The translations under genes and the position numbers were made by a program. The notes beneath the pieces were generated by a model. It was not told the origin of the DNA, ran no database searches, and saw only the letters and a list, made by a program, of their open reading frames with translations. From Gammaproteobacteria bacterium (GTDB lineage: Bacteria; Pseudomonadota; Gammaproteobacteria; JAADJB01): a DNA stretch of 64,000 bases. The stretch spans positions 5,939 to 69,938 of the forward strand of contig JAADJB010000053.1 of NCBI GenBank assembly GCA_013151035.1. The letters run 5' to 3'. Positions 1 to 64,000 of the stretch are shown piece after piece; within the stretch, counting starts at the first letter, position 1; the number at the start of each line of letters is the position of its first letter.

Positions 1-212
1 GCATCTGTGGTGACTGTCTCAGGCCCACCGGAAAGAATAATTCCGTTGGGTGCAAAAGCACGAATAGTCGCTTCATCAACCTCACAGTCATGGATCTCAC
101 AATAGACCCCGATTTCACGCACCCGGCGTGCAATCAACTGGGTATACTGCGAGCCAAAATCAAGGATCAACAGACGTTGAGTATGAATATCATTGGTGTG
201 ATTTTTAGACAC
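1..212 (-). CDS. guaA: GMP synthase (glutamine-hydrolysing), N-terminal amidotransferase fragment; gene runs off the window start
   Basis: Minus-strand translation from GTG at 212 gives [39 protein letters not shown]...ILSGGPE, matching the GuaA class-I GATase N-terminus. It lies directly downstream of guaB, as in guaBA operons. Confidence 0.85.
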
Positions 213-1665
213 GATAGTTTGGCGCTTCCTTGGTGATCTGCACATCATGCACATGGCTCTCTGCCATACCGGCACCCGTTACCCGTACAAACTCAGGCTG
301 TTCACGCATCTCGTTCATGTTGGCACAGCCGGTATAACCCATACTCGAACGCAGGCCGCCGAGCAATTGATGCACCACTGGCTGCAACGAGCCCTTAAAC
401 GGCACCCGACCTTCAATACCTTCCGGCACTAGCTTGTCAGCATCATTACCTTCCTGAAAATAGCGATCACTGGAACCCTGGTTACCGCCCATGGCACCGA
501 GTGAACCCATGCCTCGGTAAGACTTGTAGGAACGTCCCTGAAATAACTCAACCTCACCCGGAGCCTCTTCGGTACCGGCAAACATACTACCGACCATAAT
601 CGAATAGGCACCAGCAACAATTGCCTTAGCAATGTCACCCGAATAGCGAATACCACCATCAGCAATGAGTGGCACACCCGTCCCCTGCAGGGCCTGAGCT
701 ACATTATCAATCGCCGTTATCTGCGGCACACCGACACCGGCAACCATACGGGTAGTACAGATCGAACCCGGCCCAATACCTACCTTAACCCCATCGGCAC
801 CCGCCTCAACCAGTGCCAGCGCAGCCGCACCTGTAGCAATATTGCCACCAATAACCTGCAATTCAGGATAACGCTGCTTGGTATCACGCACCCGATCCAG
901 TACACCTTGTGAATGACCGTGCGCGGTATCAACCACAACCACGTCAACACCCGCATCTACCAGCGCATCAATACGTTCACTCGTGCCCGCACCAACACCC
1001 ACAGCGGCACCCACGCGCAAACTGCCCTGATCATCCTTACAGGCATTGGGCTTATCCGAGGCCTTCTGAATATCCTTGACCGTCACCAGTCCTTGTAGAT
1101 GAAAGGCATCATCAATCACCAGGATTCTTTCAATACGATTTTCATGCAAAAGCCGTAATATCTCATCACGACCCGCACCCTCATATACCGTAACCAGCTT
1201 ATCCTTTGGTGTCATCACAGAGGAAATCGGATTATCCAGCCGGGTTTCAAAACGCAGATCCCGATTAGTCACAATACCGACCAGGTTCTCGCCATCGACT
1301 ACCGGTACACCCGAGATAGAATGTGCCTGTGTCAGTGCCTTCACTTGTTCGATAGTATCCGTTGGAGCAACCGTAATAGGATCCTTGACCATACCACTCT
1401 CATAACGCTTGACCTTACGCACCTCAGCCGCCTGTTGCTCAATCGTCATATTCTTGTGAATAATGCCGATCCCCCCCTCCTGCGCCACGGTAATCGCTAA
1501 ACGACCCTCAGTAACAGTGTCCATCGCTGCCGATATCAGAGGAATATTGAGCGTAATATTACGCGTCAATTGAGTCACCAGACTCACATCCTTGGGTAAC
1601 ACGGTAGAATGAGCAGGAAGTAACAAAACGTCATCAAAGGTAAAGGCTTCAGCGACAATACGCAT
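205..1665 (-). CDS. guaB: inosine-5-prime-monophosphate dehydrogenase
   Basis: 486-aa ORF. The [13 protein letters not shown] start, the catalytic-loop [11 protein letters not shown] motif and CBS-pair region are typical of IMPDH. Confidence 0.95.
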
Positions 1666-1844
1666 AAGAGTTGTATCCTGTGAAATAATATTAGAAAAGG
1701 TTAATCTGCCTATTATAAGACCTGTGCGCCCAAGGGTAAATCATGGAGTGACATAAAAGTCACGCTTCTGCGGGCTATTCCACCCAAAACCCGATACTCA
1801 TGGCATAATATGATGCAATCATCAAAATAATTCTGGCACACGAT

Positions 1845-4124
1845 ATGTCCAAGGATACATCAATGGTAAACAAACAACAGATTATGGCATTGATCCAGAG
1901 TCAGCAATTCCCCCAGGCTCAGAAAAAATGCGATGCCTTTTGCAAAGCCAACCCGACAGATGCTGAGGCCTGGTTCCTGCTCAGCGCCATTTGTGGTCAA
2001 CTCAATGACTTTGTTCATGCCGAACAATACTGCCTCAAGGCCATTGAACTACAAGGCAACAATCCAATGGCCTGGTATAACCTCGGTGTTGCCCAACTAC
2101 ACCAGAAAAAATATCAGGAGGCGATCCAGAGCTTCCAGCAGACCCTGCAACTAAACCCTCAGATTGCCATGGCACACCATGATATGGGTAACGCCCTGCA
2201 ACAAATGGGACAATATGAAGAGGCGCTGGAACAATATCGCAAGACCATTATTATGCAGCCAGAATTAGCCCAGGCCTGGTTTAACCAAGCGGTGACACAG
2301 CAATATCTTGAACGCCATAGTGAGGCATGCACCAGCCTGCAACAATTATTAAGCAAGATGCCACAGGCAACAGAGGGACATTTTCGTCTCGGTAACAGTT
2401 TATTTAGCCTGGGGCAATATGATGCTGCGGCTCAATCCTACCGTCAGGCCATCACACTCAAACCGGCGTATCATGAAGCTCTCAACAACCTGGGTAATAC
2501 CCTGCGCCATCTGGGTCAATACGAAACTGCGCTTGACTGTTATCGTCAGGCGATCACGGGGAACTCCGATTATGCCGAGGCTTATTCCAATCTCGGTAAT
2601 GCCTTACAAGACTTGGGGCAAAAAGAAGAGGCCCTCAATAACCTTGAGGTCGCAGTACGTCTAAAACCCGAACTAGCCGATGGACACTTTAATCTCGCTG
2701 TCACCTTGTCCGACAGCGGACGACTGGCGGCTGCCGAACAGAGCTATGAAAAGACCCTGGAACTTGATCCAAAACATGCTGAGGCAGCCAATAATCTGGG
2801 CAATTTATGTGTCTCACAAGGTCGCCTGCAAGAGGCCGAGTTCTGGTATTTGCAAGCTATCGAGATCCAGCCTGATTATCATATCGCCCATAGCAATCGA
2901 TTATTCTGCCTCAACTACCATAGTGACTATGATGCTAAAAAAAGTCTCGCAGCGCATCAACAATGGGATCAACAACACTGTGCAAAAATCACTGCTTTTA
3001 AACATAATAAGCACCACGCTGATCCCGATAAAATTTTACGCATAGCCTACATCTCACCCGATCTATGTGCACATTCTGTCGCCTTCTTCCTTGAACCGCT
3101 GTTACAACATCACAACCCAAGCCAGGTAGAAAGTTTCTGTTATGCCAATGTAAAACATGAGGATAAAACTAGCGCCAAATTACGCGCCCATACCAAACAT
3201 TGGCATAATATTTATGGTCAGGATGATGCAACAATTGCTCAACGAATAAAACAGGACAAGATAGATATACTGATTGATCTGGCCGGTCATACTGCAGGTA
3301 ATAACTTGCTGACCTTCGCCTGGCAAGCGGCTCCCGTGCAGGCAACCTGGCTAGGCTATCCTAATACCACGGGTATGCAACGTATGGCCTATCGGATTAC
3401 CGATGCCTATGTTGATCCTGAGGATGATAACAACCCCCATAGCGAAGAACTCATACGTCTACCCAAGGCCTTTTCATGTTACCAGCCACACCCCGATTGC
3501 CCACCGGTAGGGGACTTACCAGCAAGCCAAAAACCTCTGACCTTTGGCTCCTTCAACAACTTGGCAAAAGTAACTGATGATGTCATCAGCACCTGGGCGG
3601 CCTTGTTGCAGGCAATACCGGATAGCTCGCTGATCCTGAAAAACAAAGCACTGAGCGATGAACAAGTACGCAAGACATTTCTGCAACGCTTTTCTGAGCA
3701 CGGGATCAGTAGTGACCGGATTGAACTTATTGCCTGGACGGCCTCCATGGTCGACCATATGAAGTTGTATAACCGCATTGATATCGCACTCGACACCTTC
3801 CCTTACAATGGTGCCACCACCACTTGTGAAAGTTTGTATATGGGCGTTCCTGTCATCTGTCAGTATGGCAAACAACACGCCAGTCGAGTTAGCGCAGACT
3901 TCATGCAACAGGTAGGGCTTGCTGCATGGATAGCAAAAGACACCGAAGACTATATTGCAAAGGCGCTAGAACTGGCACAGGATACCAACACGTTAGCGAC
4001 TATTCGTCAAAAACTACGTCAAGACATGCTGCAATCCTCCCTCTGTGATGGTCAACGTTTTACCCACGATATAGAACAGGCCTTCAGGGATATGTGGCAA
4101 TGCTGGATTAAGGAGCCCGGATAG
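1845..4124 (+). CDS. TPR-repeat protein with C-terminal O-GlcNAc-transferase-like (GT41 / SPINDLY-type) glycosyltransferase domain
   Basis: 759-aa ORF. About 10 TPR units (AWFLLS..., AWYNLGVAQ..., AHHDMGNALQ..., AYSNLGNALQ...) are followed by a C-terminal region (ILRIAYISPDL...DLAGHTAGN...GYPNTTG...FGSFNNLAKV...) resembling bacterial OGT-family catalytic domains. Confidence 0.75.
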   Translation: MSKDTSMVNKQQIMALIQSQQFPQAQKKCDAFCKANPTDAEAWFLLSAICGQLNDFVHAEQYCLKAIELQGNNPMAWYNLGVAQLHQKKYQEAIQSFQQTLQLNPQIAMAHHDMGNALQQMGQYEEALEQYRKTIIMQPELAQAWFNQAVTQQYLERHSEACTSLQQLLSKMPQATEGHFRLGNSLFSLGQYDAAAQSYRQAITLKPAYHEALNNLGNTLRHLGQYETALDCYRQAITGNSDYAEAYSNLGNALQDLGQKEEALNNLEVAVRLKPELADGHFNLAVTLSDSGRLAAAEQSYEKTLELDPKHAEAANNLGNLCVSQGRLQEAEFWYLQAIEIQPDYHIAHSNRLFCLNYHSDYDAKKSLAAHQQWDQQHCAKITAFKHNKHHADPDKILRIAYISPDLCAHSVAFFLEPLLQHHNPSQVESFCYANVKHEDKTSAKLRAHTKHWHNIYGQDDATIAQRIKQDKIDILIDLAGHTAGNNLLTFAWQAAPVQATWLGYPNTTGMQRMAYRITDAYVDPEDDNNPHSEELIRLPKAFSCYQPHPDCPPVGDLPASQKPLTFGSFNNLAKVTDDVISTWAALLQAIPDSSLILKNKALSDEQVRKTFLQRFSEHGISSDRIELIAWTASMVDHMKLYNRIDIALDTFPYNGATTTCESLYMGVPVICQYGKQHASRVSADFMQQVGLAAWIAKDTEDYIAKALELAQDTNTLATIRQKLRQDMLQSSLCDGQRFTHDIEQAFRDMWQCWIKEPG

Positions 4125-4129
4125 GCCCA

Positions 4130-5482
4130 ATGCAAAAGGCTATAAATACAAGAGATATTCTTTCCGTATCACAGCTCAACCGCCAGGCACGTGATCTACT
4201 GGAACAAGGGCTACCATTGCTATGGATAGAAGGCGAGGTATCCAACCTTGCCCGTCCAGCCTCTGGTCACCTCTATTTTACGCTCAAAGATGCCCATGCC
4301 CAGATACGTTGCGCCCTGTTTCGTAACCGTAACCGTGCTGCCAACACCCGTATCGAAAATGGTGGGCAGGTCATCGTTAAGGCACGCATTTCTCTGTATG
4401 AGGCCAGAGGCGACTATCAGCTTATTGTTGAACAGATAGAAGAAGCCGGTGATGGTGCCCTGCGCCGTGCCTTTGAAGCCCTCAAACAAAAACTTTCTCA
4501 ACAAGGCCTGTTTAACGACATTCACAAACAAGCCTTGCCCACGCTACCCACCAGGATTGGTATTATTACCTCACCCACAGGCGCTGCGATTCGAGATATC
4601 CTGAGCATCCTGCAACGCCGTTTCCCATCCATTCCTGTACTCATTTATCCGGTTGCCGTACAAGGTGATCATGCCGCAGACGAGATCGCAGCAGCCATTA
4701 AACAAGCCGATCAACGGCAAGACTGTGCGGTGTTAATTATTGGTCGTGGTGGCGGTTCTCTGGAAGATCTATGGGCCTTTAATGAAGAGGTCGTAGCACA
4801 TGCAATCCATCAATGTTCCATACCCATTGTCAGCGCAGTGGGTCATGAGATCGACTTTACCATCAGCGATCTGGTTGCTGATCATCGAGCACCCACGCCC
4901 TCGGCTGCCGCCGAGATTCTGAGCCCCGATCAACGCGAATGGCTGGATAAACTACAGCATATTACAGATAAGCTCTACCGTAGCTTTCAACACCACATCA
5001 ACCAGTCTGCACAAAAACTGGATTGGCTGGGACAGCGCTTGCATCAGCAACATCCCGGACAACGGTTAAAGATACAGCAACAAACCCTCAACGATCAGAT
5101 TCACCGTCTGACCCATGTTATTAACAATAAACTAATCCAAAATAACAACCAACTTTCATTACTGACGGCCCGTTTACAACATAACAACCCACTGGCTTTT
5201 ATACATCAACAAGGCCAACGGCTACAAGCGATGCAAAAACGGCTGCAACAAACGATTAAACACAGCATGGAACAACATCAGGCGCGCTTCAAACAATGTG
5301 CTATGGCATTAAATATGGTCAGCCCCCTTGCCACCCTGACACGCGGTTATTCCATCACCAAAGACAGCCAGAGCGGTGCGATTCTGCGCGAGGCAAGCAA
5401 AATTCATATTGACGATTGTGTCGAGGTGCAACTCAAACAAGGCCGACTCTTCTGCAAGGTCGAGGGAATTAGCGAAAAATGA
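4130..5482 (+). CDS. xseA: exodeoxyribonuclease VII large subunit
   Basis: 450-aa ORF with an N-terminal OB-fold region (LWIEGEVSNLARPASGHLYFTLKDAHAQIRCALF) and a long C-terminal coiled-coil region, as in XseA. In E. coli xseA is likewise next to guaB. Confidence 0.9.
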   Translation: MQKAINTRDILSVSQLNRQARDLLEQGLPLLWIEGEVSNLARPASGHLYFTLKDAHAQIRCALFRNRNRAANTRIENGGQVIVKARISLYEARGDYQLIVEQIEEAGDGALRRAFEALKQKLSQQGLFNDIHKQALPTLPTRIGIITSPTGAAIRDILSILQRRFPSIPVLIYPVAVQGDHAADEIAAAIKQADQRQDCAVLIIGRGGGSLEDLWAFNEEVVAHAIHQCSIPIVSAVGHEIDFTISDLVADHRAPTPSAAAEILSPDQREWLDKLQHITDKLYRSFQHHINQSAQKLDWLGQRLHQQHPGQRLKIQQQTLNDQIHRLTHVINNKLIQNNNQLSLLTARLQHNNPLAFIHQQGQRLQAMQKRLQQTIKHSMEQHQARFKQCAMALNMVSPLATLTRGYSITKDSQSGAILREASKIHIDDCVEVQLKQGRLFCKVEGISEK

Positions 5483-6324
5483 AAAAACAACGCTTACTTG
5501 TCCTCAGCCTGATCATATTTTTTTTCAATAACATCACCATGGCACTGGAATTACCCGAGCCACAGGTTGTCCCTGGAGGTATCGCTGTTATAAAAATAGG
5601 CTCCAGCGAAAACCAGACAAAACCTCAAACCCGGTTCAACAACAAACCGGTCATGCTCGTTCAACACAATAGTGCATGGTACGCCATCATCGGTATCCCG
5701 TTAAAAACGCCTCTTGGTCAACAGATACTGGAGGTCAAGACCCATCACACACAACGTAGTATTCCATTTATAGTCAAGAACAAGGAATACGAGGCGCAAT
5801 ATATAACGATAAAAAACAAGCGCAAGGTCAACCCGGAACAGAGAGACCTCAAACGCATTCATACTGAGTCCGCACGTATGCGTAAGGCATTTAATCACTT
5901 TGATGAATCGATACCACTTAATAAACTACAATTTTCACTCCCCGTTGAAGGCACCATCAGTAGTCACTTTGGTCTACGCCGATTCTTCAATAAGCAACCG
6001 AGAAAACCTCATAGCGGGTTGGATATTGCAGCGGATACCGGCACAGAGATTCAGGCACCACTTGCTGGCAGGATCATCGAGACAGGTAATTTCTTCTTTA
6101 ACGGTAACACCGTTATGATAGATCATGGACAGGGACTCATCAGCATGTACTGCCATCTCAATAAGAGCCTGGTAAAAAAGGGGCAGGCGATTCAGGAAGG
6201 TGAGGTCATCGGTACCGTTGGTATGACGGGTCGGGTAACCGGCCCTCATCTGCACTGGAGTATCAGCCTGAATAATGCCCGGATTGATCCCCTGTTATTA
6301 CTACCTCCCCCACAGATTCCCTAA
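5479..6324 (+). CDS. M23-family metallopeptidase (LytM/NlpD-like) with signal peptide
   Basis: Contains the HSGLDIAADTGTEIQAPLAG and GPHLHWSISLNNARIDP M23 motifs and a hydrophobic N-terminus. Its ATG overlaps the xseA stop (ATGA). Confidence 0.85.
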   Translation: MKKQRLLVLSLIIFFFNNITMALELPEPQVVPGGIAVIKIGSSENQTKPQTRFNNKPVMLVQHNSAWYAIIGIPLKTPLGQQILEVKTHHTQRSIPFIVKNKEYEAQYITIKNKRKVNPEQRDLKRIHTESARMRKAFNHFDESIPLNKLQFSLPVEGTISSHFGLRRFFNKQPRKPHSGLDIAADTGTEIQAPLAGRIIETGNFFFNGNTVMIDHGQGLISMYCHLNKSLVKKGQAIQEGEVIGTVGMTGRVTGPHLHWSISLNNARIDPLLLLPPPQIP

Positions 6325-6390
6325 CCAGGCATTTCACCACACTCATTACAGGTTAATAAAAGTCGCTTTATTGGTATATCCTATACAATT

Positions 6391-6885
6391 ATGCAACGAC
6401 GTAATTTCATAAAACTTATCATACTGGCTACAGGTGTAACGACCCACAGGATCATCATGGCGGATAACACAGACAAAACCGTATGCAATATTGATAAAGT
6501 CGAATACTCCAAACAGGAATGGCAGCAACGCTTATCGGATGCTGAATATCAAATCCTCAGAGAAGAGGATACCGAACCCGCATTCAGTAGTCACCTGAAT
6601 GAAGAAAAGCGCAAAGGGGTCTTTGCCTGTGCAGGCTGTGGTCTGGAACTATTCCATTCTAACCAAAAATATGACAGTGGTACGGGCTGGCCCAGTTTCT
6701 TTGCGGCTATCCCCTGTAATCTTGAAACCCGACTGGATTTTAAACTCATTTATCCCCGCACCGAATACCACTGTGCCCGTTGTAGTGGACATCAGGGACA
6801 TATCTTCAGTGATGGCCCAAAACCAACAGGGAAGCGTTGGTGCAACAATGGACTGGCACTAAAATTTATACCTGATAAAGGGTGA
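6391..6885 (+). CDS. msrB: peptide-methionine (R)-S-oxide reductase MsrB, with twin-arginine-type signal peptide
   Basis: Has CxxC...CxxC zinc motifs and the HQGHIFSDGP active site. The N-terminus MQRRNFIKLIILATG looks like a Tat signal. Confidence 0.85.
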   Translation: MQRRNFIKLIILATGVTTHRIIMADNTDKTVCNIDKVEYSKQEWQQRLSDAEYQILREEDTEPAFSSHLNEEKRKGVFACAGCGLELFHSNQKYDSGTGWPSFFAAIPCNLETRLDFKLIYPRTEYHCARCSGHQGHIFSDGPKPTGKRWCNNGLALKFIPDKG

Positions 6886-7502
6886 CTCGAATGAAACGTA
6901 TATCCTATATATTGAGTTCCCTGTTATTACTTCTTATTCTAACGAGCGCACAGGCTATGGAACAAAACAAAGATACAAAGTCAATAGAACTGGCAACCTT
7001 TGCTGGAGGCTGCTTCTGGTGTATGGAACCCCCGTTCGACAAACTACCCGGTGTTATCAGCACCACATCTGGCTATTCTGGTGGAAGTGAGAAAGATCCA
7101 ACGTATCAAGAGGTATCGGCAGGTAAAACCCATCATGCCGAGGTGGTACAGGTACGTTATAACCCGAGCATTATCGACTATACTAAATTACTTGAAGTAT
7201 TCTGGAGGAATATCGACCCGACCAGTGAGGGACGACAATTTGTTGATATCGGTCAACAATACCGTTCAGCAATCTTTTATCATTCAGAGGAACAAAAGGC
7301 CTTGGCTATTAAAAGCCGGGATCAACTTGCCGCATCCGGACGCTTCGACAAACCTATCGTAACCGAGATCACTGCCTTCAGCCGGTTTTACCCTGCTGAG
7401 GATTATCATCAGGACTATTATCAGCACAACCCCATTCGCTACAAATATTATCGTTATCGTTCCGGTCGCGACCAGTTTTTGGAAAGGGTATGGGAGAAAT
7501 AA
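6882..7502 (+). CDS. msrA: peptide-methionine (S)-S-oxide reductase MsrA, with Sec signal peptide
   Basis: GGCFWCMEPPF active-site motif. The signal peptide MKRISYILSSLLLLLILTSAQA has an AxA cleavage site. 4-nt overlap with msrB. Confidence 0.85.
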   Translation: MTRMKRISYILSSLLLLLILTSAQAMEQNKDTKSIELATFAGGCFWCMEPPFDKLPGVISTTSGYSGGSEKDPTYQEVSAGKTHHAEVVQVRYNPSIIDYTKLLEVFWRNIDPTSEGRQFVDIGQQYRSAIFYHSEEQKALAIKSRDQLAASGRFDKPIVTEITAFSRFYPAEDYHQDYYQHNPIRYKYYRYRSGRDQFLERVWEK

Positions 7503-7505
7503 TAA

Positions 7506-7730
7506 CTATTTTAAAACATCATGAATTTTTTCAGATTCCATATCCCTGTTTTCAAGCTCTTCAATTAGTCGTTCCATCAGATGTGGTCCCGCAGCATAGG
7601 CACGAGCAAAACCCAGTTTAAAACCGAGCGTACTAATTTTTTTGGCGAGAAATTCCAACTCTTCATCATCCAATGGCCCATGCTTACCCGATAAAACCTT
7701 ACGCACTTCCTTAAGCAATTGCTTACTCAT
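7506..7730 (-). CDS. small conserved hypothetical protein (74 aa)
   Basis: Clean ORF between msrA and the ygiQ terminator; no family recognised by eye. Confidence 0.4.
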   Translation of the reverse strand: MSKQLLKEVRKVLSGKHGPLDDEELEFLAKKISTLGFKLGFARAYAAGPHLMERLIEELENRDMESEKIHDVLK

Positions 7731-7768
7731 CAGCCCACCTCACACAATAAAAACCAACCTTATTAAAA

Positions 7769-7804
7769 GAGACCTTTGCACCATAGAGGCGCAAAGGTCT
7801 CTAA
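7769..7804 (-). terminator. rho-independent terminator-like hairpin downstream of ygiQ
   Basis: agagacctttgcacc-ataga-ggcgcaaaggtctct forms a 14-bp stem. On the minus strand it is followed by TTTTA. Confidence 0.5.
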
Positions 7805-7861
7805 AAATTATAGCACCACTTACTGCTTTTTCTACCAGAATTTTATAACTAAACCGAGGGG

Positions 7862-10042
7862 TCAATCCTCACGCCCCTGCCTGCTACGTTTTAGCGGTTT
7901 ACGTCGCTTCTTCTTATTATTAGCGGACTTATTATGTAAACCGGTATGCTGGGTACGAAAAGATTTCTTGGGGTTCGTTTTTCTTTCATCATTACTTCCT
8001 GTTCCCTCCGGTTGCCAGAGTGGAATCAAATGCCGTTTGCCATTACCGATTAAATCCTCACGCCCCATCTCACGCAAGGCCTCACGTAATATCGGCCAGT
8101 TATTCGCATCGTGATAACGTAAAAAGGCCTTATGCAAACGACGAATACGCAAGCCCTTGGGGACTTCCACTTCACCACCCTCGCGGTGAATCTTGCGCAA
8201 GGGATTCTTGCCGGTATGATACATCGCCGATGCGGTTGCCATCGGTGATGGTAGAAAAGTCTGCACCTGATCTGCACGATAACCATGCTGCTTTAACCAG
8301 ATTGCCAGATTCATCATATCTTCTACACTCGTACCCGGGTGCGCAGCAATGAAATAGGGAATCAAATATTGTTCCTTACCTGCCTGTTTAGAAAAACGTT
8401 CAAACATCTCCCGGAAACGATAATAACTATCTACTCCCGGCTTCATCATCTTACTTAATGGCGCATCCTCGGTATGCTCCGGGGCAATTTTCAGGTAGCC
8501 ACCCACATGATGAGTGACCAGTTCTTTAACATATTCCGGTGAACGTACAGCCAGGTCATAACGCAGACCAGAGGCAATAAAGACCCGTTTTATCCCCGGT
8601 AATTCACGTACTCGCCGATACAGACTGATTAATGGATCATGGTTGGTGCCCATATTGGAACAAATATCAGGGTAGACGCAGGATAAACGCCGGCAGGCCG
8701 ATTCAATCTTTTTGCTCTTGCACGCCAGGCGATACATATTTGCCGTTGGCCCACCTAGATCCGAGATAACCCCGGTAAAACCAGGCACCGTATCACGAAT
8801 CTGTTCAATCTCACGAATAATGGATGCCTCTGAACGATTCTGGATAATCCTGCCCTCGTGTTCGGTAATCGAGCAAAAGGTACAACCTCCAAAACAACCC
8901 CGCATAATATTGATCGAGAAACGAATCATCTCATAAGCAGGGATATTTACACCGCCATAGGCAGGATGAGGCTGGCGTGTATAAGGCAACTCGAAGACCT
9001 GATCCAACTCCTCGGTGCTTAATGGAACAACCGGTGGATTAAGCCATACATAACGATTCCCATGCGCCTGAATCAGGGCACGCGCATTGCCCGGGTTTGT
9101 TTCCAAGTGCAAGACCCTGGAGGCATGAGCATACAACACACGATCGTGACATACCGTCTCAAATGAGGGAATACGCAAGACACAACGTTGACGATCCAGA
9201 CGCGGGCGTTTTTGAAAACGAACAATAGTTTGATCTGATTGATTATCCGCTGGCGCGGTATGACTCGATACTGGCTCCGCATAAGGATCTGTATGTGAAT
9301 CAACCCTACCGGGTTCATCAACCTCGCTTGAATCCAACTCTGTCCACCCGGTCGGAACCTCATTACAGGTATAGGCCGTACCCCTGATGTCAGTTAAATC
9401 GGACACCAACTCCCCTGCGGCAAGACGATGGGCAATCTCCACCACCTGTCGTTCCCCATTGCCGAACACCAGTAAATCCGCTTTGGCATCAATCAAGATC
9501 GAACGTCTAACCTTATCTGACCAGTAATCATAATGTGCAATACGTCTAAGACTGGCCTCAATCCCTCCGATAATAACAGGCACACCCTTACACGCCTCAC
9601 GACAACGCTGAGCATAAACCAGTACCGAACGATCAGGACGTTTACCCGCCTTTCCACCTGGAGTGTAGGCATCATCCGAACGCACCTTGCGATCTGCCGT
9701 GTAGCGATTAATCATGGAATCCATGTTGCCCGCTGTCACGCCAAAGAACAAATTAGGAACCCCTAGAGCCTGAAAATCATCCACCGATTGCCAATCCGGT
9801 TGAGCAATGATGCCCACACGGAAACCCTGCGCTTCCAGCACCCGACCAATCACCGCCATACCAAAACTGGGATGATCGACATAGGCATCACCCGTTACCA
9901 GAATAATGTCACAGGAATCCCAGCCCAGTGCATCCATATCAGCACGGGTGGTCGGCAATACTGAAGCAACACCAAAGCGTTTAGCCCAGAAGGAACGATA
10001 GGAAAACAATGCTTTAGTATCAGACATGGGGTAACCGATCAA
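7862..10042 (-). CDS. ygiQ: YgiQ-family radical SAM protein (UPF0313)
   Basis: 726-aa ORF with the N-terminal [10 protein letters not shown] region and the CFGGCTFC radical-SAM cysteine motif typical of YgiQ. Confidence 0.9.
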
Positions 10043-10085
10043 GAAGCCCCTGAAAACAAATTATTTTCAGGGGATGATATAAGAA

Positions 10086-10161
10086 TGGTGCCGGAAAGAG
10101 GAATTGAACCCCCGACCTTTTCATTACGAATGAACTGCTCTACCGACTGAGCTATTCCGGC
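10086..10161 (-). tRNA. tRNA-Thr (anticodon CGU)
   Basis: Reverse complement reads GCCGGAATAGCTCAGTCGGTAGAGCAGTTCATTCGTAATGAAAAGGTCGGGGGTTCAATTCCTCTTTCCGGCACCA. It has a 7-bp acceptor stem and a TTCGTAA anticodon loop, and is very similar to E. coli thrW. Confidence 0.85.
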
Positions 10162-10216
10162 ATGGGTGGGGATTATAACAGGCATACGGGATCAAGTCTT
10201 GACCCCATTTTACATT

Positions 10217-11290
10217 TTATACTGGTAAATAAGGTGTCACATCCAGAATGGGTTCCCGACCCAACAGCTGATCAACCAGCAAGTGCGCCGAGGCATAACC
10301 CATCACCACACCATTCCTGAAATGGCCGGCATTAATATACAGGCCATCGATACCAGGATGTGGTCCGACAAAAGGCGTGCCATCGGGTGATGCCGGGCGT
10401 AAACCGGCCCAATGTCGTTCGACTGGATAATTAGCCAGTGCAGGAATCATTGCCGTAGCAACCGCATATAATTCCTTACGCGCAGACTCACTAGTACCCT
10501 TATCAAAACCAGAATCTTCCATCGTACTACCGATCAACACACGACCATCACAACGGGGGATCACATAACGATCATGATGCAGGACGATACGCTGCAATAC
10601 ACTCGGTTCAGCCTTAAACAACAACATCTGTCCTTTGATCGGATAGACATCAAGACTCAAGCCCGTACCATTTAACACCTGCCCACTCCAGGCGCCACTG
10701 GCAATCACCACCTGCTGCGCAGCAAGGCGCTGACCGTCAACCCTGACCCCAAGAATTCGATCACCCTGTATATCAAGACCATTAACCTCACTCTGACAAC
10801 GGATCTCCACCCCCATAATCTGCAAGGTTTTACGCAAGGATTTCAGTAAACGTGGATTACGCAACTGTGCAATCTCCGGTAACCAGATACCTGGCGCACG
10901 CACCTCCGCCAGGGCGGGCTCACATTGACGTATCCCTGCGTCATCCAGGATTTTCATCCGCACATCAAATTGCTGTGCCCAGTTTTTTGCCTGTTCAGGA
11001 TCACCCCCCTGAATCAGTAGCCCACTCTTTACCCATTGCGGATCAATCCCGCTTTTATCCCTTAGATAATCGGCAAATACGGGGTAATGCAACTGACTCC
11101 AGCGAGCCAGTTCAGAGACAGCCTGCGGATAGCGCCACGGGTGCAGAGGCGATAAAATACCACCACCTGCCCATGAAGACTCCTGACCAGGCTCATTACG
11201 CTCAAGCACTAAAACATCCATACCGGCAAGCGCCAATTCATGTGCTGTCAATAACCCGATCAGACCAGCACCCACCACAATACACGTCAT
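10217..11290 (-). CDS. FAD-dependent oxidoreductase, glycine oxidase / D-amino-acid oxidase family (ThiO-like; equivalent of Pseudomonas PA4548)
   Basis: N-terminal VVGAGLIGLLTAHELALAG Rossmann dinucleotide-binding motif; position between tRNA-Thr and the minor-pilin operon as in P. aeruginosa. Confidence 0.8.
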   Translation of the reverse strand: MTCIVVGAGLIGLLTAHELALAGMDVLVLERNEPGQESSWAGGGILSPLHPWRYPQAVSELARWSQLHYPVFADYLRDKSGIDPQWVKSGLLIQGGDPEQAKNWAQQFDVRMKILDDAGIRQCEPALAEVRAPGIWLPEIAQLRNPRLLKSLRKTLQIMGVEIRCQSEVNGLDIQGDRILGVRVDGQRLAAQQVVIASGAWSGQVLNGTGLSLDVYPIKGQMLLFKAEPSVLQRIVLHHDRYVIPRCDGRVLIGSTMEDSGFDKGTSESARKELYAVATAMIPALANYPVERHWAGLRPASPDGTPFVGPHPGIDGLYINAGHFRNGVVMGYASAHLLVDQLLGREPILDVTPYLPV

Positions 11291-11321
11291 TACATACCTT
11301 CTTTCACTATCATTTCGAAGA

Positions 11322-11348
11322 GCTTTTGGTGCGTGGTACGCACCCTAC
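11322..11348. repeat. 27-bp direct repeat, left copy, flanking the minor-pilin operon; contains palindrome GGTGCGTGGTACGCACC
   Basis: ttggtgcgtggtacgcaccctaccata here versus ttggtgcgtagtacgcaccctaccgta at 18440-18466. Confidence 0.7.
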
Positions 11349-11492
11349 CATATTATATTAACACCGAAATGCAATGGATTCCCGCCTGCGCGGGAATGGC
11401 AGTCTAGCGATTTAATAACCGCTAGTCTGAAAAAACACACCGATCATCGGTTTTTACTAGCATACATACACAGGCTGCCCTATAACTCACAC

Positions 11493-12005
11493 ATGCACAA
11501 AAACTATGGATTTACACTCGTTGAACTTATGATCACTCTAGTGATCGCCGGTATCCTGTTAGGACTCGGAGTACCCGCCATGCAAAGCTTTGAACAAAAC
11601 AATCGTATTACCTCACAGGCCAACAACCTGGTATCGGCACTACAAATCACCCGCAGTGAGGCAATCCGCAGTGGCAGTCGCACGACTATCTGTAGTAGTG
11701 ATGATGGTCTAAGTTGTAGTGCCAGTAATGACTGGTCAACGGGTTGGATGGTCTTTGCCGATGGTAGCACTGCAGGCACTAAAGATAGCACCGATACGAT
11801 TATTCAGGTCTGGTCCAGTCTCAGTGGTGACAGTACATTATCGGGGTCAGCCAGTAATATTCAATACCTTGGCACTGGATACCAGGCAACCGCCAGCACC
11901 CTTTCATTCATCCTGACACGTCCATACTGTAGTGGTGATCAAATCCGTACCATCACTGTTAACCCACAGGGTCGCCCTTACACCAAGACTCATACCTGCC
12001 CATAA
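11493..12005 (+). CDS. fimT: type IV pilus minor pilin, GspH/FimT/FimU family
   Basis: Prepilin leader followed by GFTLVELMITLVIAGIL (N-methylation site plus hydrophobic helix). First gene of the fimU-pilVWXY1Y2E-type operon. Confidence 0.8.
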   Translation: MHKNYGFTLVELMITLVIAGILLGLGVPAMQSFEQNNRITSQANNLVSALQITRSEAIRSGSRTTICSSDDGLSCSASNDWSTGWMVFADGSTAGTKDSTDTIIQVWSSLSGDSTLSGSASNIQYLGTGYQATASTLSFILTRPYCSGDQIRTITVNPQGRPYTKTHTCP

Positions 12006-12008
12006 ATT

Positions 12009-12506
12009 ATGAAGAATAACCTACACAAACAAAATGGATTCAGCATGACCGAGGTTCTGGTTACCGTTGTTATCCTGTCGATTGGACTATTAGGCATCGC
12101 TGGCCTGCAGGCCACGGCACTTAGAAATAATCATAGTGCTTACCTGCGCACTCAGGCTACGCTGCTTAGTTATGATATAGCAGATCGTATGCGTGCCAAT
12201 ATGTCTGCAGTCAATGGCGGCTCCTACAATACACCTGCCGCTGCCAGTGTGGCATCCTGTTCCACTGTAGCCGGCTGCAGCTCTGACCAGATGGCACAGA
12301 ATGATGCCTGGCAATGGCGTCAGGAGGTTGCCTCTTTATTACCCAAGGGAGTGGGTATAGTTTGTCTGGATAGTAGCCCCGATGATGGTACTGGTGTCGC
12401 TGCTCCCGCCTGTAGTGGTGGCGGCAGTATCTATGTCATCAAGATCTGGTGGGATGATGATCGCAGTGGCAACCTCAAACGTTTTGTGATGAGTTTTCAA
12501 CCATGA
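12009..12506 (+). CDS. pilV: type IV pilus modification protein PilV (minor pilin)
   Basis: N-terminus GFSMTEVLVTVVILSIGLLG and operon position. Confidence 0.8.
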   Translation: MKNNLHKQNGFSMTEVLVTVVILSIGLLGIAGLQATALRNNHSAYLRTQATLLSYDIADRMRANMSAVNGGSYNTPAAASVASCSTVAGCSSDQMAQNDAWQWRQEVASLLPKGVGIVCLDSSPDDGTGVAAPACSGGGSIYVIKIWWDDDRSGNLKRFVMSFQP

Positions 12507-13468
12507 ATAGAATACCCGCAATAAAAAACCAACACGGATTGACCCTGGTCGAGGTCATGATATCCATCACCATCAGCCTGATCCTGCTGGCAGGCATCCT
12601 CCAGATCTTTGTTGGTACAAAACAGACCTACCGGGTACAGGAGGCCATATCCAGGATACAGGAGAATGGTCGCTTTGCTATGGATTTTCTGGCCAGAAAT
12701 GCACGCATGGCCGACTTCTGGGGTTGCAACCGGGATATGTCAAACTTTAATAATCTGCTTAATCCTGTCAGTGCGGGCTATATCGACTTTATGGGAGGTG
12801 GTGTGGATGGCACTGATAACACCGGACTTAATGGTTCCGATACACTGATCATACGTGGTGCCATTGGTAGTGGAATCATGGTCGAGACACCCTACATGAA
12901 TACCAACGCAGCCAATATCAAGGTCAACGCAAATAATGGACTACAGCAAAATGATGTCGTTGCCATTAGCGATTGTAAGATGGGTGACATCTTCCAGATC
13001 ACCAATGCCAACCCCAACACCAGTGGTACCGTGGTACACAATACCGGAACTGGCAGCATTGGCAACGCCACTAAAAACCTCTCTACCGTCTATCAAGGCG
13101 ATGCCCAGATCTATATCGCCCGCCAGTACTCCTACCAGATCGCAGCAGGTAACAGTGGTGAACCCGCTCTGTTCCGTAGCACTAATGGTGTCAATGAAGA
13201 ATTAGTGGATGGCATTGAAAATATGCAGATCATCTATGGCGAAGATACCGATGGCGATGGTTCTGCCAATTATTATGTATCCGCTGGCAGTGTTGTTGAT
13301 ATGAATAATGTTGTCAGTGTACGCATCTCACTCATGGTGCGTAACCCGGATGACAAGATCACGGATGCAGGGCGCACCTATAGCTATATGGGTAATACCT
13401 TTAGCGCACCTGATCAACGTCTGCGCAAGATATTCACCACAACCATCACCATTCGTAACCGCGTATAG
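12503..13468 (+). CDS. pilW: type IV pilus assembly protein PilW (minor pilin)
   Basis: N-terminus GLTLVEVMISITISLILLAG, size and operon position. Translationally coupled to pilV. Confidence 0.8.
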   Translation: MNRIPAIKNQHGLTLVEVMISITISLILLAGILQIFVGTKQTYRVQEAISRIQENGRFAMDFLARNARMADFWGCNRDMSNFNNLLNPVSAGYIDFMGGGVDGTDNTGLNGSDTLIIRGAIGSGIMVETPYMNTNAANIKVNANNGLQQNDVVAISDCKMGDIFQITNANPNTSGTVVHNTGTGSIGNATKNLSTVYQGDAQIYIARQYSYQIAAGNSGEPALFRSTNGVNEELVDGIENMQIIYGEDTDGDGSANYYVSAGSVVDMNNVVSVRISLMVRNPDDKITDAGRTYSYMGNTFSAPDQRLRKIFTTTITIRNRV

Positions 13469-13477
13469 AGAATAACC

Positions 13478-14014
13478 ATGAATACAACACCCACTCAAGC
13501 ACCCGGTAATAAAAAACAGCAAGGCGCGGTATTGGTTGTAAGTTTGATGATTCTGCTGGTGATGACCCTGCTCGGTCTATCCAGTATGCAAGGCACCATC
13601 CTGGAAGAAAAAATGTCCGGTAATATGCGTGATCGTAACCTGGCTCTTCAATCTTCCGAGGTTGCCATGCGTGACGGCGAGACCTTTGTTAATAACATCG
13701 TTAACACCAGTCAATTTAATGACACCGAGGGGCTCTATGCCTTAGCCACATCCGACCCGGACTACTTCATTTCAAACACCTGGGTCTCTGCTAGAACCTA
13801 CTCCGGAACTATGCCTGCGGTAAAATCACAACCGCGTTATGTCGTTAAACATGTCGGTGATATCAGTGGTGCCGGTGGCTCAATTAATATCGGTGGTTAC
13901 AGTGATAAACCCGTTGGCGGTAATGTAACCACCTTCCGTATCACCTCAAGAGGTACCGGGGGGCGTGATACGACCCAGGTATTATTACAAACCCATTATG
14001 GAAAACGTTTTTAG
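13478..14014 (+). CDS. pilX: type IV pilus assembly protein PilX (minor pilin)
   Basis: N-terminal hydrophobic segment QQGAVLVVSLMILLVMTLLG and operon position. Confidence 0.75.
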   Translation: MNTTPTQAPGNKKQQGAVLVVSLMILLVMTLLGLSSMQGTILEEKMSGNMRDRNLALQSSEVAMRDGETFVNNIVNTSQFNDTEGLYALATSDPDYFISNTWVSARTYSGTMPAVKSQPRYVVKHVGDISGAGGSINIGGYSDKPVGGNVTTFRITSRGTGGRDTTQVLLQTHYGKRF

Positions 14015-14035
14015 TGTGCTTGTCAGGAGTTAATT

Positions 14036-17000
14036 ATGAATCTATCTTATAAAATATTACTACTTACAACAGGCCTATCCTTACTTGCCTTTAATCAGGC
14101 AATAGCATCACCGGGCACCTTGAGCGAAAGCCCATTATTTTTACGCACCAGTTCAGAAGCCAATATTATGATGGTACTGGATGATTCTGGCAGTATGGAC
14201 TGGGAGATTGTATCAAAGGATTACAACTTCAATGCTCTGTTCACAGGATCACAGCCCGATGGTAGTAACCCAACCAGTTCTGGCAACATAAAAAACCGCG
14301 ACAGTAATGATAGTGGTACAGCAAATTGTAGTATTAACAGCGGTACCTTCACAGGATATACCTATGGTGTTGAGTTTGGTAGTAACACCTACGGTGATAA
14401 TAGCTCTGATTGTAATACAGCTGATGATGAGGCATGGCGTTTCCGCAACAGTGTTTTTAACCCCCTGTATTTTGACCCTAACAAGACCTACGTGCCCTGG
14501 TCTGGCGTTGATATCTCTGGTAATCCATTTACCGATATTAATATCACTAATGCCCCGGATAACCCCTATAACCCTGGTGAAACCATTAACCTGACAGTTA
14601 ATAATTCAAACTGGCTGGGTGGCACCAGTCGTGGCACCTCGGATCGAGATAGTGATGGTACCTTTGACGGCTTTCGTTACTACACCTGGGTCGATGCTGA
14701 TAGCGATGGGCTATTTGATAACGGTGAAGAAACCGAACATCAGATCAAGAACGAATCGGCAACGACTCAACAGAATTTTGCTAACTGGTTCAGTTATTAT
14801 CGTAGCCGTGAATTTCTCACCAAATCATCCTTTGGTCTGGTCATTGCCTCTGCCGAGAATGTCCGTATTGGCCTGACCACGATTAATAACAATGCGGGAC
14901 GTGTTGCCATCCAACCCATGAATGCTGATCCTGCTAGCGGAGCCAAGCGCGCCCTACTGGATAGACTCTACTCCATTAACTCATGGTCTGGAACACCCTT
15001 GCGCAGTACACTGTACAATGCTGGTCGCTATCTGGAATGTAAATCCAATTCCCTGTTCACCTCCTGCCCTGCTCTTTCACAGGCCGATGGCGGTGAGTGC
15101 CAACAAAACTTCAGCATACTGATGACCGATGGTTTTTATAATGGTCATTTCCACCTGGGCAACCAGGATGGTGATAATAACACCCAATGGGATAGCGGCA
15201 CCTCGGGTCCCTTTGGTGACCCTTACTCTGATACTCTGGCTGATATTGCCATGAATTTTTATGAGAGAGATATCCAGACCAGTCTGAATGATATGGTGCC
15301 CATCAAAGCCGGGGTTGATGAAGCGGATCACCAGCACGTCGTTAATTACAGTATTGCCTTCGGTACCACAGGGACTATTTCAGCCATGCCCACCAATACC
15401 ACATCCCCTTTCACCTGGCCCAGCCCCTGGGCAGGTAATCTACAAAAAATTGATGATCTGCGCCATGCCGCCTATAACAGCCGTGGGCTTTTCCTTGATG
15501 CCGAGGACCCCAGCACACTAAGTTCAGCCCTATCTGAAATGGTTGAAGACATCGCTGACCGTACCGGTAGTGCGGCAGCTGTAACCTTTAACACCGGTTC
15601 ACTGGAAGCCAACAGTATGGTCTACCTGGCACTGTTCAATTCTAATCGCTGGAGTGGTCAGTTACTCGCCTATGCCCTTGATGGTAACACCGGTGATATC
15701 AATAGCATCGCAAGCTGGGATACAGCCACTGAATTAAACAACCGTAACCTGGCAGTATCACCCCGCGTCATCCTGACCCATGATGGTAGTACCGGCATCC
15801 CCTTTCAGTGGGCCGACCTGGCAAGCACACAACAAGGTGACCTCAAGACCAATCCAGCGGGAGGCACCGACAGTAATGTCATTGGCGAAGCACGCCTTGA
15901 CTTTATACGCGGTGATCGTAGCAATGAAGGCAGTGGTCTTGGTTTCAGGATGCGTAGCAGTCGTCTTGGTGACATCATTCATTCTGCCCCGGTCTTTGTC
16001 GGTGAACCGGAGGTTAACTGGCCCGACGATTCACCCTTCCCCAGCAGTTCGGGCGGGCAATATTCTGACTTCAAAACCACCTACGCCACCCGTGCTGGTG
16101 TCATCTATGTGGGTGCCAATGATGGGATGTTACACGGTTTCCGATCTGATACAGGTCAAGAGGTACTCGCTTATATCCCCAGCAACATGTTCTCCAGCAG
16201 CACCAATGATGGGATGCATTACCTGACAGATCCCGCCTATAGTCATCGTTATTATGTCGACAACTCCCCGGTTATCAGTGATGCCTTCATTAAAACCGCC
16301 TTAACCGGGAGTGCCAAGTGGTCCTCCATATTGTTAGGTAGCGAACGTAGTGGTGGTCGTGGCATGTTTGCCCTGGATGTTACCGATCCATCAACATTTA
16401 CCGAGGCTAACGCATCAAAGATTGTCATGTGGGAATTTTATGAGGCTGATCTGGGCTACACCTACAGTAAGCCTGTTGTCGCCTTGATGAACAATGGTAA
16501 ATGGGCTGCCATCTTTGGCAACGGCTACAATGATACCGGTGCTGGTAGCGCGCAATTATTCGTGCTGTTCCTTGAAGGTGGCCTTGATGGTGTCTGGACA
16601 TACGGCACCGACTACATAAAGATCGACACCAAGGTTGGAACCTCCAGTGACCGTAACGGTATTGCTGGCCCTGCCGTGATTGATACCGATGGCAATGGCA
16701 CCGCAGATCGTGTCTATGCAGGCGATCTCAGGGGTAATCTATGGGCCTTCGATCTAAGTAATGCGACACCATCCAACTGGGCCTCGGTATTCAAGACTGG
16801 ATCGACACCCAAGCCCATGTTTACCACACCCACCGGACAGCCGATTACCAGTACCCCCGAGGTAGCTCCTCATCCAACAGAGGTAACAACCGCTAGCAAT
16901 ACCCCCAATGTTCTGGTCTATTTTGGTACCGGCCAATATCTGGTCAGTAGCGACAGCAGCACCACCACTGGACAGTCCTTCTACGGGGTCTGGGATGGCG

Positions 17001-17533
17001 GCAAGGCCAATCTGACCCGCAGTGATCTGATAGCCCAGACCTTCGCTGCTGGCAGCCCATCAGATGCCCGTGTACTATCCAGTAACAGCGTACCTTACGA
17101 TGCCAATGGTGGTTCAAAACGCTATGGCTGTTATTTTGATCTACCCGATTCAGGAGAGCGTGTCGTCACCGATCCTGTCATCCGTGGTGACTACGTCTAT
17201 TTTAACTCGATGGTGCCTTCAACTGCGATTTGTACCAGTGGTGGTTATGGCTGGCAGATGTCAATCAAGATCGAGAACTGTGGCCAACCTGATGATGCTG
17301 TCTTTGATTACACCGGTGATAATATTGTCGATGCATCCGATCTGCTCAATGGTAATGCCCTGTCCGGACAAAAATTTAATGAAGGCCTACCCGCGCAATC
17401 ATCCTTCCTCGGCGATAAACAATATACCCCGGGCACCGATACCGGTACCGGTGATGAAATTGTCGCCAAAACAGTAGAAACACTGGGTGGTGTCAACACG
17501 GGTCGTCTTTCCTGGGAAGAACTCTCTAAATAA
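14036..17533 (+). CDS. pilY1: type IV pilus tip-associated adhesin PilY1 (N-terminal vWA domain, C-terminal PilC/PilY beta-propeller)
   Basis: 1165 aa with signal peptide. vWA MIDAS motif VLDDSGSMDWE. The C-terminal region has DGNGTADRVYAGDLRGNLWAFDL PilY1-type propeller/calcium-site motifs. Confidence 0.85.
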   Translation: MNLSYKILLLTTGLSLLAFNQAIASPGTLSESPLFLRTSSEANIMMVLDDSGSMDWEIVSKDYNFNALFTGSQPDGSNPTSSGNIKNRDSNDSGTANCSINSGTFTGYTYGVEFGSNTYGDNSSDCNTADDEAWRFRNSVFNPLYFDPNKTYVPWSGVDISGNPFTDINITNAPDNPYNPGETINLTVNNSNWLGGTSRGTSDRDSDGTFDGFRYYTWVDADSDGLFDNGEETEHQIKNESATTQQNFANWFSYYRSREFLTKSSFGLVIASAENVRIGLTTINNNAGRVAIQPMNADPASGAKRALLDRLYSINSWSGTPLRSTLYNAGRYLECKSNSLFTSCPALSQADGGECQQNFSILMTDGFYNGHFHLGNQDGDNNTQWDSGTSGPFGDPYSDTLADIAMNFYERDIQTSLNDMVPIKAGVDEADHQHVVNYSIAFGTTGTISAMPTNTTSPFTWPSPWAGNLQKIDDLRHAAYNSRGLFLDAEDPSTLSSALSEMVEDIADRTGSAAAVTFNTGSLEANSMVYLALFNSNRWSGQLLAYALDGNTGDINSIASWDTATELNNRNLAVSPRVILTHDGSTGIPFQWADLASTQQGDLKTNPAGGTDSNVIGEARLDFIRGDRSNEGSGLGFRMRSSRLGDIIHSAPVFVGEPEVNWPDDSPFPSSSGGQYSDFKTTYATRAGVIYVGANDGMLHGFRSDTGQEVLAYIPSNMFSSSTNDGMHYLTDPAYSHRYYVDNSPVISDAFIKTALTGSAKWSSILLGSERSGGRGMFALDVTDPSTFTEANASKIVMWEFYEADLGYTYSKPVVALMNNGKWAAIFGNGYNDTGAGSAQLFVLFLEGGLDGVWTYGTDYIKIDTKVGTSSDRNGIAGPAVIDTDGNGTADRVYAGDLRGNLWAFDLSNATPSNWASVFKTGSTPKPMFTTPTGQPITSTPEVAPHPTEVTTASNTPNVLVYFGTGQYLVSSDSSTTTGQSFYGVWDGGKANLTRSDLIAQTFAAGSPSDARVLSSNSVPYDANGGSKRYGCYFDLPDSGERVVTDPVIRGDYVYFNSMVPSTAICTSGGYGWQMSIKIENCGQPDDAVFDYTGDNIVDASDLLNGNALSGQKFNEGLPAQSSFLGDKQYTPGTDTGTGDEIVAKTVETLGGVNTGRLSWEELSK

Positions 17534-17547
17534 AGGTAGAAACAATC

Positions 17548-18009
17548 ATGAAAACGATTACATATATTTTGTTATCCGCATTACTGGCAACATCAACCTT
17601 GTTGCAGGCTGCACAAAAAAAACCGGACTATGGTGGTGCCTTTACAGCGGGTTTTAACAAAATAGAAAATAAGGCAAGTCCGAAAGAAAAATCCGAAATC
17701 CAACCTGAATCAGAGGATAAATCAACCAGCAATAATAATACAATAACCACTCTACCGGACAGCTATCCTGAAAGCTTCCAGCGTATCGGCTATATTGATA
17801 GTATCCATGATCAGGATCGCACGATTAGCCTGAATGATGCCTCCTACCAAATAGCTAGCATTATACCCATTCATACACTGAAGGGTGATAGCATTCCCTT
17901 ATCCATGCTTAAACCTTATATACAAATAGGTGTTAGCCTCATAGCCAAAGAAAATATCATCACTGAAATATGGATATTGCCTGATAATTACGGCATTAGC
18001 AGTGAGTAA
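17548..18009 (+). CDS. small secreted hypothetical protein in the PilY2 position of the operon
   Basis: 153 aa with a signal peptide. Lies between pilY1 and pilE, where Pseudomonas has pilY2. No sequence similarity recognised. Confidence 0.45.
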   Translation: MKTITYILLSALLATSTLLQAAQKKPDYGGAFTAGFNKIENKASPKEKSEIQPESEDKSTSNNNTITTLPDSYPESFQRIGYIDSIHDQDRTISLNDASYQIASIIPIHTLKGDSIPLSMLKPYIQIGVSLIAKENIITEIWILPDNYGISSE

Positions 18010-18047
18010 TATATCACAACAGGACAACTCCATAGGGGAATCAGACC

Positions 18048-18434
18048 ATGCAAAAAACAAAGGGTTTTACATTAATCGAGTTACTGATAGCGATGGTTAT
18101 TATCGGTATTCTTGTTGTTCTGGTTTATCCTTCTTACCATGAACAAGTGGTTAAAACCCGACGTACCGATGGACAATCAGCACTAATGGTCGCTGCGCAA
18201 AGTCTGGAACGCTGTTATTCAGAGTTCAATGCCTATAACAATGCCAACTGCACCTTTAGTGCTACATCCGGTGAAGGGTATTATTCCATTGGTGGTACGC
18301 TCACAGCCAGCACTTTCATTCTCAAGGCCACAGCTATTGGAAATCAAACCAATGATACAAAATGTACCTCCCTATCCATTGATCAAACTAATTTAAGAAC
18401 GGCTACTGGATCCAGTCCCAGCGAATGCTGGTAA
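18048..18434 (+). CDS. pilE: type IV pilus minor pilin PilE
   Basis: N-terminus KGFTLIELLIAMVIIGILVVLVYPSY is a type IVa prepilin signature. Last gene of the operon, as in Pseudomonas. Confidence 0.8.
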   Translation: MQKTKGFTLIELLIAMVIIGILVVLVYPSYHEQVVKTRRTDGQSALMVAAQSLERCYSEFNAYNNANCTFSATSGEGYYSIGGTLTASTFILKATAIGNQTNDTKCTSLSIDQTNLRTATGSSPSECW

Positions 18435-18439
18435 TTTGA

Positions 18440-18466
18440 AAGAAATATTGGTGCGTAGTACGCACC
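18440..18466. repeat. 27-bp direct repeat, right copy, flanking the minor-pilin operon; doubles as a bidirectional terminator-like palindrome between pilE and ispH
   Basis: ttggtgcgtagtacgcaccctaccgta; 25 of 27 nt identical to 11322-11348. Confidence 0.7.
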
Positions 18467-19399
18467 CTACCGTAAATCTTTAGGTAGCAAGAAAGTAACG
18501 TCCTCGGTATAGGCATCAGGCTGAGGTATTACGGTACCACCCTGCTCAACCAGATCATCAACCACTTGTTGCACCAGTTGCTCAGGTGCAGAGGCACCTG
18601 CCGTGATCCCGATACAGCTATCTGAGGTAAACCAGGTTTTATTGATATCATCTGCTCCATCAATCAAATAAGCATTAACCCCTTTCTTCTCAGCCAGTTC
18701 ACGTAGACGATTGGAGTTTGAGCTATTCGGTGAACCCACCACCAGGATAATGTCACAATGATCAGCCAGTATCTTTACCGCATCCTGACGATTTTGAGTG
18801 GCATAACAAATATCCGATTTTTTAGGGCCCTGAATAGCAGGGAAATATTGCCTTAAGGCAGCAATAATTGCACTCGCATCATCCATCGACAAAGTTGTCT
18901 GCGTGACAAAGGCACAGGAATCAGGGTTATTAAGTTTAAGCTGCTCGACATCAGCAACATTCTCTACCAGGTAAATCCGTCCCCCCTGGCTAGTATCATA
19001 CTGTCCCATAGTACCTTCTACCTCGGGGTGACCAGCATGACCAATCAGCACACATTCCTGTCCGGCACGAGCATAACGATGAACCTCCAGATGCACCTTA
19101 GTCACTAGAGGACAGGTTGCATCAAACACCTTTAATTGACGTTGCTGCGCCTCCCGTTTAACCGACTCCGGTACACCATGTGCACTAAAAATCAGATTTG
19201 AACCTGCCGGCACCTCATCCAATGATTCAATAAAGACCGCGCCATGCTCACGTAAACATTCCACTACAAAACGGTTATGCACCACCTCATGCCGCACATA
19301 AACAGGGGGTGAAAATAACGCCAGAGTACGTTCCACAATGCCTATTGCCCGATCAACACCCGCACAAAAACCACGCGGACTGGCAAGCATAATATTCAT
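18467..19399 (-). CDS. ispH: 4-hydroxy-3-methylbut-2-enyl diphosphate reductase
   Basis: [20 protein letters not shown]-terminus and conserved Cys residues of IspH/LytB. Confidence 0.95.
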
Positions 19400-19869
19400 T
19401 CACCATGATCCTCTGAGGATAACGCCTCAACTAACAAAATCTCGGTTTTCAACAAGATGTCATGCCCTGCCAGCGGATGATTAAAATCAACCTGCACCTG
19501 TTCATCTTCCACTGCAATCACCAGTGCCGGTACTTCACCCTGACCTTCAAGTGAAAAAGACACCACAGAACCCGGCTTAATCTCCATATCATCAGGAAAA
19601 TCATTGCGTAAAACAGGGTAAATAGCCCCCTCCTCACGCACACCATAGGCATCTTTAGCGGTAATCAGAATTTTCTCACGACTACCAGCACGCAGACCAT
19701 AAAGCGCGTATTCCAGACCCGCTATCAAGCTGCCATCACCCATCACCAGATCAATCGGATCATCGGCAAAGGTATCCTCCACCACAGTACCATCCTCCAG
19801 CGTAATAGAGAGATGAAGCCGCACACGATCACCCGGTTCAATCACCTTCACAGGCTTATTTTCCATCAC
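19396..19869 (-). CDS. fkpB: FKBP-type peptidyl-prolyl cis-trans isomerase (FkpB/SlpA-like)
   Basis: 157 aa; [31 protein letters not shown] fold; conserved position between lspA and ispH. Confidence 0.85.
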
Positions 19870-20362
19870 TACTATCCTGAGTTTTAATACTATCCACCAG
19901 TAGCAATACCACCCCTACCGTAATCGCTGAATCGGCAATATTAAATGCCGGCCAGTGCCAGCCATTATAATAGACATCAATAAAATCGATAACGTAACCG
20001 TGCAATAGACGATCTACAATATTACCAATGGCACCACCCAGAACCAAAGCAAGAGCGATTGCCACACGTCTATCCGCACGCGACAAACCCCGCATCCAGA
20101 ATAATAATACTGTACTAATCACCACCCCGATAACAACAAAGAACCAGCGTTGCCAACCCGAGGCATCACTCAAAAAACTAAAGGCAGCCCCAGGGTTATA
20201 AAGTAACAAGAGATTCAACTGCGGAATAAGTGCAACCGGTTGAGCATAATCCAGACCCGTATCCGCCAGATACTTCGTCAACTGATCCAACACCAGCACC
20301 AGCAAGGATAACCACAACCACGACAACATCGAACTAGATTTAACCATTACACACCCTATCAA
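19856..20362 (-). CDS. lspA: lipoprotein signal peptidase II
   Basis: Four predicted TM segments plus NIVDRL and FNIAD motifs. The true start is probably a few codons into the ORF. Confidence 0.85.
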   Translation of the reverse strand: MIGCVMVKSSSMLSWLWLSLLVLVLDQLTKYLADTGLDYAQPVALIPQLNLLLLYNPGAAFSFLSDASGWQRWFFVVIGVVISTVLLFWMRGLSRADRRVAIALALVLGGAIGNIVDRLLHGYVIDFIDVYYNGWHWPAFNIADSAITVGVVLLLVDSIKTQDSSDGK

Positions 20363-20370
20363 CTACTCAA

Positions 20371-20477
20371 GAGGCAGGGATTGCTCCTCTCTAACAGAGA
20401 CCGTCAGCCGCAGGGATGCGAGCCTACACGGACGTATTCACGGCGTGTCTCTGTTAGAGAGGAGCAATCCCTGCCTC
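20371..20477. repeat. intergenic palindromic element, family B, copy 1 (perfect 31-bp inverted repeat around a 45-nt core)
   Basis: gaggcagggattgctcctctctaacagagac ... gtctctgttagagaggagcaatccctgcctc. The core gagcctacacggacgtattcacggcgtgtctctg is shared with 55005-55090. Confidence 0.75.
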
Positions 20478-20482
20478 GAACT

Positions 20483-23317
20483 TCAAGCATATTGCCGCTG
20501 CTCACCATGCCCATCAACATTCTCAATACAACGCCCACACAACTCAGGATGTTGCTCACTCAACCCCACATCCTCACAATGATGCCAACAACGCGTACAC
20601 TTGTTATGTTCCGATGCCTCAACCCTGACCCATAGTGGTTGCCCATCACAATCAAGTTCAACAATCTGATCCGGTCGTTCCTCCGCAGAATACAGACGCG
20701 CCGACGAGGTAATCAACACAAAGCGTAATTCATCCTCCAGTCGAGACAAAACATCCAGCAAACCTTGCTCACAATACAAGCTAACCTCCGCACCCAGCGA
20801 AGAACCAATATCACCGGCTACACGCACTCGTTCGAGTTCCTTGCCCACTGCCGTACGCACAGTAATCACCTGACCCCATATTGCCATATCAAGCACACGG
20901 CCATCACTGGTCTTCATCTCCGGGATCTCTGGCAATGCGTACCATTGATCAAGAAATACCGAGTCGCCATGTTCACCCGGTATCTGCTGCCAGATTTCTT
21001 CTGCAGTAAAACTCAGAATAGGAGCAACCCAGCGTACCAGCGCTTCAATGATGTAATACATTGCGGTCTGTGCTGAACGTCTGGCAACACTATCAGCCTG
21101 TGTGGTGTACTGTCGATCCTTGATAATATCGAGATAAAAACCACCCATGTCCGTTGCACAAAAATGATGGATCTTCTGATAGATTTGGTGAAATTCATAT
21201 TGTTCATAGGTCTGACACAAATCCTGTTGTAACAAACGCGTCTTTTCTACAGCCCAACGATCCAGTGCCAACATCTGATCGACGGGCAAAATATGTTCTA
21301 GCGGATCAAAACCATTGAGATTAGCCAATAGAAAACGTGCCGTATTACGAATACGTCGATAAGAGTCTGCGGTACGTTTGAGGATCTCATCCGAGACATG
21401 CATCTCACCACGATAATCGGTGGCTGCCACCCATAGACGCAAGATATCAGCACCCAGGTTTGAAATAATCTTCTGTGGTGCAACGACATTACCCTTGGAC
21501 TTGGACATCTTCTGTCCCTTGGCATCAACTACAAAACCATGCGTCAACACAGCCTTATAAGGTGCCTTGCCCTGCATTGCTACCGCACTTAATAGTGACG
21601 ACTGAAACCATCCTCGATGCTGATCGGAACCTTCCAGGTACAAGTCTGCCGGGGCATGTAGCTGTTGCCGACGATCCAGCACACAGTGATGCGAGGAACC
21701 CGAGTCAAACCAGACATCAAGGGTATCGGTTAATTTGTCATAGTCTCCGGCATCCGTACCGAGCAGATCTTCTGCCTCCAGCTCAAACCAGCCATCAACT
21801 CCCTTTTCTTCCACCAACCGTGCAACCTGTTCAATCAGCTTATGGGTATCGGGATGCAGCTCACCCGTGGTTTTATGGATAAACAAGGCAATGGGCACAC
21901 CCCAGGTACGTTGTCTGGAGACACACCAGTCGGGGCGATTCTCCACCATTGATTCAATCCTTGCCTGACCCCAGTCCGGCATCCACTGTACCTTACCAAT
22001 CTCTTTCATAGCCGCATCACGCAGACCATTTCGTTCCATGCTGATAAACCACTGCGGTGTAGCGCGAAAGATAATCGGTGTCTTGTGTCGCCAGCAATGC
22101 GGATAGCTATGTAATACGGCCTCTTCACGCAACAGCGCACCTTTGGCCTTAAGCACCTCAATCACATGATCATTCGCCTTAAATACATGTTCTCCGGCAA
22201 ATATTTCTGTGTCCGGCAGGAAGCAACCATTAGAACCCACAGGGTTATCCACGGCTAACCTATAACGCAGCCCCACGGCATAATCATCCTGACCATGTCC
22301 CGGTGCCGTATGCACCGCGCCTGTTCCTGCTTCAAGGCTAACATGATCGCCCAGAATCACCGGCACCTCACGCTGATAAAATGGGTGCGCGAGTTTCAGT
22401 CCTTCCAGATCAGAGCCCTTGCAATAGGCTAGCACACGATAGGTCTCTATCTCGTAACGCACCATCGTATCCTTCATCAGACCTTCAGCCATTAACAGCC
22501 GTTCATGTCCGCAATCAACCACTACATATTCCAGTTCAGGGTTCACTGCAACCGCCTGGTTGGCTGGTAAGGTCCAGGGCGTTGTGGTCCAGATCACCAC
22601 TGACAATGGCCCCTTGCCTTCACCCCCCTCAGCATGATGACAACGCGCCATCAGTGCCTCATCATCCAGCACCCGAAAACGCACATCAATCGCTGGTGAG
22701 GTCTTGTCCTCATATTCAACCTCGGCCTCAGCCAGAGCTGAACCACAATCAATACACCAATGCACGGGTTTAGAACCCTTGTGCAGGTGTCCATTCTCCG
22801 CAATCTGACCCAGCGAACGAATAATATCGGCCTCGAACTGGAAGTCCATGGTCAGGTAAGGGTTATCCCAATCGGCAACGATACCTAAACGAATAAAATC
22901 TTTCTTTTGCCCATCCACCTGTTTTTTTGCATATTCCCGGCAGGCGCGACGAAAGGTAGCCGCATCCACCTTGTGCCCGGCCTTACCCACCTTCTTCTCA
23001 ACATTGAGTTCAATCGGCAGGCCATGACAATCCCAACCCGGCACGTAAGGCGTATTAAAACCGGACAGGGTTTTACTCTTGATAATAATATCCTTGAGCA
23101 CCTTGTTGACCGCATGACCAATATGGATATTACCATTGGCGTAGGGCGGGCCATCATGCAGGATAAAATCAGGCCGATCCTTACCCTGCTCGATCAGGCG
23201 CTGGTAAAGATTAATCTCATCCCAACGTTTAAGAATCAAGGGTTCACGATTTGCCAGATTAGCCTTCATGGCAAAAGCCGTTTTTGGAAGATTTAATGTA
23301 TCTTTGTAATTCGCCAC
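20483..23317 (-). CDS. ileS: isoleucine--tRNA ligase
   Basis: 944 aa with the HIGH motif ([14 protein letters not shown]), KMSKS (KMSKSKGN) and a C-terminal zinc-finger Cys cluster. Confidence 0.95.
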
Positions 23318-23351
23318 AGAGCTATACCACCATCATAATAAAATATCATCG

Positions 23352-24287
23352 TTACGCTGAAAATTCGGCAAAAAATTGTCTTGCCTGTTCTGCATCAATA
23401 TCAATCTGCTGACGCAGATCCTCGAAAGAGTCGAAGCGCACTTCATCCCGCAGCTTGTACGAAAAGTCCACCTGGATATAACGTCCATAAATATCCGCAT
23501 TAAAATCAAACAGGTGGATCTCAAGCAGCGCCTTACTACCATCAACCGTTGGTCGTGTACCAATATTGGCAACCCCCTGTATGGGTTCCCGTTCCAGCCC
23601 AAACATCTCAACGGCAAACACACCTTGTACCGGTGATACCTTGCGATGCAAAAAAATATTAGCGGTAGGAAAACCAATCATACGACCCCGTTTATTACCA
23701 TGTGCAACACGTCCACACATCCGATACGGACGACCCAACATCTTTTCCGCCGTCTTCATATCTCCTTCAGCCAGGGCTTGACGAATACGGGTGCTACTCA
23801 CACGTTCCCCATCAATCGCGAAGGTATGCATGTTCACCACAGAAAACCCGTAACATTCTCCCGCTTCCTGTAAAAAGGCAAAATCACCCTCGCGTCCTTT
23901 ACCAAAATGGAAGTCATCACCGACCACTAGATAACGCACATCCAAACCATCCACCAACACCTGTTTAACAAACTGTTCTGCCGTCAGGTTAGCGAAGGTT
24001 TGATCAAAATTCAGACAACAGACCCGATCAACCGAATAACGCCGTAGTGCCACCAGTTTTTCACGAAAACGGGTTAACCGTGGAGGTGCCGATTGCGGCC
24101 TAAAAAATTCATTCGGTTGTGGCTCAAAGGTAATCACTACCGTTGGTAAACCCAACATCTCGGCACGTTCCGAAATCTGCCCCAATACTGCCTGATGACC
24201 TAGATGAACACCATCAAAATTACCAATGGTTGCCGCGCAACCCCGGTGTTCAGGTCTTAGATTATGTAAACCACGTATTAATTGCAT
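23352..24287 (-). CDS. ribF: bifunctional riboflavin kinase / FMN adenylyltransferase
   Basis: GNFDGVHLGHQAVL nucleotidyltransferase motif and a C-terminal riboflavin kinase domain. Confidence 0.9.
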   Translation of the reverse strand: MQLIRGLHNLRPEHRGCAATIGNFDGVHLGHQAVLGQISERAEMLGLPTVVITFEPQPNEFFRPQSAPPRLTRFREKLVALRRYSVDRVCCLNFDQTFANLTAEQFVKQVLVDGLDVRYLVVGDDFHFGKGREGDFAFLQEAGECYGFSVVNMHTFAIDGERVSSTRIRQALAEGDMKTAEKMLGRPYRMCGRVAHGNKRGRMIGFPTANIFLHRKVSPVQGVFAVEMFGLEREPIQGVANIGTRPTVDGSKALLEIHLFDFNADIYGRYIQVDFSYKLRDEVRFDSFEDLRQQIDIDAEQARQFFAEFSA

Positions 24288-24345
24288 TATTACTCAAAAT
24301 CAGGCTTGTTCAGACCGTACTAATTCTACATCATATCCAGTACAA

Positions 24346-25926
24346 TTATTTCTTTATATCGTTCTCATCGCCTAATTGTAACAAGGAACGGAGACGCAAT
24401 CCTGTCAGACGTAACACGATAAAATAACTCGCCATACCAAGCACTATCCACAGCACCAATTGAGTCACCCGTTCCTGGCCACCCAGCACATACCAGTTAC
24501 CCACCTGTTGTCGACCCAGTATAATAACCAGCGACAAAACCAGACTCCCCCCCAAGGCCTGCCACCAGACCTTCAACCAACCTGGATAAGGTTGATAAAC
24601 GCCCTGTTCTCGCAAACCACGATACAACAGAAAGGCATTCATATAGGCCGATATCGAGGTCGCCAGAGCCAGACCCGCATGAGCACCTTCAATATCCAGA
24701 TAAAGCATCGGTAACACGAATAATATATTCAAAAACATATTGGTAATCATCGAACGAATGGCAATTCTGACCGGGGTACGCGTATCCTGGCGGGCATAAT
24801 AGGCGGGGGCCAACACCTTGATCAGGACAAAAGCAGGCAAACCAAAGGCATAAGCAAGCAAACTCAGACTTGCCATCTGCGTGTCATGCACAGAAAACTC
24901 GCCATACTGAAACAGGGTTACAAGAATAGGTTCAGCCAATAACGCCAGACCCAGACAGGCCGGGATCGTCACCCATATCACACTACGTAATGCCCAATCC
25001 AGGGTGCGGCCAAAACGTTGCATGGAATCAGCCACATAACTACTCGACAGACTCGGCAGGATCACCGTTGATAAAGCAATCCCGAATACCCCCAACGGAA
25101 ACTCCACCATACGATCAGCATAATAAAGCCAACTGACACTGCCGGTAATCAGGAAAGATGCGATCAAGGTATCTAGCAATAGATTAATCTGTGCCACCGA
25201 GGAACCCAATACAGCAGGCCCCATCAGCCTCAGGATCTTCTGCACCCCACTATCACGCCAACCCCAACGCGGCCATGCCAATAGACCCAGCCGTTTAACG
25301 GGTGCAATGAGCAATAACAACTGTATCACCCCGGCAAAGGCCACCGCCCAAGCCAGAGCGGTAATGGGTTCGGCAAAATAAGGCGCGAAAAACAGCGCAC
25401 CACTGATTAACGATAAATTGAGCAACACCGGTGCAAAGGCCGGCATAGCAAAACGACCATAGCTATTCAAGATACCGCTGGCAAAAGACACCAGTGAGAT
25501 AAAAAAGATATAAGGGAAGGTAATTCGCAACAGATCCACTGTTAAATCAAATTTGGCCGATTGATCGATAAAACCCGGTGCAAACAAGGTCACCAAGCCA
25601 GGCGTAAACACAACGCCCAACAGGGTAATAATGCCAACAACCACCGCTAACGTACCCGTTACTCTGCCAACCAGATGCTGTACCTCATCATGCTCACAAT
25701 GAGTCTTGTACTCATTCAGGATCGGCACAAAGGCTTGAGAAAATGCCCCCTCAGCAAACAAACGACGCATAAAATTGGGGATCTTGAAGGCCACCAGAAA
25801 GGCATCCATACCCATACCCGCACCAAACATCCGCGCCAGCACCATATCGCGTACAAAGCCCAGCACTCTGGAAAGCAGAGTGATTGAGCCAATAACAAAG
25901 GTTGATTTAAGCAGATGACGACTCAT
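24346..25926 (-). CDS. murJ: lipid II flippase MurJ (MviN)
   Basis: Polytopic membrane protein with the N-terminal LLSRVLGFVRDMVLARMFGAG MurJ signature. The ORF extends to 25962, but the likely start is the Met of MSRHLLKS. Confidence 0.85.
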   Translation of the reverse strand: MSRHLLKSTFVIGSITLLSRVLGFVRDMVLARMFGAGMGMDAFLVAFKIPNFMRRLFAEGAFSQAFVPILNEYKTHCEHDEVQHLVGRVTGTLAVVVGIITLLGVVFTPGLVTLFAPGFIDQSAKFDLTVDLLRITFPYIFFISLVSFASGILNSYGRFAMPAFAPVLLNLSLISGALFFAPYFAEPITALAWAVAFAGVIQLLLLIAPVKRLGLLAWPRWGWRDSGVQKILRLMGPAVLGSSVAQINLLLDTLIASFLITGSVSWLYYADRMVEFPLGVFGIALSTVILPSLSSSYVADSMQRFGRTLDWALRSVIWVTIPACLGLALLAEPILVTLFQYGEFSVHDTQMASLSLLAYAFGLPAFVLIKVLAPAYYARQDTRTPVRIAIRSMITNMFLNILFVLPMLYLDIEGAHAGLALATSISAYMNAFLLYRGLREQGVYQPYPGWLKVWWQALGGSLVLSLVIILGRQQVGNWYVLGGQERVTQLVLWIVLGMASYFIVLRLTGLRLRSLLQLGDENDIKK

Positions 25927-25947
25927 AGTTCTCAGTGTAACAAGACT

Positions 25948-26014
25948 GGGGACAGACCCCAATTAAAAGGGCGGTGCTTTATAAGCACCACCCCTTTAAT
26001 TGGGGTCTGTCCCC
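25948..26014. repeat. GGGGACAGAC-family palindromic hairpin element, copy 1
   Basis: ggggacagaccccaattaaaaggg-cggtgctttataagcacca-cccctttaattggggtctgtcccc. Lies between the divergent murJ and rpsT. Confidence 0.75.
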
Positions 26015-26090
26015 TAAAAACAATTGACAAACAGACCAAAAAAACGCATAGTACGCCGTCTTTACAGAATCAATTATAGGAGTTCGACCC

Positions 26091-26357
26091 TTGGCCAACT
26101 CAGCACAAGCAAAGAAACGTGCCCGCCAGGCAGAAAATAATCGTCAACGTAACGTGAGCCAGCGCTCCGCTATGCGTACTACGATTAAAAAGATGCTTGC
26201 CAGCATTGATGCCGGTGATGCCGCTCAGGCACAGGCAGAATACAGGACTGTTACGTCAGTTATTGATGCAGCCGCAAGCAAAGGGCTGATTCACAAGAAC
26301 AAGGCCGCCCGTCATAAGAGCCGCTTGAACCTGAAGGTTAAGGCTCTCGCCTCTTAA
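26091..26357 (+). CDS. rpsT: 30S ribosomal protein S20
   Basis: [21 protein letters not shown]...[18 protein letters not shown] start preceded by AGGAG. Confidence 0.95.
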
Positions 26358-26362
26358 AAAAC

Positions 26363-26430
26363 CGGGGACAGACCCCAATTAAAAAGGGGTGCTTTATGAG
26401 CACCCCTTTTTAATTGGGGTCTGTCCCCGG
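26363..26430. terminator. GGGGACAGAC-family palindromic hairpin element, copy 2; bidirectional terminator between rpsT and phoU
   Basis: Perfect 30-bp stem (ggggacagaccccaattaaaaaggggtgct / agcacccctttttaattggggtctgtcccc) with loop ttatg, followed by TTTT. Confidence 0.8.
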
Positions 26431-26432
26431 TT

Positions 26433-27146
26433 TTACCCATCAAACTCTTCCTGGATCTGCTCCAGGCTGGTGTGACGCACATCCTTACCCATCACCAGAT
26501 AGATCACATATTCACAGATATTCTTAGCATGATCTCCCATGCGCTCCATCGCGCGTGCTGACCACATAATATCCAGGGTACGTTTGATATTACGTGGATC
26601 TTCCATCATATAGGTAATCATCTGGCGCATAATGAGATCATATTCGGTATCCACCTTCTCATCCTCGTGCGCAACAGCCAGTGCTGCCTCGGCATCCATT
26701 CGAGCAAAGGCATCCAATGCCTTATGAAACATACTCACCACCTGTTCACCCAAGTGTCTTAATTCGCTGAACTGCCCCTTGGGACGCTCCATACCCGCCA
26801 GGTGGATCGCCATCTTGCTCACTTTTCCCGCTTGATCACCAATACGCTCCAGATCGGTAATGGTCTTGATCACCGCAATCAACAGGCGTAGATCACTGGC
26901 GGCAGGTTGACGACGAGCCAGGATCATCACCGACTCCTCATCAATCGCGACCTCCAGTGCATTCACCTCATGGTCTCTTTCTATCACGCATTCAGCCAAA
27001 TCAATATCGGCATTCACCAGCGCCTCAATCGAGTTCTTAATCTGCTCCTCAACCAGCCCACCCATGATCAAAACCTTATTACGGATATCCTCCAGCTCCT
27101 CATTAAACTGGCGCGAGATATGATGACTAATCGTTGACTTATCCAT
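26433..27146 (-). CDS. phoU: phosphate signalling complex protein PhoU
   Basis: 237 aa with two PhoU repeats (EDxxxxD motifs); last gene of the pst operon. Confidence 0.9.
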   Translation of the reverse strand: MDKSTISHHISRQFNEELEDIRNKVLIMGGLVEEQIKNSIEALVNADIDLAECVIERDHEVNALEVAIDEESVMILARRQPAASDLRLLIAVIKTITDLERIGDQAGKVSKMAIHLAGMERPKGQFSELRHLGEQVVSMFHKALDAFARMDAEAALAVAHEDEKVDTEYDLIMRQMITYMMEDPRNIKRTLDIMWSARAMERMGDHAKNICEYVIYLVMGKDVRHTSLEQIQEEFDG

Positions 27147-27163
27147 AGTATTAACCTTCTTTA

Positions 27164-28000
27164 TTAACCGTAACGACCGGTAATATAATCTTCTGTCTGT
27201 TTCTTGCCCGGATTGGTAAACAGAGTGCTGGTATCACCAAACTCAATCAGCTCCCCCATATACATAAAGGCGGTGTAATCGGAGACACGCGCTGCCTGCT
27301 GCATATTATGCGTCACAATAACAATCGTGTATTTATCCTTCAACTCATAAATCAGCTCTTCGATCTTGAGAGTCGAGATTGGATCCAATGCCGATGCTGG
27401 CTCATCCAGCAATAATACCTCCGGTTCAATCGCTATCGCCCGAGCAATCACTAAACGCTGCTGTTGACCACCGGACAAACCCAGAGCACTATCCTCTAAT
27501 CGATCTTTCACCTCATCCCACAGTGCTGCACTACGCAGAGACTTCTCAACCACCTCAGTGATCAAACGCCTGTCATTGATACCCTGTAGGCGTAAACCAT
27601 AGGCCACATTTTCATAAATCGACTTAGGGAATGGATTAGGCTTTTGAAACACCATACCCACACGGCGACGTAGATCTGCCACATTAACCGACCTGTCATA
27701 AATATTACTGCCATCAAGCAGTATTTCACCCTCAATACGTGCAATATCAACCAGATCATTCATCCGGTTCATGCAACGCAACAGAGTTGATTTACCACAA
27801 CCACTGGGACCAATATAGGCCGTTACCCGCCGCCTGGGAATCAGCATATCAATATGATGCAACGCCTGTTTTTCACCATAAAACAGGTTTAAATCCTTTA
27901 CCTGCAAACAGACATCCTCCCGTTCCATACTCAAGGGAACACTGGGCTGCACCAGTTTTTTGATATCAATCGAATGTGTTTTTACATTTTCTTTGTTCAT
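27164..28000 (-). CDS. pstB: phosphate ABC transporter ATP-binding protein PstB
   Basis: Walker [10 protein letters not shown], the ABC signature LSGGQQQRL and Walker B LLLDEP. The start is probably the MNKEN Met. Confidence 0.9.
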
Positions 28001-28004
28001 GGTT

Positions 28005-29708
28005 TTAATTTTCCAACGCCCGATACTTCTCACGCAAATGATTACGAATACCAATTGCCGCTATATTCAATGCAATAATTACGATCACCAATAATAATGC
28101 CGTAGCATAAACCAGTGGTCTTGCTGCCTCTACATTGGGACTTTGGAAACCCACATCATAGATATGAAAACCCATGTGCATAAATTTTCTATCCAAGTGT
28201 AGAAATGGCATATTGCCATCCAGAGGCAAGGTTGGTGCCAGTTTAACCACACCCACCAGCATTAATGGAGCAACCTCACCCGCCGCTCTGGCAATCGCCA
28301 TAATCATACCCGTCATAATCGCAGGGCTTGCCATCGGCAATACCGTCCGCCACAAGGTCTCCGCCTTGGTGGCACCCAATGCCAGACTACCTTCACGAAT
28401 AGATTTAGGGATGCGTGATAAACCCTCTTCAGTCGCCACAATGACCACCGGTACAGTCAACAAAGCCAAGGTCAACGAAGCCCACATCAAACCCGGCGTA
28501 CCAAAGGTCGGAGCTGGCAGAGCCTCTGGATAAAATAATTGATCAATATTCCCACCGAGAAAATAAACGAAGAAACCAAGACCAAATACACCATATACAA
28601 TCGAAGGCACACCTGCCAAATTATTAACCGCAATACGGATCAATCGAATCATCGGCCCTTGGCTAGCATACTCGCGCAGATAAACCGCAGCCACCACACC
28701 AAAGGGAACCACAATAATCGACATGATAATAACCATCATCACAGTGCCAAATATAGCGGGGAAGATACCCCCCTCAGTATTCGCCTCACGCGGATCCTCA
28801 CTCACAAATTCATACAACTTGGCGATATAAAACAGTGATTTATCCAGCACACTCATATCATTAGGTTGATAAACCTTAACAATTTTAGCCAATGGCCACT
28901 CGATTTCCTGACCACCCGCCACCACCACGGTAATACTGTCTCGACGAATCTGATTATAGAGTTGCTCCAGTGCAACTTGCATTTTATTGTATTGGGCATC
29001 CAGTTGCGCACGTTGCTGTTTGATTAACTGTTTTGCAGACAAATCCAGTTGCCCCTTCAACTCCAGACTGCGAGTATGCAGACGCAGTTTCTCAATATCA
29101 TAATTAACCGCACCAATCTCTCCCCGTTCGATATCCTGTATCTGCTGAAACAGATCATCCGTACGTTGTAGATGTTGTTGTAACACTGCCCAGGCCTGAT
29201 TGCCTTCGGCAACCACCTCACCGGCCTGTTTAACATTGACCAGTTCACCGTAAAGATTGCCCCATTCCCTACGTTCAACTGTCATCAAGGAAGAAGGTAT
29301 CTGTTGTTTAACAATATCCGGTACCACTACCCAGCGAAAGTCCTGCCCTGTCAGATCACGATTACCCATTTTCAACAGAAAACGTTCAACGTCCTGATCA
29401 CCCTCAACAGAGTAACCGGCATCACGCAGACGTTCAGCAGAGACTCGTTCTCTATCGTGTATCTCGCCTTGTAACACAATCATTTCACCTGATTGACTAC
29501 GATAATCCAGTTTCACAATATCACTCGGCCAGAAGTGCCCCAAACCTCGCGCGGCAATCAACAACAACAGACCAAAAACCAGAATCATGCTAATACTAAC
29601 AGCAGAAGCTGCCATCCATACCCAGGGATCACCCGATCTAAACCATTGACGTATCATATCGTTATACTCACAGTGAACTGTACTTTGAACGCAAGCGCTG
29701 GCGAACAA
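28005..29708 (-). CDS. pstA: phosphate ABC transporter permease PstA (long form with large extra-membrane insert)
   Basis: The C-terminal half carries the EAA-loop permease domain. An insert of about 280 aa follows the first TM segment, as in Pseudomonas-type PstA. Confidence 0.85.
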
Positions 29709-31917
29709 TCTCAGCCAGGGTATTCACCACAAAGGTAAAGCCAAATAATACCAGTGCTGCCAGGAACAACACACGATAATGGGTACTATCCACCTCAGCC
29801 TCCGGCATCTCTACAGCAATATTAGCTGATAAGGTACGCATTCCCTGGAACACACTGAAATCCATTACCGGGGTATTACCTGTTGCCATTAACACAATCA
29901 TAGTCTCGCCCACAGCACGCCCCATGCCAATCATCACCGCAGAAAAGATACCCGGACTGGCTGTCAGTATCACCACCCGCACCAATGTCTGCCAGGAAGT
30001 GGCACCCAAAGCAAGAGAACCATTGGTCAAGTGTCTTGGAACACTGAATACTGCATCTTCGGTAATAGTAAAGATTGTTGGTATGACCGCAAAGCCCATA
30101 GCAATACCCACCACCAGTGAATTACGCTGATCAAAGCCAACACCAAATTCAGTATCCATCCAGGCACGCATATTATTATCAAATAGGAGGTGTTCGATAC
30201 TCCCTGACAGGGCGATAGAAAGCCAGCCTAAAAAAAGCACCACCGGAATCAGAATAGCGGCATCCCAACCCTCAGGAATACGGTTGCGAATAACCGGCAG
30301 GAAATGACTCCAGACAAAAGAGAACAACAACACACCCAATGGAACAATAATCAACAGACTAAAGATGCCGGGTAGATTAGCTTCAATTAACGGAGCCAAC
30401 CATAAACCAGCAAGAAAACCCAAAATAACCGTTGGTAGTGCCTCCATAGTCTCAATACTGGGCTTTACCAGACCACGCATACGCGGTGCCATAAAATAGG
30501 CCGTATAAATAGCACCCATAATCGCCAGTGGTACGGCAATTAACATGGCATAAAAGGCCGCCTTGAGAGTACCAAAAACCAGCGGTGTCAAACTGAGCTT
30601 AGGTTCAAAGTCATTACTCGCCGAGGATGACTGCCAGGCATAGACCGGCTCAGTATAACTCTCATACCAAACCTTCTCCCATAGACCCGACCAGGATATT
30701 TCGGGATGCTCATTAACAATATATTGAAAACGCATACGACCCATTGCATCTTCCATTAATATGGCATTAGCACGAGGACTTATTGTCAAATAATTAAAAT
30801 TGGCGCGCGGTAATTCTTCCAGCAAGATGGTGCGTTCAGATGTCGTATGGTAAACACCTAATACACCTCTTTTGTCCAATGCCAGAAAACCCTTGCGATT
30901 ATATTCAGGAACCAGAGCAACAATCTCTACCTGTTGGGAATGAAAAGAACGAATGCGTTGCAGTTTCTCATCACCCTGCTGATCTCTAACTGCAAACCAC
31001 TGACTAATACGACCATCATCCTCAGCAATCAACAAAGAGATATCACCCGCCAAAAAGCGGATATCACTAACACGAGTCCCTGTGGTCAATACATTGACAT
31101 GTTGCATTAACCCAGGTGATTCCTTATCACTGATATCAAAACGAGAAATCTCTCCAGACACGCTCAACACGTACAAGTTTTGCTGGTCTTTATCCATTAA
31201 CAAGGTTTGAATATCAATACCATCAACAACGATTTCAACCTGGGTCCGTTCAAAGATAAGCTCATCCCCAAACAGAGATTCTTCCTTGATATAACTGGTT
31301 AGTAGCAGACGACCATCATTAGTCTGAGCAACAATTGTTGCCTCTTCTTCCCCATTCTGGAAGGCCAAGCGAATAATAGCCACTCCATCCTCATCGATCA
31401 CCAGAGGTTTCTCACCAAAAGGATAAGTTATCTCAGGAGTAATCAGGCGCACATCATCAGGATAACTCACCCGATAAACCGGTTTAATCAGCGTGACATT
31501 ACCATCATCCAGGCCAAACAACATCTGCGCATCAACCGGATCGCTATGAGTAAAACTACTCACCAATACCTGTTCCGGAAGATCCAAACGCCTCTTACTG
31601 AGCAGTTTTCCATCCTTGGTACTAAAAAAAAACAATCCGGCATCAGCCGTCACCCGTAAGGCAATCTCAGACTGTTCTTCCATACTCAGCGATAGGGTTT
31701 TTGATGTATCACCCACCCGATCATATTCCCGATCACCGTAAAAAGAAGCCGGTTCAAACAGAGGAATAACAACATACAGCAGATAAAACAGGATCAAGAC
31801 GATAGCAAAAATAACCGTCATGCCCCCTAAACCCACACAATACCTAGCCAATACATCCTTGGCATAGCGCCAACGGTAGCGGTTGCTCATATTACTTATG
31901 GAGGACAAGTTACTCAT
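29668..31917 (-). CDS. pstC: phosphate ABC transporter permease PstC (long form)
   Basis: 749 aa. A large N-terminal extra-membrane region is followed by a 6-TM permease core, as in Pseudomonas PstC. Confidence 0.85.
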   Translation of the reverse strand: MSNLSSISNMSNRYRWRYAKDVLARYCVGLGGMTVIFAIVLILFYLLYVVIPLFEPASFYGDREYDRVGDTSKTLSLSMEEQSEIALRVTADAGLFFFSTKDGKLLSKRRLDLPEQVLVSSFTHSDPVDAQMLFGLDDGNVTLIKPVYRVSYPDDVRLITPEITYPFGEKPLVIDEDGVAIIRLAFQNGEEEATIVAQTNDGRLLLTSYIKEESLFGDELIFERTQVEIVVDGIDIQTLLMDKDQQNLYVLSVSGEISRFDISDKESPGLMQHVNVLTTGTRVSDIRFLAGDISLLIAEDDGRISQWFAVRDQQGDEKLQRIRSFHSQQVEIVALVPEYNRKGFLALDKRGVLGVYHTTSERTILLEELPRANFNYLTISPRANAILMEDAMGRMRFQYIVNEHPEISWSGLWEKVWYESYTEPVYAWQSSSASNDFEPKLSLTPLVFGTLKAAFYAMLIAVPLAIMGAIYTAYFMAPRMRGLVKPSIETMEALPTVILGFLAGLWLAPLIEANLPGIFSLLIIVPLGVLLFSFVWSHFLPVIRNRIPEGWDAAILIPVVLFLGWLSIALSGSIEHLLFDNNMRAWMDTEFGVGFDQRNSLVVGIAMGFAVIPTIFTITEDAVFSVPRHLTNGSLALGATSWQTLVRVVILTASPGIFSAVMIGMGRAVGETMIVLMATGNTPVMDFSVFQGMRTLSANIAVEMPEAEVDSTHYRVLFLAALVLFGFTFVVNTLAEIVRQRLRSKYSSL

Positions 31918-31993
31918 TATGGGATCATACTATGGCTATATGACAGTTTTGTGACACACTACATTAAAAAGGAACAGACTTCTACCCAAAAAA

Positions 31994-32018
31994 GGGGACA
32001 GACTTTAAGTCTGTCCCC
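31994..32018. repeat. GGGGACAGAC-family hairpin, copy 3 (short form), in the pstS-pstC intergenic region
   Basis: ggggacagac-tttaa-gtctgtcccc, a 10-bp stem. Positioned like the pstS-pstC mRNA stem-loop of other bacteria. Confidence 0.7.
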
Positions 32019-32088
32019 AGCCATTCTCATTATATGTGGTGCGCAATGCACACCCTACCTGGTAGGCTGCGTACCACGCACCAATAAA

Positions 32089-33063
32089 CTATTTAAGGCT
32101 ATGCAGAACCTTCTCTGCCACCTTGGCTGGCAGTGGAATATAGCCATCCTTAATAACGATCTGCTGACCCACTTTGGATAAAACCAGCTTGATAAACTCA
32201 CGTTCTAATGGAGGCAGTGGACGATTCGGGTGCTTATTCACATAAACATACAGATAGCGAGACAAAGGATACTTGTTTTTAAGGGCATTCTCAGGTGTGG
32301 CTGCAACAAACTCCTGACCGGGTTTCTTTGCCAGAGGGACTGCGCGCACACCCGATGTCTTATAACCAATACCAGAATAACCGATACCGTTTAATGAGGA
32401 TGAAACCGACTGTACCACAGAGGCAGAACCCGGTTGTTCATTCACCGTATTCTTGTAATCACCCTTACATAATGCCTTCTTCTTGAAATAGCCATAGGTA
32501 CCTGACACCGAATTACGACCATATAGTTGAATAGTACGGTTACTCCAACTACCCGTTAGGCCCAGATCACCCCATTTTTTAATATCGCTCTTGCTCTTAC
32601 ACTTGCGAGTTGAAGAGAATACTGCATCAACATCAGGAATCGTCATGCCCTTAATGGGGTTGTCCTTATGTACATAAACTGCCAGCGCATCAATGGCTAC
32701 TGGAATTGCAGTCGGCTTATAGCCATAACGACTCTCAAACGACTGTATCTCCTTGCTCTTCATCTTGCGACTCATTGGCCCTATATTCGAGGTACCCTCA
32801 GTCAGTGCAGGAGGGGCAGTAGAAGAACCCGCTGCCTGAATCTGAATATTTACATTTGGATACTCACGCTTAAATTGCTCAGCCCATAATGTCATCAGAT
32901 TAGCCAGGGTATCAGAACCCACACTGGACAGATTACCAGCGACACCACTGGAGCGGTGATAATCAGTCAGCGCAGGGTCAACCTGCTGTGTAGCCATGAC
33001 CTGTGATGACAATAAAAGACCGGCACACAAGGCCGCTAATGATGGTAATTTAATCTTCTTCAT
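32089..33063 (-). CDS. pstS: phosphate-binding periplasmic protein PstS
   Basis: 324 aa with a signal peptide, and PBP-family motifs (SGVAG..., GSSTA...). Confidence 0.9.
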
Positions 33064-33122
33064 GATTCCTCTCCCGTTATGGGTTTAATAATAAAATAAT
33101 TCTGATACCCACTATACCCAAG

Positions 33123-33166
33123 CAGAATGACATTATAATGAAAACTATATGAAGGTTTTATGACAA
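33123..33166 (-). promoter_or_regulatory. pstS promoter: four tandem 11-bp Pho-box repeats followed by a -10 element
   Basis: Minus strand reads TTGTCATAAAA CCTTCATATAG TTTTCATTATA ATGTCATTCTG, then CTTGGG and TATAGT. The architecture matches the E. coli pstS promoter (four CTGTCAT-type repeats with 11-bp phasing, replacing the -35). Confidence 0.7.
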
Positions 33167-33169
33167 CCC

Positions 33170-34462
33170 TCAACCAGCCAGTATCTTTGCTGGTAACCAT
33201 GCTCTGAAGGTACTCCCCTGACCTAGACGACTCTCAATATCAAGTCGACCGCCATAACAATCCAGACCATGTTTTACAATAGACAAGCCCAGACCAGTAC
33301 CACCAGAATCACGCGAACGATCTGAATCGACACGATAAAAGCGTTCAGTAAGCCTGGACAAATGCTGTACTCCAATACCAACCCCGCTATCGGTTACTTC
33401 AAAAAAAGCCCCCTTACCCTTGCGAGACCAACGAATATCAATACGTCCGCCTTCAGGGGTGTAGTGAAGCGCGTTAAAGATAAGGTTGGCAAAGATACTG
33501 TAAAATACCTTTTCATCACCCTTGAGTAACAGGCTATCATCCAGCTCCAGATGAAGGTTATGCGTACTGTTATCATGCAGCAAGGCATTCTCCTCACACA
33601 GCGCATAAATCATTACGGAGACATTAATCACCGCATCTGTTTTCACCACTTCAGAAGATTCAAGGCGCGATAATAATAATAAATCCTCCACAATGGTATT
33701 CATACGTTGTGCCTGTGAATGCATTTGCAACAGGATACTATTCCACTTCAGGGAAGAGTCATCCTCGGCATCAATTATATTTTCCAGATATCCACTAATG
33801 ACGGTTAATGGTGTCCGTAGCTCATGGGAAACATTGGCAACAAAATCTTGACGCACACGTTCCAGGTGATGAATACGCGTAATATCACGCACCACTAAAA
33901 GGCGTTGATTACTACCATAGTGCACAACACGAATAGAGAGAAACTGCTCATTATTAACGGGAGACAACATCTCCATAGGATCAGTAAAATCCCCGGCTTG
34001 CATAAAATCAACAAAACGTGGGTTACGAATCAGGTTTTCAATACGCTGCCCCACATCTTTATTCGCCTTTAACCCCAGATAACGTCTGGCAGACTTATTA
34101 AACCATTCAATATGACCACTGGCATTCAATACCACCGTCGCATCGGGCAAGGCTGAGGTGGATTTATTAAAACGACTTAGAATAGAGGCTAGTTTTTTCT
34201 TACGTCGACGATTGCGTTGCTGCAACAAATAGATCTGATGAAAGACTGACTCCCATATCCCGCTACCCTGCGGTGGGTAGATCTCTTTACGCTGATGATA
34301 CCAGCGTTCCAGACGATAGATATTAAGCAGATGCCAGATTAGATAAGCGGCAAGATATAAAAACAGGAATAAACCAACACCACTCACCAACCATCCCAAC
34401 AAAATCGCCAGAACAAAAAAAAGTAGCATACGCCGAATTTCTGCTACCCACGGATTAGACAA
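33170..34462 (-). CDS. phoR: phosphate regulon sensor histidine kinase PhoR
   Basis: N-terminal TM segment, PAS-like region, H-box VSHELRTPLT and HATPase domain; immediately downstream of phoB. Confidence 0.9.
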   Translation of the reverse strand: MSNPWVAEIRRMLLFFVLAILLGWLVSGVGLFLFLYLAAYLIWHLLNIYRLERWYHQRKEIYPPQGSGIWESVFHQIYLLQQRNRRRKKKLASILSRFNKSTSALPDATVVLNASGHIEWFNKSARRYLGLKANKDVGQRIENLIRNPRFVDFMQAGDFTDPMEMLSPVNNEQFLSIRVVHYGSNQRLLVVRDITRIHHLERVRQDFVANVSHELRTPLTVISGYLENIIDAEDDSSLKWNSILLQMHSQAQRMNTIVEDLLLLSRLESSEVVKTDAVINVSVMIYALCEENALLHDNSTHNLHLELDDSLLLKGDEKVFYSIFANLIFNALHYTPEGGRIDIRWSRKGKGAFFEVTDSGVGIGVQHLSRLTERFYRVDSDRSRDSGGTGLGLSIVKHGLDCYGGRLDIESRLGQGSTFRAWLPAKILAG

Positions 34463-34464
34463 GA

Positions 34465-35157
34465 TCAGGCTTTCCTGGAAAAACGATAACCGGAACCGCG
34501 TACCGTCTGTATCAACTTATCCATATCGTACGGAATAAGTGCCTTACGCAGCCTTCGAATATGCACATCAACCGTACGGTCATCAATATAAACATTCTGC
34601 CCCCAGACATAATCCAGCAACTGATTGCGGCTAAATACTCGATCAGGGTATTGCATAAAGTGGTGTAACAACTTGTATTCGGTTGGCCCCAGCACAACAT
34701 CTTTATTATCAACCATCACCCGATGAGAGGCTGTATCCAGTGATAGACCGGCAATATTAATAACGTCATCGTCATAAACATCTCCCACACGCCGCAAAAG
34801 CGCCTTGACCCTGGATATCATTTCGCGTGGCGAGAACGGTTTCACCATATAATCATCCGCGCCCACATCCAGCCCACGCACCATATCCTCCGGGGTATCA
34901 CGCGCAGTCAACAAAATCACCGGGAGATTGCGCGTAGTAATATCAGCACGTAATTCTCTGGCAAAATCATAGCCACTCACCCCCGGCATCATCCAGTCCA
35001 GCAACACCAATACCACTGAATTGTCTTGTATACACTGACGTGCCGCAACAACATCAGCAGCGGGGACCCACTGGAACCCCGCCTGTTCCAGGGTAAAGCC
35101 TATCATATCCCTGACAGCGGGCTCATCATCGACAACGAGTATCACCTTATTTGACAT
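34465..35157 (-). CDS. phoB: phosphate regulon response regulator PhoB (OmpR family)
   Basis: Receiver domain ILVVDDEPAVRDM...LDWMMPG plus a winged-helix C-terminus. Confidence 0.9.
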   Translation of the reverse strand: MSNKVILVVDDEPAVRDMIGFTLEQAGFQWVPAADVVAARQCIQDNSVVLVLLDWMMPGVSGYDFARELRADITTRNLPVILLTARDTPEDMVRGLDVGADDYMVKPFSPREMISRVKALLRRVGDVYDDDVINIAGLSLDTASHRVMVDNKDVVLGPTEYKLLHHFMQYPDRVFSRNQLLDYVWGQNVYIDDRTVDVHIRRLRKALIPYDMDKLIQTVRGSGYRFSRKA

Positions 35158-35193
35158 TGAATAAACATCTCTGAATTTTATTGGACCATCTAT

Positions 35194-35216
35194 TAAAACG
35201 GATCAACATTACAATT
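35194..35216 (-). promoter_or_regulatory. candidate Pho box upstream of phoB
   Basis: Minus strand CTTGTCATGAAATTGTAATGTTG is two TTGTCAT/TTGTAAT 7-mers 11 bp apart, about 60 bp upstream of the phoB ATG. Confidence 0.35.
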
Positions 35217-35265
35217 TCATGACAAGCTGGGAACAGTATACTGAATTAAAGCCCTGCCCCCAATA

Positions 35266-35292
35266 AAAAACGGACCCAAAGGGTCCGTGTTA
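35266..35292 (-). terminator. rho-independent terminator of the porin gene
   Basis: Minus strand ACGGACCCTTTGGGTCCGTTTTTT. Confidence 0.7.
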
Positions 35293-35333
35293 CTTCCATG
35301 TAAAGAGATATAAATGTTAGATTTATATATTCT

Positions 35334-36464
35334 TTAGAACACGTACTGTGCCTGCACGAAGACTTCATCACCATCTTTATTGGCGACACCGTTTTCATTC
35401 TCACCCATACGATAGGTGGTCTGCACCTTGATATCATGCTTATGTATAAACCAGTTCAGGCCAACAGAGGTTCGTGTCCATTCACTGGCGTAATTATCCG
35501 CATCCTGAACCTGATAAGCAGCAACCAGCTCCAGCTTTGCAGGGACAACCATATAACCGCCCTCAACCGAGTAATTTACCAGCTTGGTCGAACCACTCTT
35601 GAAGATACCACCGGTATAGCCTGCAGTAACCGTATCTGCAGAAAAACGGTTATATTCAGCATCGATTGAAAAACCGCTATTGCGATAGGCACCACTGACC
35701 TCAAAGGCATTGACCTTGTCAACATCCGGCTTACCTGCCCCGGCAGTATTATTCTGACCATCATTACTCCAGGTAAATGCAGCGATACCAATTGTTGCCT
35801 TCTGTTCACCCTTGAAATCACCCTGGGAGAACTTCAATTTACCAAAGGGATGGAAATCAACACGACCACCAACCATCCAGCCTTCGTTCCAGTCAGAGGC
35901 AGAATTATTGATCACCGTATCAAAATCAAGTTTCTTCTGATCAGGATCAAGTGCGGCCAATGCGGCAGAAAAGCCCCAGGTAATATCCTTGCCATCATTA
36001 TGACCGGTTAAATGAATACCGGTCTGGCGATCAGGTGTACCATAATTGTGATCACCGACAAAGCTACGTTCGACCAGTTGCTGCTTCTTGGATGAGGTCA
36101 GAAACTCGCGTGAGAATGGGAAATTAGCATTACCCACGGTTACCTTCATATTACTGAAGCCCTTATATTGCATATAAGCGTCTTTCACTGAAAGATCTGC
36201 CTTGCCCATATCCCACTGGAACTTGCCCTTCCAGTCCTTGTGCAGGCTACCTTCGATGTAAGGACGGAAGCGACGGAAGAACAATGATGATTCATCCGCA
36301 CTTCCATTTTTAAATTCATTATCATGATACTGTAGCTGAATACGGCCACCAACCTTCAGATATTTTTCACCATCCTTATATACAGTAATACCTGCAATAG
36401 ATGACACACTAACAACACTCGCAGCGATCCCGGCTGCTACCAATAGATTCATTTTTCTGGACAT
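35334..36464 (-). CDS. outer-membrane anion-selective porin, phosphate-selective porin O/P (OprO/OprP) family
   Basis: Signal peptide; beta-barrel with alternating hydrophobic strands and a C-terminal F. Its context is directly upstream of phoBR. The family assignment is made from overall resemblance, with moderate certainty. Confidence 0.6.
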   Translation of the reverse strand: MSRKMNLLVAAGIAASVVSVSSIAGITVYKDGEKYLKVGGRIQLQYHDNEFKNGSADESSLFFRRFRPYIEGSLHKDWKGKFQWDMGKADLSVKDAYMQYKGFSNMKVTVGNANFPFSREFLTSSKKQQLVERSFVGDHNYGTPDRQTGIHLTGHNDGKDITWGFSAALAALDPDQKKLDFDTVINNSASDWNEGWMVGGRVDFHPFGKLKFSQGDFKGEQKATIGIAAFTWSNDGQNNTAGAGKPDVDKVNAFEVSGAYRNSGFSIDAEYNRFSADTVTAGYTGGIFKSGSTKLVNYSVEGGYMVVPAKLELVAAYQVQDADNYASEWTRTSVGLNWFIHKHDIKVQTTYRMGENENGVANKDGDEVFVQAQYVF

Positions 36465-36687
36465 ACAATCTCCAACGCCATTCAGGATGGCTTACTCGTT
36501 TAGTTATTAAGACGAGCGCTATTATCTGTAGCGTTAATGACAGCAATGTGAAGGCTTGATGAATTTTTTATGACCAGGGAATTCGTAATGATTTTTTTGC
36601 TCAAGTATTGTATAATGTGCCTCCGTTCAAAAGACGGGCAAGCGTGACCTCTACCTTATCTTTACTTATCTTCACTCAGGCTATTCA

Positions 36688-38415
36688 ATGAAATTGACAT
36701 CGCTATTCCCCTTTCTTGTCTGGTTTAAAATTATCACCAGAGAATCGATCAAGGCTGACCTTATTGCCGGACTCACCGGTGCCGTCATTGTCCTGCCTCA
36801 AGGCGTAGCCTTTGCTACCATTGCCGGTCTGCCACCTGAGTACGGTCTGTATACCGCAATGGTGACACCCATTATCGCCGCCCTGTTTGGATCTTCCCTG
36901 CACCTGGTTTCCGGCCCAACCACAGCCATATCCATTGTTATCTTCAGTGCCATTAGTCACCATGCCGAGCCCGGCACCGCAGAATTTTTAAACCAGGCGT
37001 TAACACTCACATTCCTCGCCGGCGTCTATCAATTCGCCTTTGGTCTGGCACGCATGGGGGCACTGGTTAATTTTGTCTCCCATACCGTTGTCATTGGTTT
37101 TACCGCTGGTGCAGCCATTCTAATTGCAACCAGCCAAATGAAACACATCACCGGTATTATTGTCCCTAAAGGTGAATCCTTTCTGCATACCTGGGCTTAC
37201 CTGTTCCGAGAGGCTGATAACACCAATATTTATCTGCTCATTATTGCTCTGGTGACCTTATTTACTGCCATTATCAGCAAAAAGATAGCACCCAAATTAC
37301 CCAACTTGCTCATAGGTATGGTTGTGGGTAGCATTAGCGCCATACTAATGAAAGATTTTGCCACCGATATCAAACTGGTCGGTGAGATACCGGCACAACT
37401 CCCCCCATTATCCAGCCCTGAATTTTCCCTTGCCACGATCAAGTCACTAGCACCTGAGGCATTTGCCATTGCCTTGTTAGGCCTGATTGAAGCGGTATCC
37501 ATCAGTCGATCAGTCGCAACAAGATCACATCAGCGCATCGATTCCAATCAGGAATTTATTGGTCAGGGTCTGTCCAACATTGTTGGTAGCTTCTTTTCCA
37601 GTTATGCTGGATCAGGATCATTTACCCGTTCCGGCATCAATTATGAGGCCGGCGCCAAAACGCCACTTTCTGCCATATTTGCAGCCATCTCATTAATGAT
37701 TATTGTCTTGCTTATTGCACCATTAACCGCCTATCTTCCTATTGCATCCATGGGTGGGATTATTTTACTGGTTGCCTATAATCTTATTGATATCCATCAT
37801 ATTCGTCAGACCCTGCATTTCAGCAAAACAGAGTCTTCCATTCTGCTAACCACCTTCTTTGCCACCCTGTTTCTTGAACTTGAATTTGCTATTTATCTGG
37901 GCGTGATATTATCCCTTGTCTTATTTCTGGCCAAGACATCGACACCGGATATTGCCACCCTGAGCTTTGATTCTCTATCTAATGACAAGAAAAGAAAGTT
38001 GGTCAATATCAATCAAAAACCAGTGAAACAATGTCCGCAATTAAAGATAATCCGCATTGATATGTCAGTCTATTTTGGTTCCATCAATCACATACAAAAA
38101 CATATTGCCAAAGTCTCTGAGGAAAACCATATCAAACACATACTGATTGTGGCGAGCGGCATTAACTTCATTGACCTTGCCGGTGGCGAGGCGTTAATAG
38201 TAGAAAATGATCGACTAAAAGAACAAGGTGGTGGGCTATATTTTGTCGGCCTAAAATCATCTGTTTATGAATTTGCAGCACGATCCTCTTTTATTAGAAA
38301 GATGGGCAGCAATCACTTCTTTGACACCAAAACACAAGCCATCAGCAGTATCTACAAACATCTGGATCCAGATATCTGTTCAACATGCCAAGCACGCATC
38401 TTCAAGGAGTGTCGA

Positions 38416-38433
<18 letters not shown>
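36688..38433 (+). CDS. SulP-family inorganic anion transporter with C-terminal STAS domain
   Basis: 581 aa, about 11 TM segments, SulP signature region and a C-terminal STAS (anti-sigma-antagonist-like) domain. Confidence 0.85.
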
Positions 38434-40636
<2,203 letters not shown>

Positions 40637-40701
40637 TTAAAGATATACACCTAACTAAAAGAGCCAAAGGTTGGTAAACCCACCCACATTACAAACAAAA
40701 A

Positions 40702-40727
40702 AGCCCCGTACAATAACGGGGCTTTCT
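40702..40727 (-). terminator. rho-independent terminator after rpmA
   Basis: Minus strand AAAGCCCCGTTATTGTACGGGGCTTTTTTG. Confidence 0.7.
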
Positions 40728-40744
40728 AACGAATATTACAACAC

Positions 40745-41005
40745 TTAACCCGCAGCAATAATATCCACAAACTTGTGATTATTGGCACCACGCACAGCAA
40801 ACTTTACAACACCATCGGCCTTGGCAAACAAGGTGTGATCCTTGCCACAACCAACATTAACGCCCGGACGGAAACGAGTGCCACGCTGACGCACTAGAAT
40901 ACTACCAGCGGATACTTCCTGCCCACCATAGCGTTTAATCCCAAGCCGTTTTGATTCCGAATCACGACCGTTACGGGTACTACCACCTGCTTTTTTATGT
41001 GCCAT
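40745..41005 (-). CDS. rpmA: 50S ribosomal protein L27
   Basis: [22 protein letters not shown]... Confidence 0.95.
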
Positions 41006-41030
41006 TGCTCATTACTCCCAATCACTCAAA

Positions 41031-41342
41031 TCAACAGGTAATCCCGGTGATCTCTAATTCTGTATAAGACTGACGATGTCCCTGACGCTTCATATGGTGT
41101 TTACGACGACGAAACTTGATGATTTCAACCTTTTTAGCACGACCATTGGCACGCACCTTGGCTTCAACCTTACCACCATCAACTAATGGCGTACCTAACT
41201 TGATGTCATCGCCATCAGCAACCATCAAAACCTGATCAAACTCAACCGCATCACCTTCGGCAACGTTAAGCTTTTCAACACGTAAAACATCACCCTGGGC
41301 TACACGATACTGCTTGCCACCCGTTTTAATTACAGCATACAT
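41031..41342 (-). CDS. rplU: 50S ribosomal protein L21
   Basis: [25 protein letters not shown]. The ORF track extends 27 codons further upstream, but the conserved start is the MYAVIK Met. Confidence 0.9.
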
Positions 41343-41500
41343 TACTGAATCTCCAACAATTTTGTTCAGGAAGCCTGAAAGACCGCGTATTTTATAGACT
41401 TCCCTGCCTAAGGTCAAGTCCAACTTTTACCACAAGCACTGTGGTCTTCATAGTGCCACTTGAGGTAAACTACCCCTTCTAGAATAGTACATGGAATACC

Positions 41501-42502
41501 ATGAGCCAAGCCCTCAAGACATCGAACCAAACCCTGTCCCTTGATCAAATTCGTGAATTAATCGGGTCAGACATACAGGCTGTGGATAAGTTAATCCTTG
41601 ATAGCTTGCACTCCAATGTCCTGTTAATCAACCAAATCGGACACTATATTGTAAACAGTGGGGGCAAACGCCTGCGTCCCTTGCTTGTTCTACTCGCTGC
41701 CCGCACCTGTAATTACACAGGTAACAACCATATTGATCTTGCTGCGATTATTGAATTTATCCACACTGCCACTCTGCTACACGATGATGTTGTCGATGCC
41801 TCGGATATGCGGCGGGGTAATGAAACCGCCAATGCCATCTGGGGTAATGAGGCCAGTGTATTAGTTGGCGATTTTCTCTATTCCCGTGCCTTTGAAATGA
41901 TGGTAAAGACTGGCAGTATGCGCATTATGGAGATCATGGCACATACCACTAACACCATTGCCGAGGGTGAGGTGATGCAATTACTCAATTGCAATGATGC
42001 AGATACCACGGAAGCACGTTACATGGACGTGGTACAACGCAAGACTGCAATCTTGTTTGAAGCCGCTTCTCGTATCGGAGCCATCCTGGGCAAACAGGAC
42101 ACACCAATGGAACAGGCACTAGCTAACTATGGTCGCCATCTGGGGCTCGCCTTTCAGCTCATTGATGACGCACTGGATTACAGTGCTGACCCTGAGGAAA
42201 CAGGTAAAAATCTAGGCGATGACCTGGCTGAAGGCAAGCCCACCCTACCCCTGATCTACGCTATGCGTACCGGCAACAAGGAACAACAACAGATTATTCG
42301 TCATGCCATTGAACAAGGTGGCCACGAACATATTGACTCGGTACAACAAATCATCAAGGCGACCAACGCCATCAAATATACCACTCAGAGTGCCCATGAA
42401 CAGGCAGAGAAGGCGATACACGCCTTGACCACACTACCCGAATCACCCTATAAGGATGCCCTGCACACCCTTGCAGAGTTTTCGGTTCATCGCTCCTATT
42501 AA
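41501..42502 (+). CDS. ispB: octaprenyl-diphosphate synthase
   Basis: Trans-prenyltransferase DDxxD motifs (LLHDDVVDASDMRRG and FQLIDDALDY). It is divergent from rplU-rpmA, as in E. coli. Confidence 0.9.
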   Translation: MSQALKTSNQTLSLDQIRELIGSDIQAVDKLILDSLHSNVLLINQIGHYIVNSGGKRLRPLLVLLAARTCNYTGNNHIDLAAIIEFIHTATLLHDDVVDASDMRRGNETANAIWGNEASVLVGDFLYSRAFEMMVKTGSMRIMEIMAHTTNTIAEGEVMQLLNCNDADTTEARYMDVVQRKTAILFEAASRIGAILGKQDTPMEQALANYGRHLGLAFQLIDDALDYSADPEETGKNLGDDLAEGKPTLPLIYAMRTGNKEQQQIIRHAIEQGGHEHIDSVQQIIKATNAIKYTTQSAHEQAEKAIHALTTLPESPYKDALHTLAEFSVHRSY

Positions 42503-42510
42503 AAACGATT
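42415..42510 (+). repeat. direct repeat A, the last ~85 nt of ispB plus stop and 8 nt; left boundary of the islet
   Basis: About 86% identical to 49149-49245 when aligned by eye, with one 1-nt indel. Confidence 0.75.
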
Positions 42511-42645
42511 GCCCGGAGGAGATTGAATCCGACATCAAAGCGGCGTAATATCCTGCTAGAAGCTAGATTTTAGAAAAGTAGGCTGCTATGTGCATGACAT
42601 AAACTCAGCTGACTTTCCCGTATCAATAGCTCTACGAGATACTGA

Positions 42646-44853
42646 ATGAAACGCTATAACCACTTGTTATTATTTTGTATTTTATTGTCTGCAGAAACTT
42701 TAGCAGCAGCGGGGGACAACGGAGCAGGGATAGATCTCTGGCAAATATCCGGTAGTAATACTTTACGCTATGATTATTACAATAACTCTGGTGACATTGC
42801 GGCATCACCCTATCGTTTCAGTAATACACAGATTTACGATGAGTTTAATCTCAATTTCAAGCGGCAACTATCACCCTATAACCGGCTACAAGGCAATGTC
42901 AGTGGCTTATTTAATGATTCATTATATCGCAGCCGTTTTCAGGGTGGCAGTATAGAACGCTTCAGCTTGAAACAGGAAAATGGAGCAGTTAATCTGCCGT
43001 ACCGTGCCGAAGTCGGTGACTTATTTGCCTTTCAGAGTTTTCGTACCATCCAGCGTACTCTGAAGGGCGCACAGATTGAACTGCAACCTGATTTGGCTAC
43101 CGATACCCAACACTCTATCATAGTCTTTACCGGTAGTGCCTCAGCAGATTGGCGTGATATCAAATCTACGGATGGCTGGAGCAGTGGTATTTCCTGGTTA
43201 GCACAAGGTTCTGCCTGGGGCAAGCTTGCGGCCAATTTTCTCAACAATTACAAGAGCACAAATGCAACAACATTAACCGCTTCAACACAGCAGACGATAT
43301 ATAGCCTTGCCTACGAAAATCAGCCGCAGTGGTTTGGTCAAGCACTGACGCTTGAAGGAGAAGCGGGTTATTTTAATGGTGATCATGCTGACATTGCTGG
43401 TGTGGGTAGCGGCAAAGACAAGCAAGGCAGTGCGCTGTTCGCACAAATATCAGGCCGCCCTACTACATTGCCTGCACTGAATTACCGTCTTCGTTACGAA
43501 TCCTACGATCAGGATTATCGTCCTGATACCGCCTCGATTCAGCCAGACCGTCTCTCCAGAGAGGGTCATTTGTCCTGGCGTTTTAACAATGGCCTAACAT
43601 TACGCGGCCGACGGCAAAATTTTTATAGCAACAAGGGTACCGTCAACCCGCTGACAACCGATGTCTATGGCCTTAATCTTAGCGGGCCATTTTCAATTGG
43701 AAACGTATCCCCCCTGTCAGGCAATATTGATGCCTTCAAACAAACAGCAGAGAGTCGTAACCGTGCCACGATTACCGATACCCGAGTGGTCAATATAAAT
43801 GTCAGTCAAAGCCTGAGTCGGGATATTTCTATTCGCGGCGGATTTTTTTATTCGAATATCAATAACAAAGCTATTCCACAAAACCTCTCCATTACGCGAC
43901 AATATCTAACCGGTCTCAATTTCAAGGCTCAATGGCGGGGTTTCTCCGGCACTATATCTCCAGCATTTGTAATAAGGAGGTTGGATAACTCAGGCAAACG
44001 CACTAGCTGGGAGCGCAATCCCACCTTGAGCCTCAATGCCAGTCGTGGCCCACATACACTCTCATTTTCTCACGCGGTGCTGAGTCAGGGAGGAGCAGCC
44101 GCAGGCTTGGGGCAGTTAACTCGGACTAGTGGGATGAATTATCGCTATACACAAAAAAGCTATACTTTTGGGCTCGAAGGTAACTGGTATCAACGCAACC
44201 CCGATAGTCCCCTTAGCCGTAACACGGATGCCTGGCGTATTGGTGCTTACTGGACGTTAAACTTTGATAAACCAGTAAAGCAGGTCATCGCGGGGTCGTT
44301 AGCTGCGTCATCATCAGGAATGCGGGCTGTCGCACCATCATCACGACTAGCGCTTGATCTCACAAGACTGACACCAGGGATGATGGAAGGAGAGGCACGT
44401 AAGATCGCAATAAATAGTGATTTGGGTAAACCGACAAAACAACCGGGGCTATTGGTCTGGTTTAACCGCATTTTCCGTGATCTGGATCAAAGCCAACGAT
44501 TGGTCATACAACTGTTAAATAGTGAGCTCGCGCGTTCAGCGATTATTATTGATTTTGATGACGTGGGTGACAGTCAAAGTGTTGAACAAACCTTTGAACG
44601 AGTACGCCAGCAATTATTGTTGCGCTATGGTACTCCTGACTCATTTTTCGAGCAGGGAGATTTTACTGCGAACATAGCACTGGAATTATCTTCCGAGCGT
44701 TTTTATCGTAGCATGCAATGGGAAATAGCAGATGGTGTACTGCGCTTTGGCATACCACGTAGGCTGGATGGACAAGTACGGATGGAAATACAGTTTGCAC
44801 GTGAATTCCCGACTATTAAAGAGTCTCTATGGAGTCTGGAGGAATTACAATGA
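42646..44853 (+). CDS. exported hypothetical protein, probable outer-membrane beta-barrel with about 190-aa C-terminal extension
   Basis: Signal peptide MKRYNHLLLFCILLSAETLAAA. Long run of alternating amphipathic beta-strand-like segments rich in Y/R/N/G, with an internal OMP-like terminal-strand signature (RIGAYWTLNF) near residue 545, followed by a further non-barrel-like domain. Confidence 0.5.
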   Translation: MKRYNHLLLFCILLSAETLAAAGDNGAGIDLWQISGSNTLRYDYYNNSGDIAASPYRFSNTQIYDEFNLNFKRQLSPYNRLQGNVSGLFNDSLYRSRFQGGSIERFSLKQENGAVNLPYRAEVGDLFAFQSFRTIQRTLKGAQIELQPDLATDTQHSIIVFTGSASADWRDIKSTDGWSSGISWLAQGSAWGKLAANFLNNYKSTNATTLTASTQQTIYSLAYENQPQWFGQALTLEGEAGYFNGDHADIAGVGSGKDKQGSALFAQISGRPTTLPALNYRLRYESYDQDYRPDTASIQPDRLSREGHLSWRFNNGLTLRGRRQNFYSNKGTVNPLTTDVYGLNLSGPFSIGNVSPLSGNIDAFKQTAESRNRATITDTRVVNINVSQSLSRDISIRGGFFYSNINNKAIPQNLSITRQYLTGLNFKAQWRGFSGTISPAFVIRRLDNSGKRTSWERNPTLSLNASRGPHTLSFSHAVLSQGGAAAGLGQLTRTSGMNYRYTQKSYTFGLEGNWYQRNPDSPLSRNTDAWRIGAYWTLNFDKPVKQVIAGSLAASSSGMRAVAPSSRLALDLTRLTPGMMEGEARKIAINSDLGKPTKQPGLLVWFNRIFRDLDQSQRLVIQLLNSELARSAIIIDFDDVGDSQSVEQTFERVRQQLLLRYGTPDSFFEQGDFTANIALELSSERFYRSMQWEIADGVLRFGIPRRLDGQVRMEIQFAREFPTIKESLWSLEELQ

Positions 44854-47800
44854 ACGGGCGATTATCTGTAAATAAATGCGCGCAGCAGGTATTGATTGCG
44901 ATACTATTGTTACTGACCATCTCGATCGCTTTTATCGGCACTAGTATAGTTCAAGCTGCTGATTTCGCTGATGCGCCAGACTCTGACCTAAATAAGTGTC
45001 GCAAGTATTATCAGCCTAGCTGTGAATATCATTACCCTACTCTGGAAGTCAATAATGGTGCTCGTCATTTGAATACCCGTGCGGCATGGCTTGGCAACTC
45101 TGTTTCAGATGAAACAGCACCCAAATCAAGTGATGACGACGATTTTCTATCGACCCAGAAGATTTACAATGCCACATGGAATGGATCACTTTATATCAAT
45201 GTGCTGATTGATCACAACAGTGATGGCGACTGGGACGATCCCGGTGAATGGGTTGTTCAGAACAATAGCTATGACATTCCTAAGGGAAAATCACAAAGCA
45301 TCGGCATCGCTGGTCCGCCGCCGGGTAAGTGGTACCGAATCACCTTAACCGGAAGACCCGTAACCGCCTATACAGGCAAAGGCATTTTTTCAATTGGGGA
45401 AACCGAAGATTACTTGATTGGCGCCCAAAAGAAAAAGGGGGGGGAGAAGGACTCACTTCCGTTTCCACCACTGGAATTTTGTGGGGATGGCATTATCAAC
45501 CTTCCCGGTGAACAGTGTGATCCGCCCGGTGGCGGTTGTCCGGCTGGTCTGGCCTGCAACATAAACTGCCTGTGTGACGGTGAAGAGGGACTACCGCCTA
45601 TACCTGGTGCTTCTCCAGGTTCATCTTCTCCAGGCCTATCTTCTCCAGGCTCGGTTTCTCCAGATTCACTATTAGCACCTCAAAAACTGAAAGGACTAGA
45701 CCGTATCACTACCGGAAGCGGTCGGTGTCGATTACCTTGGCAAGGTGGCACAACCCCATGCGATGAGTGCATAAAAGGTCATGCGGGACAGAATTATGCC
45801 AAAGTATGTTATCAGCATGAGAATGAAATTGAAAAAAACCGTTTGCATGCTGAGGAACAGACGATAAAAATAAACCTACTCTATAATGCATACAATCATG
45901 AAAAAAATCGTTTAAAAAATAAAAACAGCGATCCTCTCAAGGGGATTGAATTACGAAACATCTATAAGAAATGGGCTAAAGAGAAACCATCTTACGATAG
46001 AAAGATTAAGGCATGGAAAAAAACCAAGGAGAATTGGAAGCAAGTAAAACCTGCTGTCATTGAAGACTCATTGGAAATGGCTCTCAAAAAATGCAAGGAT
46101 GAAGGGATTTGCGGCAACAGCAGTAAACAAGTTAAAACTGAAGAGCCTCTGCAAGAAGATGAACGCTGTACATCTCTGATCAAGCCCAAGACCTTTAAAA
46201 ACAACCTTGCACTGTTAAACGAAGCCAATCGAAATAACCTGGGAGCAGGAAAAGCAAGTAAGGTCTTAATGAATGGAATGATTGCGAAGGCAATGAATCC
46301 ATATTCTATTATTCTAGATGCAAAAAAGATTGGCAGCCGGTCACTAACTGCTGAATTTGATTCACCTGGGAAAAAAATAAAAACAAGTATCACCAAAATC
46401 AATGATTGTGATTCAGTTGTTTCCACAGGAATACGAAAAAAACATTATGAGTTTACTCTCATTATTGAAAAGTATGAAATTGATAAAACAATTAGTTTCT
46501 TTAATCCAACTGAAGCAATTATTAACATAGCTGATCTTGCTTCAGCAGCTACATCTATTCCCATACAATTAACCTGGATCAGCATAAATGGAGCTATGAA
46601 TGCTATTGATAAAGAATGGGCTGCGGGTGGATTTGAAGTCCTGGATTTTGCGTTTACAGCAGGGGGAGCTTTAGTTAAGGGAAGCCGTGCTGTTGCCGAA
46701 GGTGGAAAAGCTGTTGGTCATATTGGTTTGAAAACAATTAAGAAAGGATCTAAAACGGTAGTTAAATCGACTATCAAACAAAGGTTAAAAAGTGAATTAT
46801 CTTCAAGTGCCACTGATATTTTAACGCCAAAGGGTACGGGTAATAAAGAAAATGTTAATAACAAATCAATGTATATTGATCAGGTTAAATCTGATATAAA
46901 ATCCCGGCTTGATAAAAATCCACTGATCAATACCGTAAAGGCGGAAAAGCAGAGCATTTTGGGGCGGCTTAAACGAGGATTGCTAGGGGAACACTATATT
47001 CATCTTAAAGGAACGATAGAAATCCCTGTGGCTTATTGCATAAAGCTTAAAAACACATCTACTGAGTACAGCAGCGATATTATAACCAATTGTGAGAATA
47101 TCAAAGAACCTGTTCTGGAGGATACTATAGTAACAGGTGATGACAGCCTACCAACTGAAAGCGGTTCAAAAGACGTGAATGGCTTGAATGGTTTGTTTAA
47201 TATGCAGCGTATCAACCCGTGTCCTGCTTGTAGCAAAACTTATGCAGACTTTGCTGCTATACAGGCAAAAGCAAAACCACTAAAGGAAAAGATTATTCGC
47301 CAATTTGGTAGTGTTCGAGAGTGGCGAATAATGCTGGGGACAGCGGGTAAAATATTCGGCGGTTCTGCCGGTCAATTAAGGGAAAAAGCGATCAATTTGA
47401 AGAATGAAGTGGATTCGCTCAATAAACAATCAAACAAGACGCTTCTAAGTTTAACCCTATGCATGGGGAATTTATGTACTGGTACTAACAAAACCGCTTT
47501 AGAAGACCTGCCGATTGAAAGCGATTCAAATTGCCCTGATTGTGGAATTGAACTGGTGCAGGTTATAGCGGGTAGAGGGAATAACCCCTTGAGTCCGACA
47601 GACCCTGTTTCAGCGGGAACGACTAGTACCATTGTCGATACGCCCGCTACGGGTGGCGGCGGGGTTTCTGGCGACACGATACCGCCAGTCATTTCTGCGC
47701 CTGCCTCTATTACGGTAGCGGCAACGGATATGAATGGAATATCTGTGGCCAATGCAACCATTCAGGCTTTTCTTGCTGCGGCAACGGCGACAGATAATGT

Positions 47801-48638
47801 TGCTGTGGTAGGCTCGGTGACAAACAATGCACCACTGGTTTTTCCGGTGTTACCGAATATGCCCACAGGCAACACAACGAATGTGATTTTTTCTGCCGTC
47901 GATGCAGTAGGCAATATTGGTACCTCTACCAGTAGCGTGACTGTGGTGGATCAATCAGCACCTGGCCTGACCTTGCCAACATCAATTACCGTGACGGCAT
48001 CTTCTGGTGCTACAAGTGTTCCTGCTAGTAACGCCACTATAAGCACGTTTTTAAATGCTGCGCAAGCCCTTGATGACGTAGATGGCATGATAGCTGCACC
48101 TGCAGTGTCACCTCCAGCCAATTTCTCAGTAGGCACGACGACAGTGACCTTTAAAGCTACAGACGGCGCAGGAAATGTGCAAACAGGTACCCGTACGGTT
48201 ACCGTATTAGCATCGGCAGGATTGCCAGCGATAATAGATGGACGTTGGCAAATGACATGTGATTTGGCATTTGGTTCTGCAGCGGATGCCACTACTGTCA
48301 ATACATTGATGGGCACGCCAATGCCAAGCAATCCAATGTTGGTGATCACGGGGAACAGTAGCAATTTTGTAATAACCACTTTACCTCCAGGCGATTTTGC
48401 AGCAGGACCAGCGACAGAAAATCTTGCGACGACAGAAAATGATCTGATGCTGGGTTTTGCCAGTACCATAATATCCAGCAATGGTCATACCTTTAATGTT
48501 GGCATGGGAGAAACATGGACTTTCGATTTCCCTGTAGCGGGTCAACACGGACTACAATTATCATGGCAGATATTTACTCAAGCGCCTGACCCGATTATCA
48601 GCGTGCAGTACAATTGCAGCGGAAATAAAGCACCATGA
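44850..48638 (+). CDS. large exported surface protein: GEVED domain, Myxococcus-type Cys-rich repeat, Pro/Ser linker, Lys-rich helical region, two HYR-like repeats
   Basis: ATGA overlap with the upstream gene; N-terminal signal/anchor. DFADAPDSD...GARHL...DDDDF...IDHNSDGDWDDPGEW...WYRITL...GETEDYLIG fits the GEVED domain pattern. CGDGIINLPGEQCDPPGGGCPAGLACNINC fits the Myxococcus cysteine-rich repeat. Two ~85-aa repeats (TIPPVISAPASITVAATD... and LPTSITVTASSG...GTTTVTFKATDGAGNV) fit the HYR domain. Confidence 0.6.
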   Translation: MNGRLSVNKCAQQVLIAILLLLTISIAFIGTSIVQAADFADAPDSDLNKCRKYYQPSCEYHYPTLEVNNGARHLNTRAAWLGNSVSDETAPKSSDDDDFLSTQKIYNATWNGSLYINVLIDHNSDGDWDDPGEWVVQNNSYDIPKGKSQSIGIAGPPPGKWYRITLTGRPVTAYTGKGIFSIGETEDYLIGAQKKKGGEKDSLPFPPLEFCGDGIINLPGEQCDPPGGGCPAGLACNINCLCDGEEGLPPIPGASPGSSSPGLSSPGSVSPDSLLAPQKLKGLDRITTGSGRCRLPWQGGTTPCDECIKGHAGQNYAKVCYQHENEIEKNRLHAEEQTIKINLLYNAYNHEKNRLKNKNSDPLKGIELRNIYKKWAKEKPSYDRKIKAWKKTKENWKQVKPAVIEDSLEMALKKCKDEGICGNSSKQVKTEEPLQEDERCTSLIKPKTFKNNLALLNEANRNNLGAGKASKVLMNGMIAKAMNPYSIILDAKKIGSRSLTAEFDSPGKKIKTSITKINDCDSVVSTGIRKKHYEFTLIIEKYEIDKTISFFNPTEAIINIADLASAATSIPIQLTWISINGAMNAIDKEWAAGGFEVLDFAFTAGGALVKGSRAVAEGGKAVGHIGLKTIKKGSKTVVKSTIKQRLKSELSSSATDILTPKGTGNKENVNNKSMYIDQVKSDIKSRLDKNPLINTVKAEKQSILGRLKRGLLGEHYIHLKGTIEIPVAYCIKLKNTSTEYSSDIITNCENIKEPVLEDTIVTGDDSLPTESGSKDVNGLNGLFNMQRINPCPACSKTYADFAAIQAKAKPLKEKIIRQFGSVREWRIMLGTAGKIFGGSAGQLREKAINLKNEVDSLNKQSNKTLLSLTLCMGNLCTGTNKTALEDLPIESDSNCPDCGIELVQVIAGRGNNPLSPTDPVSAGTTSTIVDTPATGGGGVSGDTIPPVISAPASITVAATDMNGISVANATIQAFLAAATATDNVAVVGSVTNNAPLVFPVLPNMPTGNTTNVIFSAVDAVGNIGTSTSSVTVVDQSAPGLTLPTSITVTASSGATSVPASNATISTFLNAAQALDDVDGMIAAPAVSPPANFSVGTTTVTFKATDGAGNVQTGTRTVTVLASAGLPAIIDGRWQMTCDLAFGSAADATTVNTLMGTPMPSNPMLVITGNSSNFVITTLPPGDFAAGPATENLATTENDLMLGFASTIISSNGHTFNVGMGETWTFDFPVAGQHGLQLSWQIFTQAPDPIISVQYNCSGNKAP

Positions 48639-49162
48639 AGATCATTTTTGTAAGATATTGCATGGTATGCCTATTGGCAATAGTGGCCGGGGCTAGTCCG
48701 GGACTTAACCTGAAGGCGAGTGAATTTCGCGCATTTAGCCTGATTCGTTCACCATCCAGTGAACGTAGCAACCTGGTTTCGCAGTCTTCAGTTGCGTTAA
48801 AAACTGATATTCAGGTTGTATCAAGCAAGATGGTGCAGGATGCTGTAAGCAAGCTGGTTGCAGCCTGGAATAGCAATGGCCTAAGTACAATAGTCACTGA
48901 TAGCTTTATTGATAAATCTCGTTTGCTGGATTCTGTTAATAGTCAGATACCCCGCGATGCACAATTACGCGTGCTTGCCATTCAAAATACACGCACCCTT
49001 AATCAACATGTAGCTGATTCACCGAGTGGCAAGCTCCTGGTGAGTTTGGTTTCTACAACTTTGCGTACACAACTTGAGTTTAATGATCCTGCTCAGGGTT
49101 TTCAACGTCGGGAAGGGACAAATGAATATATTCTGCGTATTAAGCAGCGATACACGCCCTGA
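48635..49162 (+). CDS. small secreted hypothetical protein (175 aa)
   Basis: ATGA overlap with the upstream gene; signal peptide MKIIFVRYCMVCLLAIVAGASPG; no recognisable family. Confidence 0.5.
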   Translation: MKIIFVRYCMVCLLAIVAGASPGLNLKASEFRAFSLIRSPSSERSNLVSQSSVALKTDIQVVSSKMVQDAVSKLVAAWNSNGLSTIVTDSFIDKSRLLDSVNSQIPRDAQLRVLAIQNTRTLNQHVADSPSGKLLVSLVSTTLRTQLEFNDPAQGFQRREGTNEYILRIKQRYTP

Positions 49163-49245
49163 CTACACTACCCGAATCCACCCTACAAGGATGCATTGCA
49201 CAGCCTTGCAGAATTTTCAGTCAATCGATCTTATTAAAAACGATA
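49149..49245 (+). repeat. direct repeat B, a relic ispB 3-prime end; right boundary of the islet
   Basis: Apart from one frameshift, the relic translates as IHALTTLPES / PYKDALHSLAEFSVNRSY*, against IHALTTLPESPYKDALHTLAEFSVHRSY* at the end of the real IspB. The stop codon of the convergent TonB-dependent receptor lies inside the relic. Confidence 0.75.
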
Positions 49246-51237
49246 AGCGGCGTTTATATATACATAACGCCCCGGCTCATTAATCAACATCACATCACCC
49301 GTAGCATCCGCTAACAGGGTCAAATCCTTATAGGTATTGGTTGTACTATAGGTCTTGTTCATCACATTATCGATCCCCAGAGTCAGGGCAAGATGCCTAC
49401 TCAATGTATGCTGCAATTTCAGATTTAATACAGCATAGGAATCAATCGCCTGCTCTCCATTATCGACATCGAAATACCTCCATTCATCCATAGCCACCAA
49501 CTCAATTATTGCACTACTTCTCAATGCATAATCATAATTCAAGGTAAGATTAACCTTTAACGGAGGGATCTCGGCAAGATCTGTATCTGTCTGCCCCGTC
49601 AGTGTCTGGTTCTTCTGTCCACGCTGCCAGGCAAGACCAAAATCCAGATAAACCTCGTCATTAATAAACCAGGAACCACGAACATCAAGACCATAAATGG
49701 TGGCATCAACATTTTCAAAATTATTACTGGCATTACCGGCGTTGTAATAGATGAAGTCATTCAACCAGCTATGAAACAGCCTGACCTTAAGAGTTAAATC
49801 CTGGTAGTTCTTCTCTATACCAAAATCAAGCTCGGTATTGGTTGTTTTATTCAATGTAGGTGTACCAACGGTTACATTCATCATTGAACGAAAATAGAGC
49901 TCTCTGGCATCCGGTACGCGGGAGGCCCTGCCAATACCAGAAAAATACCGCGTACTACTATCAGGCTGATATGAAGTAAAGACAAAGGCACTCAATCCAT
50001 CATAATCCCTTGATGAATGCACACCGGTTTGAGGGACAATCGAGGTATTATCATAACGCACACCAAGCTTCGTACTCAGGCTGAAGTATCTCTTCTCAAT
50101 CTCGGCAAATACGGCTCTGTTTCCGGTATTGACATCATCAATACTCTTTCTACCCGTTATACCCGCCTTGGTACCCTTTCCGATATAGGTTCCATCCCAG
50201 TTTCGCAGGCTGGTATCCAGCCCGACAACAATCCGGGTATCCTTATCAAGAACAAACTTGTTACTGATCTTTAATCCTCTCATATCACTTTCCAGAGAAT
50301 TAGCCAATTCATCAACAGAGTTAATACCTGATGCCATTCTATAAAAAGTGGACATCGGATGTTCGACCGTTGACCGATAGATCTGTATATCAAGTGAACG
50401 GGAATAAACCCCCAGGTTCCTGATTGAATAATCCAGATCCAGCATATCTGAGTTATCATAAAGTGCATCCATCTTGCTGGAGGGATAAAGCACATTATCA
50501 CTACGATTGGCGGTATAACTCAACTTCAGATCCTGATCTTCAGTCATATCCAGATATAACTTACCCATAACAACCTGCTTCTTATAGGCATCCATACCAG
50601 CATACTGTGCCTGATAGCGTGGATTCATACCCGCCATTGCGGTAGGATTGAGATGACTAATCTGATCAGAAAAATTATTACCATCGCCGTCCTCGTACTG
50701 CTCACTGGTCTCCCTGGACATTCCCAGCAAGACCCTGGCCTTGTCATTACCACCACTCACCGTCGCTGATAATTTCCGGTAATCCCAACTCCCTGCATTC
50801 AAACTCACCTCACCCTTAAAGGCCTGTGAAGGGTTTCTGGTACTAATCCTTACCGCACCACTCAAAGTACCTGAGTTTTCCACATCATAAGGACCTTCAA
50901 TAATCTCGATACCATCAATTGTATTATTCAGTACATAAGAGATCGGTGGATCCATTCGATTAGGACCAGCCCCATAGATCCTGGCACCATCAATCAGGAC
51001 ATTGATATTGTCCTTTTTCTGCCCACGCAAAATAATATCATTAGCGATCCCGCTTCTACGCACCAGTGATATACCAGGAAGGTTCCGACTCAGGGCCTCA
51101 GCCAGATCTGCCGATTTCACCTCCTCGCCACTCACATCAGCGAGTCTTGTACTCTCAACCATGATAGTTGCTTCACCCATACCGGCTGCCTGTAACTCAA
51201 TCAGCCACAATAATAATAGATAGATACCTTTTTTCAT
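49234..51237 (-). CDS. TonB-dependent outer-membrane receptor
   Basis: 667 aa. Signal peptide; plug domain with a TonB-box-like region; 22-strand barrel pattern; C-terminal ...YINAAYRF ending in aromatic-x-F. Confidence 0.85.
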   Translation of the reverse strand: MKKGIYLLLLWLIELQAAGMGEATIMVESTRLADVSGEEVKSADLAEALSRNLPGISLVRRSGIANDIILRGQKKDNINVLIDGARIYGAGPNRMDPPISYVLNNTIDGIEIIEGPYDVENSGTLSGAVRISTRNPSQAFKGEVSLNAGSWDYRKLSATVSGGNDKARVLLGMSRETSEQYEDGDGNNFSDQISHLNPTAMAGMNPRYQAQYAGMDAYKKQVVMGKLYLDMTEDQDLKLSYTANRSDNVLYPSSKMDALYDNSDMLDLDYSIRNLGVYSRSLDIQIYRSTVEHPMSTFYRMASGINSVDELANSLESDMRGLKISNKFVLDKDTRIVVGLDTSLRNWDGTYIGKGTKAGITGRKSIDDVNTGNRAVFAEIEKRYFSLSTKLGVRYDNTSIVPQTGVHSSRDYDGLSAFVFTSYQPDSSTRYFSGIGRASRVPDARELYFRSMMNVTVGTPTLNKTTNTELDFGIEKNYQDLTLKVRLFHSWLNDFIYYNAGNASNNFENVDATIYGLDVRGSWFINDEVYLDFGLAWQRGQKNQTLTGQTDTDLAEIPPLKVNLTLNYDYALRSSAIIELVAMDEWRYFDVDNGEQAIDSYAVLNLKLQHTLSRHLALTLGIDNVMNKTYSTTNTYKDLTLLADATGDVMLINEPGRYVYINAAYRF

Positions 51238-51272
51238 TCAAACATTCCCCTTTATAACAAACCAGCCTCAAT

Positions 51273-51989
51273 TCAACTCAATTCAAAAATCATGGAATAA
51301 TTAACCAATACCGGTACCTCAATACTCTCGGGAGGCCTGGGAAATGGAGATGACTGTGTAACCGCATCCCCTGCAGCAGAACGCAATACTGAGTACCGAC
51401 CATCAACCAGCAGATCCTTTATGCTGCCATCCTCCATTAACCGGAAAGACACCTTGACTACATCCTCATAACCCCGTTTCCGCGCACTATGCGGGTAATA
51501 TCTGGCTGACTCAATAATGCGTAATATCGAAGCAAGGTAGACTTCCCTCATCTCATCACGAAAATCAGTCTGACTCACATCATCAAGCTCTACCATTGAC
51601 TCCATTGCAGTCAATAGTGGTGCTGCCACTGCCCGTTCAACAACAGGCTCCGCTAACTCTTCAGGTTCAGGAATCCATGACTGTTGCTGATCCATCGGTA
51701 CAAATACCTCAACAGGTACTAATTCAACCTGCTCCTGTATAGAACCACCTATCTTTTTATGCACAGGTATTACCGGGGCAGGTATCACGGGAGCAGGTAC
51801 TGACTCCATAACACTTATTGCCTGCATTCGTGGCTGTAGCATAATATCCAGTCGTACTCCGTAATCGGGGATTGACTTCGATACAGTGGAAGAAAAATAA
51901 AAGAACACCAATAAATGAATAAGCAACGATGTAACCATTGCCAAATCCCAGGGTTTGTCTCTCACAGCTTGAAAAACATGTACATTCAT
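51273..51989 (-). CDS. TonB-family energy transducer (C-terminal TonB domain)
   Basis: N-terminal TM anchor, Pro-rich spacer (PAPVIPAPVIPV) and a C-terminal TonB-like domain (YPHSARKRGYEDVVKVSFRLMEDGSI...). No exbBD adjacent. Confidence 0.7.
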   Translation of the reverse strand: MNVHVFQAVRDKPWDLAMVTSLLIHLLVFFYFSSTVSKSIPDYGVRLDIMLQPRMQAISVMESVPAPVIPAPVIPVHKKIGGSIQEQVELVPVEVFVPMDQQQSWIPEPEELAEPVVERAVAAPLLTAMESMVELDDVSQTDFRDEMREVYLASILRIIESARYYPHSARKRGYEDVVKVSFRLMEDGSIKDLLVDGRYSVLRSAAGDAVTQSSPFPRPPESIEVPVLVNYSMIFELS

Positions 51990-52130
51990 TTAATCCATAA
52001 CCCTGTTTAAGGAAGAAAAACCATCTGATATTAAAAGGATACGGGATCATTCATGGATCGGGAATGTGACATAGTGTCGCACCCCCAATATCTACTTGCT
52101 AAATAGAAGTCTTTATGAAATATTCTATAC

Positions 52131-53405
52131 ATGTCAGCATCCGAACCAACATTGCCCTACGCCAACAAAACCAACCTCAATCGACTATTTCGTCTGCGCA
52201 ATGCCCTGATTATTACCCAGATACCTGCATTGTTATTCGTCTATTATGGCCTGGGTATCCTGATTCCAATTGATACCTGTAGTCTGATTATTGCCCTGCA
52301 GGCCCTGTTTAATGCTTATGCATGGATACGGATAAAAAACAGCAATGAAGTCAGTGATAATGAGATCTTCATCCACCTCACACTGGATGTTCTTGCCCTT
52401 TCTGCTATGCTGTATTTCACTGGTGGTGCAACCAATCCCTTTATCATTCTGTTTCTATTCCCTCTGGCCATTACAGTCACCATCCTGCCAGCAAAATACG
52501 CCTGGATACTCGCATCTATTACCATTACCTGCTACAGCTTGCTGATGTGGAAATACATCCCCTTACCAATCGACCATAGCATGCACACCCCGAAACATAA
52601 TGATGAGTATAATCTTCACATTATTGGTATGTGGCTAGCCTTTATCGCTATTGCAGGCCTTATTACACACTATGTATTTAATATGGGTAACACCCTGCGT
52701 AAGCAACAAATACTGCTGACACAGGCTAGAGAAAAATCACTACAGGATGAACAACTGATCATGCTGGGCACCCTCGCTGCCAGCACTGCCCATGAACTGG
52801 GCACACCTCTGGGAACCATGCTATTGCTGACCAATGAGATCAAGAATGAACTGAAACAGGCACCGGAACTTGTACTCAATGATCTGGATAACCTGAACCG
52901 ACAGATTGAACGTTGCAAACTTGCCCTGTCACAACTATCCACATCAACGGGTGGATCCCCCCTGCAAAATGGCAAGGCAATGAAGATTGAAGACTACTTC
53001 CATCAACTACTGAAGGAAATCCTGGAAAGCAAACCTCAGGCCAGAATAAAAACCCAATGGAACAACACAAACCCCGACGCCCTGATCCTTGCCGATCGTA
53101 GTCTAAGCCAGGCCTTGAGTAACATTATCAATAATGCGATTGAGGCCTCAACAGAGGCCGTAGAATGGCACGCCCACTGGGATCAAAAACAACTAAAAAT
53201 CACCATCAGTGACCGTGGGCCAGGCCTTAGTGAAGAGGCAATATCAACCATTGGTAACACCCCCTTTAGTGAAAAGGAACATGGGCTTGGCCTGGGTCTG
53301 TATCTCGCTCATGCGATTATCAAACGACTGAATGGAGAAGTGAGCCACCGGAACCGTAAAGATGGCGGTAATTGCACCGAGATCAAGCTACCCTTGATCT
53401 ATTAA
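52131..53405 (+). CDS. regB: membrane sensor histidine kinase, RegB/PrrB family
   Basis: Six N-terminal TM helices, H-box TAHELGTPLGTM and HATPase domain. Paired with a RegA-type regulator. Confidence 0.75.
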   Translation: MSASEPTLPYANKTNLNRLFRLRNALIITQIPALLFVYYGLGILIPIDTCSLIIALQALFNAYAWIRIKNSNEVSDNEIFIHLTLDVLALSAMLYFTGGATNPFIILFLFPLAITVTILPAKYAWILASITITCYSLLMWKYIPLPIDHSMHTPKHNDEYNLHIIGMWLAFIAIAGLITHYVFNMGNTLRKQQILLTQAREKSLQDEQLIMLGTLAASTAHELGTPLGTMLLLTNEIKNELKQAPELVLNDLDNLNRQIERCKLALSQLSTSTGGSPLQNGKAMKIEDYFHQLLKEILESKPQARIKTQWNNTNPDALILADRSLSQALSNIINNAIEASTEAVEWHAHWDQKQLKITISDRGPGLSEEAISTIGNTPFSEKEHGLGLGLYLAHAIIKRLNGEVSHRNRKDGGNCTEIKLPLIY

Positions 53406-53420
53406 ATAAAGGTAAACCTG

Positions 53421-53968
53421 TGACGACAACTGATAAACCAACCACCCGACTACTATTGCTTGATGACGATGAAGCCTTTAGCAATATCCTTACGCGCACA
53501 CTCAACCGACACGGCTATGAAGTCTCCACCGCATCCAGTATCCAGCAGGCCTGTCTACTGGCAGAGCAAAACCGGTTTCCTTATGCCATTATTGATCTAT
53601 GTATTGGTTCTGAGTCAGGCCTGACTATGGTCGAACACCTGATTAAACGAGATGTGAATATTCGCATCATCATCCTCACTGGCTATGCCAGTATCGCTAC
53701 CGCAGTCGAGGCTATCAAACTTGGGGCAATCCATTACCTGACCAAACCTGCCGATGCCGATGAAATAATCAATGCCTTCAAACAGGAAAGCGGCAATCCC
53801 GATATCAAACCTGCACAAAATCCGATGTCAGTAAAACGAGTGGAGTGGGAACACCTGCAGAGGGTACTACAACAACATAATGGCAACATCTCGGCAACAG
53901 CTCGTGCCATAGGCATGCATCGCAGAACCCTGCAACGAAAACTACAGAACCGACCCGTCAGGAAATAA
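53421..53968 (+). CDS. regA: response regulator RegA/PrrA/ActR family (receiver plus Fis-type HTH)
   Basis: Receiver domain LLLDDDEAF...IIDLCIG...; the C-terminal ISATARAIGMHRRTLQRKL is the hallmark RegA HTH. GTG at 53421 sits behind AAAGG; an alternative ATG lies at 53372. Confidence 0.8.
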
Positions 53969-54248
53969 CCATGAAATATTATTATTTCTCTCTTTTTTCA
54001 ATAACTTAAAAACAAAAACTCAAAAATGTAAGAACCGCAGCCGTGTAAGATTTATTGATGCCTGATAAAAATCAGACAACTATTTCCAAATTCCCTCATT
54101 ACACTGTAAAATACGCGGCTTCTTACACGCTGGACACCGGTACATCCAGAAATAACGATGTGCATCCACGGCTTCGCCAGATTAGAGTCAGGGTCAGGCG
54201 TGATGAATAACGAATTCAAACCATTTAGTCAATTTTTAGGAGAAAGAC

Positions 54249-54896
54249 ATGAGACTTATTCTGTTAGGTGCACCTGGTGCTGGTAAAGGTACTGTAGCCA
54301 AGTTATTAACTCAGATCGACGGTTCTGTACAAATATCTACCGGTGACATCCTGCGTGGTGCTGTAAAAGATGGCACTGAACTGGGTAAGAAGGCTAAGGA
54401 CTTCATGAATTCCGGCGCACTGGTTCCTGACGAACTGATCCTGGAGATCATGGGCGAACGCCTGCTGGAAGATGATTGCAAGAGTGGATTCCTGCTGGAC
54501 GGTTTTCCTCGCACCATTCCTCAGGCCGATGCACTGGGTGCCATGCTGGAAAAACTAAACATCAAACTGGATGCTGCTGTTAATCTGGATGTTGCGCGTG
54601 ATGTTATTCTGGATCGTTTGACTACACGCCGTACCTGCTCCAATTCAGATTGCCAGGCTATTTATAACATCAAGAGCATGCCATCCAAGGTAGAAGGCAT
54701 CTGTGACAAGTGTGGTAGCCCGACTATCCAACGCGAAGATGAGACTGAAGAGGCCATTAGCAAGCGTCTGGACACCTTCAACGAGATGACCGCTCCATTG
54801 GTGGGTTACTATGAAGGCAAGGGCAACCTGCTCAGCATCAAGGCAACCTCCAGTGATGCAGTAGTGAATACTATCCAGGATCACCTGAAAAAATAA
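54249..54896 (+). CDS. adk: adenylate kinase (long, zinc-lid form)
   Basis: MRLILLGAPGAGKGT P-loop. The lid has CxxC...CxxC (TCSNSDCQ...CDKCG). Confidence 0.95.
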   Translation: MRLILLGAPGAGKGTVAKLLTQIDGSVQISTGDILRGAVKDGTELGKKAKDFMNSGALVPDELILEIMGERLLEDDCKSGFLLDGFPRTIPQADALGAMLEKLNIKLDAAVNLDVARDVILDRLTTRRTCSNSDCQAIYNIKSMPSKVEGICDKCGSPTIQREDETEEAISKRLDTFNEMTAPLVGYYEGKGNLLSIKATSSDAVVNTIQDHLKK

Positions 54897-54917
54897 ATCT
54901 TTCGGCACAATCTTGAA

Positions 54918-54951
54918 AGGGCTGCATTCCACCCGGATGCGGCCTTTTTTT
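54918..54951 (+). terminator. rho-independent terminator of adk
   Basis: gggctgcat-tccacccgg-atgcggcc followed by TTTTTTT. Confidence 0.75.
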
Positions 54952-55004
54952 ATGGGTTATAATTATCATCATTGCTGTCCCATTAACTCAAGAGACAGGA
55001 ATTG

Positions 55005-55090
55005 CGTTTCTCTATCAGAGATCCTTGCCCGCATGGACGCGGGCGTGGAGCCTACATGGATGTATTCACGGCGTGTCTCTGGTAGAGAAA
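55005..55090. repeat. intergenic palindromic element, family B, copy 2
   Basis: cgtttctctatcagagat ... gagcctacatggatgtattcacggcgtgtctctggtagagaaacg. The core is about 90% identical to 20421-20460. 18-bp imperfect inverted-repeat arms, with an inner gcccgcatggacgcgggc hairpin. Confidence 0.75.
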
Positions 55091-55191
55091 CGTGATTCAT
55101 GTCTCGAACTTACCAGGCATTTTTTTCGATGAACATCATGCTATTACAGTAATTACATAAATTCTTAACGGAACAGCAGTGAATTATCATA

Positions 55192-56043
55192 ATGAATTCA
55201 ATAACAGCACCCAGCGAATATCATATCAATGTCGATCATAATGATGAGATAGCCCTTGATCTATTGGCACAACATACCACCTATTCCCGACAGGGTATCA
55301 AACAAGCCATGACCAAAGGTGCCGTCTGGTTAAGCCATGGCACACAAACCACACGCCTGCGTCGCGCAAAAAAAAACCTCAACAAAGGCGATCAATTGCA
55401 CTTGTACTACGATGAAGGGATACTGGCAACAGAACCTCCAAAGCCCACACTCATTGCGGATGAGGAAGGTTATAGTATCTGGTACAAACCCTATGGCCTG
55501 TTATCACAGGGCTCTAAGTGGGGCGATCACTGCACTATTAATCGCTGGATTGAACAACATCAAAAACCTCAACGTCCCGCTATCATCGTGCATCGTCTGG
55601 ATCGTGCGGCTACCGGTCTAATGATTATTGCCCATCAAAAACGAATCGCGGCTGCCTTCTCCAGAATATTTCAGCAACGCGCCATCAGCAAACACTACCA
55701 GGCTATTGTGCAGGGGCATTTCCCTGTTGCAGAGAAAGCCCTGTGCATTGATCAAGCACTGGATGATCGACCGGCAATAAGCCATGTCACAGCGCTGGGT
55801 TATGACCGTGAAAAAAATCAATCACTGGTCAAGGTTGTTATTGAGACCGGACGCAAACATCAGATCCGACAACACCTGGCATCCATCGGCTTTCCTATTG
55901 TTGGTGATCGTCTGTATGGTTCACAACAACAGGAATATGAACAGGATTTACAACTCACAGCCTGTTATCTGGCGTTTGAGTGCCCGGTAGATCATCAGCA
56001 AAAGAAATTCCGATTAGCGGCACATCTTTGTCCTTGTTTTTAA
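55192..56043 (+). CDS. RluA-family pseudouridine synthase
   Basis: HRLDRAATGLMIIAHQ catalytic Asp motif and HQIRQHL...GDRLYG C-terminal motif. Confidence 0.85.
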   Translation: MNSITAPSEYHINVDHNDEIALDLLAQHTTYSRQGIKQAMTKGAVWLSHGTQTTRLRRAKKNLNKGDQLHLYYDEGILATEPPKPTLIADEEGYSIWYKPYGLLSQGSKWGDHCTINRWIEQHQKPQRPAIIVHRLDRAATGLMIIAHQKRIAAAFSRIFQQRAISKHYQAIVQGHFPVAEKALCIDQALDDRPAISHVTALGYDREKNQSLVKVVIETGRKHQIRQHLASIGFPIVGDRLYGSQQQEYEQDLQLTACYLAFECPVDHQQKKFRLAAHLCPCF

Positions 56044-56048
56044 GTGCA

Positions 56049-57818
56049 TCAGGGTTGCAGTGCATCAATAACAGCAACAATACTACTATTGCTAACACCC
56101 ACTGGTAACACCACGCCCGGAGTTACATCGCCCGCTCCGGTCAAACGCCGTTGTATCATCAGCCCATCATCGGCATCAACCTCACCATCACCATCCACAT
56201 CATAGGCCAGACCAGCATTAGTAATGCGTGCAACAATAGACGCATTATCCTCTCCCGCAGGCAAGAGTACACCCGGGGTTACATCACTCGCTCCGGTTAA
56301 ACGTCGTTGTATCATTAGTCCATCATCGGCATCGACATCGCTATCGCCATCCACATCAGTACTGGCAACAGAGGCTACACTGGACACAGTAATGGTCTTG
56401 CTCAACAGGGTACGGAAACCTGAGCCAGACTCTGAACCTGAATTGAGCACCCCATAACGACTTTGACCATCATCCAGTGCCACATAAATAGTATAGGTTC
56501 CATCCTGGGTAAAGGTGACATTGCGTGAGCTTGAACCTGGAAGCACAGTTAAATTATCAGCATCAACGTTAAAAAGCACTCCCTGAGTCGGAATATACCA
56601 ATTCACATCAACCGCATCACCCTCACCATCGGTCACTGCCGTCAGATTCAGCGCAACCGTTAATGGTGCTGCACCACTGCTAACCGACGCACTAAAACTA
56701 GCCGTCGGTGCCTGATTAAAAGATACCGAGGTATTCACCGACAAGGCCTTACTGGCTGCAAGCCGATTATTAATCAACAGATAAACTGTCCAGGCGCCCG
56801 GAATCGTGCCCATCGCTTCCAGCGTGGCAACAGTAACACCATTGGTACAAATACTGTTGGCAGAACAATTAAGGTTCACTGTTGTCCCATCATAGTAATA
56901 ACCCTGTGGATCCACATAGACCAGTTCCACAGCCATGGCAATGCCGGAACTTTGTATCATAGACCAGACATAGGTTCCCGTGGTACTCGAGTCAACCTGG
57001 GTTACCGTTGTATTGTTTGCCAAATTAACGTTTCCTGAGCCATCATCCACACTAAAATACACATCCTGGATACGCGCATCAATCACGACAGAAGGTGGAC
57101 TATATTGCACCGCCGGAACCAGGACAGCCGGAGGACCATACAGAGCCTGCACCGCTGCAATATCATCATCACGCGGGAAGTTCAGGGAATTATAGGGGTT
57201 GGAATACATCACCGATGCCGGGTTGTCTGAGTGACCCAGTCCCAGAAGATGCCCCAACTCATGCACCATCACCCGCACAAAGTTAGCCCGTGCACGCTCA
57301 TCCAGGGTACTTCCCCAGATCTGTTGATTATTATTCATCAACACACTGCCATCACGATAGGCACAATAACCTAGTGCCTGAAATTCTGTTCCGGTACAAC
57401 TCGAAGCCGCTCCCCCTTGTCCAGCGGCACCACTCAAGGAACCTGACCAGGCAATCACCACCTGATCATCATCACTATTTGTGTAATCAGAATTGGAAAT
57501 ACCATTACCAGCAGGCTGGAAGCTGACCCCACTGACATTTTCCCACGCCTGCATTGCCTCCTGAATTAACCCCAGTGTGACCTGTTGGTCAAAAAACAAG
57601 GCAGGGGCATTATTCGGATTATAGCTATAAGGAACCACGGCATCAGGCCAGCGACCAAAATCACTGGCATTACTAATACCCAGATACAGGGGTTGTAAAA
57701 TGATATCTGTATCTGCATACAGCGGTGTCATCAGGACACTACATAGAACAAAAAGGGTAGCAATGCCCCCTTTTATTATTTTTTTAACGGTAGCCGCCAC
57801 CCAATACGTAAATATCAT
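56049..57818 (-). CDS. secreted metzincin-type zinc metalloprotease with PKD-like domain and two C-terminal dockerin-like Ca-binding repeats
   Basis: HELGHLLGLGHSDNPASVMY is HExxHxxGxxH plus a Met-turn. The middle has a PKD-like segment (SFSASVSSGAAPLTVALN...GTYTIYVALDDG). The C-terminus has a tandem DVDGDSDVDADDGLMIQRRLTG / DVDGDGEVDADDGLMIQRRLTG. The ORF's 5-prime end overlaps the next gene, so the true start is probably MIFTYW or later. Confidence 0.7.
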   Translation of the reverse strand: MIFTYWVAATVKKIIKGGIATLFVLCSVLMTPLYADTDIILQPLYLGISNASDFGRWPDAVVPYSYNPNNAPALFFDQQVTLGLIQEAMQAWENVSGVSFQPAGNGISNSDYTNSDDDQVVIAWSGSLSGAAGQGGAASSCTGTEFQALGYCAYRDGSVLMNNNQQIWGSTLDERARANFVRVMVHELGHLLGLGHSDNPASVMYSNPYNSLNFPRDDDIAAVQALYGPPAVLVPAVQYSPPSVVIDARIQDVYFSVDDGSGNVNLANNTTVTQVDSSTTGTYVWSMIQSSGIAMAVELVYVDPQGYYYDGTTVNLNCSANSICTNGVTVATLEAMGTIPGAWTVYLLINNRLAASKALSVNTSVSFNQAPTASFSASVSSGAAPLTVALNLTAVTDGEGDAVDVNWYIPTQGVLFNVDADNLTVLPGSSSRNVTFTQDGTYTIYVALDDGQSRYGVLNSGSESGSGFRTLLSKTITVSSVASVASTDVDGDSDVDADDGLMIQRRLTGASDVTPGVLLPAGEDNASIVARITNAGLAYDVDGDGEVDADDGLMIQRRLTGAGDVTPGVVLPVGVSNSSIVAVIDALQP

Positions 57819-58821
57819 AGCCCGCCTCACTCAATAGATAGGCCGCTGCTGAACTACGTCGGCCCGTGTCACAAAAAACAATATAAGGTTTTTCTTCATC
57901 CAGCTCATGTAGTCGTAACCGCAGGAGATAAAGAGGAATGTTGATACTACCTTCAATCGTTGAATTATTAAATTCACTTTCCAGACGGACATCCAGCCAT
58001 ACTGCACCATCATCCCGCACCAACTCCTGACCATCTTCAAGGTCAACCTCATGCATAACCGGCGCCTTTAACAGATTATCAAAATCCGCCTTTGACATTC
58101 GCATCAAGGTACCATTGGTCAACATGGTAATGGTGGCATTGCGCTCACATTCCGTAATCAAGGCCTCTTCTCCAAAACCATCGCCTTGTTGTAATTCTGC
58201 CAGACGCACATCGGTACCCGTGGGAGACTTACGCGTCACCTCGGCACGACCCTGACTAATAATGTAATAATAATCACCCACATCGCCCTGACAGATGACA
58301 GCCTCACCCGCTTTCATGGGCATCTCTTCCATCCGTTTGAACACTTCCTGAATATTGGCAGGGGGTATCTGGTAGAAGATATTGGACTGCAACATGCGTG
58401 TCATCCAATCGGTGTTAGCATCATCATCCTCATCCAGTTCGGAGACCACATAACCGGCAGACTGATCCCAGGTCAACAGGATATCCAGTAAATCATTATC
58501 AATACGAATAAACTGAATATCAGAACGCGCTGTCGCGGTCATATTACGCGGCTGATGATGAGCAACCGGGTGGCGTGCCTCAGGCGTATCTGCCCTAATG
58601 ACAGTATTATCACCATGCTCACCGTGCAAATCCAGCGTACCTTTAATCAGATAAACAGCCTGATTATCCTGCCCACCTTTTTTAAACAACACAGAACCTG
58701 ATGCGGCTGATTCCAGCGCAGTCTTTTTATAGACTTCTTCAAAATTTTCTGACGATAAACCATCGATTGGAACCAGGCTCGCGAGAACCCGGCGATCCAC
58801 CGTCTCTTTTTCATCTACCAT
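57784..58821 (-). CDS. cyclic-nucleotide-binding domain protein fused to a C-terminal rhodanese-like domain
   Basis: cNMP-binding signature GDGFGEEALITECERNATI, plus a degenerate first CAP-like domain. The C-terminus has a rhodanese-like active-site loop FCDTGRRS. Confidence 0.65.
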   Translation of the reverse strand: MVDEKETVDRRVLASLVPIDGLSSENFEEVYKKTALESAASGSVLFKKGGQDNQAVYLIKGTLDLHGEHGDNTVIRADTPEARHPVAHHQPRNMTATARSDIQFIRIDNDLLDILLTWDQSAGYVVSELDEDDDANTDWMTRMLQSNIFYQIPPANIQEVFKRMEEMPMKAGEAVICQGDVGDYYYIISQGRAEVTRKSPTGTDVRLAELQQGDGFGEEALITECERNATITMLTNGTLMRMSKADFDNLLKAPVMHEVDLEDGQELVRDDGAVWLDVRLESEFNNSTIEGSINIPLYLLRLRLHELDEEKPYIVFCDTGRRSSAAAYLLSEAGYDIYVLGGGYR

Positions 58822-58918
58822 TGTTTACTACCGCTGAATTTACAACATATCCGCCTATTCTACTGCAATCACCGAATAGAAGCACTCTGTATCCTCCTTC
58901 GGGCGGACGACATCAGGC

Positions 58919-60118
58919 TTATTCCATATCAGGTGTTGCGCGAATACGATGAATACTCAGATCGGCCCCTTGATGCTCTTCTTCTTCTGTCAAACGAATA
59001 CCCACCACTGCCTTGATCAGCGCATAAATCAAAAAACCACCGCCAAAGGCAATAACAATGCCCATCAGTGTACCGATTAGCTGTACCGTGAGGCTCACAC
59101 CCCCTAAACCACCCAGGGCAACCGAACCAAAGATACCCGCAGCAATTCCGCCCCAGGCACCACACAGACCATGTAACGGCCAGACTCCGAGTACATCATC
59201 AATCTTCCAGCGGTTCTGGGTCAGGGTAAAGGTCCAGACAAACAACGCACCGGCCACCAGACCGGTTACCAACGCACCCAAAGGATGCATAATATCTGAC
59301 CCCGCACACACCGCCACCAAACCCGCCAACGGGCCATTATGCACAAAACCCGGATCATTTTTACCCATAACCAATGCTGCCAGAATACCACCCACCATCG
59401 CCATCAATGAGTTAACAGCCACCAGACCACTAATACCCTCAATGGTTTGAGCCGACATCACATTAAAACCGAACCAGCCAACGGTTAGTATCCACGCTCC
59501 CAATGCCAGAAAGGGGATACTGGAAGGTGGATGAGCATACAAGGTTCCATCACTACCATAACGACCCTTGCGATGACCGAGCAGGAGTACCGCAGCAAGG
59601 GCAATCCAGCCACCCATGGCATGAACCACGACCGAACCGGCAAAGTCATGGAAAGCAAAACCAAAAGTGCTCTCCAACGCATCTTGTATACCCCAGTTAC
59701 CATTCCATACCACACCCTCAAAAAAAGGATACAACAACGCAACAATGAGGAAGGTAGCGAATAAATGCGGATTAAAACGGGCACGTTCTGCAATCCCGCC
59801 TGAAATAATAGCTGGAATTGCAGCGGCAAAGGTCAGTAAAAAGAAAAACTTGACCAACTCATAGCCATTTTTCCCCGTCATGGTCTGTGCGCCATCAAGA
59901 AAACCAACCCCATAGGCGATACCATAACCAATAAAGAAATAGGCAATCGTTGATACGGCAAAATCAGTAATGATCTTAACCAGGGCATTAACCTGATTCT
60001 TGCTACGCACAGTACCCATCTCAAGAAAGGCAAACCCTGCATGCATGGCAAGCACCATAATAGCGCCCAGCAAGATAAATAAAACATCGGTACTCGTCTG
60101 TAAATTTTCCATCAACAT
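58919..60118 (-). CDS. amt: ammonium transporter (Amt family)
   Basis: 399 aa, 11 TM segments, and the Amt signature around ...DFAGSVVVHAMGGWIALAAVLLLG... Confidence 0.9.
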   Translation of the reverse strand: MLMENLQTSTDVLFILLGAIMVLAMHAGFAFLEMGTVRSKNQVNALVKIITDFAVSTIAYFFIGYGIAYGVGFLDGAQTMTGKNGYELVKFFFLLTFAAAIPAIISGGIAERARFNPHLFATFLIVALLYPFFEGVVWNGNWGIQDALESTFGFAFHDFAGSVVVHAMGGWIALAAVLLLGHRKGRYGSDGTLYAHPPSSIPFLALGAWILTVGWFGFNVMSAQTIEGISGLVAVNSLMAMVGGILAALVMGKNDPGFVHNGPLAGLVAVCAGSDIMHPLGALVTGLVAGALFVWTFTLTQNRWKIDDVLGVWPLHGLCGAWGGIAAGIFGSVALGGLGGVSLTVQLIGTLMGIVIAFGGGFLIYALIKAVVGIRLTEEEEHQGADLSIHRIRATPDME

Positions 60119-60131
60119 AAACCTCTGAATA

Positions 60132-60593
60132 TTAGTGGCGACGTCCCTTCATCAAAGCCTGAATCAATTCATCTTCATACTGAATACGATCTGCCAACAC
60201 TTCACCCAGGCGTGATAAATCATTCGCCAGATCATCCACTCGATCGTCCAGCACCGCCACATCGTAGCGATCATTGAAGGCAAGAATAAAATCAGTTGTT
60301 TTAACGATCTCTGGATAAATCCTGTCGGCTAATGCTGCAACAGTCTGCCGACGCTCCTGATTATTCTCAATAAAACGATATAACTGAAAATGCGCACTGG
60401 CAGTGTAGTCAATCAAGGATTGGCAAAAATCCTGCAAGCTCCCTTCGGTATCTTCATCTGCAACAAACGGACGCTGTTGAGCCAGATCAGCGTACAACGC
60501 CAGGGTCTCAGCACGCGTTGCCACCAAAGTAGAATGCTTTTCTTTTAATCTGGAACGGCGATCACCGTGACCTGTTCTATTATTAACTTCCAT
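60132..60593 (-). CDS. rsd: Rsd/AlgQ-family regulator of sigma-70 (anti-sigma D)
   Basis: LQDFCQSLIDYTASAHFQLYRFI aligns with E. coli Rsd LDDFCQSLVDYLSAGHFSIYERI; length 153 aa. Confidence 0.7.
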   Translation of the reverse strand: MEVNNRTGHGDRRSRLKEKHSTLVATRAETLALYADLAQQRPFVADEDTEGSLQDFCQSLIDYTASAHFQLYRFIENNQERRQTVAALADRIYPEIVKTTDFILAFNDRYDVAVLDDRVDDLANDLSRLGEVLADRIQYEDELIQALMKGRRH

Positions 60594-60663
60594 TACTCCC
60601 CCATACCTTCAATTCAATTATTTTTTTACAGTATAACAAGCCTTGGGAACCTTGCATAAAATA

Positions 60664-60688
60664 ATACTTGACTAAATTGATCAAGTAT
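60664..60688. promoter_or_regulatory. 25-bp palindromic operator resembling the IscR (Rrf2) type-1 site
   Basis: ATACTTGACTAAATTGATCAAGTAT has perfect 8-bp arms (ATACTTGA/TCAAGTAT) and matches 23 of 25 positions of the ATASYYGACTRWWWYAGTCRRSTAT consensus as recalled. It lies in the divergent rsd / Rrf2 intergenic region. Confidence 0.5.
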
Positions 60689-60764
60689 TAAATAATACGA
60701 TCACTATTTGATCATATGCAGTATCTCAGGATACCCGCGAATGAAGAAAACCAAGGAGTATGTT

Positions 60765-61226
60765 ATGAAATTATCCACCAAAAGTCGTCACGCAATTACT
60801 GCCATGATGGAACTGGCTCTGCACAAGAAACAGGGGCCCGTCACACTTGCCGATATTTCTATGGAACAGGCTATTTCTGTCTCCTATCTGGAACAATTAT
60901 TTGCGCATTTGAGAAAAAGCCAACTGGTCACCGGTCTACGCGGCCCTGGCGGCGGTTATCGATTAAGCAAACCTGCCCATGAAATCACCATTGCAGAAAT
61001 TATTGATGCCGTGTCTGGACTGAGCAAACACAGCCCACAATATACCGCCATTGCCGTTGATGGCGACCCTATCAATCGTCTATTGTGGAAACAATTAAGT
61101 GGTCGGATCTATCATTTTCTGGATGGTATTACGCTGGCCGATGCTATTCAGGAAGAGGATGACATCGTCTCTGATGCACATATCGTAACCAATACACCTA
61201 TAAGTCCTTATAGCGCGAGAATGTAA
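60765..61226 (+). CDS. Rrf2-family transcriptional regulator lacking the Fe-S ligand cysteines
   Basis: MKLSTKSRHAITAMMELAL... wHTH and GPGGGYRL motif. No Cys residues in the region where IscR/NsrR coordinate their cluster. The ORF track starts 19 codons earlier, but the conserved start is MKLSTK. Confidence 0.8.
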   Translation: MKLSTKSRHAITAMMELALHKKQGPVTLADISMEQAISVSYLEQLFAHLRKSQLVTGLRGPGGGYRLSKPAHEITIAEIIDAVSGLSKHSPQYTAIAVDGDPINRLLWKQLSGRIYHFLDGITLADAIQEEDDIVSDAHIVTNTPISPYSARM

Positions 61227-61269
61227 TTCAAGACTGAAAAGAGGATACGGGTAAACTGATCTCCAAAAT

Positions 61270-61321
61270 GGGGACAGAGCGAAAAGGGGAGCCTTTGGCT
61301 CCCCTTTTTTGCTCTGTCCCC
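61270..61321. repeat. GGGGACAGAC-family hairpin, copy 4 (variant termini GGGGACAGAGC); terminator-like after the Rrf2 gene
   Basis: ggggacagagc-gaaaa-ggggagcc-tttg-gctcccc-tttttt-gctctgtcccc. Confidence 0.7.
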
Positions 61322-61391
61322 GGGATATACGTACCCACAGACTCTACTAAATAATCTTTACAAGCACGGGGCATTCTCTCCATAATGCTTA

Positions 61392-62222
61392 ATGATCGAT
61401 ACCATTCAACAACTCTATCCACTGGCAGATAACCCGGTTCCCCTACGAGGACTTTACCTGGGGCACGCCCTGCACAAAAAAGCGACGGGGCAACAGCCTT
61501 TTATCTACGCTAACTTTATCAGCAGTCTGGATGGGCGTATCGGTCTGCAAGACCCTGATCAACAAACCCATCGTGTACCCGATGCTATTGCTAATCCGCG
61601 TGACTGGCGTTTATATCAGGAACTGGCGGCACAAGCCGACATCCTACTCACTAGCTCCCGTTATTTTCGTCAGGCCGCAACAAATACTGCTCAAGACCTG
61701 TTACCTATTGGTTCGGAGGCTGATTTTCAGGATTTAAGAGCATGGCGTTTACAACAAGGTCTACAGCCACAACCGGATATTGCTATTCTCAGTAGTCAGC
61801 TGGACATCCCGGAGATAGCACTGGAACCTTATCTTCATCGTCAAATTCATGTCTTTACCGGCAATACAGCCCCAACAGATAAAATCAATGCCCTACAGGC
61901 ATCCGGTATCACAGTACACGTTAATCCAAGCGACTCGATTGTTAACGGTCATTATCTTATTGAGCAACTAAAACAGCATAAATATCGTAGTATCTACGCC
62001 ATTTCCGGACCCCAGGTCTTATATACCCTGATCAAGGATCGGGTACTCAATCGCCTTTATCTCAGTCAGACACATCAGATCCTGGGTGGTCAGATATTTG
62101 ATACCTTTGCCTGGGGCCCCGAACTCAAGCCCCCGGTAGCCCTTACTCTCAATAGTCTCTACTATGATACCAAGGCACCTGCCGGGGCAGCACAGTGGCT
62201 CAGCACCTTTGACATAAAATAA
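61392..62222 (+). CDS. RibD C-terminal-domain / dihydrofolate-reductase-like family protein
   Basis: YANFISSLDGRIG motif typical of RibD-C/DHFR-like reductases; 276 aa. Confidence 0.55.
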   Translation: MIDTIQQLYPLADNPVPLRGLYLGHALHKKATGQQPFIYANFISSLDGRIGLQDPDQQTHRVPDAIANPRDWRLYQELAAQADILLTSSRYFRQAATNTAQDLLPIGSEADFQDLRAWRLQQGLQPQPDIAILSSQLDIPEIALEPYLHRQIHVFTGNTAPTDKINALQASGITVHVNPSDSIVNGHYLIEQLKQHKYRSIYAISGPQVLYTLIKDRVLNRLYLSQTHQILGGQIFDTFAWGPELKPPVALTLNSLYYDTKAPAGAAQWLSTFDIK

Positions 62223-62232
62223 GAGAACACGT

Positions 62233-62928
62233 ATGGATACACACCACAGCCTTGATCAACCACTCAATCACCTGGAACAAGAGGCGATACAATTTTTAAT
62301 GGAATATGGTGAGATCCGCAACTACAAGATCGATGACCTCATCGTACGTGAAGGTGAAGAATCAAATTATGTTTACATCCTGTTGAAAGGCATGGCTCAT
62401 ATCATCAAGGATGATGCCTTTAATAACAGCAATATTATTGCCAAGGCAATGCCGGGTGCCATCATCGGTGAGATGGGTGTTTTTATGGAACTGAAACGCA
62501 CTGCCAGCATTGTCGCAACAACGGAAGTCAATGCGCTGGAACTCAGCAACGAACGTTTTATGGAAGGCTTGGAGAACTACCCGGTATTGATGAATCGTCT
62601 ACTCAAGAATATGTCATCCAAGCTCAATTACATCAATCAGGTGATGGTACGCGAAAAACAATCCCGACAAATGCTTTTTATTGGCATGCTAATAATGAAA
62701 CAATTGGGTGATAATAAACAGGAGAACGCTCTGCTGGAAATGGACTTCGAGGAACCCATCAAGTCCGGCACCTTGTCGCTACTGGATCTTACCAATACCT
62801 TCATCAACTACCAAAAACTCCACATCCTGGATCAGGTACATTTCAAGGATGATAATCATATCTGTCATTTTATGGTTCACCCACTGTCACTGCAACGATT
62901 CATGGATCATGGTGCAACAGCACAATAA
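62233..62928 (+). CDS. cyclic-nucleotide-binding domain protein (CAP-effector domain, no obvious HTH)
   Basis: IIGEMGVFMELKRTASIVATTEVNALELS cNMP-binding signature; the C-terminal half is not a Crp-type HTH. Confidence 0.6.
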   Translation: MDTHHSLDQPLNHLEQEAIQFLMEYGEIRNYKIDDLIVREGEESNYVYILLKGMAHIIKDDAFNNSNIIAKAMPGAIIGEMGVFMELKRTASIVATTEVNALELSNERFMEGLENYPVLMNRLLKNMSSKLNYINQVMVREKQSRQMLFIGMLIMKQLGDNKQENALLEMDFEEPIKSGTLSLLDLTNTFINYQKLHILDQVHFKDDNHICHFMVHPLSLQRFMDHGATAQ

Positions 62929-62931
62929 GCG

Positions 62932-63417
62932 TTATTCAAGTAACACAAGCTCAACATCATCATCGGCATCAACGATATAATTGGGTAAATCATCCGGGTG
63001 TATATATTCTTCAGATATTGCCCGCCCCCTAATTGAGGCTCCCGCATCAAACACACTCTGTACCGACCCGCTCAATAACGGGTGCCACTCAGGCAGATCC
63101 TCTCCCACGGCTAACAGACGGTAAGCACAGGTCGCTGGTAACCAGTTGGCCTCCATCGCCAATTGCGGTGTCACCTGTAGACAATCCGGCACAATAACCG
63201 AGCGATCTTCATAACAGCTACAACGACAGGTCTCATGATCGAGAAAGCGACAGGCAACATTGGTAAAATAAAGATCTCCGCTATCCTCATCCTCCAGTTT
63301 ATGCAGGCAACACTGGGCACAACCATCACACAGGGATTCCCATTCTTCCGGGGTGAATTCCGTTAATTTCTTTTCTTGCCAAAAGGACTTTGTTTTTTGT
63401 TGCCCGACTAGTTTCAT
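62932..63417 (-). CDS. ycgN: YcgN-family protein (UPF0260)
   Basis: EWESLCDGCAQCCLHKLEDEDSGDLYFTNVACRFLD...WLPATCAYRLLAVGEDLPEWHPL is collinear with E. coli YcgN. Start set at MKLVGQ; the ORF track's extra 20 codons overlap the upstream hairpin. Confidence 0.8.
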   Translation of the reverse strand: MKLVGQQKTKSFWQEKKLTEFTPEEWESLCDGCAQCCLHKLEDEDSGDLYFTNVACRFLDHETCRCSCYEDRSVIVPDCLQVTPQLAMEANWLPATCAYRLLAVGEDLPEWHPLLSGSVQSVFDAGASIRGRAISEEYIHPDDLPNYIVDADDDVELVLLE

Positions 63418-63443
63418 AGGGGTATTGTAACATTCGTTTGGCT

Positions 63444-63492
63444 GGGGACAGACCTTTAGCTGGGGACAGCCCCCCAAAACGGGTCTGTCCCC
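63444..63492. repeat. GGGGACAGAC-family hairpin, copy 5
   Basis: ggggacagacc-tttagctggggacagccccccaaaac-gggtctgtcccc, between the divergent ycgN and typA. Confidence 0.65.
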
Positions 63493-63572
63493 GAATTTAT
63501 ATGAATACAGTCTTTATATTTACTGTATAATTAGCCGCCTCTTATATTCAACCTGAATCCAGACCACGCATT

Positions 63573-64000
63573 ATGAATAAAAAACTCCGTAACATCGCCA
63601 TTATCGCTCACGTTGATCATGGCAAGACCACCCTCGTTGACAAACTACTGGCACAGACTGGCACCCTGGGTGACCGCTCTGATGCCCCGCAAAGGGTCAT
63701 GGATTCTAATGAACTGGAGCAGGAACGTGGTATTACCATTCTTGCCAAGAACACAGCCATTAACTGGAAAGACCACCTGATCAATATCGTGGACACCCCA
63801 GGACATGCTGATTTTGGTGGTGAGGTTGAACGTGTACTATCAATGGTCGACTCGGTACTACTACTGGTTGATGCCGTTGAAGGTCCCATGCCACAGACTC
63901 GTTTTGTTACCGAAAAAGCATTGGCTCAGGGGCTCAAGCCCATTGTTGTTATCAACAAGATTGATCGTCCAGGCGCACGCCCGGACTGGGTTCTAGATCA
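63573..64000 (+). CDS. typA: translational GTPase TypA/BipA, N-terminal fragment; runs off the window end
   Basis: [26 protein letters not shown]...[20 protein letters not shown]...[16 protein letters not shown]...[13 protein letters not shown]. No stop codon before the window end. Confidence 0.9.

Follow-up and report, generated by a model that had tools for sequence, protein, structure and literature searches.

A gammaproteobacterial matrixin with a C-terminal, internally duplicated calcium-loop module related to dockerins

The gene described here lies in a 64 kb stretch of DNA (referred to as the window) from a gammaproteobacterial MAG, and its product is best read, with a probability of roughly 0.6, as an exported M10 protease that carries Ig-fold spacer or binding domains and a dockerin-related calcium module serving as a docking plug. 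The domain order is signal peptide, Peptidase_M10, Ig-like β-sandwich, PKD-like domain and C-terminal calcium-loop module (Table 1). In the proposed mechanism the two Ig-fold domains would act as spacers or binding domains behind the protease, and the exported module would fold upon binding two Ca2+ ions, as its loop chemistry suggests. The folded module would then be a portable protein–protein docking plug that tethers the protease to a partner, either on the cell surface or within an assembly outside the cell. This docking role, which would parallel that of dockerins with cohesins, is suggested by the behaviour of the module across proteins.

Table 1. Features of the matrixin gene and its product (positions in the window; residues counted on the 593-residue reading frame).
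Feature	Residues	Position	Strand	Basis and remarks
Whole gene		56049..57818	-	ORF list and probable ATG start; 589 residues to the stop codon
Predicted Sec signal peptide MIFTYWVAATVKKIIKGGIATLFVLCSVLMTPLYA		57714..57818	-	Read by eye; cleavage probably before DTD
Matrixin (Peptidase_M10) catalytic domain	~50-233	57132..57683	-	Pfam PF00413 and PDB relatives
Zinc-binding motif HELGHLLGLGH (HELGHLLGLGHS)	190-200	57231..57263	-	Regular expression on the translation; alignment to MMP-12
Met-turn in SVMYS	Met208	57207-57209	-	After Ser201, which directly follows the zinc motif
First β-sandwich (Ig-like)	~247-368	56727..57092	-	AlphaFold2, Foldseek and family alignment
Second β-sandwich (PKD-like)	~371-484	56379..56720	-	hhalign and AlphaFold2; insertion before the last strand
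Dockerin-like repeat 1	492-543	56202..56357	-	Loop DVDGDSDVDADD, helix GLMIQRRL, extended segment, helix NASIVARITNAGLAY
Dockerin-like repeat 2	544-593	56052..56201	-	Loop DVDGDGEVDADD, helix GLMIQRRL, extended segment, helix NSSIVAVIDAL; ends 2 residues before the stop codon

The longest open reading frame at the locus (56049–57830, minus strand) is intact, begins with GTG and encodes 593 residues; the residue numbers used here for the zinc site, the domains and the repeats follow this count from the GTG. The ATG at 57818 is most likely the true start of the gene, rather than the GTG at 57830. A GAGG is found 6 nt 5′ of this ATG, and the resulting product of 589 residues is 100% identical to the NCBI entry NOX10080.1 (`matrixin family metalloprotease', from a Gammaproteobacteria MAG). 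The gene and its upstream neighbour share 35 nt, and no promoter of the gene's own was recognizable.

The N-terminus resembles a signal peptide, with a Lys-rich n-region, a hydrophobic core and L-Y-A ahead of the likely cleavage site, and the homologues are alike (12 of 12) in having a hydrophobic leader followed by a conserved LGI..FGRW motif. This signal-like sequence is the one feature that points to secretion of the protein, and passage beyond the inner membrane would presumably follow. A reading of the segment `LFVLC' as a lipoprotein site was rejected, as its Leu at position −1 does not agree with the lipobox consensus.

The metzincin core noted in the preliminary description, an HExxHxxGxxH motif with a Met-turn, was confirmed and assigned to the M10 (matrixin) family: PF00413 matches residues 77–232 with 56.8 bits against a cutoff of 24 and is also present in the precomputed annotation of the identical protein NOX10080.1. 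The catalytic glutamate and all three histidine ligands are present. The motif residues H, E, G, H, G and H together with the following Ser are invariant in the 13-member protease family, in which the Met-turn is conserved too. The best sequence relatives of the domain in the PDB are vertebrate matrix metalloproteinases (MMP-12, -1, -20, -16, -7 and -3), and the segment HELGHLLGLGHS...SVMY (residues 190–209) aligns with the MMP-12 site ending in AVMF. As far as sequence can indicate, the enzyme appears to be a matrixin-family zinc endopeptidase with an intact active site.

The likeness to vertebrate MMPs (e.g. MMP-12; PDB entry 1OS2) extends to the HExxHxxGxxHS site, a Met-turn seven residues further on and about 150 alignable residues. 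Zymogens of the M10A type are marked by a prodomain with a PRCGxPD cysteine switch and by structural-zinc ligands (His/Asp/His/His) in the S-loop. Unlike the vertebrate enzymes, the window protein has no PRCG(xPD) cysteine-switch motif anywhere in its sequence, with only ∼10–20 residues between the signal peptide and the FGRW with which the domain starts, and its stretch opposite the structural-zinc S-loop region of MMP-12 (HGDDHAFDG...AHAF...AHFD) is free of His. Against the background of MMP structure it can be described as a stripped-down matrixin that lacks the cysteine-switch prodomain, the structural-zinc His ligands and the M10A zymogen features. Karilysin, a bacterial MMP-like enzyme from Tannerella forsythia, is likewise not known to have a long cysteine-switch prodomain or a hemopexin domain, and the window matrixin resembles it in both respects. 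The C-terminal domains are different, being Ig-like, PKD-like and dockerin-like here as against hemopexin or a T9SS CTD in MMPs and karilysin.

An Ig-like domain that was absent from the preliminary description separates the protease from the PKD-like domain. AlphaFold2 predicts it to be all-β, with pLDDT values mostly of 82–94 that fall to 70 and 75 in two blocks of 10 residues, and the family alignment shows conserved columns at VDPxGY, a Cys...Cys pair and PGxW. No Pfam family was found for this domain, and Foldseek returned only generic tandem Ig-like folds with low TM-scores (PECAM-1, transglutaminase C-terminal barrels and complement MG domains). The second β-sandwich had been described previously as PKD-like, which is upheld by profile–profile comparison and by the AlphaFold2 model (all-β, pLDDT ∼55–93) but not by single-sequence HMMs. 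An hhalign comparison of a 13-sequence domain profile with 12 Pfam-verified PKD repeats gave a probability of 95.9% (E 5.2e-9 over 76 columns), whereas the single sequence scored 8.2 bits with PKD_4 (cutoff 27, E 3.5) and did not reach threshold with PF18911 or PF00801. The top 50 Foldseek matches for this region are generic Ig-like folds and include no PKD structure.

Two segments of the form DVDGDxxVDADDGLMIQRRLTG, beginning at residues 492 and 544, had been taken as a pair of 22-residue repeats. Both are present, but the true unit is longer. Since the DNA contains a direct repeat (105 nt, 82% identity, 56098–56202 and 56254–56358) with a period of 156 nt, the repeats are not due to chance and the repeating unit is 52 rather than 22 residues. 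Repeats 1 and 2 are identical at 36 of 50 compared residues. Each consists of a loop, a helix, ∼17 extended residues and a second helix, giving a module of ∼105 residues; the loops are 12-residue EF-hand-type loops with Asp at positions 1, 3, 5, 9 and 12, and an Arg-containing helix comes next. In the AlphaFold2 model of the module (pLDDT 97.5, pTM 0.90) four helices span module residues 15–25, 43–57, 67–78 and 95–105, those after the loops are predicted to begin at loop position 10, and the second calcium loop has a helix before and after it, so that a full helix–loop–helix results. Across 37 diverse modules Asp8, Asp17, Arg23, Asp60, Asp69 and Arg75 are invariant, with loop positions 3 and 12 among the invariant sites, and the repeats within a module share a median identity of 71%, compared with 40% between repeats from different proteins. 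The loop chemistry suggests that the module binds calcium.

The dockerin HMM search proposed in the preliminary description made the call, so that the failure it had allowed for did not occur and the dockerin type I loop–helix pattern is upheld: Dockerin_1 (PF00404) matches residues 491–563 over profile positions 2–56 of 57 with 27.2 bits against a cutoff of 22.9 (E 4.4e-6). No EF-hand Pfam family matched the window protein at E ≤ 10. Relatives of the module score 14–32 bits with Dockerin_1, some of them under the cutoff. A profile of the module family searched against the PDB reached dockerins (8x3a, 8x39, 1ohz_B, 2ccl_B, 4fl4 and 4uyq) at 4e-9 to 7e-5 and, behind them, calmodulins at ∼2e-4; the dockerin alignment covers only the loop and the first helix of each repeat. 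A Foldseek search of the predicted module against the PDB gave no significant match, the best being a dockerin (E 0.35, TM 0.24). Classical dockerins have ∼65–70 residues and three helices, and the module does not show the corresponding architecture of 60–70 residues with two ∼22-residue segments, a short linker and three helices. The combined sequence and model evidence indicates that it is an internally duplicated (2 × 52 residues), four-helix relative of dockerin.

Features shared with the type I cellulosomal dockerins (Clostridium thermocellum Xyn10B, 1OHZ chain B, and the double-dockerin 8X39) are the duplicated 12-residue calcium loops, with Asp or Asn at positions 1, 3, 5, 9 and 12 and a helix following, as well as the terminal placement on secreted enzymes, the many paralogous carriers per genome and the internally symmetric halves. 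In contrast to the solved dockerins, in which a ∼22-residue segment and a short linker set the period, the window module has a period of 52 residues, an extra ∼30-residue segment with its own helix in each repeat, and ∼105 residues and four helices in total. Loop positions 10–11, which are Ser-Thr in type I dockerins of C. thermocellum, are Ala-Asp here. The host also differs from those of cellulosomal dockerins, being a Gram-negative MAG with no cohesin within the 64 kb window.

A further parallel is offered by Ca. Stygibacter (Cloacimonadota), in which signal-peptide-bearing peptidases with C-terminal dockerins were read by the authors as parts of a cellulosome-like polypeptide-degrading complex and a scaffoldin with tandem cohesins was identified (PMC8542988). 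Both cases combine a signal-peptide-bearing peptidase with a C-terminal dockerin in a non-cellulolytic, non-Firmicute lineage. The window peptidase, however, belongs to M10 rather than S8 or C25, its module is of the extended 2 × 52-residue form, and no counterpart of the Ca. Stygibacter cohesin scaffoldin was found in the window. The earlier remark that dockerins are rare outside cellulolytic clostridia is an overstatement in view of these Cloacimonadota peptidases (PMC8542988) and of the occurrence of the present module in 87 protein clusters.

These 87 clusters were recovered by an exhaustive HMMER scan, 42 of them at E ≤ 1e-10 with matches spanning the whole 100-residue module; a word-indexed search with the 111-residue tail as query gave zero matches, the source protein itself included. 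Recognizable domains in the Pfam-scanned carriers are PKD/TIG repeat arrays, an M64 peptidase and an FGE-sulfatase-like enzyme, and two further carriers have sub-threshold Pfam matches only (leishmanolysin-like and sortilin/BNR-like). In most carriers the module is found at the very C-terminus, ending 0–5 residues from the end of the protein; about 7 of 39 close relatives and 7 Magnetococcales loci have it right behind the signal peptide, and in one or two proteins it is internal. Two carriers, NOX08807.1 (GXP22_04840) and NOX09197.1 (GXP22_06890), can be placed in the MAG of the window because their NOX accessions are adjacent and their organism label is identical; together with the window matrixin this gives at least three module proteins. 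Both belong to the module subgroup closest to the window module (60–68% identity).

A genome scan found 42 loci in Magnetococcales, at least 28 of them in Magnetococcus sp. YQC-5. The patterns used (alignment A5) were biased to a `DATDGVLILR' subgroup, so that the taxonomic range extends at least as far as this all-Magnetococcales result; the genome of the window itself was not recovered. A metagenome scan for the module subgroup of the window confirmed at least one locus (L044) among the matches listed. One Magnetococcales relative, P0111, bears the NCBI name `dockerin type I repeat-containing protein'; it and the module family share the 2 × 52-residue module at 45–52% identity and differ from the window protein in their carrier domains. 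A pairing of M10 with the module was not seen elsewhere among 20 protease homologues or the 87 module carriers. The protease homologues keep a core of signal peptide, M10, Ig-like and PKD-like domains, and their C-terminal domain varies (FG-GAP-like repeats, two unrelated unknown domains, or none). Such variation on a constant core is consistent with a tail that serves in targeting and can be exchanged. The spread of the module over many unrelated secreted proteins, above all those of magnetotactic cocci, is that of a mobile plug.

The statement in the preliminary description that the window has no evident cohesin-like gene agrees with the present searches: no cohesin (PF00963) appeared when every ORF of 150 residues or more in the window was scanned with Pfam, and none when its six-frame translation was searched by phmmer with four cohesin-like domains as queries. 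Large unannotated ORFs at 42.6–49.2 kb were considered as scaffoldins and rejected, as they give no cohesin signal. A further module gene from the organism of the window has no cohesin next to it. In a distant subgroup of the module family (P0064, P0082 and P0089) the domain just before the module matches only cohesins in the PDB (5nrm, 6kg8, 1g1k, 2vn5, NagJ and 3ul4; best E 1.9e-4), and by these matches the subgroup carries the module joined to true cohesin-like domains. A conserved Magnetococcales protein of ∼300 residues consists of a β domain and the module. Its β domain is marginally cohesin-like in Pfam (17.3 bits against 24.1), has zero sequence matches in the PDB and gives 24% in an hhalign comparison with the cohesin-like group; only 6 homologues of it were found, none from the MAG of the window.

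A tentative extension of the docking interpretation is that the 2 × 52-residue module is a distinct branch of the dockerin superfamily and serves a Gram-negative docking network with an unrecognized receptor, of which the window matrixin would be the protease arm. In a given genome, dozens of exported proteins (proteases, adhesin-like PKD arrays and other exoenzymes) would dock on this receptor, possibly a highly divergent cohesin such as the β domain of the ∼300-residue Magnetococcales protein, and the matrixin would belong to a non-cellulolytic, cellulosome-like surface assembly. Rather doubtful is the alternative that the module is a self-contained EF-hand-type calcium stabilizer or switch for the protease with no dedicated protein partner. 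The complete helix–loop–helix at the second calcium loop, the reach of the module profile to calmodulins at ∼2e-4, the sub-threshold EF-hand Pfam matches of one relative (P0033) and the absence of a cohesin from both the window and the neighbourhood of the paralogue are all consistent with it. However, the EF-hand Pfam families are silent at E ≤ 10 while Dockerin_1 is above its cutoff, dockerins precede calmodulins by about five orders of magnitude and part of the module family is fused to cohesin-like domains; dozens of unrelated carriers, placement at either terminus and the swapping of tails among the homologues would be unexpected for the stabilizer of one enzyme.

The location of the module 0–5 residues from the C-terminus in most carriers, all of which bear signal peptides and are apparently extracellular, might instead reflect a C-terminal sorting or secretion signal (of the T9SS CTD, PEP-CTERM, GlyGly-CTERM or T1SS/RTX type) that would guide export or covalent anchoring at the surface and later be removed. 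This is improbable, given that the module is N-terminal in about 7 of 39 close relatives and at 7 Magnetococcales loci and internal in a few, positions that are incompatible with a terminal sorting tag; in addition, it lacks transmembrane helices and GGxGxD nonapeptides, is predicted to be a well folded globular unit, and is attached to a protein that already has a Sec signal. The least likely explanation, that the repeats are a chance duplication of an Asp-rich low-complexity segment and the Dockerin_1 match a compositional artefact, could draw on a score only 4 bits over the cutoff, on several relatives below it (14–21 bits) and on the empty word-indexed search. It is effectively refuted by the HMMER scan (42 clusters at E ≤ 1e-10 over the full 100-residue module), by the six Asp and Arg residues invariant in 37 modules and by the AlphaFold2 pLDDT of 97.5.

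The modular assembly of proteins outside the cell is classically exemplified by cohesin–dockerin pairs, which have also found wide use in protein engineering. The form described here is an extended dockerin, predicted with confidence and without a fold match in the PDB, that is heavily amplified in Magnetococcales and also occurs in a Gammaproteobacteria MAG. If the docking interpretation holds, the module would provide a handle on the way in which environmental Gram-negative bacteria keep proteases and adhesins attached outside the cell, and could yield a new orthogonal calcium-dependent docking pair; if it is merely a calcium-stabilizing appendage, the protein would be an ordinary modular exoprotease. 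The sparse set of bacterial MMP-like enzymes gains a matrixin without a prodomain or a structural-zinc site and with exchangeable targeting tails.

Exact-sequence look-ups of P0001, P0023 and P0044 matched no record. A JGI variant (P0107) of a module gene from the same organism did match one and has housekeeping neighbours, and the sequenced loci of the MAG include sulfur-metabolism genes, namely an ATP sulfurylase and a weak DsrE match.

The matrixin-family metalloprotease is encoded by a single intact open reading frame on the minus strand (56049–57830; 593 codons when counted from GTG). Codon 5 is an ATG at 57818 with GAGG six bases upstream, and the resulting 589-residue product is identical to NCBI NOX10080.1, whose existing record, under a matrixin name, carries precomputed PF00413 and PF00404 assignments. 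Residues are numbered on the 593-residue frame, which places the zinc motif at 190–200 and the starts of the two DVDGDxxVDADDGLMIQRRLTG segments at 492 and 544. The upstream gene on the same strand, which encodes a cNMP-binding and rhodanese protein, shares its last 35 nt (57784–57818) with the start of the protease gene at the ATG, and the stop codon of the protease gene lies 5 nt from that of a convergent RluA-like pseudouridine synthase gene (56043–56049). No convincing promoter or terminator was found between the gene and its flanking genes.

The metzincin core proposed in the preliminary description is supported by a Pfam Peptidase_M10 match (56.8 bits, cut-off 24) and by the zinc motif HELGHLLGLGH, followed by Ser201 and an SVMY Met-turn. 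The closest solved sequence relatives of the catalytic domain are MMP-12, -1, -20, -16, -7 and -3, and the stretch GLGHSDNPASVMY parallels the corresponding 13-letter stretch of MMP-12. Unlike the MMPs, the domain lacks the PRCGxPD cysteine switch, and the segment aligned to the MMP structural-zinc loop contains no histidine; by its sequence this is a stripped-down form of the matrixin domain. A comparable N-terminal leader, predicted to be a signal peptide, precedes the conserved LGI..FGRW motif in 12 of 12 homologues in the family alignment. The first of two all-β domains was modelled by AlphaFold2 with pLDDT mostly 82–94 and retrieved only generic tandem Ig-like folds with low TM-scores from the PDB (Foldseek). 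For the second, PKD_4 of Pfam was not significant on the single target sequence (8.2 bits), and a profile of 13 sequences matched 12 Pfam-verified PKD repeats with 95.9% probability over 76 columns. The label 'PKD-like' given earlier is therefore valid as a statement of homology.

The homologues form a small family of 12 protein clusters (P0002–P0013), with identities of 29–34% in the alignment and 31–36% by BLASTP. Common to all of them is a core in which a signal peptide is followed by M10, Ig-like and PKD-like domains, whereas the C-terminal domains without a significant Pfam match come in at least three alternative forms across the family. Among the target and these 12 homologues, the dockerin-like tail is confined to the target. 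Such exchange of tails on an unchanging enzymatic core is the pattern to be expected if the tail serves for targeting or anchoring.

Features of the target protein, its homologues, the window and the Magnetococcales loci
Feature	Location	Strand	Description
Predicted signal peptide	N-terminus of target	minus	Lys-rich then hydrophobic leader ending L-Y-A
First all-β domain	residues ∼247–368 of target		conserved VDPxGY, Cys...Cys, PGxW
Second all-β domain	residues ∼371–484 of target		PKD-like
Dockerin-like module	residues 492–593 of target	minus	
Tail	P0002		FG-GAP-like repeats, sub-threshold Pfam match only
Tail	P0003–P0008		∼190-aa domain, no Pfam match
Tail	P0009, P0011, P0013		another ∼170-aa domain, no family assigned
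No tail after core	P0010, P0012		
First low-GC ORF	within 42646–49162	plus	735 aa, signal peptide, no Pfam match
Second low-GC ORF	within 42646–49162	plus	1269 aa, weak GEVED and HYR domains, Lys-rich middle
Third low-GC ORF	within 42646–49162	plus	175 aa, signal peptide, no Pfam match
Minor-pilin operon	11493–18009	plus	GspH/FimU-like, Tt1218/PilV-like pilin, PilW, PilX, PilY1 (1165 aa)
ORF after PilY1	within 11493–18009	plus	153 aa, no Pfam match
∼300-aa β-domain and module protein	L006 167–1081; L030 5365–6318; L004 6284–7228		

The DNA under the module contains a 105-nt direct repeat (82% identity) with a period of 156 nt, and 36 of 50 compared residues are identical between the copies. 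The tandem repeats described previously are thus real, and their unit is 52 rather than 22 residues. Asp occupies coordinating positions 1, 3, 5, 9 and 12 of both putative calcium loops. In the HMM search that had been named as a possible refutation of the dockerin assignment, Dockerin_1 is called on the tail at 27.2 bits (gathering cut-off 22.9), and no EF-hand family of Pfam matches the target at E ≤ 10. A profile built from 37 diverse module copies retrieved dockerins as its top PDB sequence matches (8x3a and 8x39 at ∼4 × 10−9 and 1ohz_B at 2 × 10−7, with 2ccl_B, 4fl4 and 4uyq down to 7 × 10−5), calmodulins appearing only from ∼2 × 10−4. The likeness is restricted to the loop and its following helix; each repeat runs ∼30 residues further (TGASDVTPGVLLPAGEDNASIVARITNAGLAY), with a second helix inside. 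AlphaFold2 (37-sequence alignment) predicts the 107-residue tail to be a compact single four-helix domain (pLDDT 97.5, pTM 0.90), for which Foldseek, run against the PDB only, gave no significant fold neighbour, the best match being a dockerin at a nonsignificant E of 0.35 and TM of 0.24. The module is classified here as dockerin-like, of an extended 2 × 52-residue type, and not as a canonical type I dockerin. Its halves show a median of 71% identity to each other versus 40% to halves of other proteins, and the own sister repeat is the best partner in 18 of 33 modules; classical dockerins likewise keep such internal symmetry.

A word-indexed search with the module as the query recovered nothing. 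Among 1.84 billion representative proteins searched exhaustively with HMMER, it occurred in 87 clusters (42 at E ≤ 10−10), the whole ∼100-residue unit being covered in nearly all matches. The module is mobile: its carriers are mutually unrelated and, in a Pfam scan that left out several giant proteins of 1,000–2,400 residues, those with clear domains contained PKD/TIG repeat arrays, an M64 peptidase or an FGE-sulfatase-like enzyme, with two more showing only sub-threshold leishmanolysin-like and sortilin/BNR-like matches. It is used at both termini: most carriers have it 0–5 residues from the C-terminal end, ∼7 of 39 have it immediately behind the signal peptide, and in occasional cases it is internal. 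Two further carriers, NOX08807.1 (GXP22_04840) and NOX09197.1 (GXP22_06890), appear to belong to the MAG of the target, because they share the adjacent NOX accession series and an identical organism label; the genes around NOX08807.1 are housekeeping, including ATP sulfurylase, Mfd and a DsrE-like gene, with no cohesin in this neighbourhood. When the GTDB species representatives were scanned with sequence patterns, 42 module loci were obtained, all in Magnetococcales MAGs, a taxonomic range that is a lower bound since the patterns are biased to this subgroup. Magnetococcus sp. YQC-5 (JAMOBH01) alone has at least 28, and the Magnetococcales carriers are proteins of 190–2,190 residues with the module at either terminus.

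The window holds no cohesin-like gene, as had been stated: Pfam Cohesin matched none of its ORFs, and phmmer with four cohesin-like query domains found nothing in its six-frame translation. In three metagenomic proteins of a distant branch (P0064, P0082 and P0089), with a divergent module of pattern D.D.DG..NFRDVVFIYRRLMGL, the domain that directly precedes the module matches only cohesins in the PDB, at full length (5nrm/5nrk best at 1.9 × 10−4, 6kg8/6kgc, 1g1k, 2vn5, NagJ and 3ul4). An ASH/HYDIN-type Ig domain precedes this cohesin-like domain in P0082 and P0089; P0064 is without that region. On sequence grounds, these fusions place the extended module within the cohesin–dockerin world. A protein of ∼300 residues conserved in three Magnetococcales genomes combines a signal peptide, a ∼160-residue β domain and the module, and in locus L004 the gene immediately upstream of its own also carries a module. 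The β domain is sub-threshold for Pfam Cohesin (17.3 versus 24.1 bits), scores 24% against the cohesin-like group in hhalign, has no PDB sequence match and has only six homologues, none from the MAG of the target. It is marginally cohesin-like, and the protein is a candidate adaptor or receptor.

With a probability of roughly 0.6, the target is a matrixin-type endopeptidase, predicted to be exported in active form, whose calcium-loaded dockerin-like four-helix tail would dock it onto a partner on the cell surface or close by. This would entail calcium binding by the tail, docking to the partner and passage of the target across the outer membrane. A partner-less role of the module as a calcium-dependent stabilizer or sensor, for which the failure to detect a cohesin and the complete EF-hand geometry of the second site speak, seems rather unlikely, being weakened by the promiscuous distribution of the module. 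The N-terminal and internal copies contradict a terminal sorting signal, making this improbable, and the suggestion that the repeats are a compositional artefact deserves almost no credence given the 42 clusters at E ≤ 10−10, the residues that are invariant across 37 diverse modules and the pLDDT of the predicted fold.

Relatives of the tail are already named 'dockerin type I repeat-containing protein' by PGAP, and dockerin-tagged peptidases with a cohesin scaffoldin have been described in Cloacimonadota (PMC8542988), contrary to the supposed rarity of dockerins outside clostridia. In the searchable literature, no paper combines a dockerin with a matrixin or describes module amplification in Magnetococcales; the only co-mention of dockerin and Magnetococc is a surface-display review that, judged by its title and abstract, is apparently unrelated. 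The extended 2 × 52-residue architecture, the confident four-helix prediction without a PDB fold neighbour, the Magnetococcales amplification and the pairing with an M10 protease all appear to be undescribed there.

Elsewhere in the window, the three co-directional ORFs at 42646–49162 have little or no annotation and occupy its lowest-GC stretch (0.415 at 46–48 kb), where the GC skew turns positive. The 735-residue product looks like an outer-membrane β-barrel with a C-terminal globular domain, and the group may be an acquired surface-protein cluster; the ORFs were rejected as cohesin-like, with no cohesin signal in Pfam scans or in phmmer searches with cohesin-like domains. The type IV pilus minor-pilin operon is complete, and the ORF after PilY1 is possibly PilE-like. 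A metagenome contig with a second module protein, apparently from the same organism (L043; JGI 3300005096, Ga0072503_126362), has genes for ATP sulfurylase and for a DsrE-like protein (weak match), from which the host may be a sulfur-oxidizing gammaproteobacterium; it also carries a ParDE toxin–antitoxin pair beside an Mrr-type restriction enzyme.
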